From Clostridia bacterium (GTDB taxonomy: Bacteria > Bacillota > Clostridia > Monoglobales > Monoglobaceae): a stretch of DNA of 64,000 nucleotides. The stretch lies in the NCBI GenBank assembly GCA_045592585.1, contig JAZNVB010000026.1, positions 7,849 through 71,848 on the forward strand. Reading direction: 5' to 3'. Shown piece after piece: positions 1 through 64,000 of the stretch. The notes under the pieces are model-generated. The model was not told the DNA's origin. It saw only the letters and a list, made by a program, of their open reading frames with translations, and searched no databases. The position numbers and the translations under genes were made by a program. How positions within the stretch are numbered: the stretch's first letter is position 1; each line of letters opens with the position of its first letter.

Positions 1-104
1 GTAATGATAATGAGGATAACTGGCATGAGATCACCGAGGCAGAGTATGAGGCTATTCTCGCCGAAGAAAAGGCGATTATGGAAAAGGAAATGGAGAGGAT
101 TTAA
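1..104 (+). CDS. 3' end of a gene that starts upstream of the window (probably phage-related). Frame 3 reads ...NDNEDNWHEITEAEYEAILAEEKAIMEKEMERI*.
   Basis: Frame 3 is open from the window edge to TAA at 102-104, directly upstream of a holin/endolysin pair. No family recognised. Confidence 0.35.
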   Translation, partial: NDNEDNWHEITEAEYEAILAEEKAIMEKEMERI

Positions 105-105
105 A

Positions 106-546
106 GTGACAAATCTTAAAGTGATGATATGCACAATGTTTGGTGTGGCTGGAGGCCTTGTTGCAAGGCTGTTTGGCGGCTGGACAGAAGATATGATAAC
201 TCTTGTGATATTTATGGCAGTTGATTTTGCTATGGGGTTGATTGTCGCAGGAGTATTCCACAAAAGCAACAAGTCAGCAAGTGGCAATCTTAGCAGCCGT
301 GCAGGGTGGGCAGGTCTTTGCAAAAAGTGTGTTACGCTGCTTTTTGTGCTGATAGCTCATCGGCTGGATGTGTCGCTGGAGGTTAACTACATACGTACTG
401 CCGCAATTATTGGTTTTATTCTCAACGAGGCATTGTCCATTGTGGAAAATGCAGGACTTATGGGAATACCTCTTCCTGAGGTTATAACTAAGGCAATTGA
501 TATCTTAAAGAAAAAAAAGGAGAACGATGCCTTTGAAGATAATTGA
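106..546 (+). CDS. Phage holin (holin_4_1 / toxin secretion-phage lysis holin family)
   Basis: GTG at 106 follows GGAGAGG (92-98). There are about three TM segments, and the conserved tail ...NEALSIVENAGLMGIPLPEVITKAIDILKKK is typical of this holin family. ATG 124 is an alternative start. The track ORF start at 4 is probably an over-extension. Confidence 0.75.
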   Translation: MTNLKVMICTMFGVAGGLVARLFGGWTEDMITLVIFMAVDFAMGLIVAGVFHKSNKSASGNLSSRAGWAGLCKKCVTLLFVLIAHRLDVSLEVNYIRTAAIIGFILNEALSIVENAGLMGIPLPEVITKAIDILKKKKENDAFEDN

Positions 547-1099
547 TACATCGTTTAAATGGAATGGCAGCCTTTCAAAGCGGAATACTACAAAGTATAT
601 TATTTTGCATCACCGTGCAGGCTTGGGTGATGTGCAAAGCATCCATACAGGGCATCTTGCAAGGGGCTGGAGTGGAATAGGATATCACTTTTATATCCGC
701 AAGGACGGCAAAGTTTTTAGGGGGCGTCCCATTGGAACAGTGGGTGCTCATTGTACGGGGTATAACGATAAAAGCTTAGGAGTTTGCTTTGAAGGGAACT
801 TTGAAAAAGACAATGTATCCGGTGCCCAGCTTAAATCGGGGAGAGAGCTTATCTCGCATCTTAAAAATCTGTACCCCGATGCAGAAATTGTGCGGCACAA
901 AGACTTTCAGAGTACGGCGTGTCCCGGGAAGAACTTTCCCTTTGAGGAAATCAAAAAAGGAGAATGTAATATGACAGTTGACGAGGCTATAGAAATTATT
1001 CAGGCAAAAGCGGGGCTTGAGGACGAAACAATTGAGTTTTTGCTGTGCTATAAGTATGGCGAAGAACTGGTTGTTAAGATTGCTCAGGCAATATTTTAG
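527..1099 (+). CDS. N-acetylmuramoyl-L-alanine amidase (Amidase_2/PGRP fold), phage endolysin
   Basis: Motifs HHRAG, GIGYHFYI, GAHCTGYNDKSLGVCFEGNF and STACPG. AAGGAG SD. Overlaps the holin 3' end, as in lysis cassettes. Confidence 0.85.
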   Translation: MPLKIIDTSFKWNGSLSKRNTTKYIILHHRAGLGDVQSIHTGHLARGWSGIGYHFYIRKDGKVFRGRPIGTVGAHCTGYNDKSLGVCFEGNFEKDNVSGAQLKSGRELISHLKNLYPDAEIVRHKDFQSTACPGKNFPFEEIKKGECNMTVDEAIEIIQAKAGLEDETIEFLLCYKYGEELVVKIAQAIF

Positions 1100-1121
1100 C
1101 ACAAATTTCCACCTGTGTTCA

Positions 1122-1150
1122 TTGACATATATGACTTAATACAGTATAAT
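1122..1150 (+). promoter_or_regulatory. Sigma-A type promoter for recD2 (TTGACA-17 nt-TATAAT)
   Basis: Perfect -35 at 1122-1127 and perfect -10 at 1145-1150 with 17 nt spacing, 27 nt upstream of the recD2 GTG. Confidence 0.65.
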
Positions 1151-1176
1151 ATATGAAAAATGGGAGGTGAACACAG

Positions 1177-3369
1177 GTGGAAAAAATCGACGGTGTAATT
1201 GAAGATGTAATATACGAAAATCAGTCAAACGGTTATACTGTTTGTGATATTTCCTCCGGTGGACACCTTTATACATTAACGGGATATATGCCGGGTATTT
1301 CAGAGGGCGAGAGGATTACCGCAGTTGGTGATTGGAAAAACCACCCCGAATATGGTCAGCAGTTCAGTGTAAGCAGCTTTGAAAGGCTGATGCCCGAATC
1401 AGAAAGTGAGATTGAACTTTATCTCGGCTCGGGAATTCTGCCCCATGTTGGAAAAGCCACCGCAAGACGGATTGTGGAGGCTTTTGGCACAGATGCTCTT
1501 GAGGTTATTGAAAAAGAGCCCGAAAGACTGACTCGGATTAAAGGGATTTCACTTGCCAAGGCTCATGAAATATACAAGAGGTTTGTTGAACAGATTGGTC
1601 TTAAAAATATTGTTGTATTTTTTCAACGGTTTGGTGTGTCGCCAAATCTTGCAATAAAGGCGTACCGCACCTTTGGAGAAAATATAATAAAATTTGCCGG
1701 CGAAAATCCCTTTATCCTCAGCGGTATTGATGGGTTTACATTTAAAATCTGTGACAAAATCCGCGAGGAGATGCAGCTTCCGCTGAATTTTGCACCAAGA
1801 GTGTGTTCGGGGGTTACAAGCACCCTTCTTAATGCCGGGTATTTAAGCGGTCACACATTTTTGCCAAAACCAACTCTTATAGCACAGACAAAGGCGGCTT
1901 TGGAGATTGATGCAGGCGAGGCAGAAGATGCTGTTGCACAGCTCTGCCTTAAGGGTGAGCTGATTGTGGAGAACCATGAAGAATTTGATGCGGTGTATTT
2001 AAAGACCTTTTATGATGCGGAACGGGGCGTTGCTTCAAGACTGCGTGAAATGAGTGGTCTGATTTTTGAAACAAACCGCCGCGAGGCAGAGGAGTTGATT
2101 GAAAGAGCTGAGGCAGAAAGCGGCATAGTTCTGGCAGATACCCAAAGAGATGCGATTTTTGCCTGCTTTGAAAATTCGGCTATGGTAATCACCGGTGGCC
2201 CCGGTACAGGAAAGACCACAATAATCAATACAATAATAAATATAATGATGCGTCAGGGCAAAAGAATTGCTTTGGCGGCACCTACCGGCAGAGCAGCCAA
2301 GCGAATGACCGAGGTCTGCGGAATGGAGGCAAAAACCATCCACCGACTGCTTGAAAATATGCCATCCGAGGGTGGTTCGGTCTGCTTTGGCAGAAACGAA
2401 AAAAATAAGCTTGAATGTGACATACTGATTGTTGATGAGATGTCGATGGTTGATGTTTTGCTTATGCATAGTCTTTTGCTTGCGTTGCCCCAAAATGCAC
2501 GGCTGATAATGGTTGGCGATTGCGACCAGCTTCCGGCAGTTGGGGCAGGGAATGTGCTTAAGGATATTATCGAAAGCGAGAGCCTGGAGTGTGTAAAGCT
2601 TACCGAAATATTCAGGCAGGCAAAGGAGAGTATGATTGTTGTTAATGCTCACCGCATAAACCGTGGCGAGATGCCCTTTTGCAACGACCCTGACAATGAC
2701 TTCTTTATGGTAAAATGTTCAGACCCCGACAAGCTTTGCGAAACCATTGCCGATTTGTGTGAACGGCGAATACCCAAAACATATGGGGTTGACAGCATTT
2801 CTCAAATTCAGGTGCTTACACCAACCAGAAAATCGGTTATCGGGGTGCAGAGCCTTAACGAAATTCTGCAAAGGAGGCTCAATCCCAAACAGATGCGGAT
2901 TTCTGAAAAAACGGTTGGTAGCTATACCTTCCGTATTGGCGACAAGGTTATGCAGAATAAAAACAATTATAACTTAGAGTGGACACGTCTTTCTGATTTG
3001 GAAAAAGGTCAGGGGGTGTTTAACGGCGACGTTGGATTTGTAACCGATATAAATGTCCCAAAACAGACCCTAACGGTTCTTTTTGACGACCGCAAGGTGG
3101 TTTATGACTTTATGGGTCTTGACGAGCTGGAGCTTGCCTATGCGGTGACGGTTCACAAAAGTCAGGGCAGTGAGTTTGATGTGGTTATAATGCCGATTTT
3201 TGACACTCACCGCCTGCTGATGACACGCAATCTGCTTTACACTGCCATAACCCGTGCCAAAAAGCTGGTTATACTTGTGGGTAAGGAAGAGATTTTGAAA
3301 CAGTTTGTTGATAATAACAATGTGCTAATGCGTTTTTCAGGACTTAAGGAAAAGTTAATGATAAGATAG
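1177..3369 (+). CDS. recD2: ATP-dependent RecD-like DNA helicase (SF1B, RecD2)
   Basis: N-terminal EDVIYENQSNGYTV OB-like domain, HhH region, Walker A GGPGTGKTT, DEMSMVD, and C-terminal AYAVTVHKSQGSEF. GTG start follows GGGAGGTG. Confidence 0.9.
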   Translation: MEKIDGVIEDVIYENQSNGYTVCDISSGGHLYTLTGYMPGISEGERITAVGDWKNHPEYGQQFSVSSFERLMPESESEIELYLGSGILPHVGKATARRIVEAFGTDALEVIEKEPERLTRIKGISLAKAHEIYKRFVEQIGLKNIVVFFQRFGVSPNLAIKAYRTFGENIIKFAGENPFILSGIDGFTFKICDKIREEMQLPLNFAPRVCSGVTSTLLNAGYLSGHTFLPKPTLIAQTKAALEIDAGEAEDAVAQLCLKGELIVENHEEFDAVYLKTFYDAERGVASRLREMSGLIFETNRREAEELIERAEAESGIVLADTQRDAIFACFENSAMVITGGPGTGKTTIINTIINIMMRQGKRIALAAPTGRAAKRMTEVCGMEAKTIHRLLENMPSEGGSVCFGRNEKNKLECDILIVDEMSMVDVLLMHSLLLALPQNARLIMVGDCDQLPAVGAGNVLKDIIESESLECVKLTEIFRQAKESMIVVNAHRINRGEMPFCNDPDNDFFMVKCSDPDKLCETIADLCERRIPKTYGVDSISQIQVLTPTRKSVIGVQSLNEILQRRLNPKQMRISEKTVGSYTFRIGDKVMQNKNNYNLEWTRLSDLEKGQGVFNGDVGFVTDINVPKQTLTVLFDDRKVVYDFMGLDELELAYAVTVHKSQGSEFDVVIMPIFDTHRLLMTRNLLYTAITRAKKLVILVGKEEILKQFVDNNNVLMRFSGLKEKLMIR

Positions 3370-3446
3370 CTTAATGTCAAAAGATGTCTGCGTAAAAAAA
3401 TTACACGTTTGACACTTTTATAAATTGAAAAGTAAAGGAGATTCCA

Positions 3447-5621
3447 ATGATTAACTTAATTTTAATGACAATTTCTTATGGGGCGCTGCTTATTATGCTG
3501 ATGCCGAAAACTATGATTGGTATTATTTCAACATCTGCGGTATTTGTTACCGGGCTTATTCTGATAGTTCATAAAAAGGTTTATAGGAGAGCTTTTTTGA
3601 AAAGTAATCCCAAATTTTTTGTTTCAATTGCTACAGTAATGGCTATATGCCTTGGGATCTTATTCTATACCAGATGGGTTTCATCTTCTAAAATTAAGGT
3701 GCTTGCCGATATATTACATATGCCGACAGAGCTAATGCTGTTTGTTGGTTCCCTGTTGCTGGTGTTGATATCGGTTTATTTTATTGTCGTAGGATTACAG
3801 ATAATATTTAAAAGACTTTCAAATAACGAACCTCAAAATGGTTTTCAGGTAAATTTGAAAATTGTTCTTATTGTTGCTGCTGCAACGGTTGTTTTGTCCC
3901 AATTTATGATTAATGCCTCTATATTATCGATGGGTTGCTTGAAATTGTGTGTTGGTATATTGATTGTGTCGGTAGTTATTCTTTTATGTTATTCTTTATC
4001 TGGAAGAATCGTTTTGTCTAATATTATAGGGTCTGGAATATTTATGGTTATTTCGACAATAAATGTGTATGTTTATAATTTCCGAGAACGCTTATTTGCG
4101 CCTGCAGATGTTTTTTCCGTAGGTACTGGATTAAATGTTGCAGAAAATTATAGTTTATTTCCCATTCCTCTTGAAATATTTGCAGGCTGGGGATTTTATG
4201 TTGCAATGATGACACTTTTTTATCCTCTGTTGCGAAAATTTTTTGGGAGTATAACGGTAAAAAGAAGAATTCTTGTACTGGTGGCCTGTATAATTTGCTC
4301 TACTGCGACTTCCTTTTATGCTCACAATATTAAAACATATCATTGGCAAAATGAAGGAGCTGTGCATAATGGTTACATTTTGGATTTTGTATCCAAATTT
4401 AAGGAGATTTATGTGCCGGAGCCGGAAAATTACAGTGTCGTACAGATTAAAGAGCTTGCTGATCAATATGCGTTAATTTTCGATGAAAATAAAGTTGGGA
4501 AAAAGAAGCCTCCGCATATTATTGTAATTATGGATGAGGCATATTCTGATTTAAGGGTTAACGGCAATTTTTCAACCAACACAGAGGTAACGCCGTTTAT
4601 TTCTTCGCTTAAAGAAAATACCGTTTCCGGATATGCTTTAGCTTCTGTTTATGGTGGTAATACAGCTAATTCTGAGTATGAATTTCTTACAGGGAACTCG
4701 TTTGCGTATTTGGCTCCCGATGTTGTTCCATATCAGCAATATATTAAATCTTCAGCATATTCGATGGTTTCTTATTTGAGGTCAACGTATAACTACAAAT
4801 GCATAGCGATGCATCCGTTTAATTTAAGCGGTTGGAATCGCCCTGTTGCATATAAATATTTAGGTTTTGAAGAGTGTTATTTTCTGGATGACTTTCCGCA
4901 GGAGGAGTATATCAGAGAATATGTCAGTGATCAGGAAATGTTTGAAACTTTGATAAAAACATATGAAACCAACAAGGATGCTCCGTTGTTTATATTTGGT
5001 GTGACTATGCAAAACCACGGCGGATATAACTATACAGGTGAAAACTATACACAACATATCTGCTTAACTGATTATGAAGATTTTTTGGATGTTGAACAAT
5101 ATCTTTCGTTGATTTATGAAACAGACAAAGCGGTAGAGTATTTGCTTAGCTATTTTCAAAATGTGGGCGAAGATGTAATAGTTGTATTTTTTGGTGACCA
5201 TCAACCTAAAATTGATGAAGCTTTCTATGAAACAATCAGCGAAACACCATCGGCTACATTGGATGAACAAGAAAATAGGTATAAGGTGCCCTTCTTTATT
5301 TGGTCGAATTACGATATTGAAGAAAAATATATAAATTGTACAAGCCTGAACTATTTATCAAATTTTGTTTATGACATTGCCGGAATTGATTTGCCACCAT
5401 ACAACCGATTTTTATCGGAAATGCAATCAGTAATTCCTTCTATTAATGCAAATGGTTTCTACTCCTTAGATGCTAAATGTTATTTGCCGTTTGAAAAGGC
5501 TAATATAGAAGAACAAAGATGGTTAGGCTTGTATGAAAACCTGCAATATAATAATATTTTTGATGAAACACATAGAAATGAAAAGATGTTTCCTGTGTTG
5601 GAGGAAGAAATTTTACGCTGA
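3447..5621 (+). CDS. LTA synthase / sulfatase-family membrane protein
   Basis: Long polytopic N-terminus followed by alkaline-phosphatase/sulfatase-like motifs (MDEAYSDL, GGNTANSEYEFLTGNS, FFGDHQP). Confidence 0.7.
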   Translation: MINLILMTISYGALLIMLMPKTMIGIISTSAVFVTGLILIVHKKVYRRAFLKSNPKFFVSIATVMAICLGILFYTRWVSSSKIKVLADILHMPTELMLFVGSLLLVLISVYFIVVGLQIIFKRLSNNEPQNGFQVNLKIVLIVAAATVVLSQFMINASILSMGCLKLCVGILIVSVVILLCYSLSGRIVLSNIIGSGIFMVISTINVYVYNFRERLFAPADVFSVGTGLNVAENYSLFPIPLEIFAGWGFYVAMMTLFYPLLRKFFGSITVKRRILVLVACIICSTATSFYAHNIKTYHWQNEGAVHNGYILDFVSKFKEIYVPEPENYSVVQIKELADQYALIFDENKVGKKKPPHIIVIMDEAYSDLRVNGNFSTNTEVTPFISSLKENTVSGYALASVYGGNTANSEYEFLTGNSFAYLAPDVVPYQQYIKSSAYSMVSYLRSTYNYKCIAMHPFNLSGWNRPVAYKYLGFEECYFLDDFPQEEYIREYVSDQEMFETLIKTYETNKDAPLFIFGVTMQNHGGYNYTGENYTQHICLTDYEDFLDVEQYLSLIYETDKAVEYLLSYFQNVGEDVIVVFFGDHQPKIDEAFYETISETPSATLDEQENRYKVPFFIWSNYDIEEKYINCTSLNYLSNFVYDIAGIDLPPYNRFLSEMQSVIPSINANGFYSLDAKCYLPFEKANIEEQRWLGLYENLQYNNIFDETHRNEKMFPVLEEEILR

Positions 5622-5656
5622 CAAATAAAAAATGTATCAGAAATTGACAAAATAAT

Positions 5657-5681
5657 GGGGAGGGTGTACAGAAGCCCTCCC
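5657..5681. terminator. Bidirectional intrinsic terminator hairpin (GGGGAGGG ... CCCTCCC)
   Basis: GC-rich 7-8 bp stem between convergent genes, with T-rich flanks on both strands. Confidence 0.6.
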
Positions 5682-5710
5682 TTATGTTATTAGTTGACAT
5701 ATAACAGTTC

Positions 5711-6145
5711 TTACAAATAACATCTTATATCCGCCGCCAGATCGTCTTCCAGCTTGATTAAACGCTTGGTGATGTCCTTTGCATCCTCGGATGCGGCTTC
5801 GTATTGGTTAAGGTATTTATTAAGAGATTTTGTTCCCATATCGCAGCCGTCGGTAATCAGGTCGGCAATCTTTGCGTCAGTTTCGTCAACGGCAAGCATC
5901 ATATTTGTTTTCAGCCAGGACATACTCTGTGCCATAATGTTGGGTTCTTTGCCACATTCGTCACATTCGTTAAGGATTGAATGTGTTTCGCTGCCCAGCT
6001 TTTGATGTGCCTCTTTGGAGCTTATAAGAATTTTCTTGAATTTTTCGTCCTTCACTCTGTCAAGAACCTCGTCAATTGAATTGACCCCCATTTTAATTCC
6101 TGCGTTACATTCCTTTAAAAGTTCAACGGTATCGTGATTTATCAT
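5711..6145 (-). CDS. Small helical-bundle protein, uncharacterised (DUF2383/ferritin-like-looking)
   Basis: Clean ORF. ATG at 6145 has AAGGA 8 nt upstream. Helical heptad-like composition. The family assignment is only an impression. Confidence 0.5.
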   Translation of the reverse strand: MINHDTVELLKECNAGIKMGVNSIDEVLDRVKDEKFKKILISSKEAHQKLGSETHSILNECDECGKEPNIMAQSMSWLKTNMMLAVDETDAKIADLITDGCDMGTKSLNKYLNQYEAASEDAKDITKRLIKLEDDLAADIRCYL

Positions 6146-6239
6146 TTTTATCATCCTTCTTTCTTTTTTAAAAGTAGTATGTCCTTTTTGTATATAAAAA
6201 ATTCAAAATCTGTGCATACTGTTAAAAATTGAAATTTAA

Positions 6240-7568
<1,329 letters not shown>

Positions 7569-7645
7569 TATAATTAAATAAAATACAACACTTTTTCACC
7601 TTTTTTGCAAGAAAAAGTTTTACAAATTTTTCCAGACGCTATTCT

Positions 7646-7679
7646 TTCGACATTTATCTTTATATCCGGCAGGTATACT
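7646..7679 (+). promoter_or_regulatory. Candidate Spo0A box (TTCGACA, reverse of TGTCGAA) plus TATACT -10 upstream of spoIIE
   Basis: TTCGACA at 7646-7652 sits where a -35 would be. TATACT at 7674-7679 lies 45 nt upstream of the ATG. Confidence 0.4.
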
Positions 7680-7723
7680 GAAGAAAATAACCAATATGGC
7701 GGATTACAAAGGAGAAAGATATT

Positions 7724-9850
7724 ATGTCGGATATGCAGATTTCCCCCCAGAATGCACCCCAAAAGGTTAGTTCAAGGGGAGCAAGGATTAGTTTCACAAA
7801 AAACGGTTGGATAATAAGACTCATAGGATTTTTTTTGGCAATGGCAATGCCATATTCGGGGATTGCGCCCTTTGGACTGTCTTTTCTTGCTCAGGAGAGA
7901 AAGCTGTCTTTGGGGGCTGTTGGTTCATTTATTGCGGTGAGCCTTGGCGCATTTGCGGTTTGCAGCAGGCTTGGCGCAACCAAGTACGTTAGTGCAGGGC
8001 TTATATATCTTGCGGTGCTGTTTGTTCTTGAACGTGGTGTGCGACTGAATGATTTTACCGCAGGACTTGTGGCAGGAATAGCGGTGTTCCTTTCGGGGCT
8101 TGTTCTTCTGTTCTGGGAGGGGTTCACCTTTTTTCGGTTTTTTCTGCTTCTTTGCGAGGCGGCTGTTGTTGTGGCAGGTGCGCTTGTTTTTGAAAAGAGC
8201 AGCAAACTGCTCCGCAAGGGCAAATTCCTCCCCGAAAAGCTTGGAAGCGAAGAAAAATTGAGTCTTGGTGTGATGACTGCCATTGTTATACTCAGCCTTC
8301 AGGAGATTTATATAGGCGCTGATTTTTCGGTAATGAACTCTGTTGCAACGGTCGTTCTTCTGATTATTGCCGCAGGCTGCGGCATTGGATATTCCACGGC
8401 GGCAGGGGTTGTTCTTGGCCTTGCCTGTGGAATTGGCAGTGACTATTTTATGCCCATTATGGGGGCATTTGCCTTTTGCGGATTTCTGGCCGGAATATTT
8501 TCGCGGTTTGGCAAGGGTGGAGTTATTGCCGGAGTTGTTCTTGCCAACGGAATACTTGTTGTGTATACCGACGGTGCAATGGAATCGGTGCTGACTCTTT
8601 ATGAGATTATGGCGGCAGCGGTGGTGTTTGCCTTTATAAAGCCTAAAATGATTGGACTTGTGGGCGAAATTGTCTGTCTTGATGCTGCTGAAAAGGCACT
8701 GATAATGAGAATGAAAGAAAATCTGCGGCAAAGACTTAAGGCGGTGTCGGAATCCTTTGATGCAATGGCAAAAACCATTGAACGTCAGGTCAGGGACGGC
8801 AGAAAGCGGAAAAACAAAGCCGACCTTGCAACTTTTTTTGATATTGCGGCGGACAAGGTGTGTAAAAAATGCAAAAAGACAGACATCTGCTGGGACAGAG
8901 ATTTTGATTTTACCTATAAATCACTTTTTGACCTTATGAAAACCATGAACGAAAAAGGTCAGCTATCCCCTGAGGATGCAAGCAGTGCCTTTAGGGAACG
9001 GTGTAATCACCTTCACCTTTTGGTGGCAGAGCTTAATCATCAGCTTGATATTCATCAGGTAAAGCAGGAGTGGCTTAAAATTCTTGAAGAAAACCGCAAG
9101 GCGGTTGGGCAGCAGCTTGCAGATGTTTCGGAAATTCTGGAAGGAATTTCGGAAGAGATAAAAAGCGACATTGGTATGTGCAGCATAGGTGCCGAAAAGC
9201 AACGGGAGAAATTTAAAATCGAAACTGATTTTGCCGAATGTGCCGCCTCGGGCGAGAACGGTGACAGTTATCGGTTTGCCCACATTGGCGGAGGAAAGTA
9301 TGTGATTGCCTTAAGCGACGGAATGGGCACAGGCAGTGCCGCCGCCCGTGAAAGCCGTGCTATGCTTGAACTTTTAGAGAGCTTTTTGTATGCAGGTTTT
9401 GAAACGGCTATGGCAGTAAAATTTATCAATTCGGTAATGCTGCTTAAATCCGATACAGAGGCGTTTGTAACCATGGATTTGTGCATAATTGACCTGTTTA
9501 CCGGTCAGGCGGAGTTTATAAAAACCGGTGCCGAGCCAAGCTTTATTATGCACAGTAAGGGAGTGGATACGGTAAAGGCATCCTCGCTGCCCATTGGTGT
9601 TGTTGCGGGTATTGATGCCGACAGCACCAGTCGACGCATGAAGGATGGCGATGTGATAGTTATGGTAACCGACGGAATCGAAAACCGTGATAGTGGAAGT
9701 ATGTGGATAAGCAACTTTATCCAAAATTCTGCCGACGATACCGAAACAGGTCTGGCAGGCAGAATATTAAACCGTGCCATTGAGCAGAACAACGGCAAGG
9801 TGAAGGATGATATGACGGTGCTTTCGGTAAAACTTAAGGAAGTATCTTAA
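7724..9850 (+). CDS. spoIIE: Stage II sporulation protein E (PP2C phosphatase with polytopic N-terminus)
   Basis: About 10 TM segments, a central regulatory region, and a C-terminal PP2C domain (GDSY..., ALSDGMGTGSAA, VMVTDG, DDMTVL). Confidence 0.9.
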   Translation: MSDMQISPQNAPQKVSSRGARISFTKNGWIIRLIGFFLAMAMPYSGIAPFGLSFLAQERKLSLGAVGSFIAVSLGAFAVCSRLGATKYVSAGLIYLAVLFVLERGVRLNDFTAGLVAGIAVFLSGLVLLFWEGFTFFRFFLLLCEAAVVVAGALVFEKSSKLLRKGKFLPEKLGSEEKLSLGVMTAIVILSLQEIYIGADFSVMNSVATVVLLIIAAGCGIGYSTAAGVVLGLACGIGSDYFMPIMGAFAFCGFLAGIFSRFGKGGVIAGVVLANGILVVYTDGAMESVLTLYEIMAAAVVFAFIKPKMIGLVGEIVCLDAAEKALIMRMKENLRQRLKAVSESFDAMAKTIERQVRDGRKRKNKADLATFFDIAADKVCKKCKKTDICWDRDFDFTYKSLFDLMKTMNEKGQLSPEDASSAFRERCNHLHLLVAELNHQLDIHQVKQEWLKILEENRKAVGQQLADVSEILEGISEEIKSDIGMCSIGAEKQREKFKIETDFAECAASGENGDSYRFAHIGGGKYVIALSDGMGTGSAAARESRAMLELLESFLYAGFETAMAVKFINSVMLLKSDTEAFVTMDLCIIDLFTGQAEFIKTGAEPSFIMHSKGVDTVKASSLPIGVVAGIDADSTSRRMKDGDVIVMVTDGIENRDSGSMWISNFIQNSADDTETGLAGRILNRAIEQNNGKVKDDMTVLSVKLKEVS

Positions 9851-9857
9851 ACAGACT

Positions 9858-9896
9858 AAAAATACAATCTTTCAGTGGAAAGATTGTATTTTTTAG
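9858..9896 (+). terminator. Intrinsic terminator after spoIIE
   Basis: AATACAATCTTTC-agtg-GAAAGATTGTATT followed by TTTTT. Confidence 0.85.
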
Positions 9897-9905
9897 GCGT
9901 ATGCA

Positions 9906-9934
9906 TTGACAACGCACATATTATGTGGTACAAT
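9906..9934 (+). promoter_or_regulatory. Sigma-A promoter (TTGACA-17-TGgTACAAT) for the toxin-antitoxin operon
   Basis: Perfect -35 at 9906-9911 and extended -10 TGGTACAAT at 9926-9934. Confidence 0.65.
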
Positions 9935-9964
9935 GTATATACTGAAGTAAGGGGGTAATATATT

Positions 9965-10240
9965 ATGGCAACTGTAAATATGAGTATACGTATGGATACT
10001 GAGTTAAAAAAACAAGCAGATGCAATGCTTTCGGATATGGGGCTTAATATGACAACGGCTATGAATATGTTTTTAAGACAAGTTGTTCGTCAGGGAAGAA
10101 TTCCGTTTGAAATTGCAACAGATATCCCTAATGCAGAAACTGTTGCTGCAATTAAGGAAATGGATGATATGTTAAGCGGAAAGGTGCCGAGTAAACGATA
10201 TTCAAGTACAAAAGAGCTTTTTGAGGATTTGGATGCATGA
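9965..10240 (+). CDS. Type II antitoxin, RelB/DinJ family
   Basis: N-terminal ribbon-helix-helix pattern VNMSIRMDTELKKQADAML...GLNMTTAMNMFLRQVV. Overlaps the toxin gene by 4 nt. Confidence 0.85.
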   Translation: MATVNMSIRMDTELKKQADAMLSDMGLNMTTAMNMFLRQVVRQGRIPFEIATDIPNAETVAAIKEMDDMLSGKVPSKRYSSTKELFEDLDA

Positions 10241-10512
10241 AGTATCAAATAGAGATATCAACCAGATTTAAAAAAGATTATAAGCTTGCTCAAAAGCGAG
10301 GTTATAATATGGGGTTATTAAAGGAAGTTATTGATATTTTGGCAAGCGGAGAACAGCTTCCGGAAAAATATCTTGATCATCAGCTTTCCGGAGATTATAG
10401 AGGTTCGAGAGAATGTCATATTGAACCTGACTGGCTTTTAATTTACCGAATTGAAAAAGATATACTTGTATTGGGCTTGACCCGAACAGGAACGCACAGT
10501 GATTTGTTTTAA
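10237..10512 (+). CDS. yafQ: Type II toxin, YafQ/RelE-family mRNA interferase
   Basis: FKKDYKLAQKRG..., LSGDYRGSRECHIEPDWLLIY and GTHSDLF are typical of YafQ. Confidence 0.85.
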   Translation: MKYQIEISTRFKKDYKLAQKRGYNMGLLKEVIDILASGEQLPEKYLDHQLSGDYRGSRECHIEPDWLLIYRIEKDILVLGLTRTGTHSDLF

Positions 10513-10517
10513 CCGAA

Positions 10518-10558
10518 AACCGATGCAGAGGGAAACTTCTGCATCGGTTAAGTTTTTT
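10518..10558. terminator. Bidirectional intrinsic terminator
   Basis: 12 bp stem AACCGATGCAGA/TCTGCATCGGTT followed by AAGTTTTTT. Lies between convergent ORFs. Confidence 0.8.
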
Positions 10559-10561
10559 ATA

Positions 10562-10738
10562 TTATTCTTCTTTATCGACAGAATGGACTTTAAATTTTGT
10601 TACCTTGGGTGAGTTATTTTCGTCTTCGCCATCTTCTATATAGGCTTCTTCTGCATCAATCTGTGCCTTTTGCAGTATTTCGATAGCATCTGTAATTGCG
10701 TTAAAAAGACGAAAATAGAGTTTTTTGTAGTTAACCAT
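10562..10738 (-). CDS. Small acidic hypothetical protein (58 aa, MVNYKKLYFRLFNAITDAIEILQKAQIDAEEAY...)
   Basis: ATG at 10738 has AGGGGG 8 nt upstream. The longer track ORF (to 10840) runs through a terminator hairpin. No family recognised. Confidence 0.4.
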   Translation of the reverse strand: MVNYKKLYFRLFNAITDAIEILQKAQIDAEEAYIEDGEDENNSPKVTKFKVHSVDKEE

Positions 10739-10756
10739 TTTAGTACCCCCTAAATT

Positions 10757-10790
10757 AAAAAATGCGGCAACCGAAGCTGCCGCACAAAAA
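10757..10790 (-). terminator. Intrinsic terminator (minus strand) downstream of the LysR gene
   Basis: Minus strand reads TGCGGCA-gcttcggt-TGCCGCA followed by TTTTTTAATTT. Confidence 0.7.
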
Positions 10791-11021
10791 ATGCAAACTC
10801 CGATTGTTGTCACACAATTTAAACAGATAGGTAGTGGCATAGCACATTATATCCTCTGGAATTTGCATTTTTATCAAATTCACAAAATATAATGTGCTTA
10901 ACCAGGGTATAAAATACCCATAAAAATAAAAAACAACACCTATTTTCAATTGTTTAAATTATGTGACAATATTATGATAACACAAAACAAGGGAAAATAC
11001 AATAGAAAACTTATAAAAATG

Positions 11022-11900
11022 TTATTTTTCTTTAATTAAATCAAGAAATTTCTGTGCCGCGGGCGACAGGGTGTTGTGCTTTAAATATGCATAACCGATA
11101 TGTCTTGTGGGCAAACTTGGGTTAAGTGCAAGCTTTTGCACGTTGCCAAGCTGCAGACTCTCTTTTGAGAATTCTTCAACCACGCAGGAGATGCCCAGAT
11201 GGATGGAGGCAAACCTTAACAAAAGCTCGTGGGCGGCAACTTCAATCTGCGGCGTTAAGGATATGTGCTTTTTGCCAAATTCCTCGTCGAGAAAGCGTCG
11301 GGAGATTGAGTTCTTTTCAAGGAGTATCAGGGGTTCTTTTGCAATGTCCTCCCAACTGTATTTTTGCCTGAGTTTTTGCTCGGGACCTGCAACAAATATA
11401 TCGTGTATTTCAAGGCAAGGTTCGATTGTCAGCTCGTCATCCTGGGCAGGAAGGCTTACAAAGGCAAGCTCGGCTGTTCCGTCCTTCACAAGCTGCAGCA
11501 TATGATATGAATATGAGTTTGCCATTTCAATTCTTATGCCGGGGAAAAGCCTGTGGAACTTTTCAAGATAAGGCAAAAGATAATGGGCGGTTATGGTATC
11601 TGCAGCGGCAATAATCAGCGAGCCGCTGTCAAGGTGGTGCAGCCTTGCAAGAAGGGTTTCGCCTTGCTCTATTGATTGCACTGCACTTTCAACCTTCTGA
11701 AAAAGAAGCTGACCCTCCTTTGTAAGAGTCACCCCCCTGCGTGAACGGTTAAATAAAACGGTGCCCAGATCCTCTTCAAGCTGGTGTATACACTGGGATA
11801 TTGCCGACTGCGAAATAAACAGGTGCCGCGCCGCTGTGGAGAACGAGGCATATCTTGCGGTTTCGTAAAAAATTTTGTAATAATCGAGTTTTGTTTTCAT
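11022..11900 (-). CDS. LysR-family transcriptional regulator
   Basis: N-terminal wHTH FSTAARHLFISQSAISQCIHQLEEDLGTVLFNRSRRGVTLT plus a LysR substrate-binding domain. Confidence 0.9.
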   Translation of the reverse strand: MKTKLDYYKIFYETARYASFSTAARHLFISQSAISQCIHQLEEDLGTVLFNRSRRGVTLTKEGQLLFQKVESAVQSIEQGETLLARLHHLDSGSLIIAAADTITAHYLLPYLEKFHRLFPGIRIEMANSYSYHMLQLVKDGTAELAFVSLPAQDDELTIEPCLEIHDIFVAGPEQKLRQKYSWEDIAKEPLILLEKNSISRRFLDEEFGKKHISLTPQIEVAAHELLLRFASIHLGISCVVEEFSKESLQLGNVQKLALNPSLPTRHIGYAYLKHNTLSPAAQKFLDLIKEK

Positions 11901-11937
11901 ATAAGCTCTCCTTATTACTGTTGTAAGTATTATCTAC

Positions 11938-11966
11938 TTTACTTATATTTATATTTGTAGTATAAT
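11938..11966 (+). promoter_or_regulatory. Candidate sigma-A promoter (TTTACT-17-TATAAT), divergent from lysR, driving the long leader of the cofE-like gene
   Basis: TATAAT at 11961-11966 and TTTACT at 11938-11943. This would give a leader of about 385 nt containing cassette units A1 and A2. Confidence 0.45.
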
Positions 11967-11993
11967 GGCTATGATAACAAATGTCAATACATT

Positions 11994-12171
11994 GGAGGAA
12001 TTTAATGTGAATGTTTTTTCACATTATTGCCTCCGGCAGATTTGATTGCCCATGCGAAATTTTTTTCGCTTTCGCTCAAAAACGCATATGGGCGTAAAAA
12101 TCTCTTATCATTCCTTGCCATACGGATAAGAGAAATTTAATTATATTTGTGCCGACGTATGGCGGCGGAAT
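11994..12171 (+). ncRNA. Structured SD-to-SD cassette, unit A1 (first unit of a tandem dimer)
   Basis: - Opening SD: GGAGG 11994-11998.
- P1: AATGTGAA/TTCACATT.
- Anti-SD: CCTCC.
- P2: GCCC 12048-51, ATGCG 12052-56 ... CGCAT 12083-87, bulge AT, GGGC 12090-93.
- P3: TCTCTTATC/GATAAGAGA.
- Loop CCATACG pairs with tail CGTATGG.
- Ends at the next GGAG. Confidence 0.75.
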
Positions 12172-12358
12172 GGAGATTAACGTGAAAGTTCCTTTCCCGT
12201 TAAGCCTCCGGCAGATTTGATTGCCCATGCGAATTTTTTTTCGCTTTCGCTCAAAAACGCATATGGGCGTAAAAATCTCTTATCATTCCTTGCCATACGG
12301 ATAAGAGAAATTTAAAATTATATTTGTGCCGACGTATGGCGGCGGAATGGAGATTTTT
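12172..12358 (+). ncRNA. Structured SD-to-SD cassette, unit A2. Ends at the SD and ATG of the cofE-like gene.
   Basis: - P1: 12179-12201.
- CCTCC: 12205-09.
- P2: 12223-12268.
- P3: 12276-12308.
- Pseudoknot: CCATACG 12293-99 with CGTATGG 12333-39.
- SD helix: GGAATGGAGATTTTT 12344-58 is complementary to AAAAATCTC 12271-79 and CATTCC 12284-89. Confidence 0.75.
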
Positions 12359-13549
12359 ATGGAAAGAAGAGTAGGTACAGTTTCAAGAGGTATCCGTTGC
12401 CCAATTATCCGTAAGGGCGATGATATAGCTACAATCGTAGTAAACAGTGTTACAGAGGCGGCTCAGATTGAAGGGTTTGAACTTCGCGACCGTGATGTTG
12501 TTGCAGTTACAGAATCTATTGTTGCACGTGCACAGGGCAACTATGCATCTGTTGACGCTATCGCAAAGGATGTATGCACAAAGCTTGGCGGCGGCACAAT
12601 CGGTGTTATTTTTCCAATTCTCAGCCGCAATCGTTTTGCTATCTGTTTAAGAGGTATTGCAAAGGGTGCAAAAAAGATAGTTCTTATGCTCAACTATCCC
12701 AGCGACGAGGTTGGCAATGCGTTGGTATCACTTGACCAGCTTGACAATGCGGGCGTTAATCCTTATTCTGATGTTCTTACCGAAGCAAAATATCGCGAGC
12801 TTTTTGGCGAGAATCCACATCCCTTCACAGGTGTTGATTATATAAAATACTATGGTGATTTGATTAAGTCCTGCGGCGCAGAGGTTGAAATAATTTTGGC
12901 AAATGACCCCAGAGTTATCCTTAAGTACACAGATTGCGTTCTTAACTGTGACATTCACAGCCGTGTTCGCACAAAGAGAATTTTAAAGGATGCAGGCGCA
13001 AAATGCGTTGTTGGTCTTGACGAAATTCTGTCAGAGTCTGTTGACGGCAGCGGATTTAACTCAAGATATGGTTTGCTTGGCTCAAACAAGTCAACTGAAG
13101 ACACAGTTAAGCTCTTCCCCAACGAATGTTTTGATTTGGTTGAAAATATTCAGGCACAGCTTTTAGAGAAGACAGGTAAGCATATCGAGGTTATGGTTTA
13201 CGGCGATGGCGCCTTCAAAGACCCCCAGGGCAAAATCTGGGAGCTTGCTGACCCGATAGTTTCACCTGCATACACAAAAGGGCTTGAGGGTACACCTAAC
13301 GAGCTTAAGCTCAAATATCTTGCAGATAATGATTTTGCAGAACTCAAGGGCGAGGAACTGAAAAAGGCAATTGAGGGTGCAATCAAGCAAAAGGATGGCG
13401 ACCTTGTTGGCAATATGGCATCTCAGGGCACAACCCCAAGACGCCTTACCGACCTTATCGGTTCACTTTGTGACCTTACAAGCGGCTCGGGCGACAAGGG
13501 CACACCGGTTGTTCTTGTTCAGGGCTACTTTGATAATTTGACAGACTAA
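12359..13549 (+). CDS. CofE-like protein (F420-0:gamma-glutamyl ligase family, PF01996-like), function unknown here
   Basis: Starts MERRVGTVSRGIRCPIIRKGDD...VVAVTESIVARAQG, which looks like the CofE family. ATG 12359 lies 6 nt after GGAG. The track start at 12326 runs into the RNA cassette. Confidence 0.6.
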   Translation: MERRVGTVSRGIRCPIIRKGDDIATIVVNSVTEAAQIEGFELRDRDVVAVTESIVARAQGNYASVDAIAKDVCTKLGGGTIGVIFPILSRNRFAICLRGIAKGAKKIVLMLNYPSDEVGNALVSLDQLDNAGVNPYSDVLTEAKYRELFGENPHPFTGVDYIKYYGDLIKSCGAEVEIILANDPRVILKYTDCVLNCDIHSRVRTKRILKDAGAKCVVGLDEILSESVDGSGFNSRYGLLGSNKSTEDTVKLFPNECFDLVENIQAQLLEKTGKHIEVMVYGDGAFKDPQGKIWELADPIVSPAYTKGLEGTPNELKLKYLADNDFAELKGEELKKAIEGAIKQKDGDLVGNMASQGTTPRRLTDLIGSLCDLTSGSGDKGTPVVLVQGYFDNLTD

Positions 13550-13565
13550 TATTTACTAAGAGTCA

Positions 13566-13609
13566 AGACGCATCAGGATAGGTGATGGTTTATTCTGATG
13601 TGTCTTTTT
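13566..13609 (+). terminator. Intrinsic terminator after the cofE-like gene
   Basis: 11 bp stem AGACGCATCAG/CTGATGTGTCT (one G-U pair) followed by TTTTT. Confidence 0.75.
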
Positions 13610-13643
13610 GGTCTTAACATTAAATTATTTTTTTAATGGGGTG

Positions 13644-14450
13644 ATGATTTTGGATAGCGCAAAAGTAATTGAAAAATGGTATAGGGAGTTAAACTTCAAC
13701 TCTCGGTATGACGTGGAGTTTTATGAGGCTTTGAGAGAAATTAAAATAGAAGATTGTAAAATAGATGAATACGATACAAAAGAAAAGAATGGAAAGAAAA
13801 ATTTCCTATCGTATTTATATATGTGTGAGGAATTGTCAAAGCAATATAAACAAAAAGGCATATCAGAAGGAATTCTTTATGATACTCTGTCTGATATAGG
13901 CAGATGGCTGGATACCTGGAGCGAGCTTGAGGAAGGACTTTACCTGGGAGAATTAAATTGGCTTAAACGTCATCTCAGTATGAAGCTTTTTAAGCTTGGC
14001 AGATTGCAATTTGCTTTTGGTAAGGCAAGTTGCGATCTTGCCGAAAAAAACATTAAAAAAGGGGATAATGTAATTGAGGTACACATCCCGGCAGAAGGAC
14101 CTCTTTTAAAGTCGGAATGTGAAAAATCTTTTGAAATGGCAAAAAAATTCTTTAAAGAGTTTTATCCTGATTATGAATATAAATATTTTACCTGCCATTC
14201 ATGGCTTATGGACAGCAGCTTGAAAAATCTTTTGAAAAGCGACAGTAATATGCTGATGTTTCAGGATTTATTTGAAGTGTTCGAGCCTGAGGAGTCATAC
14301 TCAATACTTAAATATGTGTTTAAATGGAATACAACAAAAGAAAATCTTAATTCCTGCGTAGATTCTTCAAGCTTTGCGAGAAGGGTTAAGGAATGGATAA
14401 ATGATGGCGGAAAGTTCTATGAAGCGCTGGGTGTTATTGAAGCAAACTAA
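13644..14450 (+). CDS. Uncharacterised protein (DUF5596 / acyltransferase-domain-like)
   Basis: Pattern GRLQF...HIPAEGPL...FTCHSWLMDSSL resembles that family. Start is uncertain (ATG 13644 or TTG 13650). The track start at 13608 lies inside the terminator. Confidence 0.45.
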   Translation: MILDSAKVIEKWYRELNFNSRYDVEFYEALREIKIEDCKIDEYDTKEKNGKKNFLSYLYMCEELSKQYKQKGISEGILYDTLSDIGRWLDTWSELEEGLYLGELNWLKRHLSMKLFKLGRLQFAFGKASCDLAEKNIKKGDNVIEVHIPAEGPLLKSECEKSFEMAKKFFKEFYPDYEYKYFTCHSWLMDSSLKNLLKSDSNMLMFQDLFEVFEPEESYSILKYVFKWNTTKENLNSCVDSSSFARRVKEWINDGGKFYEALGVIEAN

Positions 14451-14505
14451 TAGCTCAAAGGAAAATTATTATTGACATGAGCATGAGTTTTATTGCATCA
14501 TTTAA

Positions 14506-14534
14506 TTGACAAGATTAGCAAGTTATTATATAAT
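14506..14534 (+). promoter_or_regulatory. Sigma-A promoter (TTGACA-17-TATAAT)
   Basis: Perfect hexamers at 14506-14511 and 14529-14534, upstream of the creatininase-family gene. Confidence 0.6.
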
Positions 14535-14594
14535 AATTAAGGTTATGTTGCTTTTAAAATTAAACTATTATTAAATTTCCAAGGGGGCTATATT

Positions 14595-15332
14595 ATGCAA
14601 CTAATTAACATGTTTCACGACCAAATTGAAGATGCCGTAAAAAGAAAGGTGCCATTTATTATACCTATTGGTACTATTGAATATCATGCGCATCACGCAT
14701 CTTGCGGAACAGATACCATGGTGGTAAACGGATGTCTTCGTGAACTTGAGAAGGAAAAGGAAGTAGTAATTTGTCCGCCTATCTGGTATGGTGTTGCGTC
14801 ATATGCAGTATGTGCTCCAAAGCCTGACCATATACACGTTGACGAAGATACATATGCTCAATACTTATATTGCATTCTTAAATCAATGATTGCAGGCGGT
14901 ATAAAAAATATCTATCTTGTTCCCCATCATCAGACAGAAGGCGCAGGCCTTATGCCAATGACTATCGCGTGTCACAAGGCAGCAAAGAAGGTTACAATGG
15001 AATATATGGAAGAAACTCTTGGCAAAGGTTGGTGGGGCAGCGATTCTTATGCTGATTATTATGAAAACCTTGGCGGCGGAGAAGATCCCTTCTCATACAT
15101 CAAGGTTATTCCTCTTATCGGTGCTGATGCACAGATAAAATGCGGTGGTTTTGACCATGCAGGCAAATGGGAAACCAGCTTAATGATGGGCACCTATCCC
15201 GAGAATGTTGATTTAAGCCGTTGTGCTCAGAATACCGAATGGTTTGCAGAAAGTGCAAAAGAAGCATCTGAAGAAACCGGAAAACATATGGTTGAGTGCA
15301 CACTTGAATGGCTTCGTGAAGCAATTAATTAA
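14595..15332 (+). CDS. Creatininase-family amidohydrolase (substrate unknown)
   Basis: PIGTIEYHAHHASCGTD resembles the creatininase-family metal-binding motif (P-x-G-x-x-E-x-H-x-x-H-x-x-x-G-T-D). Confidence 0.55.
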   Translation: MQLINMFHDQIEDAVKRKVPFIIPIGTIEYHAHHASCGTDTMVVNGCLRELEKEKEVVICPPIWYGVASYAVCAPKPDHIHVDEDTYAQYLYCILKSMIAGGIKNIYLVPHHQTEGAGLMPMTIACHKAAKKVTMEYMEETLGKGWWGSDSYADYYENLGGGEDPFSYIKVIPLIGADAQIKCGGFDHAGKWETSLMMGTYPENVDLSRCAQNTEWFAESAKEASEETGKHMVECTLEWLREAIN

Positions 15333-15340
15333 TATAATAA

Positions 15341-15380
15341 AAAACATCCGCCTGAAACATAATCAGGTGGATGTTTTTTT
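15341..15380. terminator. Bidirectional intrinsic terminator
   Basis: ACATCCGCCTGA/TCAGGTGGATGT stem flanked by A-run and T-run, between convergent genes. Confidence 0.8.
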
Positions 15381-15391
15381 GAACTATTTTA

Positions 15392-15757
15392 TTATTCAGA
15401 ATAACCAAGTGTTGTATAGAATGCAAGATTTGCCTGAGTGTTGTCAAGTCTGCCGTACTGAAGAACAATAGGGGTATTGCTTGAAACCTTCATAGCATAC
15501 TGTGTTTCAAAAGGAACTTTAAAACCGCACATATGGTCGATATTGTTCATTCTGAAGCACTTAACTCTCTTTGCACCAACCTCCCAAACAATGCCTGTGT
15601 GGGGTTCTTTATCTGTGAAATAAATGCTTACATCTATTTTTGCATCTGTATCAGAATCATTAACGATAATAACTGACTCGTGGCCTTTTGCAACGCCTTC
15701 GCCTTCCTGAGGAAGTTCACAGTCAGGAATTATCCATTCTTTTTTACCAATAGCCAT
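15392..15757 (-). CDS. Sensory rhodopsin transducer (ASRT)-family protein
   Basis: Resembles the Anabaena ASRT as I recall it: HESVIIVNDSDTDAKIDVSIYFTDKEP here versus HETVCILNAGDEDAHVEITIYYSDKEP, and SNTPIVLQYGRLD versus SNVPIVVQHTRLD. ATG 15757 follows GGAGAG plus 7 nt. Confidence 0.7.
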   Translation of the reverse strand: MAIGKKEWIIPDCELPQEGEGVAKGHESVIIVNDSDTDAKIDVSIYFTDKEPHTGIVWEVGAKRVKCFRMNNIDHMCGFKVPFETQYAMKVSSNTPIVLQYGRLDNTQANLAFYTTLGYSE

Positions 15758-16044
15758 TTTTATTCTCTCCAATCAATTAGATTTATATAAGGAGCTGTCG
15801 CAAAATGCGGCAGCTCCTTTGGGGTGGACGCAAAATAGTGCAGATTGGACAAACTGAGACCCGATGCTGTATGCGGATACTGCGAGAGGCGAAGTTTGTT
15901 CAAAACGCAAAGCATCTGCAATTGAAATTTGTTGCATAACAAATTTCTACCTTGGTTTTTTTAGCCTTTATATTCTTTGAAAATGGCTGCATTAAGCCTT
16001 TTGCACACTTTGCGTGGTCTGTGCATTTTGCTACTGCCCCTAAA

Positions 16045-17217
16045 TTAGAAACCGAGTTCGATGATACCTTTCTTCAGATAGTCTGTCATCTTGTGGCAGC
16101 CATCTTTTGTGATAGCGGCACCGATTTCCCATCTGCAGCCGAAGCCGTCGCCCATGATGAATGTGTCAACCTGGAATGTCATATTTTCTTCCAGCTTGTA
16201 AGTTGAGTCTGTTTCCATCCAGGGTGGCTCAACCTCGATCATACCTGTTCCGTGACAAGGTCCGTAAACATAGCTGTCTTTGAAACCATTTTCAACATAC
16301 ATATTATAGAAATTCTTAGCAACGCTATCTGCCATAACGCCAGCTTTGAGCTGGTCGATTGTCCAGTCGTGAGCTTCCTTACAGAATTCAACAACTCTTC
16401 TTCTTTCACCTTCGAGCTTACCCATAGCGATGGGAAGACCGATAGCAGGTGAATAACCGTCAATCTTAGCAGAAAGGTTAAGCTGAACGATATCGTTCTT
16501 GCCAATTGTTCTGTAGCCTGAACGTGAAATTGCGTGGCTTGTTGACTTTTCGCTGAATACATACATAGGAAGACCTTCGTATTCTGCGCCTTCTTCGTAG
16601 ATAACCTTCTGTGCGATACCAACCATCTGAAGTTCGGTTACGCCGGGCTTAAGGTTGCGGATAACTTCGTCTGTTGCAATGTCAACGATTCTGAAGCCTT
16701 CCTGAATACAAGCAAGCTCGTTAGCTGACTTAATCTTTCTCAGGTTAACCATAATATCGTTGCACTTAACGATTTCAGCTTCAGGATAGCTGTCCTTAAG
16801 ACCTTCATAGATGGGGAGTGTGCACTCTACATAGCTACCAAGACCAATCTTGATTTTGCTGCCTGTAACACCGATAGCCTTGAATACATCATTAAATGTA
16901 TCAGCATGAAGCTCGGGGTAAGAGGGGTCGGCTGATTCTCTGAATTCTCTCAGGCAGAATACCTTTTCAATCTTGCCAACGTCTTTAGCAAAGATGATAC
17001 ATTCAGGACCAACCATAAGTGCTGCTTCGCCTGTTGCAGAGATAGCAACACCTGCACGTTCAAACAGAGGCCAGAAACCGCTGAAATATCTAGCGTTTGC
17101 GTAGTCTGACTCGGTGGAACATACAACCATTACATCCAGACCTTTTTCTGCAACGAGCTTTGCTGCTCTTGCAATTCTTTCTTTGTACTCATAATCGGGA
17201 ATACAAATTCTTGACAT
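16045..17217 (-). CDS. M24-family metallopeptidase (Xaa-Pro peptidase / creatinase fold)
   Basis: Creatinase-type N-terminal domain plus a pita-bread domain (...GHGTGMIEVEPPW...). Confidence 0.75.
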   Translation of the reverse strand: MSRICIPDYEYKERIARAAKLVAEKGLDVMVVCSTESDYANARYFSGFWPLFERAGVAISATGEAALMVGPECIIFAKDVGKIEKVFCLREFRESADPSYPELHADTFNDVFKAIGVTGSKIKIGLGSYVECTLPIYEGLKDSYPEAEIVKCNDIMVNLRKIKSANELACIQEGFRIVDIATDEVIRNLKPGVTELQMVGIAQKVIYEEGAEYEGLPMYVFSEKSTSHAISRSGYRTIGKNDIVQLNLSAKIDGYSPAIGLPIAMGKLEGERRRVVEFCKEAHDWTIDQLKAGVMADSVAKNFYNMYVENGFKDSYVYGPCHGTGMIEVEPPWMETDSTYKLEENMTFQVDTFIMGDGFGCRWEIGAAITKDGCHKMTDYLKKGIIELGF

Positions 17218-17354
17218 AAAAACATCTCCTGTCTTTAATATAATTTTTCGGGGATACCACCCCGTTTAATTTTTCTTACATTAAATATACCATAAAAAAT
17301 GCTTTTTGTCTTTGAACTATATTCACTAAAATTTGCACAATCGTAAATTTATTT

Positions 17355-17392
17355 AAAATGGGGATGATAAAATTGTATCACCCCCATTTTAA
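17355..17392 (-). terminator. Intrinsic terminator after clpC
   Basis: GGGG(G)TGATA...TATCATCCCC hairpin followed by ATTTTAAATAAATTT on the minus strand. Confidence 0.7.
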
Positions 17393-17393
17393 A

Positions 17394-19856
17394 TTATTTT
17401 GTAATTATGAACTTATCCTCTGCAAAGTCAATTTTTATGCTGTCGCCGGATTTAATTTCACCACTGAGCATTTTTTCGGCAACCATATCCTCAATATCGC
17501 TTTGTATTGCACGGCGAAGAGGTCTTGCGCCAAAGCTGGGGTCAAAGCCTGTGTCGGCAATACGGTCAACTGCAGCATCTGTGAACTCTGCGGTGATGTC
17601 GTTTGCGGCAATCCTTTCTTTAAGGATGTCAAGCATCTTTGCAGCTATTGCCTTGATGTCGTCCTTTACAAGCTGACGGAAAACAATAATGTCATCAATT
17701 CTGTTTAAAAATTCGGGACGGAAGGCACGTTTAAGCTCGCCCAGGACATCTGACTTAATCTTGTTATAGTCTTTTTCTGTGTCCGAAGCAGCCGCCGCAA
17801 AGCCAAGTGACTTGGTTTCGGTTATCATTCTTGCGCCCAGGTTTGATGTCATAATTATAACAGTGTTGCGGAAGTCAACACGTCTGCCCTGAGAGTCGGT
17901 AAGGATGCCGTCCTCTAAAATTTGCAGCAGAATGTTAAACACATCGGGGTGAGCCTTTTCGATTTCGTCAAAAAGGATTACCGAGTATGGCTTTCTGCGC
18001 ACCTTTTCGGTGAGCTGACCGCCCTCGTCATAGCCCACATAACCGGGAGGCGAACCAACTAAGCGTGATACGGCGTGTTTTTCCATGTATTCTGACATGT
18101 CAACGCGGATAAGGGCATCCTCGTCGCCAAACATTGCCTCGGCAAGTGCTTTTGAAAGCTCGGTTTTACCAACACCTGTGGGGCCAAGGAAGATGAAGGA
18201 GCCAATGGGGCGTTTGGGGTCTTTAAGACCAACGCGGCCACGGCGGATTGCCTTTGAAACTGCGGTGACAGCTTCGTTCTGACCGATAACACGGCGGTGC
18301 AGTTCTTCCTCAAGGCGGAGGAGTCTTTCGCTTTCGCCCTCTTCGATTGCTTTTACGGGAACACCTGTCCAGGAGGAAACGATTTCTGCAATTTCGTTGG
18401 GGGTAACCTCGGTATTTTCGCCACGGCTTTCGTTTTCCCAGGTTTCCTTCTGGGCTTTAAGGCTTTCGGTCAGCGCTTTTTCTTCGTCACGGAGTTTAGC
18501 TGCCTTTTCGTATTCCTGAGCAGCAATTGCCGCTTCTTTTTCTTTGCGCAAGCCTTCAATTTTGTCTTCGGTTTCCTTTACATCCGGGGGTGCGGTAAGA
18601 GTTTTTATGCGGATTCTGGATGCTGCCTCGTCAATAAGGTCGATGGCTTTATCAGGTAAAAATCTGTCGGGGATATATCGGATTGACATTTTTACTGCCG
18701 CCTCAAGAGCGCTGTCGGTAATTTTTACACGGTGGTGTGCCTCGTATTTGTCACGGATGCCTTTAAGAATTTCAATGCTTTCCTCGTAGCTTGGCTCGTC
18801 AAGAATAATTGACTGAAAACGGCGTTCCAATGCGGAGTCTTTTTCGATATATTTGCGATATTCCTCTAATGTTGTTGCACCGATAATCTGTATTTCACCA
18901 CGGGAAAGGGCAGGCTTTAAGATGTTTGCTGCATCAATTGCGCCTTCTGCCGCACCTGCGCCGATTATGGTGTGAATTTCGTCAATAAAAAGAATTATGT
19001 TTCCTGCCTTGTGGATTTCTTCCATAACGCCTTTAAGACGTTCTTCAAATTCGCCACGGTATTTTGCTCCTGCCACCATTGAAGAAAGGTCAAGGGTGAT
19101 AACCTTTTTGTCTTTGAGAATTTCGGGCACAAGCCCCTGAACAATTTTTTGTGCAAGACCTTCGGCAACGGCGGTTTTACCAACACCGGGCTCGCCGATA
19201 AGGCAAGGATTGTTTTTGGTTCTGCGGCTGAGAATTTGTATAACACGCTCAATTACTTTGTCGCGGCCGATAATGGGGTCAAGCTTGAGCTCTCTTGCCA
19301 TTTTGGTAAGGTCGCGGCCGAACTTGTCAAGGGTGGGTGTTTTTGCTCCCACTGGTTTTTTTGAGTTGGGATTAACGGTATCTGCCGCAGGACCTTCGTT
19401 GGCAATTTCGCCAAAATTGTTGTCATTCATCAGCTTCATAATATCCGAATACAGCTTTTGAGGGCTTACATCAAGGTCAGCAATTATACGGACAGCAAGG
19501 CTCTCGTTTTCACGCAGAATTGCAATCAGAATATGTTCTGTGCCGATATAGTTGTGATTAAGGCGTCTTGCCTCGGTGTAGCTGTGCTCTAAAACACTTT
19601 TTGTCCGTGGGGTAAAGCCAATTCCGGGATTGTTTATGGGAAGGTCGGTGCCCACAAAGAATTCTATTTTGCTGATAATTTTGCTGTCGGTTACTCCGTT
19701 TTCAGCCAGAACCTTGGCGGCAACGCCTCCGCCCTCTTTAACAAGACCAAGGAGCAGGTGCTCGGTGCCTATATAGTTGTGGCCCATATCCATAGCGCAT
19801 TGTCCTGCTAAATTTATAGCACTTTTTGCACGTTCGGTAAGTTTTTGTTCAAACAT
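17394..19856 (-). CDS. clpC: ATP-dependent Clp protease ATP-binding subunit ClpC
   Basis: Double Clp_N repeat, two AAA+ modules ([16 protein letters not shown]), and a UVR-like linker. Confidence 0.95.
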
Positions 19857-19879
19857 AGCTGAATCTTCCTTTCTGTTAG

Positions 19880-20872
19880 TTATTTCAATGCTTCATTTAC
19901 AAGCTCTGCACGTTTAAGGTCGCGTTCAAGAGCTGTGGTAAGGTTGTGGTTTTTAATAATGGTTGCGGGAAGTGTATCATAGAATACTTTGGTTAAAGTT
20001 TCCATATTGATATCTTTGATTATTCCCAGATTTATGCCCCATCTTACATCCGATAAAAGATTTGCGGTTTCGGCAGACGAAAGAATTCTTGCATTGGTGA
20101 GAATTCCATAGGAACGCATAATTCTGTCTTCAAAACGGAATTTATCCTGAGAATAAAGGTTCTGCCCAAGGGTACGTTCTTTTTCGATTATGTCGGTTAT
20201 CAGACGGGTAAGTTTTTCGATGGTTTCTTCTTCGGATGAGCCAAGTGTTACCTGATTTGAAATCTGATATATATTTCCCTGAGCTTTGCTTCCTTCTCCG
20301 TAAAGACCCCGTACGGTGACTCCCAGCTTTGAAAGGGAACGGATGATTGCTTCCATTCTGCCTGTTGACGAGAGCGAGGGAAGGTGTAACATCACAGATG
20401 CTCTCATTCCTGTGCCCACGTTGGTGGGGCAGCAGGTAAGGTATCCAAAATCCTTGTGAAAGCCATAGTCAACCGATTTTTCAAGCTGGTCGTCAAGATG
20501 GTTGGCAGCATCAAGGCAGGCAGAAAGGTCAAACCCCGGTGCCATTGCCTGAATACGGATATGGTCTTCCTCGTTGAGCATAATACATTCGGTACAGCTT
20601 TCGTTGGTAAGAATTCCGCACTGCCTTTTGTTTTCAATCATTTCGGGGCTGGTTAGATGACATTCGCAAAGAGCCTGCCTCTGAACGGCAGACATTGCCG
20701 AAAAGTCAATGAAACGCATATCAGGCAGAGCTTCCCTGACTTTGTCTAAAACCTCGGTTTGTTGCTGGGTTGTCATTGCGTTGCCAAAGGGAAGGTCGGC
20801 GATGTTTCTTGCAAGACGAACACGGGAGGAGAGGACTATATCACCTGATGGTCCAAACTTTGTGTACCACAT
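19880..20872 (-). CDS. mcsB: Protein arginine kinase McsB
   Basis: Phosphagen-kinase-like domain (SSRVRLARN, CPTNVGTGMRASVMLHLP). Operon position between mcsA and clpC. Confidence 0.9.
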   Translation of the reverse strand: MWYTKFGPSGDIVLSSRVRLARNIADLPFGNAMTTQQQTEVLDKVREALPDMRFIDFSAMSAVQRQALCECHLTSPEMIENKRQCGILTNESCTECIMLNEEDHIRIQAMAPGFDLSACLDAANHLDDQLEKSVDYGFHKDFGYLTCCPTNVGTGMRASVMLHLPSLSSTGRMEAIIRSLSKLGVTVRGLYGEGSKAQGNIYQISNQVTLGSSEEETIEKLTRLITDIIEKERTLGQNLYSQDKFRFEDRIMRSYGILTNARILSSAETANLLSDVRWGINLGIIKDINMETLTKVFYDTLPATIIKNHNLTTALERDLKRAELVNEALK

Positions 20873-20873
20873 A

Positions 20874-21389
20874 TTATTTCTCTCCTTTCTGCTGATTTTC
20901 TTTAAGCTCGTTTATTTTGTCACGCAGGGTTGCGGCTTCTTCAAAGTTCTGTTCCATAACTGCGCGATTAAGCTTTGTTTGCAACTGTTCAATTTGGTCG
21001 GCGGTTTTTATATCCTTGCCTGCCCTTGCTGGGATTTTGCCTGTGTGATGCGTGCTGCCGTGAATTTGCTTTAAAGGCCGCAACAGCAAATCCTGAAACA
21101 CGGTGTAACAGTTGCAGCAGCCTGGCTTCCCTGATTTAATAAATTGACCTTGGGTCATTCCGCACAAATCACATTTTTTGGTGGGCACGCTTGATGAAAT
21201 CTTTGGCTGGCTGCCCCACAATCCGTTAAACAGACTGTCAAACTCGGTGTCGAAGCCCGATTTAAAGCTGAAAAAGTCCTGATTTTCTTCGGCACATTCC
21301 CGGCAAAGATACATTTCGGTTTTATGACCGTTGATTATCTGTGTTATATGTGTGGTTGCATCGTTCTGATTACATTTTTGACATTTCAT
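20874..21389 (-). CDS. mcsA: McsA (UvrB/C-motif, zinc-finger activator of McsB)
   Basis: MKCQKCNQ...CRECAEE CxxC pairs and a C-terminal UVR motif (MEQNFEEAATLRDKINELK). Start taken at the second Met (21389). Confidence 0.85.
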   Translation of the reverse strand: MKCQKCNQNDATTHITQIINGHKTEMYLCRECAEENQDFFSFKSGFDTEFDSLFNGLWGSQPKISSSVPTKKCDLCGMTQGQFIKSGKPGCCNCYTVFQDLLLRPLKQIHGSTHHTGKIPARAGKDIKTADQIEQLQTKLNRAVMEQNFEEAATLRDKINELKENQQKGEK

Positions 21390-21406
21390 AAAGAAAACCA
21401 TCCCTT

Positions 21407-21850
21407 CTAAACAAGATTTACCAATATATTTTTAAGCATTTTTGCCCGTACTATGTCACGCTCGGGGCGGCTGATAATAATTGAATTGTCGCTGAGTGCC
21501 GCCATAATAATTTTTGCTTCCTTGTGTGTTAAAAGCTCTGCGGAATATAGCTCGTTGATTACCGCATTGGCACTTGCCGATGTAATGCTGTTCCCGATTG
21601 CATTGACTATATGCAGAATAAGATGTTCGTTTTCGGGAACAGTTTTGGTTATCCTGATATACCCACCGCCGCCACGCCGGCTTTCAACGCTGTAGCCCCT
21701 TTCGGGAGAGAAGCGGGTGGATATAACATAGTTTATCTGTGAGGGAACACAGTTAAACCGATTTGCAAGTTCGTTTCGCTGCAGTTCAATCTCACGGCTT
21801 TCCTCAAGCATTTCCTTGATAAATTCTTCTATTATATTACTTAGTTTCAT
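21407..21850 (-). CDS. ctsR: CtsR, class III stress gene repressor
   Basis: N-terminal SNIIEEFIKEML... and the glycine-rich RRGGGGYIRI loop. Confidence 0.9.
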   Translation of the reverse strand: MKLSNIIEEFIKEMLEESREIELQRNELANRFNCVPSQINYVISTRFSPERGYSVESRRGGGGYIRITKTVPENEHLILHIVNAIGNSITSASANAVINELYSAELLTHKEAKIIMAALSDNSIIISRPERDIVRAKMLKNILVNLV

Positions 21851-21872
21851 CTTATATCACCTCTAAGTGTTT

Positions 21873-21903
21873 TTTGACTTTGACTTTCTTTGACCTTGAC
21901 TTT
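21873..21903 (-). promoter_or_regulatory. CtsR operator array. Core GGTCAAAGAAAGTCAAA (minus strand, 21895-21879) flanked by two further GTCAA(A) half-sites.
   Basis: Matches the RGTCAAA-NAN-RGTCAAA consensus. Lies between the predicted -10 and the ctsR SD. Confidence 0.8.
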
Positions 21904-21931
21904 ATTATAGCAAAAATTTTTCTTTTGTCAA
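21904..21931 (-). promoter_or_regulatory. Sigma-A promoter of the ctsR operon (TTGACA 21931-21926, TATAAT 21909-21904)
   Basis: Both hexamers are perfect on the minus strand, with 16 nt spacing. Confidence 0.7.
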
Positions 21932-21947
21932 TAGGTTTTTGTAAAAA

Positions 21948-21964
21948 AGTCAGGAAAGGTCAAA
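21948..21964 (+). promoter_or_regulatory. Second, imperfect CtsR-like box AGTCAGGAAAGGTCAAA
   Basis: One good heptad and one degenerate heptad with the correct 3 nt spacer. A further GTCAAA lies at 21982-21987. Confidence 0.4.
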
Positions 21965-21990
21965 TTTTTTTAAAAAAATTTGTCAAATGT

Positions 21991-22019
21991 TTGCAATTAT
22001 TGATGATTTAGTATATAAT
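21991..22019 (+). promoter_or_regulatory. Candidate sigma-A promoter for madL (TTGCAA-17-TATAAT)
   Basis: Hexamers at 21991-21996 and 22014-22019. Confidence 0.45.
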
Positions 22020-22061
22020 AAACTGGTTTGAAAAAAAGCAAGCAAAAAAGGAAAGGAATGA

Positions 22062-22445
22062 TTGTTTGTGATTTATGGTGTAGCATTACTTGCGGGCTGT
22101 ATGTTTGTAGGTTCATTCATCGGAAACATTCTCGGCCTCCTTACAGGGGTTAACTCAGATGTTGGCGGTGTTGGATTTGCAATGTTATTGCTTTTGATTG
22201 TAACAAATTCAAAAAAGATAACTTCATGGTTGCCCAAGGATTATGAAAAGGGTATTGATTTCTGGAGTAAAATGTTTATTCCTGTAATCATAGCAATGTC
22301 TATGTCACAGAATGTTATTGCTGCTCTTTCTCAGGGTTGGCTTGCCATTGCGGCAGGGCTTGGAGTTGTTGCGGTAGCATTTATGTTTGTACCCATTCTC
22401 AATAAATTGGCTCCCGATAAAGCAGATAAGGAGGATGCAGAATAA
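22062..22445 (+). CDS. madL: Malonate transporter subunit MadL-like membrane protein
   Basis: (M)FVIYGVALLAGC...NSDVGGVGFAMLLLL resembles MadL. Start is TTG 22062 or GTG 22068. Confidence 0.65.
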   Translation: MFVIYGVALLAGCMFVGSFIGNILGLLTGVNSDVGGVGFAMLLLLIVTNSKKITSWLPKDYEKGIDFWSKMFIPVIIAMSMSQNVIAALSQGWLAIAAGLGVVAVAFMFVPILNKLAPDKADKEDAE

Positions 22446-23259
22446 TGAAAGCGATACTTGATATTATAGCAGATATATTTATCAGCAACGGATTTGTAAT
22501 GGCATTCCTTATTGTAGGTATTGTGGCAATGTTCTCAAACTTTGTTTCAACAAAGATAACAAAGGGCAGGATACATAATTCCGCAATAGCAATTTTCCTG
22601 GGTCTTGTTCTTGCCTACATTGGTGGAATAATTGCTACTAAATATGGTGTCAGCAATGGCTGGATTAAGGATGTAAGTGCAGCAAAAAAGGTCTTGCAAA
22701 TATACCTGTATTTGCAGGAATCGGTGTTCTTGGCGGTTCATCCCTTCGTGACTTTGCCATAGTTTCAACAGCTTTTGGTGCAAAGATGTCTGAAATTAAA
22801 AAGTGTGGACTTATCGGTGGTGTTTCACTCCTGATAGGTATTGTTGTTACATTTATAGTAGGCGTGCTTATTTCTGTTGCATTTGGTTACACAGATGCAG
22901 TAAGTGCTTCAACCATTGCTGCAGGAACTGTTACCTTTGTTGTTGGCCCTGTTACCGGCGAAGCTCTCGGTGCCACAGATACAGTTATCACAATTTCTAT
23001 TGCAGCAGGTGTTGTTAAGTCGATTGCTGTAATGATGCTTACCCCTGTTGTGGCAAAAAAGATTGGCCTTACCACACCCCGTGCGGCAATGATTTTCGGT
23101 GGTCTTATGGGAACAACCAGCGGAACTTCTGCAGGTCTTGCTGCAACAGATGCAAAGCTTGTGCCCTACGGCGCAATGACCGCTACATTCTATACAGGTC
23201 TTGGTTGCCTTTTGTGCCCCACAGTTCTCTATTATCTGACAACATTATTCCTGCACTAA
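22445..23259 (+). pseudogene. madM: MadM-like transporter subunit interrupted by a -1 frame change at an A_AAA_AAG site (track ORFs 22445-22762 and 22786-23259)
   Basis: The 0 frame ends at TAG 22760-22762. The -1 frame from 22690 reads GLANIPVFAGIGVLGGSSLRDFAIVSTAFGAKM and continues into the 157 aa ORF. Together they give a MadM-sized protein. Confidence 0.7.
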
Positions 23260-23402
23260 AGCAGAACAATCTACAATTACATATAAAGGCGATTTGTGCG
23301 AATAACAAATCGCCTTTATTCTTTTTAATGGTATTGCATTTGTTGCAATTTTGAGATATAATATAATATTGAATTCAATAGAATTGGAACGGTGCTGACA
23401 CA

Positions 23403-24119
23403 ATGACAAAAGAAAAATCACAGAATTCATATCTGTATGGATTAAACAAGGGGCTTCCCATTGCACTTGGTTATCTTTCGGTATCCTTTGGGTTTGGTAT
23501 TACCGCAGTGGGAATGGGTATTAACCCCATCGGCACAATACTTATATCATTAACAAATCTGACCTCGGCAGGTCAGGTGGCAGGTATTGGTATTATTGCC
23601 GCCTGCGGAGCTATTATCGAAATGATTCTGGCGCAGCTTGTTATAAATATGCGGTACAGCCTTATGGGATTGGCTCTTACCCAAAAGCTGGATGGCAGTT
23701 TTACCACCCCTCACCGTATGATTACCTCCTTTGCAATAACCGACGAGGTCTTTGCGGTTGCGGCGGCAGAAAGGGGTCTTATTGGCAGAAGGTTTATGTA
23801 TGGTCTGATAACTCTGCCACCTGTTGGCTGGACAATGGGTACGACTTTGGGTGTGTATGCAGGGCAGATTTTGCCGCCATCGGTGTGCGCGGCGCTGGGA
23901 CTTGCCATTTACAGTATGTTTATTGCCATAATTATTCCACCTGCAAAGGCTGATAAGGGAGTTTTGTGTGCGGTGCTTATTGCCTCGGCAATGAGTTGTG
24001 CATTTTATTATATCCCGATATTTGACGGACTTTCGCAAGGCTTTTCAATTATAATATGCGCCGTTGTTGCATCGGGAATAATGGCATATATCGCACCAAA
24101 GTCAGGGGAGGAGGAGTAA
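23403..24119 (+). CDS. azlC: AzlC-family branched-chain amino acid permease component
   Basis: Typical AzlC N-terminus (GLPIALGYLSVSFGFGI) and size. Followed by azlD. Confidence 0.85.
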   Translation: MTKEKSQNSYLYGLNKGLPIALGYLSVSFGFGITAVGMGINPIGTILISLTNLTSAGQVAGIGIIAACGAIIEMILAQLVINMRYSLMGLALTQKLDGSFTTPHRMITSFAITDEVFAVAAAERGLIGRRFMYGLITLPPVGWTMGTTLGVYAGQILPPSVCAALGLAIYSMFIAIIIPPAKADKGVLCAVLIASAMSCAFYYIPIFDGLSQGFSIIICAVVASGIMAYIAPKSGEEE

Positions 24120-24278
24120 CGTGATAAACACGTTATCAATAATTAAATGCCCGTGCGATATTTTCGCCGGGGCGAAACGCACATGGGCAAATATCTATTA
24201 TACGCCTTATCTGCCCACGATATGGTGTAATATGTTTTCACGTTATGATTTGTGGGCTGAAAGGCTATGGATATTTAT
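24113..24278 (+). ncRNA. Structured SD-to-SD cassette, unit D (monomer between azlC and azlD)
   Basis: - Opening SD: GGAG 24113-16 overlaps the last azlC codons.
- P1: AACGTG 24118-23 with CACGTT 24129-34.
- P2: GCCC 24149-52, GTGCG ... CGCAC, bulge AT, GGGC 24185-88.
- P3: CCTTATC 24205-11 with GATATGG 24219-25.
- Pseudoknot: GCCCAC 24213-18 with GTGGGC 24252-57.
- SD helix: AAATATC 24189-95 with GATATTT 24270-76. Confidence 0.65.
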
Positions 24279-24584
24279 ATGAATAAAATGTTTTTTGCGT
24301 ATCTTGCCGCCATGGCGTTGGTGACATACTTTATCCGCATGATTCCCTTTACCCTGATGCGCAGCAAAATAAAATCACCTTTTATACAGAGTTTTTTGTT
24401 CTATGTGCCATATTCGGTACTTGGGGCGATGACCTTTCCCTACATTCTTTATGCCACGGGAAATATGCTTACTGCGGCGCTGGGTACTGCGGTGGCATTT
24501 GTTCTTGCATATTTTGGACGGTCACTTTTGACTGTTGCAATTTGTGCCTGTGCTGTTGCATTTGCGGCAGGCTTGATTTTTTAA
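24279..24584 (+). CDS. azlD: AzlD-family branched-chain amino acid transport protein
   Basis: Small 4-TM protein following azlC. Start ATG 24279 chosen by analogy with the other cassette-to-ATG spacings. The track start is 24267. Confidence 0.8.
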   Translation: MNKMFFAYLAAMALVTYFIRMIPFTLMRSKIKSPFIQSFLFYVPYSVLGAMTFPYILYATGNMLTAALGTAVAFVLAYFGRSLLTVAICACAVAFAAGLIF

Positions 24585-24653
24585 TAAAATAAAATAAAAG
24601 AATAGACCAAACAGCAGAAAGATAAAATATTGATAGAAAAAGGAGTGACAAAT

Positions 24654-25937
24654 TTGAGAACAGAGAAAATTGAAATTTCAAAGGGTGTATCCTTGCGTTT
24701 TCTTGAAACCGATAAATTCAAGACAAATGTGATGAGTATATGTTTCAGGCTTCCCCTTGAAAGAAAAACAGTTACAAAGATAGCTCTTTTGCCAAGAGTT
24801 TTAAAGCGAGGCAGCGAAAAATATCCCACGATGAGTGACCTTTCAAGAAGGGCTCAGGAGCTTTACGGTGCATCGCTTTCGGCAGATAACGGCAAACGTG
24901 GCGACCTTATGCTCCTTCGGGTATCGGTGCAGTTTGTCAGCGACAGCTTTATTTCGGAAAGTATTATCGGCGACGTTTGCGAACTGCTTAAGGAGTTTGT
25001 TCTTTGCCCGGTGACAAAAGACGGAGCTTTTGACAAGGTATATGTTCAGCAGGAAAAGGAGAATACCAAAAACTATATTTTGGGGCTTATAAATGATAAA
25101 AAGGAATATGCGGCTGTTCGCTGTAATGAAATTATGTTCGAGGGTGACCCCTACGGAATAATTTCTCACGGATATATAGAGGACCTTGAAGAAATTGACG
25201 AAAAGAATCTTTACGAGTTCTATAAGGAAATGATTAAAACCGCAGCGGTTGACGTTTATGTCAGCGGAAGCTTTGACAAGACTGCGGTGAAAGGTGAGAT
25301 TGAAAAGAACTTTAAAGAGGCGTTTTGCGACCGTGATACATTAGTTTGCGAAACTAAACTTGCTAAGGTTGAAGAAAATATTGAGGTTAAGAATGTTGTT
25401 GAAGAAATGCCTGTTTCGCAAAGCAAGCTGGCAATGGGCTTTAACTGCGGCATTGACCCAAGGTCGGATGAGAGCTATGCCCTTGCCCTTTGTTCGTGCC
25501 TTTATGGCGGAAGTGCAATTTCAAAGCTTTTTAACAATGTCCGTGAAAAGCTCAGCCTTGCCTATTATGTATTTTCGGCGGTTGACCGTCACAAGGGTTG
25601 TATGAAGGTGAATGCAGGGATTGAAGCATCAAAGTATGACGAGGCGTTCAATGAAATAATGCTTCAGCTTGATATGATGAAAAAAGGCGAGTTCACTGAC
25701 GAAGAAATTGATTTTGCCAAAAAGACATTCAAGAATTCAGCAGGCAGCATAAAAGACAGTTTGGTTGCAACCGAGGACTTTTATATGAGCCGTGCTTTGC
25801 TTGGCGTTGAAGAATCTGTTGACGAGTACCTTGAAAAAATTAACAAGGTAACACGTGAGGAGATAGTTGCTGCAGCAAATAAAATACAGCTTGATACAAT
25901 TTACTTTTTGAAGGGGGTACAGGGCAATGAAATTTGA
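24654..25937 (+). CDS. M16-family (insulinase-like) protein lacking the zinc motif, YfmF-like
   Basis: Peptidase_M16 fold pattern with no HxxEH. Paired with the catalytic partner downstream. TTG 24654 follows AGGAG plus 8 nt. Confidence 0.7.
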   Translation: MRTEKIEISKGVSLRFLETDKFKTNVMSICFRLPLERKTVTKIALLPRVLKRGSEKYPTMSDLSRRAQELYGASLSADNGKRGDLMLLRVSVQFVSDSFISESIIGDVCELLKEFVLCPVTKDGAFDKVYVQQEKENTKNYILGLINDKKEYAAVRCNEIMFEGDPYGIISHGYIEDLEEIDEKNLYEFYKEMIKTAAVDVYVSGSFDKTAVKGEIEKNFKEAFCDRDTLVCETKLAKVEENIEVKNVVEEMPVSQSKLAMGFNCGIDPRSDESYALALCSCLYGGSAISKLFNNVREKLSLAYYVFSAVDRHKGCMKVNAGIEASKYDEAFNEIMLQLDMMKKGEFTDEEIDFAKKTFKNSAGSIKDSLVATEDFYMSRALLGVEESVDEYLEKINKVTREEIVAAANKIQLDTIYFLKGVQGNEI

Positions 25938-27222
25938 ATTGACAGAAAATAAGGCTCTTAAGGAAAGTATCCTTTCAGGCGTTCACGAAAGCGGGCTGCG
26001 GGTGTATATTATCCCCAAACAAGGTTTCAGCAAGTATTATGCCATTTACGGCACCGAATACGGCTCAATTGATGATGTATTAAAGCTTCCTGAGGGCGAA
26101 ATCAAGCTCCCTGACGGAATTGCACATTTTCTTGAACACAAGCTTTTTGAAGAGGAAGACGGCAAGGATGCCTTTGAAAAGTTTGCGGCAACGGGCGGCA
26201 ACAGTAACGCGTTTACGAGCTTTGATATGACGGCATATCTGTTTTCCTGCACCGAGAATTTTTACGAAAATCTTGACATTCTTCTGGAATTTGTCAACAA
26301 CCCCTATTTCACCGATGAAAATGTGGCCAAAGAGCAGGGAATTATCGGTCAGGAAATCAAGATGTATGACGACGACCCCAACTGGCGGCTGTTCTTCAAT
26401 ATGCTTCAGGGTATGTATCACAACAACCCTGTAAAGACCGATATTGCAGGCACGGTTGAAAGCATCAGCAATATAAATCCTGAACTTCTGTACAAGTGCA
26501 CAAAGGCATATTACAACCCGTCAAATATGATTTTGGTTATGGTGGGCGATATCGACCCTGAAAAGGCGGTATCTTATATTGATAAATATGTAAGTCCCGA
26601 AAAAGATATGGGCAAGATTGAAAAACGGAAAGTTGACGAGCCTGATACAGTAGTTAATAAAATTGTTCGCCAGAAGTTAAGTGTTTCAAAGCCTCAGTTC
26701 CTTATTGGATTTAAGGAGAAGGAAGAAGGGGTTAAAGGCAGAGAACTGCAGCTTAAACAGATAAAAACCCAGATTTTAATGGAAGTTCTGTTTGGCAAAA
26801 GCAGTGAATTTTTCACCGAACTTTACGGCGAGGGCATTATTGATGCAACATTCGGATATGATACCGAGCTTGAGGTTGGCTACGGCTTTTCGTCAATAAG
26901 CGGCGAAAGCTCAAAACCCGAAGAAGTTTATGAAAAAACTCTTGAATATGTGGCAAAAATGGCGGCAAAGCCTCTCGATAAAGGAGCGGTTGATGTTGCA
27001 AAGCGAGTGCTTATCGGCAAGAATTTAAGACGGTTTAACAGCGTTGAACGTCTGGGTAATGACTTTATCCGTTGCTTTATGAGTGGCATTAACCCCCTTG
27101 AATACAGCGACCTTGTTCAGCAGGTTACCATTGAGCAGATTGAAGAAAGGTTAAAGGAGCACTTCGACACAGAATCTTGTGTACTTTCTATAATTGAACC
27201 TTTGGACGGTGAAGACAAATGA
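25927..27222 (+). CDS. M16-family zinc peptidase, YfmH-like
   Basis: Inverted zinc motif HFLEH (GIAHFLEHKLFE) and M16 N- and C-domains. Confidence 0.8.
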   Translation: MKFELTENKALKESILSGVHESGLRVYIIPKQGFSKYYAIYGTEYGSIDDVLKLPEGEIKLPDGIAHFLEHKLFEEEDGKDAFEKFAATGGNSNAFTSFDMTAYLFSCTENFYENLDILLEFVNNPYFTDENVAKEQGIIGQEIKMYDDDPNWRLFFNMLQGMYHNNPVKTDIAGTVESISNINPELLYKCTKAYYNPSNMILVMVGDIDPEKAVSYIDKYVSPEKDMGKIEKRKVDEPDTVVNKIVRQKLSVSKPQFLIGFKEKEEGVKGRELQLKQIKTQILMEVLFGKSSEFFTELYGEGIIDATFGYDTELEVGYGFSSISGESSKPEEVYEKTLEYVAKMAAKPLDKGAVDVAKRVLIGKNLRRFNSVERLGNDFIRCFMSGINPLEYSDLVQQVTIEQIEERLKEHFDTESCVLSIIEPLDGEDK

Positions 27223-28022
27223 TAAATACTATATCTTTTCCTAACCTTGGCTGGGAGTTTACGATAAGCCGCACAGCCTTTGAAATTTTCGGAACGCCCG
27301 TATATTTTTACGGGCTTCTGATTGGCATGGGTTTGTTACTTGCGGTTGTATATGGCTTGTATGAAACAAAGCGGGTTGGTATAGACCACGACGATATGTT
27401 TAATATGCTGCTTATTGCTCTGCCTGTTTCAATTATTTGTGCCCGACTTTATTATGTAATTTTTCAGTGGGATTACTACAAGAATAATCTGTTGGAGATT
27501 TTAAACATTCGTGGCGGCGGAATTGCCATATACGGCGCGGTAATTGGTGCGGCAATAGTGGTTTTTACATATTGTATTATAAAAAAACTCAGTATTGCCA
27601 AGTGTCTTGATGTTTTGTCCATTGGTTTGCTTATTGGTCAGGCAATTGGCAGATGGGGCAATTTTGTCAACGGCGAGGCATTCGGCTCGCAAACCAACCT
27701 TCCCTGGGCTATGACAATTGTTCAGGATGGTTTATTGATTGCACAAAAGGTTCACCCAACATTTTTATATGAGTCTTTGTGGAACGTTTTGGGTATTGTT
27801 TTGCTGTGGCTTTACCGCAAGCACAAGAAGTTTGAAGGCGAACTGATTTGCGGATATATGATATGGTACGGCTTGGGAAGAATGATGATTGAGGGACTTC
27901 GGACCGATTCGTTAATGCTTGGTAATTTCCGTGTTTCACAGCTTCTTTCGGTAATTCTGGTTATTGCGGGAATTGTAATTGTAATTTTAAAAAGAAAATC
28001 TGCAAAAACACTTGACAAATAG
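27219..28022 (+). CDS. lgt: Prolipoprotein diacylglyceryl transferase
   Basis: GRWGNFVNGEAFG signature and a polytopic profile. Confidence 0.9.
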   Translation: MINTISFPNLGWEFTISRTAFEIFGTPVYFYGLLIGMGLLLAVVYGLYETKRVGIDHDDMFNMLLIALPVSIICARLYYVIFQWDYYKNNLLEILNIRGGGIAIYGAVIGAAIVVFTYCIIKKLSIAKCLDVLSIGLLIGQAIGRWGNFVNGEAFGSQTNLPWAMTIVQDGLLIAQKVHPTFLYESLWNVLGIVLLWLYRKHKKFEGELICGYMIWYGLGRMMIEGLRTDSLMLGNFRVSQLLSVILVIAGIVIVILKRKSAKTLDK

Positions 28023-28040
28023 AAATTTTTGAGTTACAAT
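28012..28040 (+). promoter_or_regulatory. Sigma-A promoter (TTGACA-17-TACAAT) for ylxM-ffh
   Basis: Hexamers at 28012-28017 and 28035-28040, overlapping the lgt 3' end. Confidence 0.55.
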
Positions 28041-28094
28041 AGCTGAGGTGTAAAGTTAGATTGCTTTACAGCAAGGGATAAAGGAGTGGAAATT

Positions 28095-28466
28095 ATGGAA
28101 AAAAACGTTGAAATTTCTCTTCTTTTGAGTTTTTACAAAAATATGCTTACAAATAGGCAGGCAGACACCGTTGAACTATATTACAACGAGGATTTGTCGC
28201 TTTCAGAGGTGGGTGCCGAGCTTGGGATAAGCCGTCAGGGTGTTCGTGACAACCTGAAACGTGCCGAGGCGATTCTTTATGATGTTGAGTCAAAGCTGGG
28301 GCTGGCTGCAAGGTTTATTGAAATTAAATCAAAGCTTGGCGAGATTGATGATATTATTGCCGAGATTGAAAAGTCACCCGAGGCAAGGCTGCTTCCTGTA
28401 AGCATAAAAAAACAGATAAACCAGATTCTTACAATTGTTGCAGGAATTAACGATTTAGAGGAATAG
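28095..28466 (+). CDS. ylxM: YlxM (UPF0122) putative DNA-binding protein
   Basis: Sigma-70 region-4-like HTH (LSLSEVGAELGISRQGVRDNLKRA). Conserved position upstream of ffh. Confidence 0.85.
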   Translation: MEKNVEISLLLSFYKNMLTNRQADTVELYYNEDLSLSEVGAELGISRQGVRDNLKRAEAILYDVESKLGLAARFIEIKSKLGEIDDIIAEIEKSPEARLLPVSIKKQINQILTIVAGINDLEE

Positions 28467-28497
28467 TGATACATATTTTGATGAAGGAGTGAGGCGT

Positions 28498-29859
28498 ATG
28501 GCATTTGAAAGTCTTGCAGATAAACTGCAAAACGCATTCAAAAAACTGCGTGGCAAGGGCAAAGTTTCGGCAGCCGATTTAAAAGAAGCCATGCGTGAGG
28601 TTAAACTGGCACTCCTTGAGGCCGATGTCAATTTCAAAGTTGTTAAAAACTTTATAAACACCGTAACTGAACGTGCATCAGGTGCCGAGGTTATGGAATC
28701 TCTTACCCCCGCACAGCAGGTTATAAAAATTGTTAACGAAGAGCTTGTTGCTCTTATGGGTACAGAAGAACAGAAAATTAAAATTTCTTCCAGGCCCCCC
28801 ACGGTTATTATGATGACAGGTTTGCAGGGTGCAGGTAAAACAACCACCGCCGCAAAGCTTGGCGGACTTTTGAAGAAACAGGGCAAACGCCCCTTGCTTT
28901 GTGCCTGCGACGTTTACCGTCCTGCGGCAGTTAAGCAGCTTCAGGTTGTGGGCTCTCAGCTTGACCTTCCGGTGTTTGCAATTGAAGGCAACACCAATCC
29001 TGTTGAAATTGCCGAAAAAGCTCTGCAGCATGCAAAGCTTCATTCCAATGATATTCTTATTGTGGATACAGCAGGACGTCTTCACATTGACGAAGAGCTG
29101 ATGAATGAACTTAAAAACATCAAGGCAAAGATAGACCCCACAGAAATTCTTCTTGTGGTTGACGCAATGACAGGTCAGGATGCGGTGAATGTTGCCGAGG
29201 CCTTTAATAATGATTTGGAAATTGACGGTGTTGTCCTTACCAAGCTGGACGGCGACACCCGTGGCGGTGCGGCACTTTCTGTTCGCGCGGTTACAAACAA
29301 GCCTATCAAGTTCTGCGGTATGGGCGAAAAGCTTACCGACCTTGAGGTGTTCCATCCTCAAAGAATGGCGTCAAGAATTTTGGGCATGGGCGATATGCTC
29401 AGTCTTATTGAAAAGGCTGAACAGGCTCTTGACGAAAAAAAGGCTCTTGAACTTGAGCAGAAGATGCGCAGCAACACATTTACATTTGCTGATTTCCTTG
29501 ACCAGATGGAACAAATGAAAAAAATGGGACCTCTGGAACAACTTATCGGGATGATTCCCGGTATGAATACAGCACAACTTAAGGATGTGCAGATTGACGA
29601 GAAAAAGATGCTTCATACCGAGGCGATAATCAAGTCAATGACAATCGGCGAAAGGGAAAATCGTGACAAGCTCACACCAAAACGCCGTGAGAGAATTGCA
29701 AAAGGCAGCGGTACCACCGTTGCTGATGTGAATGCGCTTGTCAAGCAGTTTGAACAGATGCAAAAAATGATGAAGATGATGTCCGGCGGCGGATTTGGAA
29801 AGAAAATGAAGCATTTGGGTAAAATGGGCAAGATGGGAAAAATGAAGTTTCCCTTCTGA
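28498..29859 (+). CDS. ffh: Signal recognition particle protein Ffh
   Basis: MAFESLADKLQ..., GLQGAGKTTT, DTAGRL, TKLDGD, and a Met-rich C-terminus. Confidence 0.97.
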   Translation: MAFESLADKLQNAFKKLRGKGKVSAADLKEAMREVKLALLEADVNFKVVKNFINTVTERASGAEVMESLTPAQQVIKIVNEELVALMGTEEQKIKISSRPPTVIMMTGLQGAGKTTTAAKLGGLLKKQGKRPLLCACDVYRPAAVKQLQVVGSQLDLPVFAIEGNTNPVEIAEKALQHAKLHSNDILIVDTAGRLHIDEELMNELKNIKAKIDPTEILLVVDAMTGQDAVNVAEAFNNDLEIDGVVLTKLDGDTRGGAALSVRAVTNKPIKFCGMGEKLTDLEVFHPQRMASRILGMGDMLSLIEKAEQALDEKKALELEQKMRSNTFTFADFLDQMEQMKKMGPLEQLIGMIPGMNTAQLKDVQIDEKKMLHTEAIIKSMTIGERENRDKLTPKRRERIAKGSGTTVADVNALVKQFEQMQKMMKMMSGGGFGKKMKHLGKMGKMGKMKFPF

Positions 29860-29911
29860 TTTAACTAAAGAAAATTATTAAATTATATATATTTTTTGGA
29901 GGTAATTTATT

Positions 29912-30154
29912 ATGGCAGTAAAAATTCGTTTAAGAAGAATGGGTTCTAAGAAGGCTCCTTTCTACAGAGTGGTAGTAGCAGATTCAAGATACCCCAGAGA
30001 CGGCAGATTTATCGAACAGGTTGGAACATACAATCCTATGACAAAGCCTGCAGCAGTTGATTTTGATGCTGAAAAGGTTGCAAAGTGGATTGGTAATGGT
30101 GCTCAGCCCACAGATACAGTTAAGCGTCTTCTTAAAGAAAAGGGCATTATCTAA
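29912..30154 (+). CDS. rpsP: 30S ribosomal protein S16
   Basis: [26 protein letters not shown]. Confidence 0.97.
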
Positions 30155-30238
30155 TTTTAAATGATATTGAGGTCGGCTCGTACCCTTTAACAGTAAGGGT
30201 ATGGGCAGGCTATTGACCCGGATTTTGGAGGAAAAGAA

Positions 30239-30466
30239 ATGAAAGAGCTTTTGGAATTTATTGCAAAATCAATGGTTTCAGAGCCTGATGCAGTTTCGAT
30301 TGAAGAAAATGTTCAGGAAAACTCGGTTGTTTTGACCTTGCACGTTGCCGAAGGCGATATGGGTAAGGTTATCGGCAAGCAGGGAAGAATAGCAAAGGCT
30401 ATCCGCACTGTTGTTAAGGCGGCTGCAAGCCACGAAAACAAAAAAGTTACGGTTGATATTGTGTAA
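30239..30466 (+). CDS. KH-domain RNA-binding protein (YlqC family)
   Basis: GKVIGKQGRIAKAIRTV motif. Position between rpsP and rimM. Confidence 0.9.
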   Translation: MKELLEFIAKSMVSEPDAVSIEENVQENSVVLTLHVAEGDMGKVIGKQGRIAKAIRTVVKAAASHENKKVTVDIV

Positions 30467-30481
30467 CATTAAAGGTAAGAT

Positions 30482-30520
30482 AGACTGTATCGCAACCGGT
30501 ACAGTCTTTACTTGCTTTTA
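30482..30520 (+). terminator. Weak terminator/attenuator hairpin after the KH gene
   Basis: AGACTGTA-10 nt-TACAGTCT followed by TTTACTTGCTTTTA. Confidence 0.4.
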
Positions 30521-30536
30521 TAGATAGGTTTTAATT

Positions 30537-30714
30537 GAGGAATTTAACGTGAAAGTTCCTTTCACGTTAAGCCTCCGGCGGATTTGATTGCCCGTGTGAG
30601 ATTTTCCTCGCGTTTGCTCGGAAACACACATGGGCGTAAAAATCTCTTATCATTCCTTGCCATGCGGATAAGAGATATTTAATTCCTATTTGTGCCGACG
30701 TATGGCGGCGGAAT
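30537..30714 (+). ncRNA. Structured SD-to-SD cassette, unit B1
   Basis: - Opening SD: GAGGA 30537-41.
- P1: perfect 10 bp, AACGTGAAAG 30546-55 with CTTTCACGTT 30559-68.
- Anti-SD: CCTCC.
- P2: GCCC 30590-93, GTGTG ... CACAC, bulge AT, GGGC 30632-35.
- P3: 30643-30675.
- Loop CCATGCG pairs with tail CGTATGG (one G-U pair). Confidence 0.75.
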
Positions 30715-30902
30715 GGAGATTAACGTGAAAGTTCCTTTCCCGTTAAGCCTCCGGCGGATTTGATTGCCCGTGTGAGATTTTCCTCGCGTTTGCTCGGAAA
30801 CACACATAGGCGTAAAAATCTCTTATCATTCCTTGCCATACGGATAAGAGATATTTAAGTCCTATTTGTGCCGACGTATGGCGGCGGAATGGAGATTTTT
30901 AT
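30715..30902 (+). ncRNA. Structured SD-to-SD cassette, unit B2. Ends at the rimM SD and ATG.
   Basis: Same architecture as A2, and near-identical to it outside P2. A G-to-A change at 30808 weakens P2a (AGGC instead of GGGC). GGAG 30891-94 lies 8 nt before ATG 30903. Confidence 0.75.
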
Positions 30903-31400
30903 ATGAAAAATAATCTTGAAATTGGACAAATAGTGAATACCCACGGTCTTCGGGGCGACCTTAAGGTTATGCCATGGTGCGACGATCCCGAAATTTTTGA
31001 CGAGCTGGCGTATGTTATTATAGATGGCGAAGAATATGATATCGAAAAATCCCGGATGCAAAAGAATATGGTTCTTCTGAAACTTGCAGGGATAGACCAT
31101 ATCAATGAAGCCGAGAAATACCGCAACAAGGTGCTTACCATTCCCCGTGAGGAATTGGGTGAACTTCCTGAGGGCACCTATTACATCTGCGACCTTCTGG
31201 GTTGCGGTGTAACAACAGATCAGGGCAGAGAATTGGGCAAAATTTGTGATATAATCAAGACGGGCAGCAATGATGTTTATGTGGTTGAGGATGATGCCGG
31301 CAATCAGGTGCTAATCCCTGTAATTGATGAAGTTGTTTTGTCTGTTGACATTGATGAAAAGAAAATTGTTATTAAGCCCTTAAAAGGATTGATTGACTGA
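30903..31400 (+). CDS. rimM: Ribosome maturation factor RimM
   Basis: IGQIVNTHGLRGDLKV and a PRC-barrel C-terminus. Position before trmD. Confidence 0.92.
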   Translation: MKNNLEIGQIVNTHGLRGDLKVMPWCDDPEIFDELAYVIIDGEEYDIEKSRMQKNMVLLKLAGIDHINEAEKYRNKVLTIPREELGELPEGTYYICDLLGCGVTTDQGRELGKICDIIKTGSNDVYVVEDDAGNQVLIPVIDEVVLSVDIDEKKIVIKPLKGLID

Positions 31401-32143
31401 TGGCTGAATTGCGAGTTGATATTTTAACACTGTTTCCAGAAATGTTTGATGCAGTTTTAAATAATTCCATAATCGGCAGAGCTGTGGAAAACGGTATCTT
31501 GGAGATAAACTGTGTGCAAATAAGGGATTTTGCCTTTAACAAGCACAGGCAGGTTGATGATTACCCCTACGGCGGCGGTCAGGGAATGGTTATGCAGGCA
31601 GAACCCATTTACCTTGCATATATGAGCGTTTGTGAAGGGCTTGACCATAAACCTTTGACTATTTATATGTCGCCTCAGGGCAAAACCTTCAGACAGTCAA
31701 CTGCAAAAAAACTGGCAAAGAAAAAGCATATGGTGATTCTTTGCGGTCATTACGAGGGCGTTGACCAGAGAATACTTGACGAAATAGTAGACGTCGAAAT
31801 TTCAATGGGCGATTTTGTGCTTACCGGCGGCGAGATTGCTGCTATGGCGGTGGTTGATGCAACTGCAAGAATGATTCCCGGGGTGCTTGCCTGCGAGGAA
31901 GCCTTTGCGGATGAATCGCATTTTTCGGGGCTGCTTGAATATCCACAGTATACCCGCCCGGCAGAGTGGCACGGCAAGACGGTGCCTGAGGTGCTGATGA
32001 ATGGCAATCACAAGCTGATACAGGATTGGAAACGCAGAGCCGCTATTGAAAATACTTACCGCAAACGTCGGGGAATGCTGTCAAAGGCAAACCTTGACAA
32101 GAAGGATATGAAAATATTGCAACAAATTAAAGAACAACAGTGA
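31400..32143 (+). CDS. trmD: tRNA (guanine37-N1)-methyltransferase
   Basis: ILTLFPEMF, DDYPYGGGQGMVM, GHYEGVDQR. Confidence 0.95.
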   Translation: MAELRVDILTLFPEMFDAVLNNSIIGRAVENGILEINCVQIRDFAFNKHRQVDDYPYGGGQGMVMQAEPIYLAYMSVCEGLDHKPLTIYMSPQGKTFRQSTAKKLAKKKHMVILCGHYEGVDQRILDEIVDVEISMGDFVLTGGEIAAMAVVDATARMIPGVLACEEAFADESHFSGLLEYPQYTRPAEWHGKTVPEVLMNGNHKLIQDWKRRAAIENTYRKRRGMLSKANLDKKDMKILQQIKEQQ

Positions 32144-32239
32144 GTATTTTGCTGAAAATTTTAATAATTTGTTGTTTTTTGATAAATATTATGTTATAAT
32201 AAATTGTTAAGATTGATTTGGACAGACAAGGAGCTTTAT

Positions 32240-33208
32240 ATGGACATTTTTTTTCTTACACTTAAGCAGATGGTGATGATGTTTCTATTTATTCTTGCGG
32301 GATTTGTCCTCAGAAAAAAGATGATATTGGCTGACAATGCAGGGACTATAATGGCAAGGCTGGAAACTTATATTTTCACTCCGGCTCTTTCACTTTTCAC
32401 CATGATTACAAAGTGCAATGTCAGGACTTTTGCAGAAAATTACACACTGATATTGTGGGGATTTGTAATTGTAATTGCAGCAATTGCACTTGCATATCCA
32501 TTATCTGCAATGTTTGTAAGAAAATCTCACCAAACCCCGGAGAAGATGTACCGGAGAAATATATATAAATATGCAATGACCTTTGGCAATTATGGATTTA
32601 TGGGAAATTTCCTCATTCTTGGAGTATGGGGAAATGAAATGTTTTATAAGTATTCTATGTTTGTTTTCCTTGTTGGAATTTTATGCAGCAGTTGGGGCTT
32701 ATACATACTTATCCCTAAAGACCATAATGCAGGTCTTGCGGCAAATCTGAAAAAAGGTCTTTTAACACCGCCTATACTGGCTCTTGTTTGCGGTATGGCA
32801 ATTGGTCTTGCGGGGCTGAGTAAATATATTCCGGATTTTGTAATAACAGCCTTTGATAATGCAGGAAAGTGCCAGGGCCCTGTTGCAATGTTGCTTGCCG
32901 GCTTTGTAATCGGCGGCTATGACCTGAAAAAGCTCTTATTTAATAAAAAGGTATATGCGGCATCGCTTTTGAGGCTTATAATTATACCCGCAGTTATGAT
33001 GCTGGTGCTGAAAGTTCTTGGCACAAGTGATGAAATTATGACTCTTGCGTTGATTTGTTTTGCGACACCTCTTGGTCTTAACACCATAGTTTATCCCGCA
33101 GCATACGGAGGGGAAACACAAACCGGTGCATCTATGACAATGATTTCGACCACCCTTTCGTTAATTACATTGCCGTTGATGTATCTGGTATTTATTGTAT
33201 GGTTATAA
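32240..33208 (+). CDS. AEC (auxin efflux carrier) family transporter
   Basis: About 10 TM segments with an AEC-like pattern. ATG 32240 follows AAGGAG. Confidence 0.7.
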   Translation: MDIFFLTLKQMVMMFLFILAGFVLRKKMILADNAGTIMARLETYIFTPALSLFTMITKCNVRTFAENYTLILWGFVIVIAAIALAYPLSAMFVRKSHQTPEKMYRRNIYKYAMTFGNYGFMGNFLILGVWGNEMFYKYSMFVFLVGILCSSWGLYILIPKDHNAGLAANLKKGLLTPPILALVCGMAIGLAGLSKYIPDFVITAFDNAGKCQGPVAMLLAGFVIGGYDLKKLLFNKKVYAASLLRLIIIPAVMMLVLKVLGTSDEIMTLALICFATPLGLNTIVYPAAYGGETQTGASMTMISTTLSLITLPLMYLVFIVWL

Positions 33209-33353
33209 AAAAGTGTTTTGATTAAAGCACATCAACTCCCCTGCCCCTCACTCTTGAGGGGATTAAGGTACACTTTATTTGTAATATAGGAAATTACGGA
33301 AATCGGAACGATTTAGTCGTTTTATATATTAAAGAAAAACGGAGGAAAATTTG

Positions 33354-35423
33354 ATGAAATGTTTAGAATGTGGAGCAGATATCTATGATGGTATCAAAAA
33401 GTGCCCATACTGCAAAAATTTGACTCAAAGCGCAACCGAGGACGAAAAATTCAGGAATTTTGACTTTAAGTATACAATTACATCTGACGAGCAGGTGAAA
33501 AAACTGCGCAGTTCAGTTATGGGTAACTCAAAGAAACCCAAGAAAAAGAACGTTATCGAAAAGTTCTTTGCTGACCGCCGTGCTGCAAAACGTGCGGCTC
33601 GTCGTGCTGCACGGAGAAGTGCAAGAATTGTTGCACAGATGAACCCTGATACCGCCGGCACGGAGGCAAAGGTTGCGGTTAACAATGCAAAGAACGTTAC
33701 CCGTGTAAAAAAGGCTGACAAGAGCCCAAAGACACCAAAAACCTTCAAATTCAAAAAATTTGATTTCAAGGGATTCAAGGCTTTGGACAAAAAGGCTAAA
33801 AGCGTAGGAGCTATTGCTGCAGCCTTGGTTGTATTTATCTGCGTTATCGCAGCGGTTATTGGGTTGTTTGCAAACAAGGATAAAGCTGTTCAGTCTTATA
33901 CCTATGTGACCGACAACTCTATGTACATGGTGTATAAGGGCAAAAATACTCTTATTTCCGAAAATGTTCTGAACGAGAATTACATCTGGAAGCTTAGTGA
34001 AAACGGTCAGCCCGGTGCTGCAGAACTTGCGGCAAAGAAAGCAGGACTTGTAAAAACTACCAAGGACAACACTGTTTCGTACTTTTTTGAGGAGTATGAC
34101 CCTGAAACAAATAGCGGCAAGCTTTGCATGATTAAAAAGGGTAATTCAAAAAAAATAAAAAAGATTGCTGATGAGGTACATAATTCTTTGGTTATGACCG
34201 AGAACGGTGAAGGCATACTTTATCTGCAGACCGCCGATAAAAACGGCGATAAGGGAGTTTTGCATTACTGGGAAACCGGTATGAAGGAACCCTACAAAAT
34301 TGCGACAGACATTGACCACGGTACCTTTGAATTTGCGGATAACGGCGGATATGCAATCTTCTTGCAGAATCTGATCCGTACTGAGATGAGTGGCGACCTT
34401 TATGCAAAGAACCTTAAAAAACTTAAGGAAGAAAAGGTCAAGCTTGATTCTGATGTTTGCAAGCTGTTTGGCACAAGTCAGGATGGACAGTCGCATCTTT
34501 ATGCAAAAGAATATGACCCCGAGGATGGTACGTTCTATGTAACGGCAATCAATAAAAAGAACCGCAAACTCCAGCTTGGTACAAAAACAAAGAAAAATCC
34601 CTTTATCCAGAAAAAGAAGAACTTTATCTATGTTCTGGGCTTAGAAGAAGACGGCACAAACACTTTATATAATGTGGATGTCAATAACGGCAAGAGAGAG
34701 GAAATTTCATCAGGCGTAAGCAACATTCTTATGACGTCAAAGGACGAAAAGATTGTTATATATGACAAGGTGTATTCCGGCAAGGTGGCAGCTTATTATG
34801 CATACACACGTGGAAAACGTCCTGAAAAGATTGCGGATAATGTTGTTGTTGATTATAATGTGGTTGCAAATAAACCTCAGATGTCTGCAAGCCTTGATGG
34901 CAGCAAAGTTTTGTATATCTCAGAATTTGAAACATTTAAGGGTGGTGGCACTCTTAACCTGACAGAATATAAAAAGGGTAAAAAAGTTCTGGAGAAGCAG
35001 ATTGCAGAGGATGTTTATGCATGCTTCCGTGCCCAGGATGATAAATTTATATTCCTGAAGGATTACAGCAATTCCCGAAAGGTTTGTGACGTGTACCTTC
35101 TCGAAGGTGACGAAATGACACTTCTTAAGAAGGAAGTTTCACCGCAGATGTTTGGAGTAACAAAAACAGGAGATACTATATATTATATTTCAAACTATAA
35201 TACTGAGGCGGCTTATGGCACTCTTGAAAGAATGGACCTTGACGGAAACGTTCAGGAACTTGCTTCAGAGGTATGTGGCTTTGATATAACCGCACTTGAG
35301 GATGTAATGTTCTATAAGAACCGCAACGTCGATGATGGCAGTTTTGAACTGTATCTTATCAAAAAGGGTAAGAACGTTTGGGAGCTTGTAAACAAAGGCG
35401 TTGATCAGATGCTTACTTTTTAA
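33354..35423 (+). CDS. Zinc-ribbon, single-pass membrane protein with a large extracytoplasmic domain (uncharacterised)
   Basis: N-terminal CxxC...CxxC, an Arg/Ala-rich basic stretch (RRAAKRAARRAARRSARI), one TM segment (VGAIAAALVVFICVIAAVIGLFA), and about 500 aa of beta-rich repeats. Confidence 0.6.
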   Translation: MKCLECGADIYDGIKKCPYCKNLTQSATEDEKFRNFDFKYTITSDEQVKKLRSSVMGNSKKPKKKNVIEKFFADRRAAKRAARRAARRSARIVAQMNPDTAGTEAKVAVNNAKNVTRVKKADKSPKTPKTFKFKKFDFKGFKALDKKAKSVGAIAAALVVFICVIAAVIGLFANKDKAVQSYTYVTDNSMYMVYKGKNTLISENVLNENYIWKLSENGQPGAAELAAKKAGLVKTTKDNTVSYFFEEYDPETNSGKLCMIKKGNSKKIKKIADEVHNSLVMTENGEGILYLQTADKNGDKGVLHYWETGMKEPYKIATDIDHGTFEFADNGGYAIFLQNLIRTEMSGDLYAKNLKKLKEEKVKLDSDVCKLFGTSQDGQSHLYAKEYDPEDGTFYVTAINKKNRKLQLGTKTKKNPFIQKKKNFIYVLGLEEDGTNTLYNVDVNNGKREEISSGVSNILMTSKDEKIVIYDKVYSGKVAAYYAYTRGKRPEKIADNVVVDYNVVANKPQMSASLDGSKVLYISEFETFKGGGTLNLTEYKKGKKVLEKQIAEDVYACFRAQDDKFIFLKDYSNSRKVCDVYLLEGDEMTLLKKEVSPQMFGVTKTGDTIYYISNYNTEAAYGTLERMDLDGNVQELASEVCGFDITALEDVMFYKNRNVDDGSFELYLIKKGKNVWELVNKGVDQMLTF

Positions 35424-35506
35424 GCAACCGAAGAATGCTGTGTTAAAAATATCAGTCTTAAGGCTTAAGGGAGAAAATCTCCTTATAGCATAAGGGAGGA
35501 AACACC

Positions 35507-36115
35507 TTGAGAATAGGAATTTTTGGAGGAACCTTCAATCCTCCCCACATAGGGCATATGCTTCTTGCCCGCGAGGCAATGGAAAAGGCGGCCCTTGACA
35601 GATTGGTTTTTATGCCCTGTGCAAATCCGCCACACAAACCGAATTTGGTTATTCCCGACGGTGAGCACAGACTTAACATGGTAAGGCTTTCAATAGAAGG
35701 TTTTCCCGGATTTGAGGTTTCGGATATGGAGGTTGACGCAGGCGGAAAGAGTTACACAGCAAAGACTCTTGAACGTTTGCAGACAGAATATCCAAACGAC
35801 CGTCTTTGTTTTATTGTTGGGGCAGATTCCCTTTGCGAGATGGAAAGTTGGTTTTGCCCTGCAGAAATATTTAAACGTGCCGAGATTGTGGCGGCTATAA
35901 GAGGCGGAATAAAGGAAAATCAGCTTAACATGGCAATAGATTTTTTTGCCCAGAAGTATGACGCAAAGATTACCAAAATACAGATGAATGCCATTGAAAT
36001 GTCATCATCGGATATAAGAAACCGTATAATGATGGGCAAAAGCATTAAATATATGGTGTGTGACAGTGTAATTGATTATATCGAAAAAAATCGGATTTAC
36101 GAAGGATGCAATTAG
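35507..36115 (+). CDS. nadD: Nicotinate-nucleotide adenylyltransferase
   Basis: GIFGGTFNPPHIGH motif. TTG start follows AAGGGAGG. Confidence 0.92.
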   Translation: MRIGIFGGTFNPPHIGHMLLAREAMEKAALDRLVFMPCANPPHKPNLVIPDGEHRLNMVRLSIEGFPGFEVSDMEVDAGGKSYTAKTLERLQTEYPNDRLCFIVGADSLCEMESWFCPAEIFKRAEIVAAIRGGIKENQLNMAIDFFAQKYDAKITKIQMNAIEMSSSDIRNRIMMGKSIKYMVCDSVIDYIEKNRIYEGCN

Positions 36116-36120
36116 GATTT

Positions 36121-36699
36121 ATGCAAAAGGCTGACAGAATAAAAGAATATGCCAAAACAGTTTTAAGCGAGAAGCGTTTTGCTCATACCGTGAATGTTGC
36201 GGAGGAGGCAAGGCGCATTGCTGTGCTTTGGGGCGCAGATGCGGACAAAGCATATCTTGCAGGCATTATTCACGATATTGCAAAGGAAGTTCCCAAAAGT
36301 CAGGCACTTGAAGCTTTGACAAGGTATGGCTACAACCCCGACGAAACGGAAAGACTAAATCCCGAACTTTTGCACGGCAAGCTGGCGGCATATATTGCGA
36401 AAGATAAGTTTGGTATTGATGACGAAGAGGTCTTGTCTGCTGTGGCATATCACACCACGGGTCGTCCGGCAATGTCGTTGCTTGAAAAGATTATCTATGT
36501 GGCAGATTTCACCGAGCCGGGCAGATGCTATCCTGAGGCAGATGAAATACGCAGACTTGCAGACCAAAACCTTGACAAAGCGGTGCTATATCAGGCAGAT
36601 ATGGTTATAAAGTTTATCGTTGACAAAGGTCGGCCGCTTCATGTTGATACTGTAAACACAAGAAATTATTTTTTGATGAAATTAAAAGAGGAATTGTAG
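36121..36699 (+). CDS. yqeK: HD-domain bis(5'-nucleosyl)-tetraphosphatase YqeK
   Basis: RFAHTVNV...IIHDIAK...YHTTG. Conserved position after nadD. Confidence 0.85.
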   Translation: MQKADRIKEYAKTVLSEKRFAHTVNVAEEARRIAVLWGADADKAYLAGIIHDIAKEVPKSQALEALTRYGYNPDETERLNPELLHGKLAAYIAKDKFGIDDEEVLSAVAYHTTGRPAMSLLEKIIYVADFTEPGRCYPEADEIRRLADQNLDKAVLYQADMVIKFIVDKGRPLHVDTVNTRNYFLMKLKEEL

Positions 36700-36700
36700 A

Positions 36701-37933
36701 ATGAGGGTAAAATCTCCGTTTAGACTGTTTGTTGCAATACTTGTTTTACTTATAGTGCTGTATGTGGGCTTTCAGGGGGCGGTTTCGCTTATTACGGGAC
36801 AGCCTATGAAGTTTGGGTTCAGTTCGTGGACGTCCCATGGCGAGCAGGTGCAGGATTTTGTTGTTGCCGGTGTTGATGAGGAAGGCTATCGAACAGACCT
36901 GATACTCTTTTGCAGATATAATATGGCAGATGACTCCATAAATGTTTTGCAAATTCCACGTGATACCAGAATTGAAAATGAAAGAAATGATAAAAAAATC
37001 AACTCGGCTTACGGAAGCCCTGAAAAAGAACAGACTCTATTTGATGAGATAGAGAGTGTTATAGGAATCCGTCCCGAAAAATCGGTAATTGTAAGCTTTA
37101 AAGCATTTCGTGAAATAATAGATGCAATCGGCGGTGTTGAAATTGATGTTCCAATAAGAATGTACTATCACGACCCCTTTCAAAATCTGAATATTGACTT
37201 ATATCCGGGCGTACAGTTGCTGGATGGAAAACGTGCCGAGATGTTTATGAGGTTTCGCCAGAATGATGATGGCAGTGGCTATCCAAACGGCGATATTGAC
37301 CGCATAGCAGCGCAAAAAGTCTTTTATCAGGCGGCGTTCAGCAAGCTCCTCAGCGGTAGTACAATCCTTAAGGCACCTAAAATTATAGGTGTTTTGACTC
37401 AAAATATAAAAACAGATTTCACGGTAGGTGAAATGGCGAACTATATGGGCAGACTCCCCCGATTCAGTATGGACAAGGTTAAAATTCATACACTTCCTGG
37501 CGAGGGTGGTTACGATAACAATGGCGTTTCGTACTTTTTCCATGACAAAGAAGCGACTATGACGTTAATAAAAGAGCACTTCACTCCGCAAGAGGGTGTG
37601 GTGGAGAGCGAAATAAAGGGTTCGTTAAAAAATCGCTTTATTAAGGTTCGGATTATTGATGCAACAGGTCTTGACCCTGAAACTGCCGATATAATGGCGG
37701 TGGTTAAGAAAACCCTTACCGACTGTGGCTTTAATGTTGTTGCAACCGAGAGGAGTGACAGAATTTCAGACACCTCGGTGATAATAAGCCACAACAAAAA
37801 ACGTGCAGCGGTTGATGTTCAAAAGGTTTACCAGAGTGTTCCTGTCAGAGACAGCATTGAGGAACACCTTACTGACGATGAGGGTAAAAAGGCAGATGTT
37901 ACTATCAAAATGGGTACAGATTTTGTGTTTTAA
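36701..37933 (+). CDS. LCP (LytR-CpsA-Psr) family protein with a LytR_C-like tail
   Basis: N-terminal TM segment, TDLILFCRYN...VLQIPRDT, and a C-terminal domain. Confidence 0.8.
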   Translation: MRVKSPFRLFVAILVLLIVLYVGFQGAVSLITGQPMKFGFSSWTSHGEQVQDFVVAGVDEEGYRTDLILFCRYNMADDSINVLQIPRDTRIENERNDKKINSAYGSPEKEQTLFDEIESVIGIRPEKSVIVSFKAFREIIDAIGGVEIDVPIRMYYHDPFQNLNIDLYPGVQLLDGKRAEMFMRFRQNDDGSGYPNGDIDRIAAQKVFYQAAFSKLLSGSTILKAPKIIGVLTQNIKTDFTVGEMANYMGRLPRFSMDKVKIHTLPGEGGYDNNGVSYFFHDKEATMTLIKEHFTPQEGVVESEIKGSLKNRFIKVRIIDATGLDPETADIMAVVKKTLTDCGFNVVATERSDRISDTSVIISHNKKRAAVDVQKVYQSVPVRDSIEEHLTDDEGKKADVTIKMGTDFVF

Positions 37934-37939
37934 AGGATA

Positions 37940-38120
37940 GGAGATATAACGTGAAAAATCACGTTAATCACTATATTTAAATTGCACCGTCGAAATTTTC
38001 GCACAAAGTGCGAAACGACGATGTGCGTAATCTCCATTTCACGTCTTATCTCGCCCACGGATAAGAGACAGGGGATTTAAAATATAATCATTTGTGGGCG
38101 GAAAGACTATGGAGATTAAT
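37940..38120 (+). ncRNA. Structured SD-to-SD cassette, unit C (monomer upstream of rsfS)
   Basis: - Opening SD: GGAGAT 37940-45.
- P1: AACGTGA 37948-54 with TCACGTT 37959-65.
- P2: GCAC 37984-87, CGTCG 37988-92, TTTCGCAC/GTGCGAAA, CGACG 38016-20, bulge AT, GTGC 38023-26.
- P3: TCTTATC 38044-50 with GATAAGA 38060-66.
- Pseudoknot: CGCCCAC 38052-58 with GTGGGCG 38094-100.
- SD helix: TAATCTCCAT 38028-37 with ATGGAGATTA 38109-18. Confidence 0.75.
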
Positions 38121-38483
38121 ATGAGTTGTGAAAATAATTATGTAAATACGGCGGTTAAAGCAATAGACAGCAAAAAAGGCAAGGAGATAACTGTTCTCAG
38201 CCTTAGCGAGCTTACCACATTGACAAGTTATTTTGTTATTGCAACCGGCGGCTCAAACAAAAATGTTCAGGCAATCTGTGACGAGGTTGAGGAAAAGATG
38301 CGTGATGCCGGGGCAAAGCTCTGGAACAAAGAGGGCTATGACAGCGGCGAATGGATACTGCTTAACTATGATGATGTTATGGTGCATATCTTCCAAAGTG
38401 AAACCCGCGAATTTTACAAGCTTGAACACATCTGGAAGGATGCGCCCTCAGTGGATGTTGATGATTTAATTCAGGAAGACTAA
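38121..38483 (+). CDS. rsfS: Ribosome silencing factor RsfS
   Basis: The pattern LSLSELTTLTSYFVIATGGSNKNVQAI...YDDVMVHIF is typical of RsfS. ATG 38121 lies 6 nt after GGAG. The track start at 38094 lies inside the cassette. Confidence 0.9.
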   Translation: MSCENNYVNTAVKAIDSKKGKEITVLSLSELTTLTSYFVIATGGSNKNVQAICDEVEEKMRDAGAKLWNKEGYDSGEWILLNYDDVMVHIFQSETREFYKLEHIWKDAPSVDVDDLIQED

Positions 38484-38507
38484 TAAAACCGAAAGGATTG
38501 ATTATAA

Positions 38508-40922
38508 ATGAAATACGATTTTAAAGCAATTGAAGGAAAGTGGCAAAAGTACTGGGACGAAAACAAGACTTTTGAGGCGTCAAATACCGATAAATCAAAA
38601 CCCAAGTTTTATGGTCTTGTAGAATTCCCCTATCCGTCAGGACATGGTCTGCACGTAGGCCATCCCCGTGGCTATACCGCTATTGACATTGTAACCCGTA
38701 AGAAGAGATTAGAGGGCTATAATGTTTTGTTCCCTATGGGTTGGGATGCATTTGGCTTGCCCACCGAGAACTTTGCTATAAAAAATAACATTCATCCTGC
38801 TGTTGTTACCGAAAAAAATGTTGAAAACTTTAAAAGACAGCTCAAAATGCTGGGCTTTGGTTTTGACTGGTCAAGAGAGATAAACACCACAGACCCCAAT
38901 TATTACAAATGGACACAGTGGATTTTCCTTAAACTCTTTGAGAAGGGTCTTGCTTATAAAACAAAGATGCCTATTAACTTCTGTACCGGCTGTAAAGTAG
39001 GTCTTGCCAACGAAGAGGTTGTAAACGGTGTTTGTGAACGTTGCGGCAGCGAGGTAGTGCAAAAGGAAAAGAGCCAGTGGATGCTCAAAATTACCGAGTA
39101 TGCACAACGTCTTATTGACGACCTTGCAGATGTTGATTATATCGAAAGAGTAAAGGTTCAGCAAACAAACTGGATTGGTCGGTCAGAGGGTGCCGAGGTA
39201 GACTTTAAAATCAAGGGTACCGACGATAAAATCCGTGTTTACACAACACGTCCCGACACACTTTTTGGTGCTACATATATGGTACTTGCACCCGAACACC
39301 CCTATGTTGAAAAATACAAGGATATGATCGAAAACTATGCGGAGGTTGAGGCATATAAGGCAGAAGCCGCTAAAAAGAGTGACTTTGAAAGAGCCGAGCT
39401 TGACAAGAATAAAACCGGTGTTATGCTGAAGGGCATAACTGCAATAGACCCCGTAAACAATGCTGAAATTCCCATCTGGATTTCGGACTATGTGCTTGTT
39501 ACCTACGGAACAGGCGCAATTATGGCAGTTCCTGCACACGACACCCGTGACTGGGAATTTGCAAAGAAATTTGATATGCCAATCATCGAGGTTGTTGCCG
39601 GCGGCGAGGATGTACAAAAAGAAGCCTTCACCGATGTTGAAACAGGCGTAATGGTAAATTCAGGATTCCTTACGGGTATGCAGGTTGAGGATGCAAAGAA
39701 AGCAATTATTGATTTCCTTGAAAAAGAGGGCATAGGCAAACGCAAGGTTAACTTTAAGCTCCGTGACTGGGTATTTTCACGTCAGCGTTACTGGGGCGAA
39801 CCCATTCCGCTGGTTAACTGTCCTCATTGCGGTTGGGTGGCACTTCCCGAGAGCGAGCTTCCCTTGCAGCTTCCCGATACCAAGAACTTTGAACCGGGCG
39901 AGTCGGGTGAATCACCGCTGATTAAAATCAGGGATTGGGTTGAAACAACCTGTCCCAAGTGCGGCGGCAAGGCAGAACGCGAAACCGACACTATGCCACA
40001 GTGGGCAGGCTCTTCCTGGTATTTCTTAAGATATATTGACCCCAACAATTCCGATTTCCTTGCAGGAATGGAGGAGCTTAAGTATTGGCTCCCTATCGAC
40101 TGGTATAACGGTGGTATGGAGCACACAACTCTTCACCTTCTTTACTCAAGATTCTGGCACAAGTTCCTTTATGATATTGGCGTTGTTCCAACTAAAGAAC
40201 CCTATCAAAAGAGAACTTCACACGGTATGATTCTGGGTGAAAACGGCGAAAAGATGTCAAAATCAAGGGGCAATGTAATTAACCCCGATGATGTTGTTAA
40301 TGAATATGGTGCCGACACATTCAGAACCTATGAAATGTTTATCGGTGCCTTTGACCAGGCAACTCCCTGGTCTATGAATGGTGTTAAGGGTTGTTATAAA
40401 TTCCTTGAAAGAGTTTGGAATCTGCAGAACATTCTTGTTGATGGTGACAGCTATTCAAAAGAGCTTGAAACTGCCCTGCACAAGACAATTAAAAAGGTAA
40501 CAGACGATTATGACAGAATGAAGTTCAACACCGGTATTGCGGCACTTATGTCATTTATCAATGATGTAATGAAGGTTGAAAAGATTAACAAGGCTGAATT
40601 TAAGACATTTATTACACTTCTTAACCCTGTTGCACCCCACATCACCGAGGAGCTGTGGCAGGTTGCAGGCTTTGAAGGTGCGTTGTCTGATACATTATGG
40701 CCTGAGTATGATGAAGCAAAAACCGTTGATGATGAGGTAGAGGTTGTTGTTCAGATTAACGGCAAAATTCGTGACAAGATGATGATTGCGGCAGACCTTA
40801 CACCTCAGCAGATGCAGGAAGCGGCATTAGAAAATGACAGAATTAAAGAGCTGACCGAGGGCAAACAGATTGTAAAGGTTATTGCTGTTCCTAAAAAGCT
40901 TATCAACATTGTGGTGAAATAG
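38508..40922 (+). CDS. leuS: Leucine--tRNA ligase
   Basis: [12 protein letters not shown] (HIGH) and KMSKSRGN (KMSKS) motifs. 804 aa. Confidence 0.97.
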
Positions 40923-40924
40923 CT

Positions 40925-41509
40925 ATGAGTGCAAAACAGGAATTTATTGAAATTTATCAGAAATATATCAAACGAGAGGGAGCTGAAAAGCTCCTTGCTC
41001 ATCTTATGTCACCATCAAGTGATTTCTTTGCTGCGCCGGCAAGCACACGCTTCCACGGTGCATACGAGGGAGGACTTGTGGAGCATAGTCTTAACGTTTA
41101 TGAGTGCCTGCGTGATTATATGGACCGGGAACGTGTAAAAGAGCTTTACGGCTTAGAGGCAAGTGATGAAACTATTGCAATTGTTGCTCTTCTTCATGAC
41201 CTTTGCAAAATGAACTTTTACAAGCCCGGCTTTCGCAACGTGAAGGATGACAATGGTGTGTGGCAAAAGGTTCCAACTTACGAAATTGATGACAAACTTC
41301 CATATGGCCACGGCGAAAAGTCGGTATATATAATATCGGGCTTTATGCGGCTGACCAGGGAAGAAGCATTTGCAATAAGATATCATATGGGATTTTCGGG
41401 CACCGAGGAGCCAAGGAATGTGGGCGCAGCTTTTGAAATGTTCCCATTGGCGTTTGCTTTGTCAACCGCCGATATGGAGGCTACATATTTCCTTGAAGGC
41501 AAGGAGTGA
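40925..41509 (+). CDS. HD-domain phosphohydrolase (uncharacterised)
   Basis: HGAYEGGLVEHSLNV and LLHDLCK motifs. Confidence 0.7.
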   Translation: MSAKQEFIEIYQKYIKREGAEKLLAHLMSPSSDFFAAPASTRFHGAYEGGLVEHSLNVYECLRDYMDRERVKELYGLEASDETIAIVALLHDLCKMNFYKPGFRNVKDDNGVWQKVPTYEIDDKLPYGHGEKSVYIISGFMRLTREEAFAIRYHMGFSGTEEPRNVGAAFEMFPLAFALSTADMEATYFLEGKE

Positions 41510-41515
41510 TATTAA

Positions 41516-43393
41516 ATGAAAGACGGATTTATCAAGGTTGCAGCAGCAACACCTGAAATTACCGTAAACAGCACCAAGAAAAACAGCGAAAATATAATAA
41601 AACAGATAAACGAAGCGGCATCAAACGGCGCTAAAATTGTTGTGTTTCCCGAGCTTTGTATAACGGGGTATACTGTTGGCGATTTGGTTTTTCAAAGTAC
41701 TGCGGTTAAACGTGCGGCAAATGCATTAACCGAAATTCTTGATGCAACCAAAACTTTGGATGTTCTCTTTGCTGTTGGTTTGCCACTTTTGGTTGACGAC
41801 AAATTACACAACGTTGCGGCTGTTTGCAAGGGTGGCAAGGTTCTGGGCTTTGTTCCCAAAACCAACCTTCCCAATTATGGCGAATACCGCGAGGCAAGAT
41901 TTTATAACAAGCCATCAAAGACTGTTATGGTAGAATTTAATGGTGCAGATGTTCCCTGCGGCACAAAGTTAATCTTTTGTGCAAATGGAATGGAAAGCTT
42001 GCGTATTTCCTGCGAAATCTGTGAGGATATGTGGGTGGCAATTCCGCCGTCGACCCATCACGCCCTAAACGGCGCAAATGTGATACTCAATTTGTCGGCA
42101 AGCGGCGAAACAACAGGAAAATCAGATGTCCGTAAAACTCATCTTTCGTCACTTTCTCTTCGGACAATGACGGCGTATATTTATGCCGATGCCGGCGAGG
42201 GCGAATCTACAACCGATCTGGTTTTTGGCGGCAATAATATGATTTATGAATGCGGCAAAAAGATTGCCGAGGCAACGTTGTTTGAAAACGGCATAACATA
42301 CGGTGTTCTTGATCTTGAAAAAACAAGCCTGATGCGTCGCAAAATGACCACCTTTGTTCCTGAATATGATGAAGAATATAAAAGAATTTATTTTGATATA
42401 GAAACTACCGAAACAAAGCCCGAAAACGTAAACCCCCATCCTTTTATTCCAAAGGATGATGCACGGCTTAAGGAACGCTGCGAAAGTATTCTCAAAATGC
42501 AGTGTGCAGGACTTCGCAAAAGGATAAAACACATAGGTTTAAAAACCGTAACTTTAGGGGTTTCGGGCGGTCTTGACAGTACTCTGGCATTGCTGGTGAC
42601 GGCAAAAACCTTTGATGGTTTAGGCCTTGACCGCAATGGTATTATTGCTGTAACAATGCCTTGCTTTGGCACAACCGACAGAACTTATAATAACTCTAAA
42701 AGATTGGCGGATGCTATGGGTGTAACCTTGCGCGAGGTATCAATTGCCAAATCTGTAACTCAGCATCTTGAGGATATTGGTGCCTCAATTGACGAACACG
42801 ACGTAACCTATGAAAATGCTCAGGCAAGAGAAAGAACACAGGTGCTTATGGATATATCAAATAAAACCGGTGGAATTGTTGTGGGCACGGGCGATTTATC
42901 CGAGCTTGCTCTGGGTTTTGCCACCTACAACGGCGACCATATGTCTATGTATGGGGTAAATGCTTCTGTTCCTAAAACCCTGATGCGTTCATTGGTTAAG
43001 TATGTGGCGGATGGGATTGGCGGAGAACTGAAGGATATACTGTATGACATTCTCGATACACCGGTCAGCCCGGAACTTTTGCCCCCTGATGAAGGTGCAA
43101 TAAAGCAGAAGACCGAGGATATAGTTGGCCCATACGAAATTCACGATTTTGTGATTTATAACTATGTAAGATTTGGATTCAGCAAAAATAAAATACAAAG
43201 GCTTGCCGAGTCGGCGTTTGAGGGCGTGTATACCAAGGAAACCATCGAAAAATGGCATAACTTGTTTTACAGGAGATTTTTCAATAATCAGTTCAAACGT
43301 TCTGCTGTGCCCGACAGCCCCAAGGTGGGAACCGTTTCACTTTCGCCAAGAGGTGATTGGGTGATGCCATCTGATGCTGTATTTGAAGAATAA
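41516..43393 (+). CDS. nadE: Glutamine-dependent NAD+ synthetase (long form, CN-hydrolase plus NAD synthase domains)
   Basis: An N-terminal nitrilase-like domain (FPELCITGY ... CEICEDMW) and a C-terminal GVSGGLDST PP-loop. Confidence 0.9.
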   Translation: MKDGFIKVAAATPEITVNSTKKNSENIIKQINEAASNGAKIVVFPELCITGYTVGDLVFQSTAVKRAANALTEILDATKTLDVLFAVGLPLLVDDKLHNVAAVCKGGKVLGFVPKTNLPNYGEYREARFYNKPSKTVMVEFNGADVPCGTKLIFCANGMESLRISCEICEDMWVAIPPSTHHALNGANVILNLSASGETTGKSDVRKTHLSSLSLRTMTAYIYADAGEGESTTDLVFGGNNMIYECGKKIAEATLFENGITYGVLDLEKTSLMRRKMTTFVPEYDEEYKRIYFDIETTETKPENVNPHPFIPKDDARLKERCESILKMQCAGLRKRIKHIGLKTVTLGVSGGLDSTLALLVTAKTFDGLGLDRNGIIAVTMPCFGTTDRTYNNSKRLADAMGVTLREVSIAKSVTQHLEDIGASIDEHDVTYENAQARERTQVLMDISNKTGGIVVGTGDLSELALGFATYNGDHMSMYGVNASVPKTLMRSLVKYVADGIGGELKDILYDILDTPVSPELLPPDEGAIKQKTEDIVGPYEIHDFVIYNYVRFGFSKNKIQRLAESAFEGVYTKETIEKWHNLFYRRFFNNQFKRSAVPDSPKVGTVSLSPRGDWVMPSDAVFEE

Positions 43394-43399
43394 TATATC

Positions 43400-43424
43400 G
43401 GGCGGATTAACTCCGCCCATTTTT
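43400..43424 (+). terminator. Intrinsic terminator after nadE
   Basis: GGGCGGA-ttaac-TCCGCCC followed by ATTTTT. Confidence 0.7.
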
Positions 43425-43438
43425 GCAGGAGAAGACAG

Positions 43439-44038
43439 ATGCTTCATATTAAAGAAACAATCATTGTTGAAGGCAAGTTCGACAAAGAACAGCTTAAAAA
43501 GGTTACTGATGCCCCTATAATCTGCACCGGTGGTTTCAGCCTTTACACCAACAAAAATATAATAAATTCCATACGCCGTATGGCAGAAAAAACAGGAATA
43601 ATAATCCTTACCGACTCCGATAGTGCCGGCTTTCGCATACGCAATTACATCAGACAATGCGTTGGCAGTTGCGGAACGGTAAAGCACGCATATATTCCGT
43701 CGGTAAAGGGCAAGGAACGCCGCAAGGAAACGGCGGGAAAAGAGGGCTTGCTGGGCGTTGAGGGTATGACGGAAAAACTTTTATCGCAAATTCTGCAAGG
43801 CGTTACCGAGGTTGACGAGCCTCTGCCCCGAAAGCCGGAAGAGGTTATAACAAAAGCGGTTTTTTATGAAGATGGTTTCAGCGGCAAGGATGACAGTCAG
43901 GAAAAAAGAATTGCTTTGGCAAGAGAGCTGGGCCTCCCTGTGCGAATTTCCGCAAATGCAATGATTGATGTGCTGAACACGGCGTTTTCTTATGAGGAAT
44001 ATGAACAGGCGGTAAAAAAAGTCAATAAGATCTATTGA
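43439..44038 (+). CDS. Toprim-domain protein, RNase M5-like (DUF4093-type)
   Basis: IIVEGKFDK...IIILTDSDSAGFRIRNYI Toprim signature. Confidence 0.7.
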   Translation: MLHIKETIIVEGKFDKEQLKKVTDAPIICTGGFSLYTNKNIINSIRRMAEKTGIIILTDSDSAGFRIRNYIRQCVGSCGTVKHAYIPSVKGKERRKETAGKEGLLGVEGMTEKLLSQILQGVTEVDEPLPRKPEEVITKAVFYEDGFSGKDDSQEKRIALARELGLPVRISANAMIDVLNTAFSYEEYEQAVKKVNKIY

Positions 44039-44451
44039 AAATTGAAATAGCCAGATACAAGCAAGATAAAAAAATAAATGATAAACATATATTTTTTCTT
44101 TAATTGATTTTCAATAATTTCTATTATATTTTTATTACAAATAATGTCTATTATTAAAAATAAAGAATAAAGAGAAATAGCTAAAAAAAGAGGAATAGAT
44201 AGTACATTATATTTTGTTGCTGAAACAAGGTCTAATTTTAAAATGGAAATAAACCCTCTTGTAAGACCGCATCCAAAGCAGGAAAAACCCAACAAGTTTT
44301 TAATAGGACAAAGAGAAACAGAAAAAATTTTTGTCAAAACATAAAGCGGAACAAAAAAGATAAACCCTACAATCAAGGAATGCAGGGCTTGTCTTTTTTT
44401 GTTTGACAAAGTTTTATACCAACGGATATCCATAACTGTCTCTGAATCCAC
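44032..44451 (-). CDS. DUF2752-family membrane protein
   Basis: CPIKNLLGFSCFGCGLTRG motif. Start is uncertain because it overlaps the upstream gene's 3' end. Confidence 0.7.
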   Translation of the reverse strand: MDSETVMDIRWYKTLSNKKRQALHSLIVGFIFFVPLYVLTKIFSVSLCPIKNLLGFSCFGCGLTRGFISILKLDLVSATKYNVLSIPLFLAISLYSLFLIIDIICNKNIIEIIENQLKKKYMFIIYFFILLVSGYFNFQ

Positions 44452-44857
44452 CGGATAAAATAGAAATTAAATCTATTATAGTGCCGATGCCACATATTCC
44501 GTATGTAAAGAAATGAAGAACACCACTGCCTACTTTACCTACATACATTCTGTGAAGACCTCCGATACCAAGGAAACCGATTAAACACAAAATTAATGCA
44601 ACTGTCTTGCTTTTTCTTGGCCCAACACCAAAACCTGAATTATTATTCATATTTGTATTGGTGCTCTCGTTAGAATTCGTGATGTTAATTGTTGGTTGTC
44701 CGCCTCCTGATTGTTTTGCGTCATCAAGAACATTGCCAAGGTCTGCTTTGCAGTACATTCTGCCTTTTACCTCAACAAGACAGTCTTTACAAAAAGGTTT
44801 GCCACAGTAGGCACACATGCCTTGCGCGTCGATTTCGGGATGATTTGTACATTTCAT
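44414..44857 (-). CDS. TM2-domain protein with an N-terminal zinc-ribbon/B-box-like module
   Basis: CTNHPEIDAQGMCAYCGKPFCKDC...MYC, then the TM2 pattern LIGFLGIGGLHRMYVGKVGSGVLHFFT. Confidence 0.75.
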   Translation of the reverse strand: MKCTNHPEIDAQGMCAYCGKPFCKDCLVEVKGRMYCKADLGNVLDDAKQSGGGQPTINITNSNESTNTNMNNNSGFGVGPRKSKTVALILCLIGFLGIGGLHRMYVGKVGSGVLHFFTYGICGIGTIIDLISILSGGFRDSYGYPLV

Positions 44858-45141
44858 TTTTCATTGCCTCCATTTTGGTTATTTTCAGTTAAATAATCTT
44901 TTACTTTAAGAAATACCGACCTTGCTACAAATAATACGGTTATTCCCACAACAACACAGCTGATAAATCCACCCAGAATTAGAACAGGTATCATATTAGA
45001 AAAATTCAAATTTTCAAAGCTGAAGAGTGTTGCATTGTGTGAACCCACCATAAGTGCAATGCCGACTGTCAAGATAACACAAATTAATGATAAGATAATA
45101 AGTAACATAATTTGTGAAAAAAATGACTTATTTTTCAACAT
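44854..45141 (-). CDS. Small two-TM membrane protein, hypothetical
   Basis: Hydrophobic ORF translationally coupled (ATGA overlap) to the TM2 gene. Confidence 0.5.
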   Translation of the reverse strand: MLKNKSFFSQIMLLIILSLICVILTVGIALMVGSHNATLFSFENLNFSNMIPVLILGGFISCVVVGITVLFVARSVFLKVKDYLTENNQNGGNEK

Positions 45142-45286
45142 TATCCCTCCTAACTAGACACATTCTATCATAAAAATACATAACTGTCAATATAAAATAA
45201 AGATTTTAGTTAATGTTTTAAGGTTTTAAGTTCTGTTAATACTGATTACTGAATGATAGAATAAAATAAAGGTAGGTGTTAATGTT

Positions 45287-45643
45287 TTGAACTATAAATT
45301 GTTAGGAAACCAAATAAGGAAGTACAGAAAGGAAAAACAATATACATTAGAGCAGTTAGCTGAAAAACTTGATGTTTCAACTACCTTTATAGGGCAAATT
45401 GAAAGAGCAAAAGGGATACCGTCACTCGAAACACTTGTTAAGATAGCCAATGTTTTAGAGGTATCTACCGATAGTTTGCTTTTTGGAGATTTGAATTTAA
45501 AAGCAGGCAATAATTATTTTGTTAAGGAAGTTGAAAAACGAACAGAATCATTTACCAAAAAGGAAAAGGAAATATTGTTAAATTTCATAGAGCTTTTTGA
45601 AGAATACCGCACAGCGTCAGATAAAATAAACAAAAAAAGTTAA
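45287..45643 (+). CDS. XRE-family HTH transcriptional regulator
   Basis: LGNQIRKYRKEKQYTLEQLAEKLDVSTTFIGQIERAKGIPSLETL. Confidence 0.85.
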   Translation: MNYKLLGNQIRKYRKEKQYTLEQLAEKLDVSTTFIGQIERAKGIPSLETLVKIANVLEVSTDSLLFGDLNLKAGNNYFVKEVEKRTESFTKKEKEILLNFIELFEEYRTASDKINKKS

Positions 45644-45653
45644 TACTATATGT

Positions 45654-45688
45654 AATCTCACAGACCCAGAAGGATTTGTGAGATTTTT
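45654..45688 (+). terminator. Intrinsic terminator after the XRE gene
   Basis: AATCTCACA-14 nt-TGTGAGATT followed by TTT. Confidence 0.7.
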
Positions 45689-45790
45689 AACAATATTTCG
45701 TTTTTTACTTGCTTTTTGTTGTATTATATGCTAAAATTTAATGGTTGAAAAATGCCGCAGAAGATGCGGTTGAAAGATAGGAGAAAAACG

Positions 45791-47701
45791 ATGGAAAACA
45801 AAAACAATTTTAAACCGTATGTTCCGGCAGATAAGGTTACACCCGAATTGACGGTTACATCAATTATTATGGGTATCTTGCTTGCGGTTGTGTTTGGTGC
45901 TGCCAATGCGTATCTGGGACTTCGTGTAGGTATGACAGTTTCGGCATCAATCCCTGCGGCTGTTATTGCTATGGGCGTAATTCGTGTTATTATGCGCAAA
46001 AATTCAATTTTGGAAAGTAATGTTGTGCAGACAATCGGTTCTGCCGGCGAGTCTTTGGCGGCAGGTGCAATCTTCACACTTCCGGCTCTGTTTTTGTGGG
46101 CAGCCGAGGGAACAATGGAAAAACCTGGTCTTATCGAAATTACTTTGATTTCACTTCTTGGTGGTCTGCTTGGTGTATTCTTTATGGTGCCCCTTCGTAA
46201 TGCCCTGATTGTTAAAGAGCATGGTGTGCTTCCGTATCCCGAAGGTACGGCTTGTGCCGAGGTTCTTCTTGCAGGTGAAAAGGGTGGAGCAAATGCATCT
46301 ACCGTGTTTGCAGGTATGGGCTTTGCGGCAGCTTTTAAGTTCATTATTGACGGTCTTAAAGCTGTGCCCGGTGAAATTGGTTTGAGAGTAAAGGGTTATG
46401 CAGGTGAAATAGGTACACAGATTTACCCCGCTGTAATGAGCGTGGGATATATCTGCGGTCCCAGAATTTCATCATATATGTTTGCCGGCGGTGTGCTGAG
46501 CTGGCTTGTGCTTATTCCTATGATTGTTCTTTTTGGCAGAGATATTGTCCTCTATCCGGGAACCGAAACAATTGGTGCCATCTTTGATGCAAACGGTCCA
46601 AGCGGTATCTGGAGTTCATATATCCGCTATATCGGTGCAGGTGCTTTAGCTGCCGGCGGTATTATCAGTCTGATTAAGTCACTGCCTTTGATTGTAAATA
46701 CCTTTGTTGGCGCAATGAAGGGTATGAAGGGTTCTGCGGTGGTATCAGGTGAGCGTACTGCACGAGACATAAGTATGAAGATTGTGCTTATTTCAATTGC
46801 AGTGCTGACTCTTCTTGTATGGCTTGTTCCTGCAATTCCTGTAACCCTGATTGGTGCAGTAGTTATTGTTGTATTTGGATTTTTCTTTGCCACAGTTTCA
46901 TCACGTATGGTTGGTCTGGTAGGCAGCAGTAACAATCCTGTATCAGGTATGGCGATTGCAACACTTCTTATCGCAACATTGATACTTAAACTGACAGGCG
47001 ACAGCGGTGCTCACGGTATGCGTGCGGCAATTGCAATTGGCTCTATTATCTGCATTGTTGCGGCGATTTCGGGCGATACCTCGCAGGATTTAAAGACGGG
47101 CTACCTTCTTGGTGCAACACCCAAAAAACAGCAGATTGGCGAAATTATCGGTGTTGTTGCTGCAGCACTTGCTATTGGTGGAACACTTTATCTTCTTGAC
47201 AGTGCATGGGGCTTTGGCTCTGACGAACTTGCTGCTCCTCAGGCTACACTTATGAAAATGATTATTGAGGGCGTTATGGATGCAAACCTTCCCTGGGGTC
47301 TGGTGCTTGTGGGTGTATTTATTGCAATCGTTGTTGAGATTGTGGGTATTCCTGTATTGCCATTTGCAATCGGTGTGTATCTCCCAGTACATCTCAATGC
47401 CTGCATTATGGTTGGCGGTCTGGTACGTCTTGCTCTTGATAAGCTCAAAAAGTCTGAAGAAGAAAAAACCGCTATCGTCAGCGACGGTATACTTTTCTGC
47501 TCGGGTATGATTGCCGGTGAGGGAATTGTGGGTATTCTGCTTGCCCTCCTTGCGGTATTTGGAATTGACAAGGTTCTGGACATTTCAGGAATTTTAAATC
47601 TTCCTGTATCTGTTTCAAACATAGCAAGCCTTGCCGTGTTTGCACTTGTTATTCTTTCTGTACTCAAGTTCTCTGTATGGAAAAAGCGTAGTGTAAAATA
47701 A
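45791..47701 (+). CDS. OPT-family oligopeptide transporter
   Basis: ELTVTSIIMGILLAVVFGAANAYLGLRVGMTVSASIPAAV is typical of bacterial OPT. About 16 TM segments. ATG 45791 follows AGGAG. Confidence 0.85.
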   Translation: MENKNNFKPYVPADKVTPELTVTSIIMGILLAVVFGAANAYLGLRVGMTVSASIPAAVIAMGVIRVIMRKNSILESNVVQTIGSAGESLAAGAIFTLPALFLWAAEGTMEKPGLIEITLISLLGGLLGVFFMVPLRNALIVKEHGVLPYPEGTACAEVLLAGEKGGANASTVFAGMGFAAAFKFIIDGLKAVPGEIGLRVKGYAGEIGTQIYPAVMSVGYICGPRISSYMFAGGVLSWLVLIPMIVLFGRDIVLYPGTETIGAIFDANGPSGIWSSYIRYIGAGALAAGGIISLIKSLPLIVNTFVGAMKGMKGSAVVSGERTARDISMKIVLISIAVLTLLVWLVPAIPVTLIGAVVIVVFGFFFATVSSRMVGLVGSSNNPVSGMAIATLLIATLILKLTGDSGAHGMRAAIAIGSIICIVAAISGDTSQDLKTGYLLGATPKKQQIGEIIGVVAAALAIGGTLYLLDSAWGFGSDELAAPQATLMKMIIEGVMDANLPWGLVLVGVFIAIVVEIVGIPVLPFAIGVYLPVHLNACIMVGGLVRLALDKLKKSEEEKTAIVSDGILFCSGMIAGEGIVGILLALLAVFGIDKVLDISGILNLPVSVSNIASLAVFALVILSVLKFSVWKKRSVK

Positions 47702-47702
47702 T

Positions 47703-48050
47703 ATGAAGAAAAAAGAAAAGATTACAGAAAACTATCTTGAAAAAATTCCTGCCCGCAATCCGATGATTGAATGGACAGTGGACGATGCAGGAAGTGTAAC
47801 TCTTAATATTCCTAACACAGGCATATTAAATAAAATTGCTCAAAAGCTGTTTAAAAAACCGCCCATAACTTATGTTCACCTTGATGAACACGGCAGTTTT
47901 GTGTGGCAGCTTGCAGACGGAAAAAGGGATATTATTTCTCTTGGTGAGGATGTTAAGACAAAATTTGGCGATGCCGCCGAGCCTTTGTATCCACGTCTTG
48001 CAAATTTCTTTCAGATTCTTGACAGTTATGGATTTATAGAATGGAAATAA
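47703..48050 (+). CDS. PqqD-like small protein
   Basis: The pattern LDEHGSFVWQLADGKRDIISL...LANFFQILDSYGFIEW resembles the PqqD family. Confidence 0.45.
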   Translation: MKKKEKITENYLEKIPARNPMIEWTVDDAGSVTLNIPNTGILNKIAQKLFKKPPITYVHLDEHGSFVWQLADGKRDIISLGEDVKTKFGDAAEPLYPRLANFFQILDSYGFIEWK

Positions 48051-48052
48051 AA

Positions 48053-48091
48053 AAAGGACTGTTTGAAAACTTCGTTTTTAAGCAGTCCTTT
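48053..48091. terminator. Bidirectional terminator hairpin
   Basis: AAAGGACTG-21 nt-CAGTCCTTT between convergent genes. Confidence 0.6.
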
Positions 48092-48122
48092 ATGCATAAA
48101 CTGATTATGTCAAATTGCAATA

Positions 48123-49199
48123 CTATTTTCCCAGAATTTCTTTAAGGAGTGGGTAAATCTTTGTTGCCATTTCCCAAAATCCCAAATCGGTTGGGTGAGT
48201 AGTGTCAACTGTCGATTCCGGATTTTCAAGGAGTTTAAAGCCGTCAATAAAATAAACATTGTCACCACGGTTCTTTGCTTTTTCGTAGGAGTTTATTACG
48301 ATTTCATTTATTTTTAGATAACGGTCGGTCTGTTTTGCGTTTTTAAGCTGTGGGCAAATGGGTGGGCTTAAAAAAATAACGGGCAGGTCAGGATGTTTTT
48401 CTCTGACAATTTCGTAAAAAGGATAGTATGTGTTTTCGTAATGCTCGATTGAGGGAGTGTTGTGCCCATAGGCATAAACGAACACAGACATATCCAATGT
48501 GGCAATATGATGTGCCAGAGCCGCCTCGCCCTTATCGTTGCCCGAGAAACCCAGATTGATAAAATCTGTATCAAGCCATCTTGACAAAAGTGCAGGATAA
48601 TTTGTGCCCGGTCTTGACGCGCATCCACCTTGAGATATTGACGAGCCGTAGTAAACAACGGGCTTTTCAATTGAATAGGGCACGGGTTTTTCAAGAACAC
48701 AATCACTTTCAAGACCTATGTAAAGGCTGTTTACGCCATTGTACATAGGAAAGTTTATTGTGATTTCACGAAGTTTGCGTTCATCAAATTCGTGAAAAAC
48801 GTTGTATGACTGACCGGAGCTTGCCAATACTTTTTTAAAGGCAAGTTCGTTGGGGTTATCCGCAGGGGCGGCATAAAGGTCAAAGCCGTGGCTTCCTGTT
48901 GCGGGCATATGATACATAACCCCCGAATCACCCAATTCAGTTTTGATTGCAATTGTTTTGGAATTTGTCCTGAAACGGACTCTACCGCCGGAGGTGTGCA
49001 GAATAAGTCTTTGTACAGATTCACTTACACCATCGCATTCCGTAAACGAAATGGGCATCCGTGAGAAAACTCCTGTTTCACGGGGCGAGGAAAATCCATA
49101 AAGGGTAAAGGGCTCATCCAGACAGTTACGAAAGATTAAGCCGTTTTCACCGACCTCCCGGGGTTTAAAATTTTTATCCATATCTTCAATTTTTGACAT
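48123..49199 (-). CDS. SGNH/GDSL-family hydrolase with an N-terminal beta domain
   Basis: VVYYGSSISQGG (block I), GFSGN, and HPTDLG (block V). ATG 49199 follows AAGGAG. Confidence 0.75.
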   Translation of the reverse strand: MSKIEDMDKNFKPREVGENGLIFRNCLDEPFTLYGFSSPRETGVFSRMPISFTECDGVSESVQRLILHTSGGRVRFRTNSKTIAIKTELGDSGVMYHMPATGSHGFDLYAAPADNPNELAFKKVLASSGQSYNVFHEFDERKLREITINFPMYNGVNSLYIGLESDCVLEKPVPYSIEKPVVYYGSSISQGGCASRPGTNYPALLSRWLDTDFINLGFSGNDKGEAALAHHIATLDMSVFVYAYGHNTPSIEHYENTYYPFYEIVREKHPDLPVIFLSPPICPQLKNAKQTDRYLKINEIVINSYEKAKNRGDNVYFIDGFKLLENPESTVDTTHPTDLGFWEMATKIYPLLKEILGK

Positions 49200-49387
49200 A
49201 ATAATATCTCCTTTGTAAATAGAAAACATATGATTATTATATCATATAGATTAAAAAAAATAAATGTTTTTTTGCACATAAAATCCTATAAAAAAATAAA
49301 CAATCTGAGGTGAAATGGGATAAAAAAGGACTTGCGCCCCCAAAAATATGTTAAAATAAAAAACATATTTGTGAGGAGGCAACCAAA

Positions 49388-49900
49388 ATGTTAAATGCAA
49401 AAGTAAGAGCATTACTTAATGACCAGATAAATAAGGAATTATATTCTGCGTATTTATATTTGGATTTTTCCTTATACTATGACAGAGAAGGAATTGACGG
49501 TTTTTCAAACTGGTATAAAATTCAGGCACAGGAAGAAAGAGATCACGCAATGCTGATTCTCCAGTATTTGCAGAACAACAGCGAAAATATTGAACTGTTG
49601 CCCGTGGCAAAGCCTGACAAAGAGCCAAAGAATTTGATGGACCCGCTTGAAATGGCTTTGGAGCACGAAAGATATGTTACAAGCCTGATAAACGATATAT
49701 ACGGCGAGGCATACAGCGTAAAAGATTTCAGAACAATGCAGTTTCTTGACTGGTTTGTAAAGGAACAGCTTGAAGAGGAGAAGAATTCAGAAGATATGAT
49801 TTCTAAAATGAAGCTGTTTGGAAACGATTCCAAGGGACTTTATATGCTTGACGCCGAGTATGCAACAAGAGTATATACCGCACCGTCACTTGTTCTTTAA
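49388..49900 (+). CDS. Non-haem ferritin
   Basis: LNDQINKELYSAYLYLDF...QAQEERDHAMLILQYL ferroxidase-centre residues. Confidence 0.9.
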   Translation: MLNAKVRALLNDQINKELYSAYLYLDFSLYYDREGIDGFSNWYKIQAQEERDHAMLILQYLQNNSENIELLPVAKPDKEPKNLMDPLEMALEHERYVTSLINDIYGEAYSVKDFRTMQFLDWFVKEQLEEEKNSEDMISKMKLFGNDSKGLYMLDAEYATRVYTAPSLVL

Positions 49901-49955
49901 GCTGTGGATATTTAAACACCACATGGCTTAAATTATCAAAGAAGGTGGTCGTTTT

Positions 49956-50393
49956 ATGAAAAAACTATTTTCTGTAGCAGTTGGAGCAATAAGTGCTGTA
50001 TGTTTGCTTGCAGGATGCACAACGGGAAACAATGCCGCATCATCGGCGGTAGATGATGTGAAACAAGCCGGCGAAAAAATAATGAATGAAACCCAAAATG
50101 CAGTTGAAAATGTAACCGATATGGGCACTGCTGAAACGGGGAATATGACAAAGCCTGACAATAAAGATAATGTCGACAAAACAAAGTTTATCGGCGAGGA
50201 TAAGGCAAGGTCTATTGCATTGAAAAAGGCAGGGTTATCCGCCAACCAGGTTACCTTTGATAAGGTGGAGCTTGACCGTGACGACGGAGTGTGGCAGTAT
50301 GAGGTGGAATTCCGCAAGGACCGCACCGAATATGATGCCGACATAAAGGCTGATGACGGTTCAATTCTTTCCTGGGATGTGGACAACGACTAA
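49956..50393 (+). CDS. PepSY-domain lipoprotein
   Basis: Lipobox LLAGC, and a C-terminal PepSY pattern (VELDRDDGVWQYEVEF...YDADIKADDGSIL). Confidence 0.75.
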   Translation: MKKLFSVAVGAISAVCLLAGCTTGNNAASSAVDDVKQAGEKIMNETQNAVENVTDMGTAETGNMTKPDNKDNVDKTKFIGEDKARSIALKKAGLSANQVTFDKVELDRDDGVWQYEVEFRKDRTEYDADIKADDGSILSWDVDND

Positions 50394-50408
50394 GAAAGCA
50401 TATTGCAA

Positions 50409-50448
50409 AATATAGAAATCCATTTTTATGGGTTTCTATATTTTTTTT
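50409..50448 (+). terminator. Intrinsic terminator
   Basis: ATAGAAATCCAT/ATGGGTTTCTAT stem followed by a T8 run. Confidence 0.8.
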
Positions 50449-50458
50449 GCCAAAACTG

Positions 50459-50487
50459 TTGACAATCTTCAAAAGTTATGCTATATT
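50459..50487 (+). promoter_or_regulatory. Sigma-A promoter (TTGACA-17-TGcTATATT) for the GntR-ABC operon
   Basis: Perfect -35 at 50459-64 and an extended -10 at 50479-87. An AACTGT...ACAGTT inverted repeat follows. Confidence 0.6.
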
Positions 50488-50535
50488 AACTGTGTTAATA
50501 CAAATGATACAGTTGCGGTATGAGGAGGTGAGTGA

Positions 50536-50916
50536 ATGATAAATCTGGATTACAAAGACGGCAGAACATTGCACGAACAGATTGAAGCAGAGCTTAAACA
50601 ACTGATAATTAACGGAATACTGGAAACCGACGAGCAGCTCCCATCAGTGCGGGAACTTTCAATCAGTCTGACGGTTAACCCCAACACGGTGCAAAGGGCA
50701 TACAAGCAGCTTGAGCAGGAAGGTTTTATATACAGCATCAAGGGCAAGGGAAACTTTGTTGCACCGGTATCAGCAACCAACAGTCAAAAACGGTGTGACG
50801 AATTATATGAACAGTTGCGGCTTGCGGCAAAGGAGCTGGCCTATCTTGGCGAGAATAAGGAAAGGCTGCAAAACATTATTAACAATATATATTCAGAAAA
50901 GGAGGAGTCCTTATGA
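50536..50916 (+). CDS. GntR-family (YtrA-subfamily-sized) transcriptional regulator
   Basis: LPSVRELSISLTVNPNTVQRAYKQLEQEGFI. Confidence 0.88.
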   Translation: MINLDYKDGRTLHEQIEAELKQLIINGILETDEQLPSVRELSISLTVNPNTVQRAYKQLEQEGFIYSIKGKGNFVAPVSATNSQKRCDELYEQLRLAAKELAYLGENKERLQNIINNIYSEKEESL

Positions 50917-51812
50917 TAAAAGTAAAAGGTGTAACAAAATACTTTGATGACTTCAAGGTGCTTGACGAGATTTGTATGGAAGTCAGAAAGGGTACAATAT
51001 ATGGTCTAATTGGTCCGAATGGGGCAGGCAAAACCACATTGATTAACCACATAAACGGTGTACTTACCCCAAAAAAAGGTGAGATAACAATTAACGGAGA
51101 AAATGTTTATGAAAACGAAGGGATAAAGCAGACAGTCCTTAATATCTCGGATGACTGGTTCTATTACAGCACATTCAGTATTAAGGAGATGGCAAAGTTT
51201 TATCGTGATATATATCCGGCCTTTAATATGGAAAGATACAGGGCGATAAGTGAGATTTTCAAAATTGATGAAAAGCGACAGATACGAAAACTGTCAAAGG
51301 GTATGAAAAAACAGGTTGCATTCTGGCTAAGCCTTTCTGCAATGCCTGATGTTCTTATTCTTGATGAGCCTCTTGACGGCCTTGACCCTGTAATGCGAAA
51401 GCAGGTGCTTAACCTTGTGATTGCTGATGTTGCCGACCGCGAAATGACAGTGCTGGTATCGTCACACAATCTGCGCGAGCTTGAGGATATATGCGATTGG
51501 GTTGGTATTATACATAAGGGCAAAATGATTCTTGAAAAGTCCCTTGACGACATTAAGGGTGATGTTCATAAGTATCAGCTTGTGTTGCGTGACGAGGCAG
51601 CAGAGCAGCTTGACACAATGGAAAATATTCTGCACAAATCAAAGGTTGGCTCGGTTTATAGCGTGATAGTGCGCGGAGAGTTTAAAGAAACCGACAGACA
51701 GATGCAAAGTCTTATGCCAAGCCTTTGCGAGCATATCAGCCTGACACTGGAGGAAGTTTTCATTTATGAGTTGGGAGGTTTGGGTTATGACTTCAAAAAT
51801 ATCATTATTTAA
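50913..51812 (+). CDS. ABC transporter ATP-binding protein
   Basis: GPNGAGKTT, LSKGMKKQV, ILDEPLDGLD. Confidence 0.92.
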   Translation: MIKVKGVTKYFDDFKVLDEICMEVRKGTIYGLIGPNGAGKTTLINHINGVLTPKKGEITINGENVYENEGIKQTVLNISDDWFYYSTFSIKEMAKFYRDIYPAFNMERYRAISEIFKIDEKRQIRKLSKGMKKQVAFWLSLSAMPDVLILDEPLDGLDPVMRKQVLNLVIADVADREMTVLVSSHNLRELEDICDWVGIIHKGKMILEKSLDDIKGDVHKYQLVLRDEAAEQLDTMENILHKSKVGSVYSVIVRGEFKETDRQMQSLMPSLCEHISLTLEEVFIYELGGLGYDFKNIII

Positions 51813-53844
51813 TAAAGGAATTTTTAAATCAACAGTAAGAAGATACATATGGGGTTCGGTGCTTTATGCTATTGCTCTTTTTATGGTGACATCATTAGTG
51901 GTGCTTTTGGGAGTAGATACGGATGACATCTGGTATCGGATGTCTGAAAGGGGCACGGCGCTTATTCTTGACAATCACTATCTGTTTTTACCCGTGATAA
52001 TCGGTTGTTTTGTGCCCACCGTTGTAGCACTTTTGGTATACAGATTTATTCACTCAAAAAAGACTTCGGTATTTGTGCACAGCCTTCCTGTTTCCAGAAC
52101 GGCAAATTACATATCATCAGTTCTGGCGGCACTGGTGCTGATGTCGGTTCCCATTGTTCTAAACGGAATAATACTTATGATTTTAAGTCTTTCGGGATAT
52201 GGTGAGTTTTTTGATATTACATCATGCCTGATATGGACGGGTGTAAATCTGCTGACGGTATTTTTGATGTTTTCTATTTCCACGTTTGCGGCCAATCTTA
52301 CAGGCAACAGTTTTGCGGCAGTTGGATTAAATGGATTGATTCATTGCTTTGTGATTATATTTGCGGCGGCATTTTCGGCTTTGGCATCATGCTTTATTTA
52401 TGGGTACTGTGATGCAAACGAATTTTTAAATAAGTCAATGGAGTGGAACTTTGTTGCATATCTTATGAAGATTGCCAATGACCTGAGTTTCAGAAACACC
52501 CCTGAATTTGATTGGATAAAGATGGTTATTATGCTTGCTTTAGCGGCGGTATTTTATGTGTTTGGATGGTTGCTCTATAAAAAGCGTCGAATGGAAACTG
52601 CCGAGGATGTAGCGGCATTTGAATGTCTTAATCCTATTTACAAATATCTGGTAACATTTATTGTGGCCCTTTGTTCCTTTGGACTGCTCAGCCAGATAAT
52701 AGGCGAAAGACCTATGGTGCCCATTATTGTTACATTGATAGTCAGCTTGATTGCATACTTTGCGGCTGAAATGATACTGCGTAAAACCTTTAAGGTGTGG
52801 AACAAATACAAGGGCTATCTGGTGTTTGTGGCGGCATTTGCTGCAATGATTTGCGTCTTTGCCTTTACCAGCTTTTTTGGATACGAAACACGTGTTCCTG
52901 ATGTTGAGGATATAGAGAATGTTGCAATTTATGAATACTATTATCAGCCGGATGTACCTTGGATTGAAGATAGCGAAATAATTAGCTATACAACATCTGT
53001 GCACGAAGAGCTTGTAAAAAAGGAAAATATTTATACAGTTAAAGAACGCAGAGAAAACTATAATTATAATACTGCTATGCACGTAAGATACAAGCTGAAA
53101 AACGGCAAAACCTTAGTCCGGCGTTATCCTGTGAATCAGACAAAGGCGTATGAGATTCTTGAAAACCTGTATAAGTCAGATGAGTACAAACGCAAGGTTG
53201 TTGAGTTATTTGACAAAAATATAGGCAAGATTTATAACATTGGCTTTAATCACGGCAACGCAGTTTTCGGCGATAGCGAAAAGATAAAAGAATTTTATTC
53301 CTGTCTTGAAGAGGATATTATGAGCCTTGACTACAGCCAGATGTATGCTGCCGATGCGTGGAGTATGAATGTATCGGTTGAGTATGTTCCTGCAGAGGAT
53401 ATGAACAGATATGATTCAGAACGATATCTTAACAGTATCTTTTTGAGCATCAATGCAAATTACACAAAATCAATACAGTGGATAAGGGATAATGGCTTTG
53501 AAAAACAATTGTTTAACAGGGCGAACCGTGACCTGTGCGTGCTGACAAAGAAGGACTGGGAAGAATATACAACCGCTGAAGAGTTTACAACGGTATCCTA
53601 TGGAAAGGGCGGTATGGTACAGTCATACAGAATAAAAAGCTTTAACGAGATTACCGGAGTTGAACGAATAACCGAGGTAGAAACAAAAAAGAGGATTGCT
53701 GACTTTGTGACAAATAAGGGTGTTCGGTATGTTCCCGATAAAGAATTTTCATATTATGTGTGCGTTATAAACGAGGCAGAACATCTGGAGGTAGAGGCTG
53801 CATTTTATGAAGACGGCTCGGAAATTATTGAATTAATAAAATAG
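51787..53844 (+). CDS. Polytopic membrane protein with a large C-terminal soluble domain (putative ABC-2-type permease partner)
   Basis: About 10 TM segments, then a roughly 300 aa hydrophilic domain. ATG 51787 follows GGGAGG. Operon context. Confidence 0.6.
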   Translation: MTSKISLFNKGIFKSTVRRYIWGSVLYAIALFMVTSLVVLLGVDTDDIWYRMSERGTALILDNHYLFLPVIIGCFVPTVVALLVYRFIHSKKTSVFVHSLPVSRTANYISSVLAALVLMSVPIVLNGIILMILSLSGYGEFFDITSCLIWTGVNLLTVFLMFSISTFAANLTGNSFAAVGLNGLIHCFVIIFAAAFSALASCFIYGYCDANEFLNKSMEWNFVAYLMKIANDLSFRNTPEFDWIKMVIMLALAAVFYVFGWLLYKKRRMETAEDVAAFECLNPIYKYLVTFIVALCSFGLLSQIIGERPMVPIIVTLIVSLIAYFAAEMILRKTFKVWNKYKGYLVFVAAFAAMICVFAFTSFFGYETRVPDVEDIENVAIYEYYYQPDVPWIEDSEIISYTTSVHEELVKKENIYTVKERRENYNYNTAMHVRYKLKNGKTLVRRYPVNQTKAYEILENLYKSDEYKRKVVELFDKNIGKIYNIGFNHGNAVFGDSEKIKEFYSCLEEDIMSLDYSQMYAADAWSMNVSVEYVPAEDMNRYDSERYLNSIFLSINANYTKSIQWIRDNGFEKQLFNRANRDLCVLTKKDWEEYTTAEEFTTVSYGKGGMVQSYRIKSFNEITGVERITEVETKKRIADFVTNKGVRYVPDKEFSYYVCVINEAEHLEVEAAFYEDGSEIIELIK

Positions 53845-53849
53845 TTTAT

Positions 53850-53886
53850 ATGAAGACATCAATTTGATTGGTGTCTTCATATTTTT
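53850..53886 (+). terminator. Intrinsic terminator
   Basis: ATGAAGACA-13 nt-TGTCTTCAT followed by ATTTTTG. Confidence 0.75.
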
Positions 53887-53965
53887 GTTGTTTTGGAGTA
53901 AAATAAAGTTGAATTATTTACATTTTTTTTCTTTTATGATAATATTGAAAAATGGAGGAGATTTT

Positions 53966-54763
53966 ATGCTTATAGATATTCACACACACGTATTCCCTGA
54001 AAAAATTGCCCAAAGGGCGATTGAAACTTTGAGTCATACATCAGGTGGACTTATACCGCAGCATAAGGGGACTCTTGCAAGCCTTAAAGAAGAAATGGCA
54101 AAAGACGGAGTAGACATTTCGGTGGTTTTGGGGATTGCCACAAACCCTCATCAGCAGACAAATGTTAATAACTTTGCGGCCGAGATAAACAAGGACGAAA
54201 AAATTGTTGCCTTCGGGTCGGTGCATCCCGATGCCCCCGATGCGCTGGATGAGCTTGAACGTATTAAGGCTCTGGGACTTAAAGGTGTTAAACTTCACCC
54301 TGAGTATCAGAATTTTTTTGTTGATGACGAGAGGATGAAGCCTATATACGAAAAAATCTCACGACTTGGACTTGTAACACTTTTCCATGCAGGGCATGAT
54401 TACGGCTACGGCGAGCCATTTCACTGTATGCCGCAAAATTTAGAACGTGCGCTAAAATGGTTTTCGGCACCTGTTATTGCGGCTCATTGGGGCGGCGCAG
54501 GTTGCAAGGATTTAGTAATAAAACACTTAGCAGGCAAGGATGTGTGGTTTGATTTGTCCTTTGGATATGGTAATATGCCAAAGAGCTTTGCTCAGGAAAT
54601 TGTGGACAAGCACACCCCCGACAGACTGCTGTTTGGCTCGGATATGCCCTGGCACAGACCATCATGGGAGGTAAGGCTGATTGAGTCCTTAGACCTTTCG
54701 TCACAGGATAAGGAAAAGATATATTACAAAAATGCAGTCCGGCTTTTGGGTTTGGATATATAA
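53966..54763 (+). CDS. Amidohydrolase-family (TIM-barrel metal hydrolase) protein
   Basis: MLIDIHTHVFP start, HPEYQ, AHWGG. ATG 53966 follows GGAGG. Confidence 0.7.
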   Translation: MLIDIHTHVFPEKIAQRAIETLSHTSGGLIPQHKGTLASLKEEMAKDGVDISVVLGIATNPHQQTNVNNFAAEINKDEKIVAFGSVHPDAPDALDELERIKALGLKGVKLHPEYQNFFVDDERMKPIYEKISRLGLVTLFHAGHDYGYGEPFHCMPQNLERALKWFSAPVIAAHWGGAGCKDLVIKHLAGKDVWFDLSFGYGNMPKSFAQEIVDKHTPDRLLFGSDMPWHRPSWEVRLIESLDLSSQDKEKIYYKNAVRLLGLDI

Positions 54764-54860
54764 GTTTGATATTATGCAAAAAATGTTGACGAAAGTGCAA
54801 AGACAAAAATATATTTATAGGATAAAATGTTAAAAATAAATTTCAGGCGGAGGAATAGTG

Positions 54861-57338
54861 ATGTTACCAAAAATCCAAAAGGGTCAAAATCTTGATATAA
54901 AACATTTTCCGACCAAATTTCAGGCGTTGATTTTTAGATTGTGGGAGTGTGTTCCTGCAAAACGGCTTGCCGAGGTTTTGAAAACCGACGAGAATACAGT
55001 GGAACAACTTGCCGCTGATATGGGGCTGGGCAAACAGAAATGGCTTGATGACTGGATGACAAGGGGATATATTTCTATATTAAGACACGCATGGAATATT
55101 TTGCCGTACAGCCAGCTGTGTCAGCTTCTTGACTGGAGCGAAGAACGGCTTGATTATATCCTTAAAGAGGATGATTTTCTTGGTATCAAGCTTGCAGGAT
55201 GGAATCTTGCAAGAACAGATTGCGGTGAAGTTGTATACCGACCTCTTACCGATGAAGAAAAAAAGAGAACGGCAGAGATCAAGAATGTAATTGAAAAAGA
55301 AATTCTTAGCATTGATGCATCAAAGGCAGAGCCGCCATTTAGCTTTTTTGCCGACCGTTATGCTCCCATAACAACCAAAAAGAGCCGACAGGTGACCGTA
55401 GATGACAGTTGGGAGATAAAGTGCAATTGCCGTGGTGCTGAAGATTTCGTTAAGGACTTTGTTGACGAGGCAAGGCGTGTTTACGGAGTGGAATTTAACG
55501 GCGGCAGCGGAAGATATATCGAAATCTGTATGACTGCAAAAACCGATGATGAGGAATATCACGAGATAGATATAACCGACAGCAAAATTATTATCAATGC
55601 GGCAACTCCATTGGGAATAATGCGTGCACTTTATTTTATTCTTGACCTTGCCAATGGTAGTGGAGCACTTAGCTTTGATAAAAAGAAATATAAAAGAAAG
55701 ACCAAAATTAAAACACGTTTTATCTATTCGTTCTGTGGTTTGTATGGTGACGTTCTTGATAAGGATAGCTCCATTTCGTTCCCCGACGAACTTCTTCGGG
55801 GATATGCAAGGCAGGGGATAAATGGTGTGTGGATTCAGGGTGTATTCTTTAAACTTGCGCCTTATTCCTTTGCTCCTGAAAAGTGTGAAGGCTGGAAGGC
55901 TCGCCTTGAAAATCTTGACAAGCTGACCAGGCGTTGTGCACGTTATGGAATTAAGGTTTATATGTACATAAACGAGCCACGCAATCTTGATATGGCGTTC
56001 TTTGAAAAAAATCCCGAACTTAAAGGAACAGAACAGTTGGGCGGTTATGCTTGCCTGTGCAGTTCTCACCCCGAAACCCATAAGTATCTCAGGGAAACGA
56101 TACAGACAATATGCAAAAGTGCCCCACTTTTGGGCGGATTTTTAAACATTACCCAAAGCGAAAACTTAACTCTTTGTTATTCAAATGGCGTACAGGGCAC
56201 CGAGGACTTTAAGGAAGAAGGTTTTTGTCCTGTATGTGGCAAACGCAAAGGGTCTGAGGTTACAGCCGAAGTGCTGAAGGTTATGGCAGATGCCGCATCG
56301 GATGTGAACCCTGATATTAAATTTTTTGTTTATGCATGGGTATGGGGAAGGCATTTTGCAGACCAGCTTGAGGATTTGATAAGCAGATTGCCTAAGAATG
56401 TGATAATAACTCAGGTAAGCGAAACCGGAATAGAATTTAATCGTGGCGGAATTGACAATAAGGTGGACGATTATTCGCTGTCTATTGTTGGGCCGGGTCA
56501 GGCGGCAAAGGACCTTTGGTCTGTGGCACGCAAGCATGGGCTTCAGGTTGCGGCAAAGGTGCAGATAAATAATTCGTGGGAATGTTCAACAGCGCCATTT
56601 TTGCCAGTATACGAAAATGTTACCGAGCATATGAAGAATCTGATTGATGCAGGAATTGAACATATTATGCTTTCCTGGACTTTGGGTGGATATGTTTCGG
56701 ACAATATCAAAATTGCATCGGCGTATTTTTTTGAGGATACAGAAAACAGCGACAACCCATACGATGTGGTTCTTGAAAATTCTTATGGTGAATATGCCCA
56801 CAAGGTAAAGTCAGCAGCAAAACATTTTTGCAAGGGTTTTTCGGAATACCCCTTTGATTGGAAGCATATATATGACGGGCCTTCAAATTCAGGCGCTGCA
56901 AACATTATATACCCTCAGCCAACCGGTATAAATGCAACAATGACCTGTTATCCCTATGATGACCTTAAGGCTTGGTGTGCAGGTGTGTATACCCCCGAAA
57001 TTCTTGAAATGCAGTATGCAAAGCTGTGTGCCGAGTGGGAAAAAGGACTTGGGGTGCTTGCAGATGTGCCTGATTGCGAGTTTAAGGATATGGCGGTGTA
57101 TGGATATACACTCTTTAAAGCATCCCTTAATCAGATAAGATACTATATGCTCCGTGACGGCAAGCCGGATAAAAGTGAGATGGACAAGCTTGTGCAGTCA
57201 GACAAGGAGTTGGCACTTATGGCATACAAAATTATGCTCCGCAACAGCTCGGTTGGTTATGAAGCGGCAAATCATTATTATGTGACAAGAACATCTTTTA
57301 TGGAGAAGGTTGTCAACTGCGATTATTTATTAAAATAA
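54861..57338 (+). CDS. Large uncharacterised protein (825 aa), possibly glycoside-hydrolase-like TIM barrel
   Basis: Clean ORF with a GGAGG SD. Central segments (GINGVWIQGVFF, IKVYMYINEPR) are reminiscent of (beta/alpha)8 glycosidases. No family recognised with confidence. Confidence 0.5.
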   Translation: MLPKIQKGQNLDIKHFPTKFQALIFRLWECVPAKRLAEVLKTDENTVEQLAADMGLGKQKWLDDWMTRGYISILRHAWNILPYSQLCQLLDWSEERLDYILKEDDFLGIKLAGWNLARTDCGEVVYRPLTDEEKKRTAEIKNVIEKEILSIDASKAEPPFSFFADRYAPITTKKSRQVTVDDSWEIKCNCRGAEDFVKDFVDEARRVYGVEFNGGSGRYIEICMTAKTDDEEYHEIDITDSKIIINAATPLGIMRALYFILDLANGSGALSFDKKKYKRKTKIKTRFIYSFCGLYGDVLDKDSSISFPDELLRGYARQGINGVWIQGVFFKLAPYSFAPEKCEGWKARLENLDKLTRRCARYGIKVYMYINEPRNLDMAFFEKNPELKGTEQLGGYACLCSSHPETHKYLRETIQTICKSAPLLGGFLNITQSENLTLCYSNGVQGTEDFKEEGFCPVCGKRKGSEVTAEVLKVMADAASDVNPDIKFFVYAWVWGRHFADQLEDLISRLPKNVIITQVSETGIEFNRGGIDNKVDDYSLSIVGPGQAAKDLWSVARKHGLQVAAKVQINNSWECSTAPFLPVYENVTEHMKNLIDAGIEHIMLSWTLGGYVSDNIKIASAYFFEDTENSDNPYDVVLENSYGEYAHKVKSAAKHFCKGFSEYPFDWKHIYDGPSNSGAANIIYPQPTGINATMTCYPYDDLKAWCAGVYTPEILEMQYAKLCAEWEKGLGVLADVPDCEFKDMAVYGYTLFKASLNQIRYYMLRDGKPDKSEMDKLVQSDKELALMAYKIMLRNSSVGYEAANHYYVTRTSFMEKVVNCDYLLK

Positions 57339-57346
57339 AATCAATT

Positions 57347-57374
57347 AAGGTCATAGTTTTGCTATGACCTTTTT
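57347..57374 (+). terminator. Intrinsic terminator
   Basis: AAGGTCATAG-ttttg-CTATGACCTT followed by TTT. Confidence 0.8.
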
Positions 57375-57409
57375 GCTTGCAAAAAAATAAACAAATTTTG
57401 CAAAAGTAC

Positions 57410-57438
57410 TTGATTATTTTGCTATTATTATGTATAAT
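57410..57438 (+). promoter_or_regulatory. Candidate sigma-A promoter (TTGATT-17-TATAAT) for the pot operon
   Basis: Hexamers at 57410-15 and 57433-38. Confidence 0.5.
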
Positions 57439-57500
57439 AGCATTTGTTTTATAATGTTAAAACAAAAGTTTTGTAATACTAAATTTCAGGGGTGATTTCT

Positions 57501-58034
57501 GTGGATATAGGAAAAAAGCTGAAACGCCTGCGTATCAAGCATCAACTGACACTTGAGGAGCTTGCAAACAGAAGTGAGCTTTCAAAGGGGTTTTTGTCGC
57601 AGCTTGAGAATAATAACTGTTCTCCGTCAATTTCCACGTTAGAGGATTTGCTGGAAGTTCTGGGGTCGTCGCTTCAGGATTTCTTTTCGGAAAAATCAGA
57701 GGAAGCAATTGTCTTTTCCGAAAAGGATTATTATGTGAACGAGCAGGAGGAATATAAGATTGAATATCTTGTGCCCAACGCCCAGAAGAATGCTATGGAA
57801 CCCCTGAAAATTGAAATCTTTCCCGGCGGAAAATCCCAGGAAATAACTCCGCACGAGGGCGAGGATTTTGGTTTTGTTCTCAGCGGCTGTGCCGACCTGA
57901 TTTACGGTGGCGAAAAGCACCATCTGAAAAAAGGTGACACTTTTTATGTTGGATGCAATGAAAATTACTATATTGAAAACAACGGTAAACGGAATTGTGA
58001 GCTGATATGGATATCAACTCCGCCATTCTTTTAA
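57501..58034 (+). CDS. XRE-HTH plus cupin transcriptional regulator (PuuR-like)
   Basis: N-terminal HTH (LKRLRIKHQLTLEELANRSELSKGFLSQLE) and a C-terminal cupin (HEGEDFGFVLSG...GDTFYV). GTG 57501 is preferred over the track start at 57492. Confidence 0.8.
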   Translation: MDIGKKLKRLRIKHQLTLEELANRSELSKGFLSQLENNNCSPSISTLEDLLEVLGSSLQDFFSEKSEEAIVFSEKDYYVNEQEEYKIEYLVPNAQKNAMEPLKIEIFPGGKSQEITPHEGEDFGFVLSGCADLIYGGEKHHLKKGDTFYVGCNENYYIENNGKRNCELIWISTPPFF

Positions 58035-58046
58035 GGAGGGAAAATA

Positions 58047-59084
58047 TTGAACACTTTAATTGAACTTAAAAACATCACAAAAACCTTTGATGACCAGCAG
58101 ATTTTAAAGGGCATCAACCTTAAAATCAACGAGAAGGAATTTTTAACCCTTCTTGGTCCTTCAGGTTGCGGTAAGACAACAACATTGAGAATAATTGCGG
58201 GCTTTGACGAAGCCGATGACGGAGAAATCCTCTTTGACGGCATTGAAATTTCAAAGTTGCCTCCTTATAAGCGCGAGGTAAACACGGTGTTCCAGAAGTA
58301 TGCTCTGTTTCCGCACCTTAATGTTTTTGATAATATTGCCTTTGGCCTTAACATAAAAAAGACGGACAAGTCGGTTGTTAAGCAAGAGGTTGAAAAGATG
58401 CTTAAGCTGGTTGGACTTTCGGGATATGAAAAACGTGATGTAACTTCATTGTCGGGCGGCCAGCAGCAGCGAGTGGCTATTGCCCGGGCACTTATCAACA
58501 AACCCAAGGTTCTTTTACTTGACGAGCCTTTGGGTGCTCTTGATGCCAAGCTTCGCAAGGAAATGCAGTTTGAGCTGAAAAAAATTCAGCAGGAGGTAGG
58601 CATCACTTTTATATATGTAACTCACGATCAGGAAGAGGCGTTGTCCATGTCTGATACTGTGGTTGTTATGAACGACGGCTACATTCAGCAGATTGGAACT
58701 CCAACAGATGTATACAACGAGCCTGAAAACCGCTTTGTTGCACAGTTTATAGGCGAGTCAAATATTATCGAGGGTATTATGATTCGCGACTGTCTTGTTG
58801 CCTTTGACGATTTTGAATTTGAGTGTGTTGACAAGGGTTTTAAGGACAACGAGGAAATTGAAGTTGTTCTCCGCCCCGAGGATATTGATATTGTAGAGCC
58901 TGATGCGGCAAAGCTCAGGGGAACGGTTGCAAGCATTGTGTTTAAGGGTGTTCATTATGAAATAATGGTGCAGTCAAAGTATCGTCAGTATATGATACAT
59001 ACAACCGATTATCATCCCGTTGGTAAGGATGTGGGTCTGACCTTCGGGCCCGAGGATATTCACGTTATGTGGAAGATGAACTGA
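58047..59084 (+). CDS. potA: Spermidine/putrescine ABC transporter ATP-binding protein
   Basis: [24 protein letters not shown], and a C-terminal TOBE-like domain. Confidence 0.9.
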
Positions 59085-59101
59085 TTTGAAAGGATAAGGC
59101 T

Positions 59102-59875
59102 ATGAAATACTTTAAAAATCTGGTAAGACCGTATATGGTGTGGTCGGTTATAGTTATTCTTGTTCCGATTTTTATGATATTTTTATATGCTGTGACAAAC
59201 AGCGGTAACTCTCTTATAAATATACAGTTTACCCTTGACAATTTTGGAAAGTTTGTGGAGCCTGTGTATCTTGAAGTATTTATAAGCTCCATAGAAATGG
59301 GTCTTATTACTGTGGCAATATGTCTGGTGCTTGGCTATACCATGGCTTACATAATTTCAAGGTGCAAAGAACGGACCCAAAGCATTTTGATACTTCTGGT
59401 AACAATCCCTATGTGGATAAATATGATCATCAGAATTTATGCGTGGAAGAGCATTTTAGAGCCTTTAGGGCTTATGTATACCGATTTTGCCGTTATGGTT
59501 GGGCAGATTTGCGAATTTTTACCTTTTATGATTATTCCCATTCACACATCCCTCAGCAAAATGGACAAGTCGTTTGTTGAGGCGGCGTATGACCTGGGGG
59601 CAAACCCTGTACAGACCTTTTTTAAGGTAACATTCAAACTGTCAATACCCGGCGTTTTAAACGGTGTTATTATGGTATTCCTTTTGTCCATTTCAACCTT
59701 TATGATTCCCAAGATACTGGGCGGAGGTCAATATATGCTTATCGGTAACCTGATTGAAAAACAGTTTATCGAGGTGGGCGACTGGAACTTCGGCAGCGCT
59801 GTATCCCTTTTGCTTGCTGTAATAATTCTTTTCTCAATCAGATGGATGAAGAAGATTGAAAAAGACGAAAACTGA
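59102..59875 (+). CDS. potB: Spermidine/putrescine ABC transporter permease PotB
   Basis: BPD-transporter inner-membrane EAA loop (VEAAYDLGANPVQTFFKV). Confidence 0.88.
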   Translation: MKYFKNLVRPYMVWSVIVILVPIFMIFLYAVTNSGNSLINIQFTLDNFGKFVEPVYLEVFISSIEMGLITVAICLVLGYTMAYIISRCKERTQSILILLVTIPMWINMIIRIYAWKSILEPLGLMYTDFAVMVGQICEFLPFMIIPIHTSLSKMDKSFVEAAYDLGANPVQTFFKVTFKLSIPGVLNGVIMVFLLSISTFMIPKILGGGQYMLIGNLIEKQFIEVGDWNFGSAVSLLLAVIILFSIRWMKKIEKDEN

Positions 59876-59908
59876 TATTGAATGATTTTATAAAAAGGAG
59901 GTTGTGCG

Positions 59909-61762
59909 TTGAAAAAACTAGCACGTATTTCATCGGGATTTTATGTGGCACTGTGCTTTGCGTTCTTTTATGTGCCCATTATTATAACAATGATATTTTC
60001 CTTTAATTCGTCACGTTCCTTTGCCAAGTTCACGGGTTTTTCACTTCAATGGTACGAGGCGCTGATTAACGATTCTGAAATTATGTCGGCGGTGTGGATT
60101 TCTGTTTCGGTTGCGGTTCTGGCAACAGTGATTTCCACAGTATTGGGCACAATTACGGCAATCGGGCTTTCAAAAAGCCGCAGGATGATTAAGGAATGGA
60201 TTTTAAACATTAACAACATTCCCATTATGAACCCCGACATTGTTACCGCAATCGGTCTGATGATACTGTTTACTGCGGTGAAGATAGAAAAGGGTTATGT
60301 AACAATGCTTCTTGCTCATATTTGCTTTTGTACGCCCTATGTAATAACCTCGGTATACCCCAAAATCCGTGAGCTTGACGTAAATATTGCCAATGCTGCA
60401 ATGGATTTGGGTGCAACACCTTTTCAGGCACTTACCAAGGTTATTGTGCCAATGATAAAGCCGGGAATTGTGGCAGGTATGCTTCTTGCGTTTACCATGT
60501 CAATTGATGATTTTGTGGTTTCGTATTTTGTAAGCGGAAACGGTGTTGAAAATATATCAATGATTGTGTATAATGCCACAAAACGTATCAACCCCACAAT
60601 CAATGCTCTGTCTACAATAGTTATACTTGTTATTGTAATAGGCGTTGCGGTTGTAAAGCTGGCACCGGGCGGAAAGATTAAAAGCCTTCTGTCAAATCTC
60701 AGCGACAAAAACAGACGCAGAATCAAAACTGCAGGAATTATTGCATTGTGTGTTTTGGTGGGATTTGCTGTATTTGGAATGAAGAACAAAAAACCTGTTT
60801 TAAAGGTATATAATGCAGGCGAATACATAGATGACAGTCTTATTACCGTCTTTGAGGAGGAATATGGCTGCAGGGTTATATACGAAACATTTGATTCAAA
60901 TGAGTCAATGTATACCAAGGTAATGAGTGGCGAAAAATATGACATCATTATCCCCTCTGACTATATGATTGAACGTCTTGCCAAGGAGGAGTTGATTCAG
61001 GAGATTGATAAGTCAAAGCTGACAAATCTTGATGGAATAATCCCATCAATTCTTGACCGTCCCTTTGACCCTGAAAACAAGTATTCAATTCCTTATTTCT
61101 GGGGCAATGTGGGTATACTATATGACGAAACGGTTGTTGACAAGGCAGACCTTAATGACGGTTGGGAACTGCTTAGAAACCCCAGATACAAGAATAACAT
61201 TTATATGTATGATTCTGAACGTGATTCTTTTATGATTGCGTTAAAAGCATTGGGATATTCCCTTAACACAGCCGACAGGAATGAAATTGATGCGGCATAT
61301 CGCTGGCTTGTGGAGCAGAAGGATATTATGAATCCCATTTATGTTGGTGATGATGTTATTGACAGTATGATTACCGGCAGCAAGGCTGTGGCGATTGTAT
61401 ATTCAGGTGATGCGGCATATATTATGTCCGAGAACGAAAATATGCGGTTTTTCACTCCGGACAAAGGAACAAATCTGTGGATTGATGGTATGGTTATAAC
61501 AAATGAATGTACAAATACCTACCTTGCCCACAAGTGGATTGATTTTATGTTAAGGCCTGAGAATGCGATGGCAAATTCCGAGGCTGTTGGATATTCGTCA
61601 CCGGTGGAAAGTGCCTTTGAGGAGGTCCGTGACACGGTTTATGAAGGAAATGAAGCATATGTGCCACGGCAGGATAACAGCAATGACGAATATTTCAGGT
61701 ATCAGGACCCTGCAACAAAGAAGTATTATGCAGAGATGTGGACAAAAGTAAAGTCCCAGTAG
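59909..61762 (+). CDS. Fused PotC-type permease and PotD-type periplasmic binding protein
   Basis: Residues about 1-265 form a permease (NAAMDLGATPFQAL EAA loop). An extra TM segment follows (TAGIIALCVLVGFAVFG). After that comes an SBP domain (VYNAGEYIDDSL...IIPSDYMIERL...IPYFWG). Confidence 0.85.
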   Translation: MKKLARISSGFYVALCFAFFYVPIIITMIFSFNSSRSFAKFTGFSLQWYEALINDSEIMSAVWISVSVAVLATVISTVLGTITAIGLSKSRRMIKEWILNINNIPIMNPDIVTAIGLMILFTAVKIEKGYVTMLLAHICFCTPYVITSVYPKIRELDVNIANAAMDLGATPFQALTKVIVPMIKPGIVAGMLLAFTMSIDDFVVSYFVSGNGVENISMIVYNATKRINPTINALSTIVILVIVIGVAVVKLAPGGKIKSLLSNLSDKNRRRIKTAGIIALCVLVGFAVFGMKNKKPVLKVYNAGEYIDDSLITVFEEEYGCRVIYETFDSNESMYTKVMSGEKYDIIIPSDYMIERLAKEELIQEIDKSKLTNLDGIIPSILDRPFDPENKYSIPYFWGNVGILYDETVVDKADLNDGWELLRNPRYKNNIYMYDSERDSFMIALKALGYSLNTADRNEIDAAYRWLVEQKDIMNPIYVGDDVIDSMITGSKAVAIVYSGDAAYIMSENENMRFFTPDKGTNLWIDGMVITNECTNTYLAHKWIDFMLRPENAMANSEAVGYSSPVESAFEEVRDTVYEGNEAYVPRQDNSNDEYFRYQDPATKKYYAEMWTKVKSQ

Positions 61763-61814
61763 AAGTCTGATAAAAATCGCTTATCTTATCACTTTTTGCT
61801 TGGGGCAAGAGGTC

Positions 61815-61958
61815 GAAAAACGGTGTTTTTCTGTGATTGCCGGCACTCTCGTGCCTAAATCCCACCTAAAAACAATTCACCGGATTGTTTTTTACGGTGT
61901 GACACTCGCTGCAAAGCGGAAATCTAAATGATTTTTTCAGACTGGATTGGAGAAAAAT
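61815..61958 (+). ncRNA. Possible highly diverged member of the cassette family upstream of pth (unit E, tentative)
   Basis: - Same order of parts as the other units.
- Hairpin: GAAAAAC/GTTTTTC 61815-31.
- Linker: tgtGATTGCC.
- Hairpin: GGCAC/GTGCC 61842-55.
- AATCC 61858-62 is complementary to GGATT 61944-48 next to SD GGAG 61949-52.
- Hairpin: AAACAAT/ATTGTTT 61870-90.
- Hairpin loop CACCG 61878-82 is complementary to CGGTG 61895-99.
- Primary-sequence similarity is weak. Confidence 0.3.
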
Positions 61959-62522
61959 ATGTATATAATAGCAGGATTGGGAAATCCCGGAAAGAAATAT
62001 GTAAACAGCCGCCACAACATTGGCTTTGATGCGTTGGATGCGGTTGCGGCAAAATACAATATTGATATAAAAAAGGTTAAATTCAATGGTATTTACGGCG
62101 AGGGCACAATCGGTGGCGAGAAGGTTGTTCTTGTGAAGCCCCAGACCTTTATGAACCTTAGCGGCGAATGTATCAGAGATTTTAAAAACTGGTATAAGGT
62201 TGAAAATGACCAAATAATAATAATCTATGACGATGTTTCCCTGCCCCTTGGAAAAATGCGTATCCGTCCCAAGGGCAGTGCAGGCGGCCATAACGGAATA
62301 AAAAGTATTATCTACCAGACCGGCTCGGAGGTATTCCCCCGAATAAAAATCGGCGTGGGCAGTCCGGAAAATCCGGACTTTGATTTGGCGGATTATGTTC
62401 TTGGCCATTTCAGCAAAAAGGAAATAGAGGTGCTTGTTCCCGTGGCGGTAAAGGCTGCAGAGGCCGTGGGTGAAATTATTAAAAACGGCACCGAAAAGGC
62501 AATGTCGGCGTATAACGGATAA
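61959..62522 (+). CDS. pth: Peptidyl-tRNA hydrolase
   Basis: MYIIAGLGNPG..., RHNIGF, GGHNGIKS. ATG 61959 follows GGAG. Confidence 0.95.
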   Translation: MYIIAGLGNPGKKYVNSRHNIGFDALDAVAAKYNIDIKKVKFNGIYGEGTIGGEKVVLVKPQTFMNLSGECIRDFKNWYKVENDQIIIIYDDVSLPLGKMRIRPKGSAGGHNGIKSIIYQTGSEVFPRIKIGVGSPENPDFDLADYVLGHFSKKEIEVLVPVAVKAAEAVGEIIKNGTEKAMSAYNG

Positions 62523-62566
62523 AAGTTATTTTAGCTGCAAAATTATATAAAATATATGGTGAGGCT

Positions 62567-64000
62567 ATGGATGGATTTCTGAAAATTTTAGAAAACTTAG
62601 CTGATTTTGAAGAGATAACAGGGGGGCTGAAAAGAAGTCAGTCCCCTATAAGTGTTATGGGTGTTTCTGATTCGGTAAGGGCACACCTTGTTTTTTGTAC
62701 GGCAAAGGCTATGGGCAAAAAGGCTCTGGTGATTGCGGCCAATCAGGCAAAGGCAAAAGAAATATATGAGGATTTAAAGTTCTTTTTTCAGGGCAAGGTG
62801 CTGTTCTTCCCCGAAAAAGATTTAGTGTTTTATGATATTGAGGCGGCGGCAAACGATATAAAGGCGCAACGTCTTGAAGTTCTTGACAGTTTATGCTGCG
62901 GGGGCGATCAGCTTTGCGTTGTTACAACCATGTCGGCGCTGATGAGTGCTACCGTCCCAAAAGAGTTATACAGAGAGAAGGCCCTTAACCTGGCGGTTGG
63001 TGACGAAATTGAGCTTGATGACCTTTGCAATATAATGGTGGATTTCGGCTATAAGCGCGAAGATATGGTTGAAGGCCCGGGGCAATTCAGCGTTCGTGGC
63101 GGAATATTTGATTTCTTTCCTTACTGGAGTGATATGGCGTTCCGTATAGAATTTTTTGATACCATGGTTGATTCTGTCAGGGAATTTCACGTCGAAACCC
63201 AGCGCACAGCATCGGGGGATGGAGTGAAATCTGCCCGGATAACCCCTGCAAGTGAACTTATTGCAGACAGTGACGTGCGTGAAAGATGTGTAAATGCATT
63301 GAATGATGAAGCGGCAAGGGTGTGCAGAAAAAAGGAACAGACCGAGGAAACCTTAAAACTGATTGGAAACCTTAAACGAGATGCCGAGAGAATAGAGCAG
63401 GGAATAGTGTTTCCCTCAAGAGATAAGTATATTCCATATTTGTATGCCGAGAAAATACCCACACTTCTTGATTATATCGGGGATGATTTTATTGTCTTTG
63501 CAGATGACCCTGCCGGTATTTCCGAGGCGGTAAAAATCGAAAAGGGCAGATTTGACGAAACCCTTAAAGATATGCTTGAACGTGGAATAATTCCCAAAAG
63601 CTCAATGAGGTACACGGGTGATTATTATGAGCATATAAAGACGATGTCACAGCATGGATTGGTGCTGGTGTCGGCACTTTCGCATTCAAATCCTGATATA
63701 AAACCCAAAAAGCTTGTCAGCTTTACGGCAAAAAGTTTAAACAGCTTTGGCGGTAAAATGGAGTTTTTCTATGATGCTCTTGATTTTTACAGAAAGAACA
63801 AATACCGAACAGTAATCCTTGCAGGCTCCGAGCGCCGTGCCGAAAATTTGTATACACAGCTCTGCGACGAAGAGATTTCCTGCACTCTGGTAAAGAGTTT
63901 TGATGATGTTCCCGAAACGGGCAAGATTATTGTTACACATGGCGGATTGCGCCGTGGCTTTGAATATCCACTTATCCAAACAGTTGTTATCAGCGATAAG
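62567..64000 (+). CDS. mfd: Transcription-repair coupling factor Mfd (N-terminal 478 codons, continues past the window end)
   Basis: The frame is open from ATG 62567 to the window edge (not in the ORF track because it has no stop). It has a UvrB-homology-like N-terminal region and the conserved position after pth. Confidence 0.85.
   Translation, partial: MDGFLKILENLADFEEITGGLKRSQSPISVMGVSDSVRAHLVFCTAKAMGKKALVIAANQAKAKEIYEDLKFFFQGKVLFFPEKDLVFYDIEAAANDIKAQRLEVLDSLCCGGDQLCVVTTMSALMSATVPKELYREKALNLAVGDEIELDDLCNIMVDFGYKREDMVEGPGQFSVRGGIFDFFPYWSDMAFRIEFFDTMVDSVREFHVETQRTASGDGVKSARITPASELIADSDVRERCVNALNDEAARVCRKKEQTEETLKLIGNLKRDAERIEQGIVFPSRDKYIPYLYAEKIPTLLDYIGDDFIVFADDPAGISEAVKIEKGRFDETLKDMLERGIIPKSSMRYTGDYYEHIKTMSQHGLVLVSALSHSNPDIKPKKLVSFTAKSLNSFGGKMEFFYDALDFYRKNKYRTVILAGSERRAENLYTQLCDEEISCTLVKSFDDVPETGKIIVTHGGLRRGFEYPLIQTVVISDK

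Follow-up and report, generated by a model that had tools for sequence, protein, structure and literature searches.

The window, the whole 64-kb stretch of DNA that was analysed, carries six related structured units on the plus strand (A1, A2, B1, B2, C and D). Each unit or array lies between the SD of a host gene and its start codon, and each unit brings an SD of its own at its 3' end (GGAGATT or GGATATT). The units, their parts, the flanking features and two sites that stand empty in the window are as follows.

11938..11966, plus strand, candidate sigma-A promoter TTTACT-17-TATAAT (consensus scan, 10/12 matches).
11994..12003, plus strand, host half of the ribosome-binding site (RBS) upstream of the A array: SD GGAGGA and spacer ATTT, whose last base is the near-invariant T(-1) (from sequence).
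12004..12178, plus strand, unit A1, long type (sequence and HMM search): P1 12003-12026, with the compensated change AATGTG/CACATT; P1b 12029-12037; P2 12048-12093; anti-SD strand 12095-12104; P3 12102-12109 / 12125-12132; pseudoknot strands 12110-12124 / 12156-12171; SD GGAGATT 12172-12178.
12179..12355, plus strand, unit A2, long type, followed by TTT and the ATG at 12359: P1 12178-12202 (CCCGTT variant, one U.C mismatch); P1b 12204-12212; P2 12223-12268; anti-SD strand TAAAAATCTC 12270-12279; P3 12277-12284 / 12300-12307; pseudoknot strands 12285-12299 / 12333-12348; replacement SD GGAGATT 12349-12355.
12356..12361, plus strand, spacer TTT and ATG of the F420_ligase (cofE-like) gene, PF01996.
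24118..24275, plus strand, unit C, short type, SD variant GGAT, between the azlC-like and azlD-like genes, followed by TAT and the ATG at 24279: P1 24117-24135; P2 24149-24188; anti-SD 24189-24198; P3 24203-24211 / 24219-24227; pseudoknot 24212-24218 / 24252-24265; SD region 24267-24275.
30537-30545, plus strand, host SD half GAGGAATTT upstream of B1.
30546..30721, plus strand, unit B1, long type, first of two between a KH-domain gene and rimM.
30722..30897, plus strand, unit B2, long type, replacement SD 30891-30897, followed by TTTAT and the rimM ATG at 30903.
31396..31402, plus strand, empty target at the overlap of the rimM stop and the trmD start (gacTGATGgct).
37948..38117, plus strand, unit D, short type, SD GGAG, before rsfS, followed by AAT and the ATG at 38121: P1 37947-37966; P2 37984-38026; anti-SD TAATCTCCAT 38028-38037; P3 38043-38050 / 38059-38069; pseudoknot 38051-38058 / 38094-38107; SD region 38109-38117.
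53951..53968, plus strand, empty target, the RBS GGAGGAGATTTTATG of the gene starting at 53966.

The candidate promoter, which an earlier sequence-only reading had proposed and the consensus scan recovered, would drive a transcript in which the A1-A2 array forms the 5' leader of the F420-ligase-like gene. That reading had also described a tandem dimer before this gene, with units of 178-187 nt; two units are indeed present, but the tandem period of the A and B arrays is 175-176 nt and not 178-187. Both of the units it labelled C and D exist, with the letters swapped relative to coordinate order. The TTT spacer and the A of the cofE-like ATG pair with the TAAA of the A2 anti-SD strand, and the stop TAA (24117-24119) of the ORF upstream of C is created by the junction T/AA. 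The motifs are far more frequent in the window than expected: AACGTG-N(3-20)-CACGTT was matched three times against 0.01 expected, RAAACRNNNATRKGC six times against 0.4, and CTTATC..GATAAG six times against 0.04, five of these lying inside units and the sixth (63971-64000) being unrelated. MFE z-scores range from -4.6 to -8.0. No further copies were found in the window by nhmmer with the family HMMs, and database look-ups of the azlD-like protein and of the protein of the gene at 53966 returned nothing on record.

Homologues were collected by one pattern scan. Because the pattern demanded that the 5' half of P1, the 3' half of P2 and the SD all be intact, decayed copies are under-represented. 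The scan gave at least 116 stretches, with at least 121 genuine copies in at least 66 species-level gut assemblies of Clostridia, belonging to Oscillospiraceae, Monoglobales and other Clostridia from human, chicken, ruminant and mouse gut. A long type of about 176 nt and a short type of about 160 nt occur within one genome. The element begins with AACGTG and ends with GGA(G/T)ATT, and arrays consist of one to three units with the tandem junction GGAGATT/AACGTG. Two variants are reduced: L038 has the 3' domain alone, directly behind a TATAAT promoter, and L082 is without P1. In L077 a truncated unit is followed by a 44-aa ORF to which no significance was attached, and contig L118 ends inside a unit. 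Plasmid and phage records gave no match to the element, and one IMG/VR contig carries a copy. In the sequences examined nhmmer recovers all copies; the long and short types cannot both be captured by one nested structure.

The sequence-only reading had recognised no known family and had named an Rfam match beforehand as one finding that would count against it. Rfam 15 gave no match at gathering threshold over all 64 kb and none at E <= 1 over 24000-38200, and a permissive search of 11900-12420 returned snoRNA-type noise only (E 1.5-8). Neither a description nor a printed sequence of the element was found in the literature searched, a Minerva preprint proving to be unrelated, and the family is apparently undescribed.

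The helices were checked in 119 homologues (among the matches listed). MAFFT misaligns the long against the short types, so that RNAalifold, given a mixed alignment, recovered nothing but P2; the two types were therefore analysed separately. The 5' part of the fold comprises the P1 hairpin, an optional P1b and an irregular P2 hairpin; the internal loop first drawn in P2 is better described as a 3-nt AAA bulge and a 2-nt AU bulge. In the 3' domain, the loop of the P3 hairpin pairs with the 3' tail. Directly 3' of P2 lies the anti-SD strand, which forms a helix with the new SD, the spacer and the A of AUG. This SD helix had been noticed before and extends further than first thought, through the 3 nt past the element. 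P1, P2a/b/c, P3, the pairing of the P3 loop with the 3' tail and the SD helix can all be read in the sequence, as can the compensated P1 change in A1. In the short type 96.4% of cells are paired, compared with 35-42% in slid controls, with 13 compensated pairs; in the long type the values are 95.7%, 39-53% and 18. None of 500 shuffles reached the observed value for either type. The SD helix itself covaries in the short type (AU 14 / CG 8, that is GGAU/AUCC versus GGAG/CUCC), and the outer helix does so in the long type (UA 49 / AU 41). The six co-oriented units belong to a real family with a selected multi-helix fold whose helices hold across the homologues, and the frequent compensatory changes, the SD-occluding helix and the pseudoknot-type pairing that had been claimed for them are supported.

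Constraint on the fold was also examined within genomes. Between loci of one genome, paired columns diverge by 5.5% and unpaired columns by 18.8%, so that stems change about 3.4 times more slowly. This sits awkwardly with a rare-variant test in which private stem variants were mostly disruptive and about as frequent as those in unpaired positions; hypervariable loops bias that test, and pairwise divergence was therefore used instead. Outside P3, minority variants contain G.U and A.C mismatches in about equal numbers; in P3 G.U is in excess (18 versus 6), and three G.U pairs are invariant. The asymmetry between G.U and A.C was tried as a means of assigning the strand and was indecisive overall.

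The new SD is predicted to be strongly occluded, with an unpaired probability of 0.034 compared with 0.41 for control genes (p = 2e-39), and in the long type the anti-SD CUCU could find an alternative partner in the AGAG of P3. These properties can be read as those of a portable translational operator. Its SD helix would be opened or locked by a trans-acting factor, either a protein or an sRNA that binds the highly conserved P2 or the pseudoknot; dozens of unrelated genes would come under common post-transcriptional control, as has been proposed for Neisseria REP2/CREN, and mobility would be only how the regulon grew. The slow divergence of the stems between resident copies and the occluded SD are consistent with such an operator, as are the almost invariant bulged nucleotides of P2, although the search pattern imposed part of the P2 invariance. 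The L038 and L082 variants suggest the 3' domain as the leader itself, and REP2 provides a precedent (PMC3184786). The mostly disruptive private stem variants argue against it, the downstream genes have no functional theme and no candidate factor has emerged so far. Overall this explanation is regarded as doubtful.

The position of the element relative to the host gene is strict. The insertion lies in the few-nucleotide spacer between SD and start codon and has one orientation. Among the matches listed, the ATG follows exactly 3 nt after the element (+4..+6) in 102 of 121 copies; about 110 of the 121 have a nearby downstream ATG, and all of these are in the sense orientation relative to that gene. 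To the left lie the host SD, two to five nucleotides and a near-invariant T: in the left-flank logo, again among the matches listed, T occupies -1 in 118 of 119 copies and positions -8..-4 are G-rich. Neither flank was constrained by the search pattern. The new SD in the GGA(G/T)ATT end sits 6 nt before the host ATG, so the repeat immediately upstream of the ORF supplies its RBS, as REP2/CREN-like repeats do. The host ATG pre-exists the insertion, because empty orthologous sites carry it. Two further features proved not to belong to the family: a coding mini-ORF from the GTG of AACGTG varies from 2 to 65 codons without a conserved frame, and an internal outward promoter (TTGCCA-17-TAAAAT) occurs in A2 only.

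The genes behind the element are diverse. The 101 downstream proteins (among the matches listed) fall into 152 Pfam families with three members at most per family, and the preceded genes include the essential rimM, trmD and murI. Multiple copies, tandem arrays and unrelated downstream genes had been remarked upon at the first reading and have become central features of the element. They bear on the possibility of a metabolite- or ion-sensing riboswitch duplicated before many genes. A multi-helix pseudoknotted fold with an expression platform that sequesters the SD would suit one, but such a diversity of Pfam families, a copy number that varies, sites present or absent between close relatives and the lack of any Rfam match do not, and the upstream units of an array would control just the GTG mini-ORF, whose length is not conserved. 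A ligand-specific riboswitch, to which the fold had first been likened, is extremely improbable.

Comparison of orthologous sites shows that the units come and go. The rimM site holds two units in the window and a single unit in each of L029, L033 and L089; it is empty in L117, a contig encoding a 100% identical RimM, and in L125-141, and relatives with the empty site include some at 92%, 83% and 78% identity. The trmD site is reciprocal, with one short-type unit in the sister lineage L125-127 and none in the window. The XIEF21 cohort contains both occupied and empty versions of the rimM and trmD sites. Similarly, the L044 orthologue of the gene at 53966 (94% amino acid identity) has two units at the position that is empty in the window. 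Unit copy number varies, and the presence of the element at a site differs between close relatives. Such differences between very close strains, one with an identical RimM, speak against the portable operator, whereas retention of insertions at orthologous sites across species speaks for it: the unit before rsfS is kept in all five other contigs that encode an identical RsfS, and an insertion is shared by L075 and L098. Copies are 86.5% identical within a genome and 79.4% between genomes, and about 86% within a genome is low for a recently active transposon. As with bcr1, a strain-variable distribution is combined with an RNA structure kept by compensatory changes. The units before the cofE-like gene are probably a mobile cassette whose insertion is targeted to the spacer between SD and start codon, and not a leader that arose together with the gene.

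The ends and flanks were examined for traces of the insertion mechanism. Terminal inverted repeats are absent, the 5' end TAACGTGAAAG being unrelated to the reverse complement of the 3' end (AATCTCCATTCC), and the repeat search of the window gave no inverted pair. No consistent target-site duplication was seen across the copies' flanks, and 5-bp direct repeats flanking the copies were not found. A 2-nt duplication was considered and found no support in the flanks, the left (-2) and right (+1) positions being uncorrelated (p = 0.38). Three empty/filled pairs differ by a further 1-2 nucleotides, which in two of the pairs fall within T runs and cannot be assigned; a unit plus 2 nt fits these pairs best, tandem junctions are without those 2 nt, and the ends are placed to within 1-2 nt. 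The right-flank triplet was considered as a copy-specific match between guide and target and rejected: it varies together with the element subfamily, and assigning its first 2 nt to the element gives a better fit to the empty sites. Nor is there any correspondence between the left flank and the anti-SD variant.

Several of these observations would also suit an element acting at the DNA level, whose hairpins are single-stranded DNA structures for an HUH enzyme (IS200/IS605- or RAYT-like) or a hairpin-acting tyrosine recombinase and whose RNA fold and SD occlusion are by-products. Hairpins lie at or near both ends, terminal inverted repeats and a clear target-site duplication are both lacking, the empty sites look seamless, and the near-equality of G.U and A.C mismatches outside P3 gives no clear RNA-strand signature. 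The left flank, however, holds only a purine-rich stretch followed by W T and no conserved 4-5-nt target ahead of the element, and 116 eight-kb loci share no recurrent transposase, recombinase or reverse transcriptase, TnpA, TnpB and RAYT-like ORFs included. Orientation follows the gene in every scored copy, while the element strand has positive GC skew in just 73% of loci, about the usual gene bias, and strongly negative skew in 13. Occurrence on both strands relative to transcription had been put forward as a sign of a DNA repeat, and all scored homologues are sense to the downstream gene. Both the G.U excess in P3 and the three invariant pairs of this kind fit a sense RNA strand. At its 3' end the element has what looks like a functional SD, canonically spaced, a feature that matters at the RNA level alone. 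A purely DNA-level element is considered distinctly unlikely.

Another conceivable route is through RNA, with self-cleaving or self-ligating units whose arrays give rise to unit-length or circular RNAs (compare retrozymes and satellite RNAs) that are copied back at RBS sites. Head-to-tail arrays with their precise period, a compact pseudoknotted core with highly conserved unpaired nucleotides, and the sense orientation of every scored copy within a transcription unit would be in keeping with this. Against these stand the Rfam ribozyme models (hammerhead, twister, pistol, hatchet and hairpin), which were unmatched even at E <= 10, a sequence in which no hammerhead core is visible, and the 116 loci, at which no reverse transcriptase recurs; moreover, an element that cleaves itself from the mRNA would need no SD of its own. 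This route is very unlikely.

Taken together, the units are probably non-autonomous mobile cassettes that replace the RBS of a gene and gate its translation. The element would be co-transcribed with the host gene, and its RNA would exchange the translation-initiation region of that gene for a sequestered RBS, so that translation may need transient or factor-assisted opening of the SD helix. Insertion before essential genes would be tolerable thanks to the SD that the element brings. The lack of a recurrent mobilising enzyme at the 116 loci, of terminal inverted repeats and of a consistent duplication counts against this reading. Occlusion as strong as the folding model predicts would, moreover, be hard to square with translation of the essential rimM, trmD and murI. 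The element may persist mainly as a selfish passenger, its fold presumably required for it to propagate, to keep expression tolerable, or both. A more ambitious version, speculative and quite unlikely, is a self-contained mobile translational operator with nucleic-acid-guided homing: the internal anti-RBS strand (C-R-UAAWAAUCUCC) would recognise RBS-like DNA or transcript at integration and later gate the RBS, P2 would recruit a dedicated factor, and dozens of unrelated genes per genome would be joined in one post-transcriptional circuit in many gut Clostridia.

Small structured intergenic repeats are already known, and it is the combination for which no description was found: homing to the interval between SD and ATG, an old SD left in place, a new and sequestered SD, essential genes among the targets, and at least 66 species-level genomes. 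If the fold gates translation, the cassette is a mobile module that rewrites translation-initiation regions genome-wide, which would affect gene-expression models, the annotation of start sites and operons in MAGs, assembly, and efforts to find new RNA-protein or RNA-guided integration systems. A purely selfish cassette would be a clean example of a mobile element made harmless by a replacement RBS, and an RBS-homing operator, if true, would represent a new class of target-site selection and a new kind of regulon-building element.

Among known systems, classical DDE-type MITEs require the terminal inverted repeats that the element lacks. Palindrome-associated elements derived from IS200/IS605 and REP/REPIN sequences resemble it in being small, non-autonomous and structured, with seamless empty sites and no inverted terminal repeats, but the element lacks a conserved target of four or five nucleotides, follows the replication strand no more than genes do and is placed strictly relative to start codons, and no TnpA or RAYT was found at 116 loci. 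Translational riboswitches and RNA thermometers likewise have an upstream strand that pairs with the SD and start region, for which the long type has an alternative partner; in contrast to these, the element is multi-copy and strain-polymorphic, with neither a coherent gene set nor a known aptamer. The bcr1 repeats (Group A bcr) of the Bacillus cereus group are about 155 nt long, strain-variable and transcribed, with a structure kept by compensatory changes (PMC3184786), and thus share with the element their approximate size, a Gram-positive lineage, the variable distribution and the compensated RNA structure. They are flanked by 5-bp direct repeats, whereas the element has no consistent duplication, and a tie to start codons or an SD of their own is not described in that review (PMC3184786). 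In Neisseria meningitidis, stem-looped REP2 repeats lie upstream of many unrelated ORFs, supply the RBS and become the 5' UTR (PMC3184786). REP2/CREN, to which the IR sequences of Borrelia plasmids are similar, and the element are alike as interspersed repeats without terminal inverted repeats, with internal stem-loops and an RBS supplied to unrelated ORFs. REP2 carries a promoter and ATG, while the element has no conserved promoter and the ATG is apparently that of the host; insertion into the SD-ATG spacer leaving the host SD, tandem arrays and a covariation-supported pseudoknotted domain that sequesters the SD are not described for REP2 in the same review (PMC3184786). There is no sequence similarity between the two and the phyla differ; the likeness is one of analogy and not of membership. 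Neisseria REP2/CREN and Bacillus bcr1 are the closest concepts known.

Six units of a structured cassette were located in the window by reading the sequence and, for the long type, also by repeat finding:

12004-12178, plus strand: unit A1, long type (sequence reading and repeat finding)
12179-12355, plus strand: unit A2, long type (sequence reading and repeat finding)
24118-24275, plus strand: unit C, shorter relative (sequence reading)
30546-30721, plus strand: unit B1, long type (sequence reading and repeat finding)
30722-30897, plus strand: unit B2, long type (sequence reading and repeat finding)
37948-38117, plus strand: unit D, shorter relative (sequence reading)

The sequence-only reading had proposed six co-stranded units, with 178-187 nt for each of the tandem units at the cofE-like gene; the number and strand hold, and the size is corrected by repeat finding, in which the four long-type units form two tandem pairs (A1-A2 and B1-B2) with a period of 175-176 nt. 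All the helices that it described are legible in the sequence, among them hairpin P1 of A1 with its compensated AATGTG/CACATT; the anatomy that it gave the cassette is correct, and this is a genuine, large family. Pattern scans of the window gave 3 matches to AACGTG..CACGTT (0.01 expected), 6 to the 3' half of hairpin P2 (0.4 expected) and 6 to CTTATC..GATAAG (0.04 expected), five of the latter inside units and the sixth, at 63971-64000, unrelated to them. Single-sequence folds were far stabler than shuffled controls (z = -4.6 to -8.0), and a family HMM search found no seventh copy in the window. Of the 96 long-type copies, 29 have a mid-stem U.C mismatch in P1 (CCCGTT for CACGTT), a common subfamily trait that is also seen in A2 (12192-12202) and B2 (30735-30745), both counted here. 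Repeat finding also returned a 44-nt direct repeat pair (6980-7023 and 37669-37712, 70% identity), both within long ORFs; it appears to reflect chance or a resemblance between paralogous coding sequences and to have nothing to do with the cassette.

No known RNA family was matched in Rfam 15, in agreement with the sequence-only reading, which had recognised none: there were zero matches over the whole window at gathering thresholds, only noise over the A array at E <= 10, and zero matches over 24000-38200 at E <= 1. Nothing similar was found among plasmid and phage records, and full-text searches of the literature yielded no description of the cassette and no paper printing its sequence; the family is apparently undescribed. 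A scan with one exact pattern against one genome per species returned at least 116 stretches and, with three chance matches dropped, at least 121 copies in at least 66 species-level assemblies. Among the matches listed, every carrier is an uncultured member of the Clostridia, labelled as Oscillospiraceae (Congzhengia and Ructibacterium among them), Monoglobaceae, Candidatus Roslinia or the like, and comes from the gut of a human, chicken, mouse or ruminant. A single genome can hold both long and short types, as the window shows. Among 2.9 million viral contigs, a single one holds a copy: the IMG/VR contig L124 (6895-7074, minus strand) has a genuine short-type unit with an additional P1b hairpin, 3 nt before an ATG, and may be a prophage or mis-binned fragment. 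Metagenome contig L118 (1-112), which encodes an identical F420-ligase-like protein, terminates within unit A2, possibly where the repeat breaks short-read assembly; if repeats do so, cassettes would be under-counted in MAGs.

The compensatory changes first noticed in several helices were recovered in both types. For the short type, 23 sequences were compared with controls in which pairing partners were slid by 1-3 columns and with 500 shuffles; 96.4% of cells held standard pairs against 35-42% in the slid controls, and 13 pairs had changed on both sides, values reached by 0/500 shuffles. The long type (96 sequences, aligned with MAFFT without reference to a structure) gave 95.7% against 39-53%, with 18 compensated pairs and again 0/500 shuffles. 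The pseudoknot between the P3 loop and 3' tail reads CG 50, AU 37, UA 3 and GC 2 at one pair and GC 57 and AU 34 at the second; a P2b pair reads UA 79, CG 13 and GC 1, and a P2 tip pair CG 46, UA 35, GC 3 and AU 2. The helix between the anti-SD strand, which lies 3' of P2, and the SD region covaries too, GGAU with AUCC and GGAG with CUCC (AU 14, CG 8), and in the long type continues across the triplet behind the cassette as far as the A of AUG (TAAAAATCTC/GAGATTTTTA, TAATAATCTC/GAGATTATTA, TTTTAATCTC/GAGATTAAAA and TACTAATCTC/GAGATTAGTA). Within each type, hairpin P3 varies by wobble alone (G.U 18 against A.C 6); between types it shows a U-A to C-G change. Its outer three pairs compete with the SD for one CUC in the long type, so that two states are possible, and the short type leaves room for P3 and the SD helix to form together. 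Between loci of one genome, divergence was 5.5% in paired and 18.8% in unpaired columns after pattern-forced columns were removed. Pairing and compensation mark the fold as selected, and the difference in divergence argues that it is under constraint in resident copies; a crude rare-variant count, judged to be biased by hypervariable loops, gave no sign of fold constraint.

The search pattern was unconstrained outside AACGTG...GGA(G/T)ATT, and the composition of both flanks is therefore informative. Among the matches listed, an ATG lies exactly 3 nt past the cassette in 102 of 121 copies (2-8 nt in most others), and a T, which pairs with the A closing P1, directly precedes AACGTG in 118 of 119. 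From -8 to -4 the sequence is rich in purines and in G, in a register that varies between copies, like an ordinary host SD. Together this gives the general layout host SD, N2-5, T / AACGTG ... GGAGATT / NNN ATG, in which the terminal GGAG has canonical 6-nt spacing to the host start codon. Among the matches listed, a same-strand upstream ORF ends within 30 nt in 38 copies (intercistronic) and at 30-200 nt in 35, and 26 lie in a leader position without such an ORF; in six cases the upstream stop is made by the junction T/AA or by the TGA of AACGTGA. The azlC-like ORF (23403-24119) stops at such a TAA (24117-24119, host T plus cassette AA). Because the cassette-free L078 orthologue keeps an azlC-like/azlD ATGA stop/start overlap, the insertion altered the azlC-like C-terminus and broke translational coupling. 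The retained host SD is spaced from the GTG of AACGTG as from a start codon; this GTG opens a mini-ORF of 2-65 codons in varying frames, a variability that rules it out as a conserved coding feature.

Orthologous sites were found both filled and empty. The rimM site, aattGAGGAATTT, two units, then TTTATATGaaaaat in the window, reads aattGAGGAATTTTATATGaaaaat in a contig with 100% identical RimM and is also empty in relatives with RimM 92%, 83% and 78% identical; the more distant L029, L033 and L089 have one unit each at the homologous position, so that this RBS has either received insertions twice independently or undergone precise loss repeatedly. At the trmD site the 92% lineage (L125, 1198-1376) carries a short-type unit, gattgacT/AACGTAAAA...GGAAATT/AATATGgct, and the window (31396-31402) and L128 have the overlapping gattgacTGATGgct without a unit. 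The rimM/trmD stop-start overlap (TGATG) is thus unbroken in the window and split in the L125 lineage, a reciprocal presence and absence within one operon. No unit precedes the window gene that starts at 53966, whose RBS reads GGAGGAGATTTTATG (53951-53968), and its 94% identical L044 orthologue has two units at exactly this point; this unoccupied target closely resembles the cassette's own 3' end, GGAGATTTTTATG. Unit D is kept in 5/5 contigs with identical RsfS, and copies among the matches listed are 86.5% identical within a genome against 79.4% between genomes. A decayed array in L077 (3650-4020, minus strand), upstream of a gene assigned by eye as glutamate-racemase-like, has truncated units, one cut within P2 and followed by a 44-aa ORF, and shows that arrays rearrange and erode.

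The exact ends are uncertain to within 1-2 nt. Three empty/filled pairs are best fitted by AACGTG..GGAGATT + 2 nt, which would explain why the first right-flank bases follow subfamily (tails of the ATGGCGGC type go with TTT and those of the AGGGCGGC type with ATT, and the short type has AAT). Array junctions (GGAGATT/AACGTG or GGAGATAT/AACGTG) lack the extra 2 nt, and no 2-nt target duplication was consistent across flanks.

The suggested occlusion of the SD was upheld in a pseudoknot-free equilibrium folding model that took in 200 nt of upstream sequence. The predicted unpaired probability of the SD was 0.034 on average (median 0.003, n=98) for cassette-preceded genes against a mean of 0.41 for 251 ordinary SD-bearing genes of the same sequences, and fell below 0.1 in 90% against 13% (p = 2e-39). 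On these predictions the cassette would therefore put a strongly sequestered RBS in place of an open, average one. The SD helix must nevertheless open, because the products of rimM, trmD, murI and rsfS must still be made. Candidate routes are, for the long type, trapping of P3 during transcription, and more generally breathing of the A/U-rich outer part of the helix, a helicase or RNA-binding factor, or processing. A live alternative, though a less likely one than the mobile cassette, is that a trans factor acts on the fold to run a host regulon. A ligand-specific riboswitch, which the sequence-only reading had entertained, is unlikely, as the downstream products are unrelated (152 Pfam families in 101 proteins, at most three members each, among the matches listed).

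Shorter variants were also seen. In L038 (3440-3526, minus strand) the P3/pseudoknot/SD domain occurs without P1 or P2, starting a few bases past a TATAAT box and ending GGAGATTATTATG plus the gene, and an L082 variant lacks P1, which suggests that the SD-sequestering 3' domain serves as a leader in its own right. Unit A2 contains a promoter-like TTGCCA-17-TAAAAT (10/12; 12290-12318), from which a transcript would lack the anti-SD strand and leave the SD free; the site is weaker in A1 and absent in B1 and B2, and no internal promoter is conserved in the family.

Every scored copy is sense to its downstream gene, in agreement with the co-orientation first described in the window. Since GC skew is positive on the cassette strand in only 73% of loci (13 are strongly negative), orientation tracks the gene and not the replication fork, which argues against an IS200/IS605-like lagging-strand mechanism. 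Orientation is no proof of RNA function, as the target is itself asymmetric, and the fold might be a DNA-level transposition structure only, a live alternative that we regard as improbable. Terminal inverted repeats, a conserved short target in the flanks and a neighbouring transposase at cassette loci were all looked for and not found. A ribozyme or retro-element is very improbable. The cassette is probably a non-autonomous mobile element that is targeted to the spacer between SD and start codon, brings in a replacement SD and locks this SD into a conserved pseudoknotted domain. Its interest lies in its placement at the RBS, its wide occurrence in gut Clostridia, and the mechanisms of mobilisation and SD opening. 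Two known systems offer analogies, not homologues: the Neisseria REP2/CREN repeats, from which numerous unrelated genes likewise take their RBS, and the mobile repeat bcr1 of Bacillus, which likewise has a compensated RNA structure (PMC3184786).

Follow-up and report, generated by a model that had tools for sequence, protein, structure and literature searches.

The spacer of 160 nt between azlC and azlD in this Clostridia genome is probably a young, intact copy (cassette D) of a mobile, non-coding cassette of about 170–190 nt that would serve as a portable initiation module, with the 53-codon frame running through it being incidental. The window analyzed here (the whole stretch of 64,000 nucleotides) holds six copies of this cassette, all on the + strand, to which all coordinates below refer. 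The evidence comes from relatives that lack D, from a fold backed by covariation, and from the behavior of the family at other loci.

The cassette at the azlC-azlD junction

azlC (23403–24119; ORF list, PF03591) ends in GAG GAG GAG TAA, and its stop codon (24117–24119) provides the first three bases of cassette D (TAACGTG). D belongs to type B, GGAU subtype, and extends from this TAACGTG to the last base ahead of the azlD ATG (24117–24278), as indicated by an nhmmer family match and by empty sites in related genomes (L001–L006 and L125–L127). It is followed directly by azlD (24279–24584; ORF list, PF05437). The landmarks named in an earlier, sequence-only reading of this DNA were confirmed, namely a GGAG at 24113–24116 within the final azlC codons (sequence and ORF list) and a unit running up to the azlD ATG at 24279 (sequence).

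The same reading considered azlC and azlD to be normally adjacent or overlapping, and a structured spacer of 160 nt hence unexpected. Comparison of azlC-azlD spacers in relatives, whose azlC loci were gathered via AzlC homologues, bears this out: all nine (L001–L006, L125–L127) have 4–5 nt between stop codon and ATG, and none carries D. These relatives range from 78 to 98.5% nucleotide identity to the window, and the 4–5 nt junction is found in genomes with AzlC identities of 95% (L001), 93% (L127), 87% (L003–L005), and 83% (L006). The closest, L125 and L126, are 98.3% identical over 21226–24103 and 98.6% identical over 24278–30275, and yet lack D, which makes D a presence/absence difference at about the species level. 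In both, 16 nt correspond to window positions 24104–24277 (174 nt); sequence was thus exchanged at the D site, and not simply added. Immediately left of D, an 80-nt segment contains 12 differences from L125, spaced in multiples of 3 nt. This amounts to 15% divergence versus about 1.2% farther away and suggests that the D allele may stem from recombination, rather than transposition, in this lineage. To the right of the junction, a single mismatch to L125 occurs within 140 nt, a G-to-A change at 24282, which creates a TGA over the ATG. The second azlD codon is AAT in the window versus GAT or GAC in the relatives with junctions read.

Among the matches listed, the nearest sampled relatives of D are L116 (84.9%) and L114 (83.5%), and no near-identical source copy was found (best, L116). 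Exact-protein look-up with the window's AzlC, AzlD, 53-aa product, and P0130 returned no orthologous D, a D-specific 24-mer had no match in JGI metagenomes, and a pattern for the GGAU-subtype 3′ end recovered one paralogue only (L132). Sequence comparison with the empty alleles thus identifies D as a recently inserted cassette copy. It entered the 4-nt junction, such that azlC now ends at a TAA coinciding with the cassette 5′ end. The former azlD Shine-Dalgarno (SD) sequence, within the final azlC codons, now lies 160 nt upstream of the azlD start, which is instead positioned behind the cassette 3′ module, GGAU-N6-AUG.

Fold of the cassette and status of the 53-codon frame

D folds with a minimum free energy of −58.1 kcal/mol (z-score −3.64), which none of 200 shuffled sequences equaled. 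All elements assigned to it by the sequence-only reading (P1, P2 with its AU bulge, P3, a pseudoknot, and a helix pairing with the pre-ATG region) are present in this fold, and D is accordingly predicted to be a structurally intact, not decayed, copy. The P1 hairpin pairs 24116–24123 with 24129–24136 (fold; type-B helix 1), and is followed by the P2/P3 core at 24149–24188 (fold; type-B helices 2 and 3), which is laid out as GCCC-GUGCG, a 4-nt 5′ bulge, P3, CGCAC, the AU bulge, and GGGC. The pre-ATG helix, P4a, has its 5′ strand (AAAUAUCUAU) at 24189–24198 (fold; helix 4 covaries) and its 3′ strand (AUGGAUAUUU) at 24267–24276 (fold; type-B pair count). The latter contains the SD-like GGAU and ends 2 nt ahead of the azlD ATG; an AUG at 24267, also in this strand, shares the azlD frame (ORF 24267–24584). 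Enclosed by P4a is a local hairpin, P5 (24201–24211 with 24219–24229), identified from per-copy folds and its covarying outer stem. Its loop, GCCCAC (24213–24218), forms the 5′ strand of the pseudoknot, the 3′ strand of which is GUGGGC at 24252–24257 (type-B pair 146-196: CG22/UA3), succeeded by the invariant GAAAGGCU at 24259–24266. No promoter-like or terminator-like signals were found within D.

Covariation was assessed by running RNAalifold per subfamily (type A and type B) and then counting pairs; the alignment was split by type because the mixed A and B alignment recovered no more of the fold than P1, P2, and one short 3′-side helix. Both subfamilies support the long-range helix P4a, helices P4b and P4c, P1, and the two-bulge P2/P3 core. 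P4a pairs SD-like purines (GGNN) and ends about 3 nt upstream of the AUG, with AAWAAUCUC (5′) and GAGAUUWUU (3′) as its strands in type A, and AAUUUCCAU (5′) and AUGGAAAUU (3′) in type B. In the type-B alignment, which includes D, 95.2% of cells are paired versus 37–45% when partners are slid, 22 pairs are changed on both sides, and none of 500 shuffles reached any of five measures. Helix 1 (P1) has 95.9% of cells paired and three pairs changed on both sides, while helices 2 and 3 (P2/P3) have five such pairs each. The outer stem of P5 covaries as well (AUACGC/GCGUAU, UUAACGC/GCGUUAA, UUAGCG/CGCUAA, and ACACGC/GCGUGU). The family hence possesses what is expected of riboswitch-type elements, a conserved structure backed by covariation. 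G-U pairs outnumber A-C mismatches in both subfamilies (298 versus 74 in type A; 55 versus 26 in type B), indicating that the + strand folds as a single strand. The folding species is most likely RNA, judging from these alignments, although single-stranded DNA of the + strand would also fit the G-U excess.

The covariation also changes how the D 3′ end is understood. The sequence-only reading took its GGAT for a degenerated SD, which is not borne out by the type-B alignment. The SD-like position reads GGAA in 15 copies, GGAU in four, GGAG in three, GGGA in two, and GGUG in one, and the pairing strand changes to suit in every case (type-B pair 124-212: UA17/AU4/CG4), so that GGAU is a covarying variant of P4a. 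GGAU also occupies this position in L114, L116, L059, and L132; D has one G-U pair where other GGAU-type copies show C-G.

A type-A hairpin (UCUCUUAUC/GAUAAGAGA) has four bases in common with P4a, and SD pairing and hairpin formation therefore compete. A CCUCC following P1, able to pair with the displaced host SD, is present in 62 of 78 non-tandem copies among the matches listed, and is missing in D and U37. Overall, host flanks and cassette linkers showed no covariation specific to individual copies (matched −7.36 versus permuted −7.33 kcal/mol), with L072, L040, and L015 as exceptions.

From this anatomy, we infer that the + strand transcript of D probably folds into P1, the P2/P3 core, and a hairpin with pseudoknot, closed by P4a, which would pair the SD-like GGAU with the upstream strand and stop 2 nt short of the AUG. 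With GGAU held in P4a, azlD translation would depend on the opening of this helix. The cassette would thereby constitute a portable and perhaps regulated module for initiating translation; transcription, folding, and the effect on azlD are all predictions from the modeled parts.

The sequence-only reading had also drawn attention to a GTG at 24121 that opens a 53-codon frame (24121–24282; ORF list), stopping at a TGA (24280–24282) that overlaps the azlD ATG (ATGA). This arrangement was verified. So was the estimate that such a frame has a chance of a few percent, given that 52 stop-free codons occur in 2.6% of composition-matched shuffles. Within the family, the stop-free rate is higher than in the shuffles, at 10–12% per frame, and each of the three frames has about two stops. 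Relative to the host ATG, the P1 codon falls about equally often into each of the three phases (16, 20, and 19 copies in type A; 9, 7, and 7 in type B). ORFs that begin with the P1 GTG range from 6 to 69 codons, with four more reading into the host gene, and 12 of 64 reach at least 53 codons (among the matches listed). By inspection, a start codon is missing here from about 15% of copies, which have GCG, GGG, GAG, CUG, or GUA instead, and some of these have compensatory changes in the P1 3′ arm. A mini-ORF start, which had been taken as a feature of the units, is thus not supported as a selected feature. Homologous GGAU-type units do not share the D arrangement either: L114 and L132 have 6 codons each, L116 has 62, and L059 reads through. 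A conserved start, frame, and stop position, as expected of a leader peptide or upstream ORF, was not found. Collectively, the spread of phases, the stops in all frames, and the varied lengths in GGAU-type copies indicate that the 53-codon frame is not under coding selection. The caveat in the sequence-only reading that the frame may be due to chance is the better interpretation, and the frame appears to be a by-product of one stop-free frame in D rather than a family feature.

Selected coupling of azlC, the ORF, and azlD, as proposed in the sequence-only reading, is correspondingly improbable. Under that proposal, GTG 24121 would start a real ORF whose translation unwinds the cassette and couples the three genes by termination-reinitiation. 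The geometry for this is real in the sequence (UAA-C-GUG at 24117–24123 and AUGA at 24279–24282), D lacks the anti-SD that would cover the upstream GGAGGAGGAG, and its P1 is only 8 bp long. Moreover, the single right-side mismatch to L125 is the one that makes the overlapping TGA, and with GGAU confined to a 10-bp helix, ribosomes arriving from upstream would aid azlD translation. These observations are outweighed by the behavior of the family, as the arrangement is not conserved in GGAU-type copies, the P1 codon occurs in all three phases (and some copies have no start there), and stop-free frames are common. In addition, linker indels are not multiples of three, the 53-aa product has neither a Pfam match nor an exact gene on record in the assembly collection, and the GTG itself lies in the P1 stem. 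Nonetheless, because only 1 nt separates the azlC stop from the GTG and D is devoid of the anti-SD, translation of the frame is mechanistically possible in D, and an incidental contribution to azlD translation, in the D copy only, is possible from the sequence.

Distribution and mobility of the family

The five other cassettes in the window were recognized by family matches. Two type-A copies form a tandem pair at 12003–12177 (U12a) and 12178–12358 (U12b), the second ending at the ATG (12359) of an F420-ligase-family gene. Another type-A pair lies upstream of rimM, with U30a at 30545–30720 (nhmmer) and U30b at 30721–30902, which ends 2 nt short of the rimM ATG (30903). A type-B copy, U37 (37947–38120), is situated between a LytR-family gene and rsfS, as identified from Pfam neighbors. 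An unoccupied target site (GGAGGAGATTTTATG) at 53954–53968 was recognized from the orthologous site of L105, which contains two tandem cassettes.

When a pattern built on the common P2/P3 core, the most conserved module of the family, was scanned against single genomes representing each species, at least 118 stretches matched. Among the matches listed, nhmmer recovered about 90 full-length copies, the hosts of which are Clostridia MAGs from the guts of humans, ruminants, and chickens (named Congzhengia, Ructibacterium, “Ruminococcus sp.,” Oscillospiraceae, and others), Congzhengia and Ructibacterium being Oscillospiraceae-like. A few pattern matches in other phyla were dismissed as chance, given that nhmmer did not confirm them. 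One full copy was found in an IMG/VR viral contig. Every full copy checked directly precedes an ORF start or the next tandem unit, and copies are located between the host SD and the start codon. Their 5′ flank comprises a purine-rich SD followed by A/T, with the SD core ending 1–7 nt ahead of the cassette TAACGTG. Among the matches listed, 74 downstream proteins map to 111 Pfam families, none of which occurs more than twice, indicating that there is no regulon. Also among the matches listed, about half of the copies are located at operon-internal junctions, and 11 of 85 have a long upstream frame that ends no more than 10 nt into the cassette, as azlC does. A separate “type C” element has the P2/P3 core in common with the family, and no obvious transposase was found beside it.

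The family appears undescribed, in that we could not find it in Rfam 15 or in the searchable literature. The whole window had no matches to Rfam 15 at gathering scores, searches with D, U12, and U37 at E ≤10 returned only low-scoring, unrelated families (noise), and no tRNA or tmRNA was found. No published description was found in the searchable literature, literal sequence strings included. A k-turn and a GAAA tetraloop-receptor motif were considered and set aside.

Three sites besides azlC-azlD are polymorphic too. For example, the rimM site is empty in L138, whose rimM is 99.2% identical, and in L001, and is occupied in the more distant L080. Conversely, the site at 53954–53968 is empty in the window, whereas L105 has two units exactly there, with GGAGATT on both sides. 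U37 was found in all five sister-strain contigs detected, and the source genome of L001 has cassettes at other loci (e.g., L118). One sister-strain contig, L139, starts within the U12 cassette, which fits an assembly interrupted by a repeat. Tandems consist of two or three units, and tandem partners are 92–97% identical to one another versus 78–91% between loci, each being the closest relative of the other, which indicates local duplication. The family thus combines multiple copies with presence/absence between close relatives, as MITEs do. Based on these site comparisons, it is a mobile family whose copies enter translation-initiation regions in one orientation, between host SD and start codon.

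No repeat or duplication at the cassette ends defines how it moves. The alignments show no reverse complementarity between TAACGTGAAAG... at the 5′ end and ...GGAATGGAGATT at the 3′ end, and hence no terminal inverted repeats. A target-site duplication is likewise absent; at rimM, the left flank is host sequence (GAGGAATTT) and the right end is cassette sequence (GGAGATTT). The 3′ end (GGAGATT) resembles the target (host GGAG plus A/T), and such mimicry can explain the head-to-tail tandems. These traits, along with the strand-specific orientation and the pairing of both ends with internal sequences, would suit a purely DNA-level element, for example, a non-autonomous HUH/Y1 relative (an IS200/IS605-type PATE), whose fold serves single-stranded DNA transposition and whose RNA fold and SD helix are incidental; G-T wobble would also yield the same excess of G-U over A-C. 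We regard this as rather unlikely. Neither a transposase nor any other mobilizing enzyme or autonomous copy was found in the 64-kb window or in 8-kb pieces of other genomes. Furthermore, insertion takes place at a variable distance of 1–7 nt past the SD core, which does not readily fit a fixed tetra- or pentanucleotide adjoining it, and the nested, pseudoknotted fold of about 170 nt far exceeds what IS200/IS605 ends need. A covarying helix that reaches exactly to the start codon points instead to a role in translation.

Alternatively, the fold might belong to a cis-regulator of the usual kind, either a riboswitch or a leader that binds a protein, which is inherited vertically and controls a regulon, with D being one of the regulated members and not mobile. 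A covarying, pseudoknotted fold with an SD-sequestering helix fits such a regulator, the type-A hairpin opposing P4a resembles a riboswitch expression platform, and riboswitch tandems are known. This is nevertheless very unlikely, as copies are present or absent between strains that are 98–99% identical, downstream genes are unrelated and form no coherent set, and tandem partners are closest relatives. The density of six copies in 64 kb, the occurrence in a viral contig, and an assembly break within a cassette also argue against it. Scarcely any weight remains for an ancestral D that was precisely deleted in every compared relative: SD-like direct repeats do flank the cassette elsewhere and could mediate precise loss, and the rimM site is occupied in L080 while empty in the closer L001 and L138, but no direct repeat flanks D, none of the nine relatives across 78–98.5% identity carries it, and the empty alleles have ordinary 4–5 nt junctions with their own stop codons.

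Hence, we favor D as a young, intact copy of a mobile initiation module. More tentatively, with the balance tilting somewhat against it, the cassette may be a selfish yet tolerated element that targets SD-to-AUG spacers, masks the host SD by means of CCUCC, and substitutes a gated start, thereby bringing unrelated genes under common control; the D frame may then have been co-opted as a carrier of ribosomes from azlC to azlD. If the favored reading is true, one small element repeatedly rewires the translation starts of unrelated genes, including the housekeeping genes rimM, rsfS, murG, aroC, and dapA, in abundant uncultured gut and rumen Clostridia. It would represent a natural “portable ribosome-binding site” with a structural gate, as well as a source of strain-level expression differences. 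The cassette also breaks MAG assemblies and gives rise to false small-ORF predictions, the 53-aa frame being one, and strains that are 98–99% identical and differ by one cassette offer a natural experiment.

Comparison with known systems

Like translational riboswitches (preQ1-II/III and SAM-II), the cassette has a compact, covarying pseudoknot with SD-like purines paired beside the start codon, and like riboswitch platforms, its type-A form has a competing local hairpin. Unlike riboswitches, it precedes an incoherent set of genes, varies in presence among strains, has a high copy number, forms tandems by local duplication, and has no Rfam match. IStrons and mobile introns are comparable in that host expression survives insertion, and a host GGAGG flank pairs with the cassette CCUCC (62/78, among the matches listed). 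However, the cassette has no Rfam group I or II match and no sign of splicing, is smaller than known self-splicing introns, and, unlike IStrons, sustains expression through its own SD rather than through self-excision. Integron cassettes were also considered and rejected. attC sites have RYYYAAC...GTTRRRY core sites, are 57–141 bp long, and occur in arrays of ORF-carrying cassettes. Although AAC and GTT occur in the P1 arms, this hairpin spans no more than about 25–32 nt, the cassettes have no ORF, and tandems are of two or three units.

Similarities to transposable elements are closer. As in IS200/IS605 elements and PATEs, there are no inverted repeats or duplications, insertion is strand-specific and 3′ of a motif, and the end is target-like. 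IS200/IS605 ends are recognized via pairing with internal “guide” bases. The cassette flank is always SD-like plus A/T, with the SD core ending 1–7 nt before the cassette, which fits the fixed tetra- or pentanucleotide of a PATE only in part. The cassette differs in that no TnpA or TnpB was seen (64 kb plus 8-kb pieces), the spacing is variable, and its far larger fold takes in the host start region. Correia (Neisseria), ERIC (enterobacterial), and BOX/RUP (pneumococcal) repeats are likewise short, non-coding, multi-copy, strain-variable, putatively co-transcribed, and folding as RNA. Terminal inverted repeats and, as a rule, target-site duplications characterize such repeats and MITEs, and Correia-, ERIC-, BOX-, and RUP-type repeats lie in both orientations at variable distances to genes. 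In contrast, the cassette has one orientation, always ends at a start codon, and supplies an SD and spacer. On this basis, we class it among the small, non-autonomous mobile repeats that have RNA structure, distinguished from the above by its strict targeting of the SD-to-AUG spacer and by the gated initiation region that it brings along.

The azlC-azlD junction

Alignment of the window with L125, a close relative that lacks the cassette between azlC and azlD (D, a type-B copy of the folded RNA element, 24117-24278), revealed 12 mismatches in the 80 nt to the left of the junction (24024-24103; 15%), compared with approximately 1.2% farther away. These mismatches are spaced at multiples of 3 nt. 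The raised mismatch rate over this interval suggests a recombination tract tied to the D allele. On the other side of the junction, azlD has AAT as its second codon in the window (24282), where the relatives for which the junction was read have GAT or GAC. This single change at 24282 generates the TGA with which the 53-codon frame through D (from GTG 24121) terminates on the azlD ATG.

Elsewhere in the window (22445-23259), a MadM-like gene is seemingly present as two open reading frames (105 and 157 amino acids), and L125 carries it as one 271-amino acid gene. The split may reflect a frameshift or an assembly error.

Start codons and host-flank pairing

The 3′ strand of P4a, the long-range helix that precedes the host start codon, contains an AUGG (24267-24281 in the window) that shares the frame of the host AUG and precedes it by 12 nt. 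This AUGG occupies the equivalent place in nearly all cassette copies, encoding MDIY in D and MEII in other copies. If used as a start, it could lengthen the host protein by four residues. In two copies from other genomes (L106 and L116), the host start codon directly following the cassette 3′ end is ATA rather than ATG, and the closest usable starts lie 3-8 nt farther downstream.

At the 5′ junctions of three copies (L072, L040, and L015), the bases following the 5′ hairpin P1 are complementary to the copy's own host flank (e.g., GGUAAA/UUUACC), and P1 reaches 14-15 bp through this pairing, whereas most other copies have a generic CCUCC after P1.

Variant architectures, a viral copy, and a related element

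Two type-B copies (L026:4922-5018 and L038:5393-5461) have an extra domain of approximately 60 nt inserted between the P4a 5′ strand and the pseudoknot-loop hairpin P5, and another copy is interrupted by approximately 260 nt (L089:7163-7261 and 7522-7613). A distant variant (L010:5289-5407 and L062:3766-3886) retains the architecture despite a wholly different P1 sequence (GUGUAAGUCUGAAAG/CUUUCAGACUUACAC), with UGACCAU/AUGGUCA as P4a.

A full type-B cassette was also found on the minus strand of a predicted viral contig, before a gene (L130:6889-7082; IMGVR_UViG_3300031555_010414), closely resembling the window copy between a LytR-family gene and rsfS (37947-38120). The end of L090 is a junction similar to that of this viral-contig cassette.

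An intergenic element designated type C was identified at L001:19140-19290, with others in L025, L063, L084, L098, and L109. The orthologous window site (about 33300-33345) lacks the element; hence, type C also varies between relatives. Type C shares with the cassette solely the P2/P3 core (TTGCCCGTGCAAAATTTTCGGC..GCCGAAATGCACTTGGGCAAA), and the flanking hairpins differ.

Follow-up and report, generated by a model that had tools for sequence, protein, structure and literature searches.

A structured 176-base repeat at ribosome-binding sites of uncultured gut Clostridia, read as a candidate translation-gating RNA cassette

In a Clostridia bacterium, two tandem units of a structured repeat separate the original Shine-Dalgarno (SD) sequence of rimM from its start codon. 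The 176-base repeat is previously undescribed. We read it, with a probability of roughly 0.6, as a proliferating RNA cassette resident at ribosome-binding sites (RBSs), where it would replace the RBS of the host gene and gate translation. This reading was assembled from sequence comparison, namely the position of copies at start codons, their presence or absence among close relatives, and covariation within the predicted RNA fold.

Results

The stretch of DNA analysed (64 kb, hereafter the window) contains the gene order ffh-rpsP-khpA-rimM-trmD, with khpA at 30239–30466 and the ATG of rimM at 30903. Tandem Repeats Finder reports a repeat between these genes at 30544–30897, with a period of 176, 2.0 copies, and 97% matches, so that the tandem dimer described in the original prediction is real. 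Unit B1 (30546–30721), a full-length nhmmer match, and unit B2 (30722–30897), delimited by the repeat finder, nhmmer, folding, and identity comparison, differ at four positions (97.7% identity). A 30-nt probe with up to three mismatches finds sites at 12177, 30544, and 30720 only, and none of 100 shuffled sequences was matched. The window holds four loci of the family with six units, all on the forward strand: two dimers and two copies of a sister family. The second dimer, at 12004–12355 (A1, 12004–12178; A2, 12179–12355) and placed at 11997–12347 by one search, lies directly 5′ of a gene for an F420_ligase-family protein with its ATG at 12359. One sister-family copy (24118–24278) lies between an open reading frame at 23403–24119, whose TAA stop overlaps the 5′ end of the element, and the next open reading frame (“azlC”/“azlD” by eye); the other (37948–38119) is directly 5′ of an open reading frame with its ATG at 38121 (“rsfS” by eye). 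The Pfam/NCBIfam check covered RimM and the F420_ligase-family protein, and other gene names were given by eye.

Relatives were gathered by an identical KhpA protein, and the lengths of their khpA-rimM spacers were compared. The spacer measures 72–82 nt when no unit is present (L002–L006, L009), 261 nt with one unit (L001, L007, L008, L010), and 436 nt with the two units of the window, which bears out the proposed insertion within the operon. The empty rimM site reads TTGAGGAATTTTATATG in seven relatives, while the filled site runs ...TTGAGGAATTT / AACGTG...GGAATGGAGATTTTT / ATATG; comparison of the two places the element within the spacer between SD and ATG. The original SD of rimM, GAGGA (30537–30541), is now 360 nt from the ATG. 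A further relative, L011, encodes an identical RimM protein and has an empty site. A second filled/empty pair concerns the window gene at 53966, which retains an intact RBS (ATGGAGGAGATTTTATG, 53950–53968); its 94%-identical ortholog in the sister genome JAZNBG carries a dimer (L050). The rimM site of JAZNBG is empty (L003). The rimM dimer is not an ancestral operon leader, and these comparisons show that entry of the element into the rimM SD-ATG spacer is recent, with zero, one, or two units among near-identical strains. The hairpin and T-rich stretch noted earlier at 30482–30520 do exist and lie outside the element; they belong to the native spacer, since they are kept in relatives with empty sites (L002–L006, L011), and a consensus scan made no terminator call there.

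Unit B1 is identical to the monomer of L001 over 176 of 176 positions, while rimM and trmD of the two strains are only 88% and the spacer 89% identical. The khpA and rimM flanks of the window resemble those of the empty-site L011, and the proximal spacer alone resembles L001. This pattern is compatible with recent import by recombination. An independent insertion was considered for the identity of B1 with the L001 monomer on a background that has diverged by ~12%, and was set aside, as recombination between strains accounts for it equally well.

The original prediction held that the dimer, rather than the monomer, had been copied between loci. Two observations speak against this: a monomer identical to B1 at all 176 positions occupies the rimM site in L001, L007, and L008, and identity is far higher within loci (97.7% for B1-B2, 93.8% for A1-A2) than between them (87–89%). 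We therefore consider that the dimers arose locally. Most likely a unit was duplicated in place, or the direct repeats on either side of it, which resemble an RBS, recombined unequally. The description of a handful of differences outside hairpin P2 holds for A2 and B2, which differ at 19 positions, ~13 of them within P2, but A1 and B1 differ throughout hairpin P1; and the C mismatch in P1 common to A2 and B2 is real but uninformative on this point, since a mismatch there is the majority state of the family (49 of 79 copies). At two of the four sites that distinguish the units, B2 has the family-consensus base, so that the rimM dimer may reflect a duplication whose copies later diverged, a conversion, or an ancestral pair from which the L001 lineage lost one unit. 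Tandem loci make up ~15% of all loci.

In species-representative genome contigs, a 20-mer from the 3′ end of the element matched more than 115 stretches at the least. Hosts among the matches listed comprise dozens of uncultured gut Clostridia genomes, including Ructibacterium, Congzhengia, Candidatus Aphodoplasma, and further lineages from ruminants and humans. A 5′-anchored pattern matched 27 metagenome contigs, and an nhmmer profile recovered 84 full-length copies together with many partial ones. Genomes carry several copies, and identity between copies at different genes of one genome reaches 97–98%. A search of the 64-kb window against Rfam 15 at the gathering score was empty, as was one of 30440–30930 with E-values up to 10, and 14 loci with related families gave tRNAs only. 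Phage, plasmid, and IMG/VR collections gave no match to the element, and within the library searched, which was also queried with the conserved sequence strings, no relevant paper turned up and none had these strings. Families with other interiors carry the identical 5′ CGTGAAAG hairpin and the identical 3′ GCCGCC-GTAT-GGCGGC-GGAATGGAG module, a combination that resembles the ends of mobile elements. One contig (L127) terminates within a unit.

The position of the copies is highly regular. A start codon and an open reading frame of at least 40 amino acids follow directly after 146 of 167 element 3′ ends, and in 117 of these 146 the start codon lies exactly 6 nt past GGAG; the remaining ends adjoin a next unit (15), a contig end (3), or nothing recognisable (3). 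In the 5′ flanks of solo copies, positions −8 to −5 form a G-rich block that resembles an SD, and position −1 is a T (64 of 66). The element is always co-oriented with the downstream gene, and its 3′ end brings a new SD, GGAG, with a 6-nt spacer. At rimM, the present RBS (30891–30905) consists of the GGAG of B2, the spacer ATTTTTAT, and the ATG. A possible internal promoter has the form TTGCCA-17-TAAAAT. Judged by eye from a list of 115 N-terminal sequences, the downstream genes are functionally unrelated (fmt, engB, cysK, mtnN, uvrB, lexA, mscL, ispG, thiC, transporters, and lipoproteins). Seven truncated copies begin exactly at the strand predicted to sequester the SD (model positions 88–93), and a single gene, named cysK by eye, is preceded in L022, L116, and L045 by deletion relics that keep only the hairpin-plus-SD module. 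Both observations would fit a replacement of the RBS by the element.

Each unit is predicted to fold into three hairpins followed by a tail and the SD. In B1, P1 (30544–30570, from the helix counts) is followed by an anti-SD, CCTCC (30572–30576), the 46-nt P2 (30590–30635), and the sequestering strand AAAAATCTCT (30638–30647), which overlaps the 5′ strand of P3 (30642–30651 with 30667–30676). P3 encloses loop L3 (30652–30666), and the tail GTATGGC..GGAAT (30700–30714) leads into the SD GGAG (30715–30718). The corresponding parts of B2 are P1 at 30720–30746, the anti-SD at 30748–30752, P2 (46 nt) at 30766–30811, the sequestering strand at 30814–30823, P3 at 30818–30827 with 30843–30852, L3 at 30828–30842, the tail at 30876–30890, and GGAG at 30891–30894. 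The RNAalifold consensus on 79 distinct copies was poor, so explicit structures were tested in its place, with P1, P2, P3, and a pseudoknot between loop L3 and the tail counted. Together these helices have 96.5% of cells paired, compared with 35–54% when the partners are slid, and they contain 13 pairs with double changes, compared with 4.6 ± 1.4 in shuffles.

Among the 79 members, pair 67-104 of P2 is GC in 67 and AU in 8, pair 70-101 is CG in 75 and UA in 3, and pairs 79-96 and 80-95 show six to seven double changes each. The compensatory changes first noted between the two dimers (ATGCG/CGCAT to GTGTG/CACAC, TTTTT/AAAAA to TTTCC/GGAAA) are upheld, and their columns covary across the family. 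In B2, the replacement of G by A at 30808 does disrupt a pair of P2a and leaves a C.A mismatch, the one observation behind the original suggestion that B2 may be decaying. The further suggestion that P2 serves as a specificity module is not borne out: P2 is the most variable arm, L082 has an insertion in it and L116 has lost it, and the rimM copy of another species (L059) has the consensus P2. In P1, 49 of the 79 copies keep a pair that is non-standard, usually U.C. P3 is 99% paired and nearly invariant, with almost no covariation; its departures are G.U or C.A in 12 versus 7 cases only, too narrow a margin to prove strand specificity.

The genome set had been gathered with a 3′-end probe and is biased there, and the tests were therefore repeated on the 5′-anchored copies. 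In this set, the pseudoknot is 99% paired with compensatory changes in four of its seven pairs. L3 pairs as GCCAUAC with GUAUGGC in one subfamily and as GCCCUGC with GCAGGGC in another, and single copies have GCCACAC/GUGUGGC or GCCUUGC/GCAAGGC. A second helix joins an upstream A-rich/CUCU strand to the element’s own SD and spacer. Its strand AAAAAUCUC lies opposite GGAGAUUUUU, and the pairing of AAAAAUCUCU with GGAGAUUUUU changes to AAUAAUCUC with GGAGAUUAUU or to AUUAAUCUC with GGAGAUUAAU. This SD-sequestering helix is 95% paired, with three pairs compensated and AA/UU swapped to UU/AA. Compensations in the pseudoknot and the SD helix mostly separate a few subfamilies and thus represent few independent events (~4 for the pseudoknot). 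Because the SD helix covaries, the TTT before the ATG belongs to the element. As judged from these alignments, P1, P2, the loop-tail pseudoknot, and the SD-sequestering helix are demonstrably under selection as single-strand structures. Covariation points in this way to a function at the RNA level, and lends support to the idea, already part of the original prediction, of translational control through the SD helix.

P3 and the SD helix both draw on the UCUCU of the P3 5′ strand, so only one of them can form at a time in the main family. With the pseudoknot unscored, nested folds favour sequestration, at −33 kcal/mol with the SD sequestered and −26.8 kcal/mol with P3 forced. An RNA thermometer was rejected as a candidate, since in nested folds the sequestered state is ~5–6 kcal/mol more stable throughout 25–50 °C. 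Also rejected was a role for the P2 sequence GAGAUUUU (30598–30605) as an anti-sequestrator of AAAAUCUC, as the AAUAAUCUC subfamily is without a matching change in P2 (alignment, by eye).

A further helix, P0, links the element to its surroundings. The CCUCC that lies 1–4 nt past P1 has as its partner either the native SD displaced by the insertion or, in a dimer, the SD of the unit ahead of it; at rimM, GAGGA is the partner of the B1 anti-SD, and the SD of B1 is the partner of the B2 anti-SD. P0 is present in the minimum-free-energy fold. Copies fold 1.06 kcal/mol better with their own flanks than with swapped flanks, a difference equalled in none of 10,000 permutations (orthologous copies included). 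P0 is not universal, since the sister copies are without CCUCC. These sister copies keep the architecture in a different sequence. The copy at 24118 has P1, P2, the pseudoknot, and the SD-sequestering arrangement of the main family, and pairings in sister copies include UAAUCUCCAU with AUGGAGAUUA and CGCCCAC with GUGGGCG (37948 copy) as well as GCCUU..CUGCC with GGCAG..AAGGC. The 37948 copy has its sequestering strand clear of P3, which would leave a sequestered SD without an on/off switch. Between the main family and the sister copies there is no conservation of the J1/2 and J2/3 junctions.

How the element moves was approached through its ends. An inverted-repeat scan of one unit found no terminal inverted repeats, only internal hairpins, and the 5′ end AACGTGAAAG and 3′ end GGAATGGAGATT are not complementary. 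Insertion adds 178 nt at rimM compared with a tandem period of 176, its ends fall within a T-run, and the T counts are inconsistent between the two filled/empty pairs. Duplication of a TA, TT, or TTTA target was considered, as was entry right before the ATG, and every one of these models is contradicted by at least one of the two pairs. Open reading frames upstream of 3′-only copies are ordinary by eye, with none that is transposase-like. Split matches that could have marked an autonomous copy, with both ends around an open reading frame, turned out to be small internal indels (L125, L082, L116). Both known native targets, GAGGAATTTTATATG and GGAGGAGATTTTATG, resemble the element’s 3′ end, GGAGATTTTTATG. 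It is tempting to speculate from this likeness that the element enters through recombination guided by homology, through template switching, or by means of a recombinase whose core resembles GGAGATT.

Discussion

We argue that the structure is selected in mRNA, because it combines a pseudoknot with a covarying helix that takes in the SD and spacer, and because the copies are strictly co-oriented with genes. According to the mechanism that we infer, the element acts within the mRNA, where the CCUCC after P1 would silence the displaced native SD or, in a dimer, the SD of the preceding unit. The host gene would then be translated from the element’s own SD, which may alternate between a sequestered form, the minimum-free-energy state of the nested folds, and a form released through P3 and the pseudoknot. 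The family reads as similar to a translational expression platform in its working and to a miniature interspersed repeat in populations, and we rate it as a probable interspersed transcribed bacterial repeat with a cis-regulatory effect.

The strongest competing explanation, which we consider unlikely, is that of a purely selfish DNA element (MITE, PATE, or REPIN-like), whose hairpins are recognised as single-stranded DNA by a transposase or recombinase supplied in trans. The 3′ SD would merely make insertions tolerable, and the RNA fold would have no regulatory role. Insertion polymorphism, high copy number, tandem arrays, the conserved mismatch in P1, and relics that retain only the SD module (cysK by eye; L022, L116, L045) are all expected of such an element, as are interior families that share a 5′ hairpin and a GCCGCC-GTAT-GGCGGC module in the manner of transposon ends. 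It accounts poorly, however, for a covarying pseudoknot, for a helix that takes in the SD and the spacer adjacent to the ATG, and for seven truncated copies that start exactly at the sequestering strand (88–93). Moreover, the element is without inverted terminal repeats, its two end hairpins are unlike, and no transposase was seen nearby.

Quite improbable, in our estimate, is a coupling device in which the native SD and a GUG AAA mini-ORF are translated upstream, unfolding the element and exposing the downstream SD. Of 79 copies, 61 do have a GTG ~6–7 nt past the native SD, the interior families have GTGAAA as a conserved string, the upstream TAA stop overlaps the 5′ end of the element in intercistronic copies, and in the 24118 copy a frame of 53 codons spans the whole element to the start codon. 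However, the GTG is replaced by GCG, GAG, or GGG in 17 of 79 copies; the frame ends at columns 56, 150, or 165, or nowhere, because linker length shifts it; in-frame stops occur among the loop changes; and both this first SD and the GUG lie hidden within P0 and P1. A conserved leader peptide of the erm/cat attenuator type was rejected: 62 of 79 copies have a start codon, but the frame and the position of the stop vary.

Two other RNA-based explanations are very improbable. A tandem metabolite-sensing riboswitch controlling rimM, already disfavoured, would explain the complex conserved fold, the pseudoknot, SD sequestration, and the tandem arrangement, but not downstream genes that look functionally unrelated (115 N-termini, by eye), junction sequences that differ between the main and sister families, presence or absence that varies among strains, and the lack of an Rfam match even at an E-value of 10. 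A self-cleaving or self-splicing, intron-like ribozyme, whose excision would give the mRNA its native RBS back, is suggested by a 5′ flank that ends in U and pairs with an internal, guide-like CCUCC, and has a parallel in Clostridioides difficile, where a group I ribozyme is located between an SD and a start codon; yet at 176 nt the unit falls short of the size of group I or II introns (more than ~200 nt), no Rfam ribozyme or intron model, including Intron_gpI and Intron_gpII, was matched, and a covarying SD of the element’s own at a fixed 6 nt from the ATG would be needless if the element were spliced out.

The family, for which we favour the reading of an RNA cassette that replaces the RBS, does not fit the defining features of riboswitches, MITEs, IS200/IS605 derivatives, introns, or leader-peptide attenuators. 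We compared it with transcribed miniature repeats of bacteria, namely Correia/NEMIS of Neisseria, ERIC, pneumococcal BOX/RUP, and bcr1 of Bacillus cereus, drawing in part on PMC3049150 and PMC3116915. Like these repeats, it is small, non-coding, multicopy, and insertion-polymorphic, and they too are co-transcribed with their neighbours, have predicted stable folds, and can alter expression. Those repeats end in inverted terminal repeats or consist of simple palindromes, duplicate a defined target (TA, TTTAT), and are found anywhere in intergenic DNA in either orientation, whereas the RBS element is co-oriented with the gene and next to its start codon. Unlike them, it brings both an SD and an anti-SD within a covarying, pseudoknotted fold. 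With mycobacterial interspersed repetitive units (MIRUs) it has in common tandem units in operons, orientation with transcription, contact with flanking stop and start codons, and a copy number that varies among strains. MIRUs are 46–100 bp long and are thought to act via small coupled ORFs, whereas the mini-ORF of the RBS element is not conserved; we know of no complex conserved RNA fold or SD-sequestering helix described for MIRUs.

Translational riboswitches and RNA thermometers likewise sequester the SD by an upstream strand with an alternative hairpin and may have a pseudoknot beside the SD, and in the modelled folds of the element an alternative pairing would sequester or free the SD, as in an expression platform. 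The family differs from them in having no coherent regulon (by eye), no junctions common to its main and sister branches that might form a ligand pocket, and no Rfam family, and in being mobile and variable in copy number. PATE, REP, and REPIN elements (IS200/IS605) resemble it through the absence of inverted terminal repeats, hairpins near both ends with a conserved irregularity, possible pairing between flank and element, and tandem or clustered copies. In contrast to PATE and REPIN, P1 bears no sequence relation to the GCCGCC-GTAT-GGCGGC hairpin, the fixed part of the target is a single T at −1 rather than 4–5 nt, no TnpA/RAYT gene was seen upstream of 3′-only copies, and the pseudoknot and SD helix are meaningful only at the mRNA level. 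MITEs and other interspersed repeats are similar in having many copies at unrelated loci with presence/absence polymorphism, but terminal inverted repeats, as in MITEs, were not found. P1, an AACG...CGTT hairpin whose mismatch is conserved and whose tip varies, recalls integron attC sites, which are imperfect AAC...GTT hairpins with extrahelical bases, arrayed beside intI/attI; the copies of the family, however, are dispersed at RBSs, and the crossover point lies outside the hairpin.

A bolder interpretation, which we hold tentatively and think has a reasonable though minority chance of being correct, is that the family represents a new class of mobile riboregulator, a pseudoknotted cassette that homes to RBSs, silences the resident SD, and substitutes a gated one. 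Homing could involve pairing of the anti-SD and linker with the SD and spacer of the target or, alternatively, homology between the element’s 3′ RBS and the target. At the density of four loci per 64 kb, a few percent of genes would then be under one shared post-transcriptional switch. If the RNA reading is correct, the family would provide a natural, portable module for RBS replacement, through which a selfish repeat enters the most sensitive bases of a gene without killing it, and one repeat family could build a genome-wide translational regulon in abundant uncultured gut bacteria. Its compact design, an anti-SD silencer with a gated SD, may be useful for synthetic biology, and the family could be used as a marker of strain-level variation in metagenomes. 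Changes in intergenic length within operons regarded as conserved, such as rpsP-khpA-rimM-trmD, can be repeat insertions that break assemblies. In this operon, a sister copy also parts rimM from trmD in L002, L005, and L009, two genes that overlap in the window.

Occupied and empty sites

A second pair of filled and empty sites, in addition to the khpA-rimM spacer, was found at positions 53950–53968 of the window, which form a ribosome-binding site that lacks the element; the site of the ortholog in genome JAZNBG contains a dimer (L050:3688–4036). Other spacers of the rpsP-khpA-rimM-trmD operon also vary among relatives. In the window, rimM and trmD overlap (TGATG); in one relative, these genes are set apart by a 160-nt element of the sister family (L002:3806–3968), and the same arrangement is present in L005 and L009. 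Between rpsP and khpA, relatives have as few as 46 and as many as 246 nt, and the 246-nt spacer (L001:2755–3000) is not a member of the family that forms the rimM dimer.

Sister-family copies and other interior families

The window contains two copies of the sister family. The copy at 24118–24278 lies between two ORFs read by eye as azlC and azlD and lacks the CCUCC anti-Shine-Dalgarno (SD) sequence; a T in its flank together with the first two bases of the element generates the upstream stop codon TAA. The copy at 37948–38119, in which P3 and the SD-sequestering strand do not overlap, is located immediately 5′ of an ORF (ATG 38121) read by eye as rsfS. TAA appears again at the junction of the second of two elements that flank a short gene (L137:11222–11896 and L131:11310–12138); the left flank of this second element lacks an SD (ATTATATTGTTATT|AACG).

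At least three further interior families share the 5′ SD-N(5-8)-CGTGAAAG hairpin and the 3′ TTTGTGCCGCCGTATGGCGGCGGAATGGAG module, and lie immediately 5′ of start codons (L104, L097, L072, L024, L061, and L065; L108, L029, and L103; L115, L056, and L100). Some are arranged in tandem and one contains an internal terminator-like hairpin; none matched Rfam.

Promoter-like sequences and assembly breaks

Units A1 and A2 contain promoter-like sequences (TTGCCA-18-AATTAT at 12115–12144 and TTGCCA-17-TAAAAT at 12290–12318, respectively) in which the loop of P3 holds the −35 motif and the A/T-rich linker holds the −10 motif. A further possible role of the element is as a promoter for the gene that follows it.

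Units of this repeat break short-read assemblies; the contig carrying the identical F420_ligase-family gene terminates within a unit (L127:1–112).

Separately, two neighboring 91-amino acid ORFs at 9965–10512 resemble, by eye only, a putative RelB/DinJ antitoxin and YafQ/RelE-type toxin.

Follow-up and report, generated by a model that had tools for sequence, protein, structure and literature searches.

A strain-variable intergenic cassette of uncultured Clostridia with a covarying helix predicted to mask the Shine–Dalgarno sequence of the gene that follows

Introduction

Why should the Shine–Dalgarno (SD) sequence of rsfS, the gene of the ribosomal silencing factor, be contained in one strand of a perfect 10-bp helix? 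The first-pass annotation of the window (the whole 64-kb stretch of clostridial DNA analysed here) placed this helix, called P0 below, in an intergenic unit, C, regarded the unit as a single copy of a repeat family, and considered that the family might connect rsfS and rimM to translation status in the manner of a riboswitch-like sensor. These proposals concern pairing, repetition and purpose, and are taken up here in that order.

Results

A base-paired SD in the rsfS leader

Unit C lies between an LCP gene, which ends at 37933, and rsfS, whose ATG is at 38121; both coordinates are confirmed, and so is the helix. Its anti-SD strand, TAATCTCCAT, and its SD strand, ATGGAGATTA, are 100% complementary over 10 bp, and the latter contains the rsfS SD (Table 1). 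The predicted minimum-free-energy (MFE) fold of the unit (−67.5 kcal/mol, z = −7.3 against shuffles) includes this helix, whose duplex is computed at −11.6 kcal/mol compared with about −6.4 kcal/mol for the SD paired with a 16S-like tail. In nested-fold ensembles, the energies of which leave pseudoknots out, the probability that the SD is unpaired is 0–0.008 in units C, D, A2 and B2, and about 0 in C. Two hairpins and a bulged stem complete the unit: the stem P2 encloses an inner hairpin (TTTCGCAC/GTGCGAAA), and P3 together with the strands CGCCCAC/GUGGGCG of a further helix, S2, is predicted to form an H-type pseudoknot. Five metagenome contigs encode an identical RsfS, and all of them carry unit C.

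Table 1 Positions of unit C, its predicted structural elements and the other cassette copies of the window; genes adjoining the copies were identified with Pfam
Feature	Position	Strand	Basis
Unit C, one C-type copy of the cassette	37940-38120		
Native (orphaned) rsfS SD GGAG, 5' junction of unit C	37940..37943	+	Empty sites in relatives
P1 hairpin of unit C, TAACGTGA / TCACGTTA	37947..37966	+	Inverted repeat, MFE fold, family covariation
P2 of unit C, GCAC+CGTCG ... CGACG+AT bulge+GTGC	37984..38026	+	MFE fold, family covariation
Anti-SD strand of P0, TAATCTCCAT	38028..38037	+	Covaries with SD strand, 17 C-type copies
P3 hairpin of unit C, TCTTATC / GATAAGA	38044..38066	+	Inverted repeat; C-type covariation
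P3 loop CGCCCAC, 5' pseudoknot strand	38052-38058	+	Complementary to 38094-38100
S2 pseudoknot 3' strand GTGGGCG, partner of P3 loop	38094..38100	+	Complementarity; A/B-type S2 covariation
SD strand of P0, ATGGAGATTA	38109..38118	+	Complementarity, MFE fold, unpaired probability
Replacement SD of rsfS, GGAG, 6 nt ahead of ATG	38111-38114		
rsfS (ribosomal silencing factor), 3' of unit C	38121..38483	+	Pfam PF02410, E = 1.7e-33
Tandem units A1 + A2, upstream of F420-ligase-like gene (ATG 12359)	11995..12361	+	
A2 anti-SD	12271-12279 plus 12284-12289	+	
A2 SD strand	12344-12358	+	
Unit D, between azlC and azlD (ATG 24279)	24110..24278	+	
Unit D anti-SD	24189-24198	+	
Unit D SD strand, SD GGAU	24267-24276	+	
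Tandem units B1 + B2, between KH-domain gene and rimM (ATG 30903), rimM-trmD	30538..30902	+	
B2 anti-SD	30814-30822 plus 30827-30832	+	
B2 SD strand	30886-30900	+	

Unit C belongs to a multi-copy family

A profile built from relatives (nhmmer) recovers six cassette copies in the window (A1, A2, D, B1, B2 and C), which bears out the view of unit C as a monomeric copy of the element seen as A, B and D; four 176-nt direct repeats are arranged in the window as two tandem pairs. The cassette is non-coding, multi-copy and about 175–190 nt long. A pattern drawn from its 3' half matches at least 120 loci in species-representative genomes, and a pattern specific for the C/D-type 3' tail, which fixes only CTATGGA, adds 20 C-type loci in metagenomes. 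Among the matches listed, all carriers are uncultured Clostridia, namely Oscillospiraceae (including Ructibacterium and Congzhengia), Monoglobaceae and rumen 'Ruminococcus sp.' MAGs, and they are MAGs or metagenome contigs throughout. Other genomes carry the cassette at a modest density: flanks totalling 823 kb contain 3 further independent sites, compared with four sites in the 64-kb window. Some copies are without P2 or without the entire 5' half. Apparent '5'-only' nhmmer matches were set aside, being mostly the palindromic P1 read on the reverse strand.

Rfam 15 yields no match at the gathering threshold across the whole window, only chance-level matches to unit C (E about 3) and none at E ≤ 10 to B1B2. 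A full-text literature search of limited reach returned no account of such an element, so that the claim of novelty rests mainly on Rfam. The cassette is apparently undescribed so far, and its standing as a new structured RNA candidate (about 180 nt, with a pseudoknot, more than 140 examples and no Rfam family) is well supported.

Compensatory changes maintain the SD-masking helix

The pairings first noted in the other window copies are all present. In A2 and B2, AAAAATCTC plus CATTCC stands against GGAATG-GAGATTTTT; in D, AAATATC stands against GATATTT, and the helix extends to AAAUAUCUAU:AUGGAUAUUU with one G.U pair. The further proposal that SD occlusion is conserved and covarying across the repeat family is upheld by compensatory changes in relatives. 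In C-type copies, an anti-SD:SD helix of 8–11 bp is found in 17 of 17 intact cases, and the SD cores GGAG, GGAA and GGAT are matched by CTCC, TTCC and ATCC, respectively: GGAG:CUCC occurs in unit C and at loci L130, L139 and L142-144, GGAA:UUCC at L131, L132, L134, L136-138, L141 and L149, and GGAU with AUCC or AUCU at L140 and in unit D of the window. Since SD core and anti-SD change together, pairing is kept even at reduced SD strength.

A/B-type copies (108 modules) pair NNNAAUCUC with GAGAUUNNN, with a possible extension into the A and U of the AUG, and three positions of their spacer switch together with their partners (AAAAAUCUC:GAGAUUUUU, AAUAAUCUC:GAGAUUAUU and UUUUAAUCUC:GAGAUUAAAA). 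At pair 19:118, 53 copies have UA and 43 have AU, and pairs 17:120 and 18:119 show 9 and 12 double changes, with AU/UA switches. Over the extended A/B-type hairpin 93.3% of the cells are paired, versus 86.5% in column shuffles and 41–49% in slid controls, and double-change cells number 185 versus 64 expected. Because the aligned sequences are related, shuffle controls exaggerate significance; more weight rests on the slid controls and on the occurrence of multiple independent SD-core states. These substitution patterns show that P0 pairing is under selection and kept by compensatory change.

Covariation likewise refutes chance complementarity as the source of P0. The probability that the helix is a functionless accident of an AT-rich spacer is negligible: a perfect 10-nt inverted repeat does arise somewhere in 1.5% of unit C shuffles, but at the local base composition only 2e-4 perfect matches to the SD-containing 10-mer are expected in the 175 nt upstream, and compensatory changes preserve the pairing in dozens of copies from different genomes.

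Architecture and alternative folds

An alignment-wide mutual-information scan, RNAalifold and explicit pair counts give concordant structures. P1 is a long hairpin (AACGUGAAAG/CUUUCACGUU) with covariation at columns 23-49 in the mutual-information scan and at pairs 18:36 and 19:35 in RNAalifold. P2 consists of 4 bp, an AU bulge and 5 bp around an inner U-rich/A-rich hairpin, and at each of its pairs 68:115, 69:114, 71:110 and 75:106 both sides are changed in 7–11 sequences. P3 (UCUCUUAUC/GAUAAGAGA) covaries among C-type copies (CTTATC/GATAAG versus CTTGTC/GACAAG). S2 joins the P3 loop to the 3' tail and thereby makes the pseudoknot; in A/B-type copies its tail strand occupies the loop of a small hairpin, P4. 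In the sense strand, taken as a single strand, P1 and P2 are followed by this 3' domain, which P0 closes. Among the 108 A/B-type copies S2 covaries at 7 of 8 pairs, with variants that include CCAUAC/GUAUGG, CCCUGC/GCAGGG, CUCUGC/GCAGAG and CUGUGC/GCACAG. The alignments thus offer covariation support for P1, P2, P3, the pseudoknot and the anti-SD:SD helix as predicted. Both collection scans fix parts of the 3' module (GATAAGAG, ATTTGTG, ATGGAGAT, or the C-type tail); the conservation seen there is therefore ascertainment and no evidence, and the covariation cited for P3 is that of C-type copies.

The two types differ in how P0 relates to P3, as the first-pass annotation had read from the sequence. 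In A/B-type copies UCUC belongs both to the anti-SD and to the 5' arm of P3, and only one of the two helices can form at a time; in C the anti-SD is located on the 5' side of P3, there is no overlap and both helices are able to form. For the 3' module of B2, the extended SD-masked hairpin is computed at −33.9 kcal/mol versus −25.8 kcal/mol for the P3-enforced fold with loop–loop energy uncounted, and RNAalifold unaided selects the P3/P4 fold.

A second helix lies at the other end of the cassette, where a conserved CCUCC just 3' of P1 pairs with an SD-like purine tract of the 5' flank in the MFE folds of 65 of 70 units. Comparison with empty sites identifies this tract as the original SD of the host gene. 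The pseudoknot, this second masking helix (CCUCC with the orphaned native SD) and the insertion polymorphism described below are additions to the first-pass annotation.

The extended hairpin, of about 23 bp, would also be a plausible RNase III substrate. The cassette might accordingly be an RNA processing element, a self-cleaving ribozyme or an RNase III substrate at which polycistronic mRNA is cut just upstream of the gene, cleavage insulating the gene from its upstream context and unmasking the SD. Small self-cleaving ribozymes typically have a multi-copy, tandem and gene-independent distribution, which that of the cassette resembles by analogy, and the core is highly conserved and pseudoknotted. 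Against this, no known ribozyme family of Rfam 15 matches even at E ≤ 10, and no sequence feature specifically indicates catalysis; we regard a processing role as highly improbable.

Insertion between native SD and start codon

Relatives at the rsfS locus show what the cassette has been added to. Four of them, with RsfS 93, 86, 80 and 76% identical, keep the order HD-LCP-rsfS-leuS and have an LCP–rsfS gap of only 10–27 nt with no element. Their empty site reads ...TATAGGAGAAATAATAATG, and the filled site retains ATAGGAGA at its 5' junction, at equal distance from the LCP stop codon. At the rimM locus, relatives at 92, 91 and 85% identity have a spacer of 77–107 nt from which the element is absent, as it is from a contig with a 100% identical RimM. 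Here the empty site is exact: it reads ...TTGAGGAATTTTATATG / GAGGAATTTTATATG, and the filled site reads ...TTGAGGAATTT joined to AACGTG...(two units)...GGAGATTTT joined to TATATG. Set against GAGGAATTTTATATG, the filled sequence (GAGGAATTT and AACGTG at one end, GGAGATTTT and TATATG at the other) contains no target duplication and leaves only a T-run ambiguity; none is seen at the C and D sites either. In three relatives at the azlD locus, azlC ends in GAGGAGGAT-TAA, 2–5 nt before the azlD ATG. Unit D follows GAGGAGGAG in the window, and the TAACGTG of the cassette itself supplies the azlC stop codon (TAA).

Insertion polymorphism is thus found at 3 of 3 loci tested, in relatives with the same gene order whose proteins are 76–100% identical, and the absence of the element from such close relatives at rsfS, rimM and azlD shows that these copies were inserted, in particular lineages or strains, between the native SD and the ATG. 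Among uncultured Clostridia of gut and rumen, cassette presence differs from strain to strain and from species to species. At the three sites the native SD (GGAG/GAGG) stands 0–4 nt before the 5' junction, with a varying offset, and the cassette seems to take the place of part of the native spacer. Each copy lies between the original SD of the host gene and its start codon, and brings its own SD (GGAG, sometimes GGAA or GGAU) 5–8 nt before the AUG.

Candidate modes of mobility

The 5' end of the cassette (TAACGTGAAAG) is no inverted copy of its 3' end (GGAATGGAGATTNNN), and a classical MITE is rejected because neither terminal inverted repeats nor target-site duplications are present. The hairpins near the two ends, P1 (AACGTGAAAG/CTTTCACGTT) and P3 (TCTCTTATC/GATAAGAGA), are unrelated. 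Among 2.9 M viral contigs there is one match, with a 73-nt span and judged chance-like, and plasmid and phage collections give no blastn match; with the cassette essentially absent from these records, carriage by phages or plasmids is rejected. No transposase is found among the ORFs upstream of eight 3'-only copies; these ORFs are ordinary genes or are absent, and an autonomous parent element is rejected on that ground.

A point against a role in mRNA is that the helices of the cassette could matter in single-stranded DNA instead of RNA. They would then be ssDNA structures for mobilisation by a trans-acting HUH/Y1-type enzyme (IS200/IS605-like or RAYT-like) or another enzyme; at the left end CCTCC would serve as a guide to the target GGAGG, at the right end AATCTCC as a guide to the terminal GGAGATT, and SD masking in the mRNA would be a tolerated by-product. 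The SD-like right end would mimic the target, which would explain the tandem arrays. Like the ends of IS200/IS605 elements, PATEs and REP-RAYT systems, the cassette shows seamless, strand-specific insertion with no target duplication, and as in those systems an internal 'guide' can pair with terminal or target sequence. At the three sites compared the 5' junction falls 0–4 nt past the native SD, the right end closes in an SD-like sequence at which tandem units join exactly, and copies are present or absent at strain level. The right end of IS608 consists of a guide, a hairpin and a terminal site, a layout that the 3' end of the cassette appears to resemble. The SD core may weaken to GGAA or GGAT provided that pairing stays. 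Mismatches were counted with a view to telling RNA-level from DNA-level selection: G.U and A.C occur 23 versus 25 times in S2 and 18 versus 17 times in P0b, compared with 10 versus 2 in P3 and 12 versus 3 in P4, so that S2 and P0, in which G.U is not favoured over A.C, bear no RNA-specific signature.

Other features tell against mobilisation of this kind. No transposase lies beside the copies examined, and P1 and P3 are unrelated in sequence, unlike the hairpins of IS200/IS605 elements, PATEs and REP-RAYT systems, which are similar near both ends and recognised by one Y1 transposase. The left-end guide lies 3' of its hairpin and not 5', and the helices of 9–11 bp and the pseudoknot far exceed the 4-nt guide interactions of IS200/IS605. 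The near-constant spacing to the ATG and the covarying last 3 nt before the AUG point to translational selection. Finally, the 3' modules of 3'-only copies stay near consensus (0.82 versus 0.88 for full copies, a comparison biased by the search pattern). We give this DNA-level explanation some weight, as a distinctly less than even possibility, and it and SD masking in the mRNA are not mutually exclusive.

Only 5 pairs of species with the cassette ahead of orthologous genes occur among the 111 copies listed. The cassette is 94% identical versus 53% at 4-fold sites in L085/L112, 77% versus 39% in L009/L032, and 98% versus 80% in L008/L011. Such conservation, much above that of synonymous sites, indicates purifying selection, homogenisation between copies or parallel insertion.

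Downstream genes share no function

A start codon follows GGAGATT by a few nucleotides in 123 of the 126 copies with an intact 3' end; it opens the downstream gene or, in tandem arrays, is the GTG of the P1 of the next unit. The downstream proteins scored (111) match 191 Pfam families among the copies listed, and none recurs more than 4 times, the most frequent being the generic Epimerase family with 4 occurrences. The genes include tgt, gatB, aroC, fba, rnfD, GTPases, AraC regulators and transporters. A sensor tied to rsfS, rimM or translation status, as first surmised, finds no support in this diversity, nor does a conserved circuit tied to rsfS find any in the absence of the rsfS, rimM and azlD copies at the matching loci of close relatives: absence at the same loci makes the association with rsfS the landing place of a mobile cassette. 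The cassette is gene-unspecific, a gene-specific regulon is rejected for want of coherence among the 111 genes, and the pattern fits neither a metabolite riboswitch nor a translation-specific regulator.

A leader peptide starting at the GTG of P1 is likewise rejected, the GTG being missing in 14 of 70 units and the frame unconserved (ORF lengths range from 2 to 61 codons, and a 12-codon frame is common to only 29 of 56). No promoter or terminator inside the units is found above shuffle expectation.

The diversity of these genes bears on a true riboswitch or thermosensor for a global signal (alarmone, Mg2+, polyamine or temperature) carried on a movable cassette. Sensing would then fall to the pseudoknotted 3' domain, alone or together with P1/P2, and P0 would act as the expression platform. 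Structurally the idea has merit: the predicted folds combine a conserved, covarying domain with an alternative-pairing platform, conserved unpaired nucleotides accompany the covarying pseudoknot in an aptamer-like way, the P3 and anti-SD folds of A/B-type copies are mutually exclusive, and conservation is far above that of neutral sites. As in preQ1-II, SAM-II/V and guanidine-III platforms and in ROSE/FourU thermometers, the SD lies in a helix tied to a pseudoknotted or alternative fold, and tandem units occur in riboswitches or thermometers and in the cassette alike. Unlike translational riboswitches and thermometers, however, the cassette governs no coherent regulon, matches no Rfam family, keeps no conserved position ahead of orthologous genes across species, and has a repeat-like copy number with gain and loss between strains; moreover, P1 and P2 are dispensable in some copies and P0 and P3 do not compete in C-type copies. 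RNA thermometers of the ROSE/FourU type mask the SD with a short imperfect helix, upstream of heat-shock or virulence genes; in the cassette too the SD is masked by an AU-rich helix, but the element of about 180 nt is pseudoknotted, and the genes are unrelated to temperature. Taken with the evidence on both sides, a sensor of this kind appears decidedly unlikely.

Discussion

The reading that we favour, with moderate confidence, is a model in which a mobile, non-autonomous cassette swaps the native SD–AUG spacer of a gene for its own masked SD and so would throttle or condition translation. On the mRNA, P0 would mask the replacement SD, and in A/B-type copies the A and U of the AUG as well, and pairing with the element's CCUCC, at the base of P1, would hide the orphaned native SD. 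With both SDs masked, translation of any downstream gene would be throttled or made conditional. In A/B-type copies P3 would be transcribed first and locked to P4 by the loop–loop helix S2, leaving the SD free, and refolding to the extended hairpin would mask it; because P3 competes with the SD for UCUC, giving an SD-free and an SD-masked fold, the unit would be bistable. In C-type copies such as that of rsfS, where P0 and P3/S2 can coexist, the SD would be masked by default and an opener would be needed. Candidates for opening the mask are ribosome standby binding, a helicase, RNase III-type processing, temperature and a factor bound to the pseudoknot domain. Against the model, a weak 4-nt SD that is strongly masked looks like a costly arrangement for housekeeping genes (rimM-trmD, gatB, tgt, aroC) if unmasking is not efficient.

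If SD replacement operates in this way, a repeat family exchanges the initiation regions of arbitrary genes, housekeeping genes included, for a standard folded module, and constitutes a natural, portable 'RBS cassette' whose SD is base-paired under selection. It would show how a gene can tolerate the insertion of a mobile element into its few most sensitive nucleotides, and would imply strain-level differences in protein output, invisible to gene-content comparison, in abundant uncultured gut and rumen Clostridia. The modularity and bistable design of the cassette could serve synthetic biology.

An unlikely but more far-reaching possibility is a self-propagating translational control module, which would home to SDs via its 16S-like CCUCC, silence the displaced SD and install a standard masked SD under the control of a pseudoknotted sensor or switch domain. 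All carrier genes of a genome would then be a transposable post-transcriptional regulon answering to a single common signal or factor, and insertion and seamless loss would rewire it from strain to strain.

The pneumococcal BOX, RUP and SPRITE elements, ERIC and REP/BIME are short, non-coding, multi-copy intergenic repeats co-transcribed with their neighbours; they are modular, have predicted stable structures and are variably present between strains. The cassette shares with them its short, non-coding, intergenic, multi-copy, modular, structured and strain-variable character and, presumably, co-transcription with the neighbouring genes. Unlike these families, it is always immediately upstream of a start codon, supplies the SD, contains a covarying pseudoknot and an SD-masking helix, and has neither terminal inverted repeats nor sequence similarity to them.

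Mycobacterial MIRUs reportedly (Supply et al. 1997) are tandem repeats in operon intergenic regions, oriented with the genes. They carry small ORFs that overlap the flanking stop and start codons and so couple translation. In MIRUs and in the cassette alike, translation signals of the flanking genes fall inside the repeat; unlike MIRUs, the cassette is without a conserved upstream ORF and has a folded, RNA-like structure with a masked SD.

Masking of an SD by a mobile element has a precedent in IS200, where the leader of tnpA forms an SD-sequestering stem-loop. Secondary structure in the tnpA leader mRNA suppresses tnpA expression (PMC4513863). The SD masked in IS200 serves the transposase, and that masked in the cassette serves a host gene.

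Genomic setting of the cassettes

The window carries four sites of the cassette, a non-coding repeat with its own Shine-Dalgarno (SD) sequence inserted between the native SD and the start codon of a host gene, in 64 kb, as against 3 extra sites in 823 kb flanking the copies in other genomes; this genome or region seems unusually cassette-rich. Whereas units B, C and D lie inside operons, the A1A2 tandem is directly preceded by a promoter-like TTGTAA ... TATAAT sequence (window 11925–11975), beside a divergent LysR-family gene, and on this basis seems to be located in a 5′ UTR. In unit D, between azlC and azlD, the TAA of the conserved cassette motif TAACGTG is the azlC stop codon itself (window 24117–24119). 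The first 9 nt of the cassette 5′ end provide stop codons in two frames, so an upstream ORF that formerly extended across the native SD can end there.

Tandem units can swap partners: in the minimum-energy fold of the B1B2 tandem, which separates a KH-domain gene from rimM, the B1 anti-SD strand is paired to the B2 SD strand, enclosing all of the sequence between them (window 30527–30920). The native spacer of the same gene pair contains a hairpin, AGACTGTATCGCAACCGGTACAGTCT, followed by TTT (window 30485–30512). Comparison of rimM loci shows that this hairpin is also kept in the cassette-free relatives (L150–L153), and it could represent an attenuator or terminator within the rpsP-rimM-trmD operon.

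Variation within the cassette

In three copies of the C type, the subfamily of the window unit upstream of rsfS, an insert of ~110 nt with hairpins of its own (for example, aaaaacaattaccaattgttttt) interrupts or replaces the anti-SD strand. The insert is a second small repeat nested in the cassette, and the predicted mask of the SD is lost through it in all three. A further C-type copy (L145:1331–1449) has an insertion of ~80 nt that separates hairpin P3 from the 3′ tail.

C-type copies with a ~110-nt insert at the anti-SD
Locus and position	Contig set
L133:5316-5434	JAAGKN01
L135:2400-2606	JAAGKN01
L148:3400-3610	JAAGKN01

The apical loop of hairpin P1 reads UUC in some copies and its complement, GAA, in others (for example, L008:4042–4237, L003:4038–4234 and L050:1348–1545). 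The pattern resembles that of a palindromic hairpin whose tip has been inverted.

In GCA_045586925.1, a close relative lacking the cassette at rsfS, leuS is called as two ORFs of 145 and 651 aa (L126:1888–3363), probably owing to a frameshift or an assembly error.
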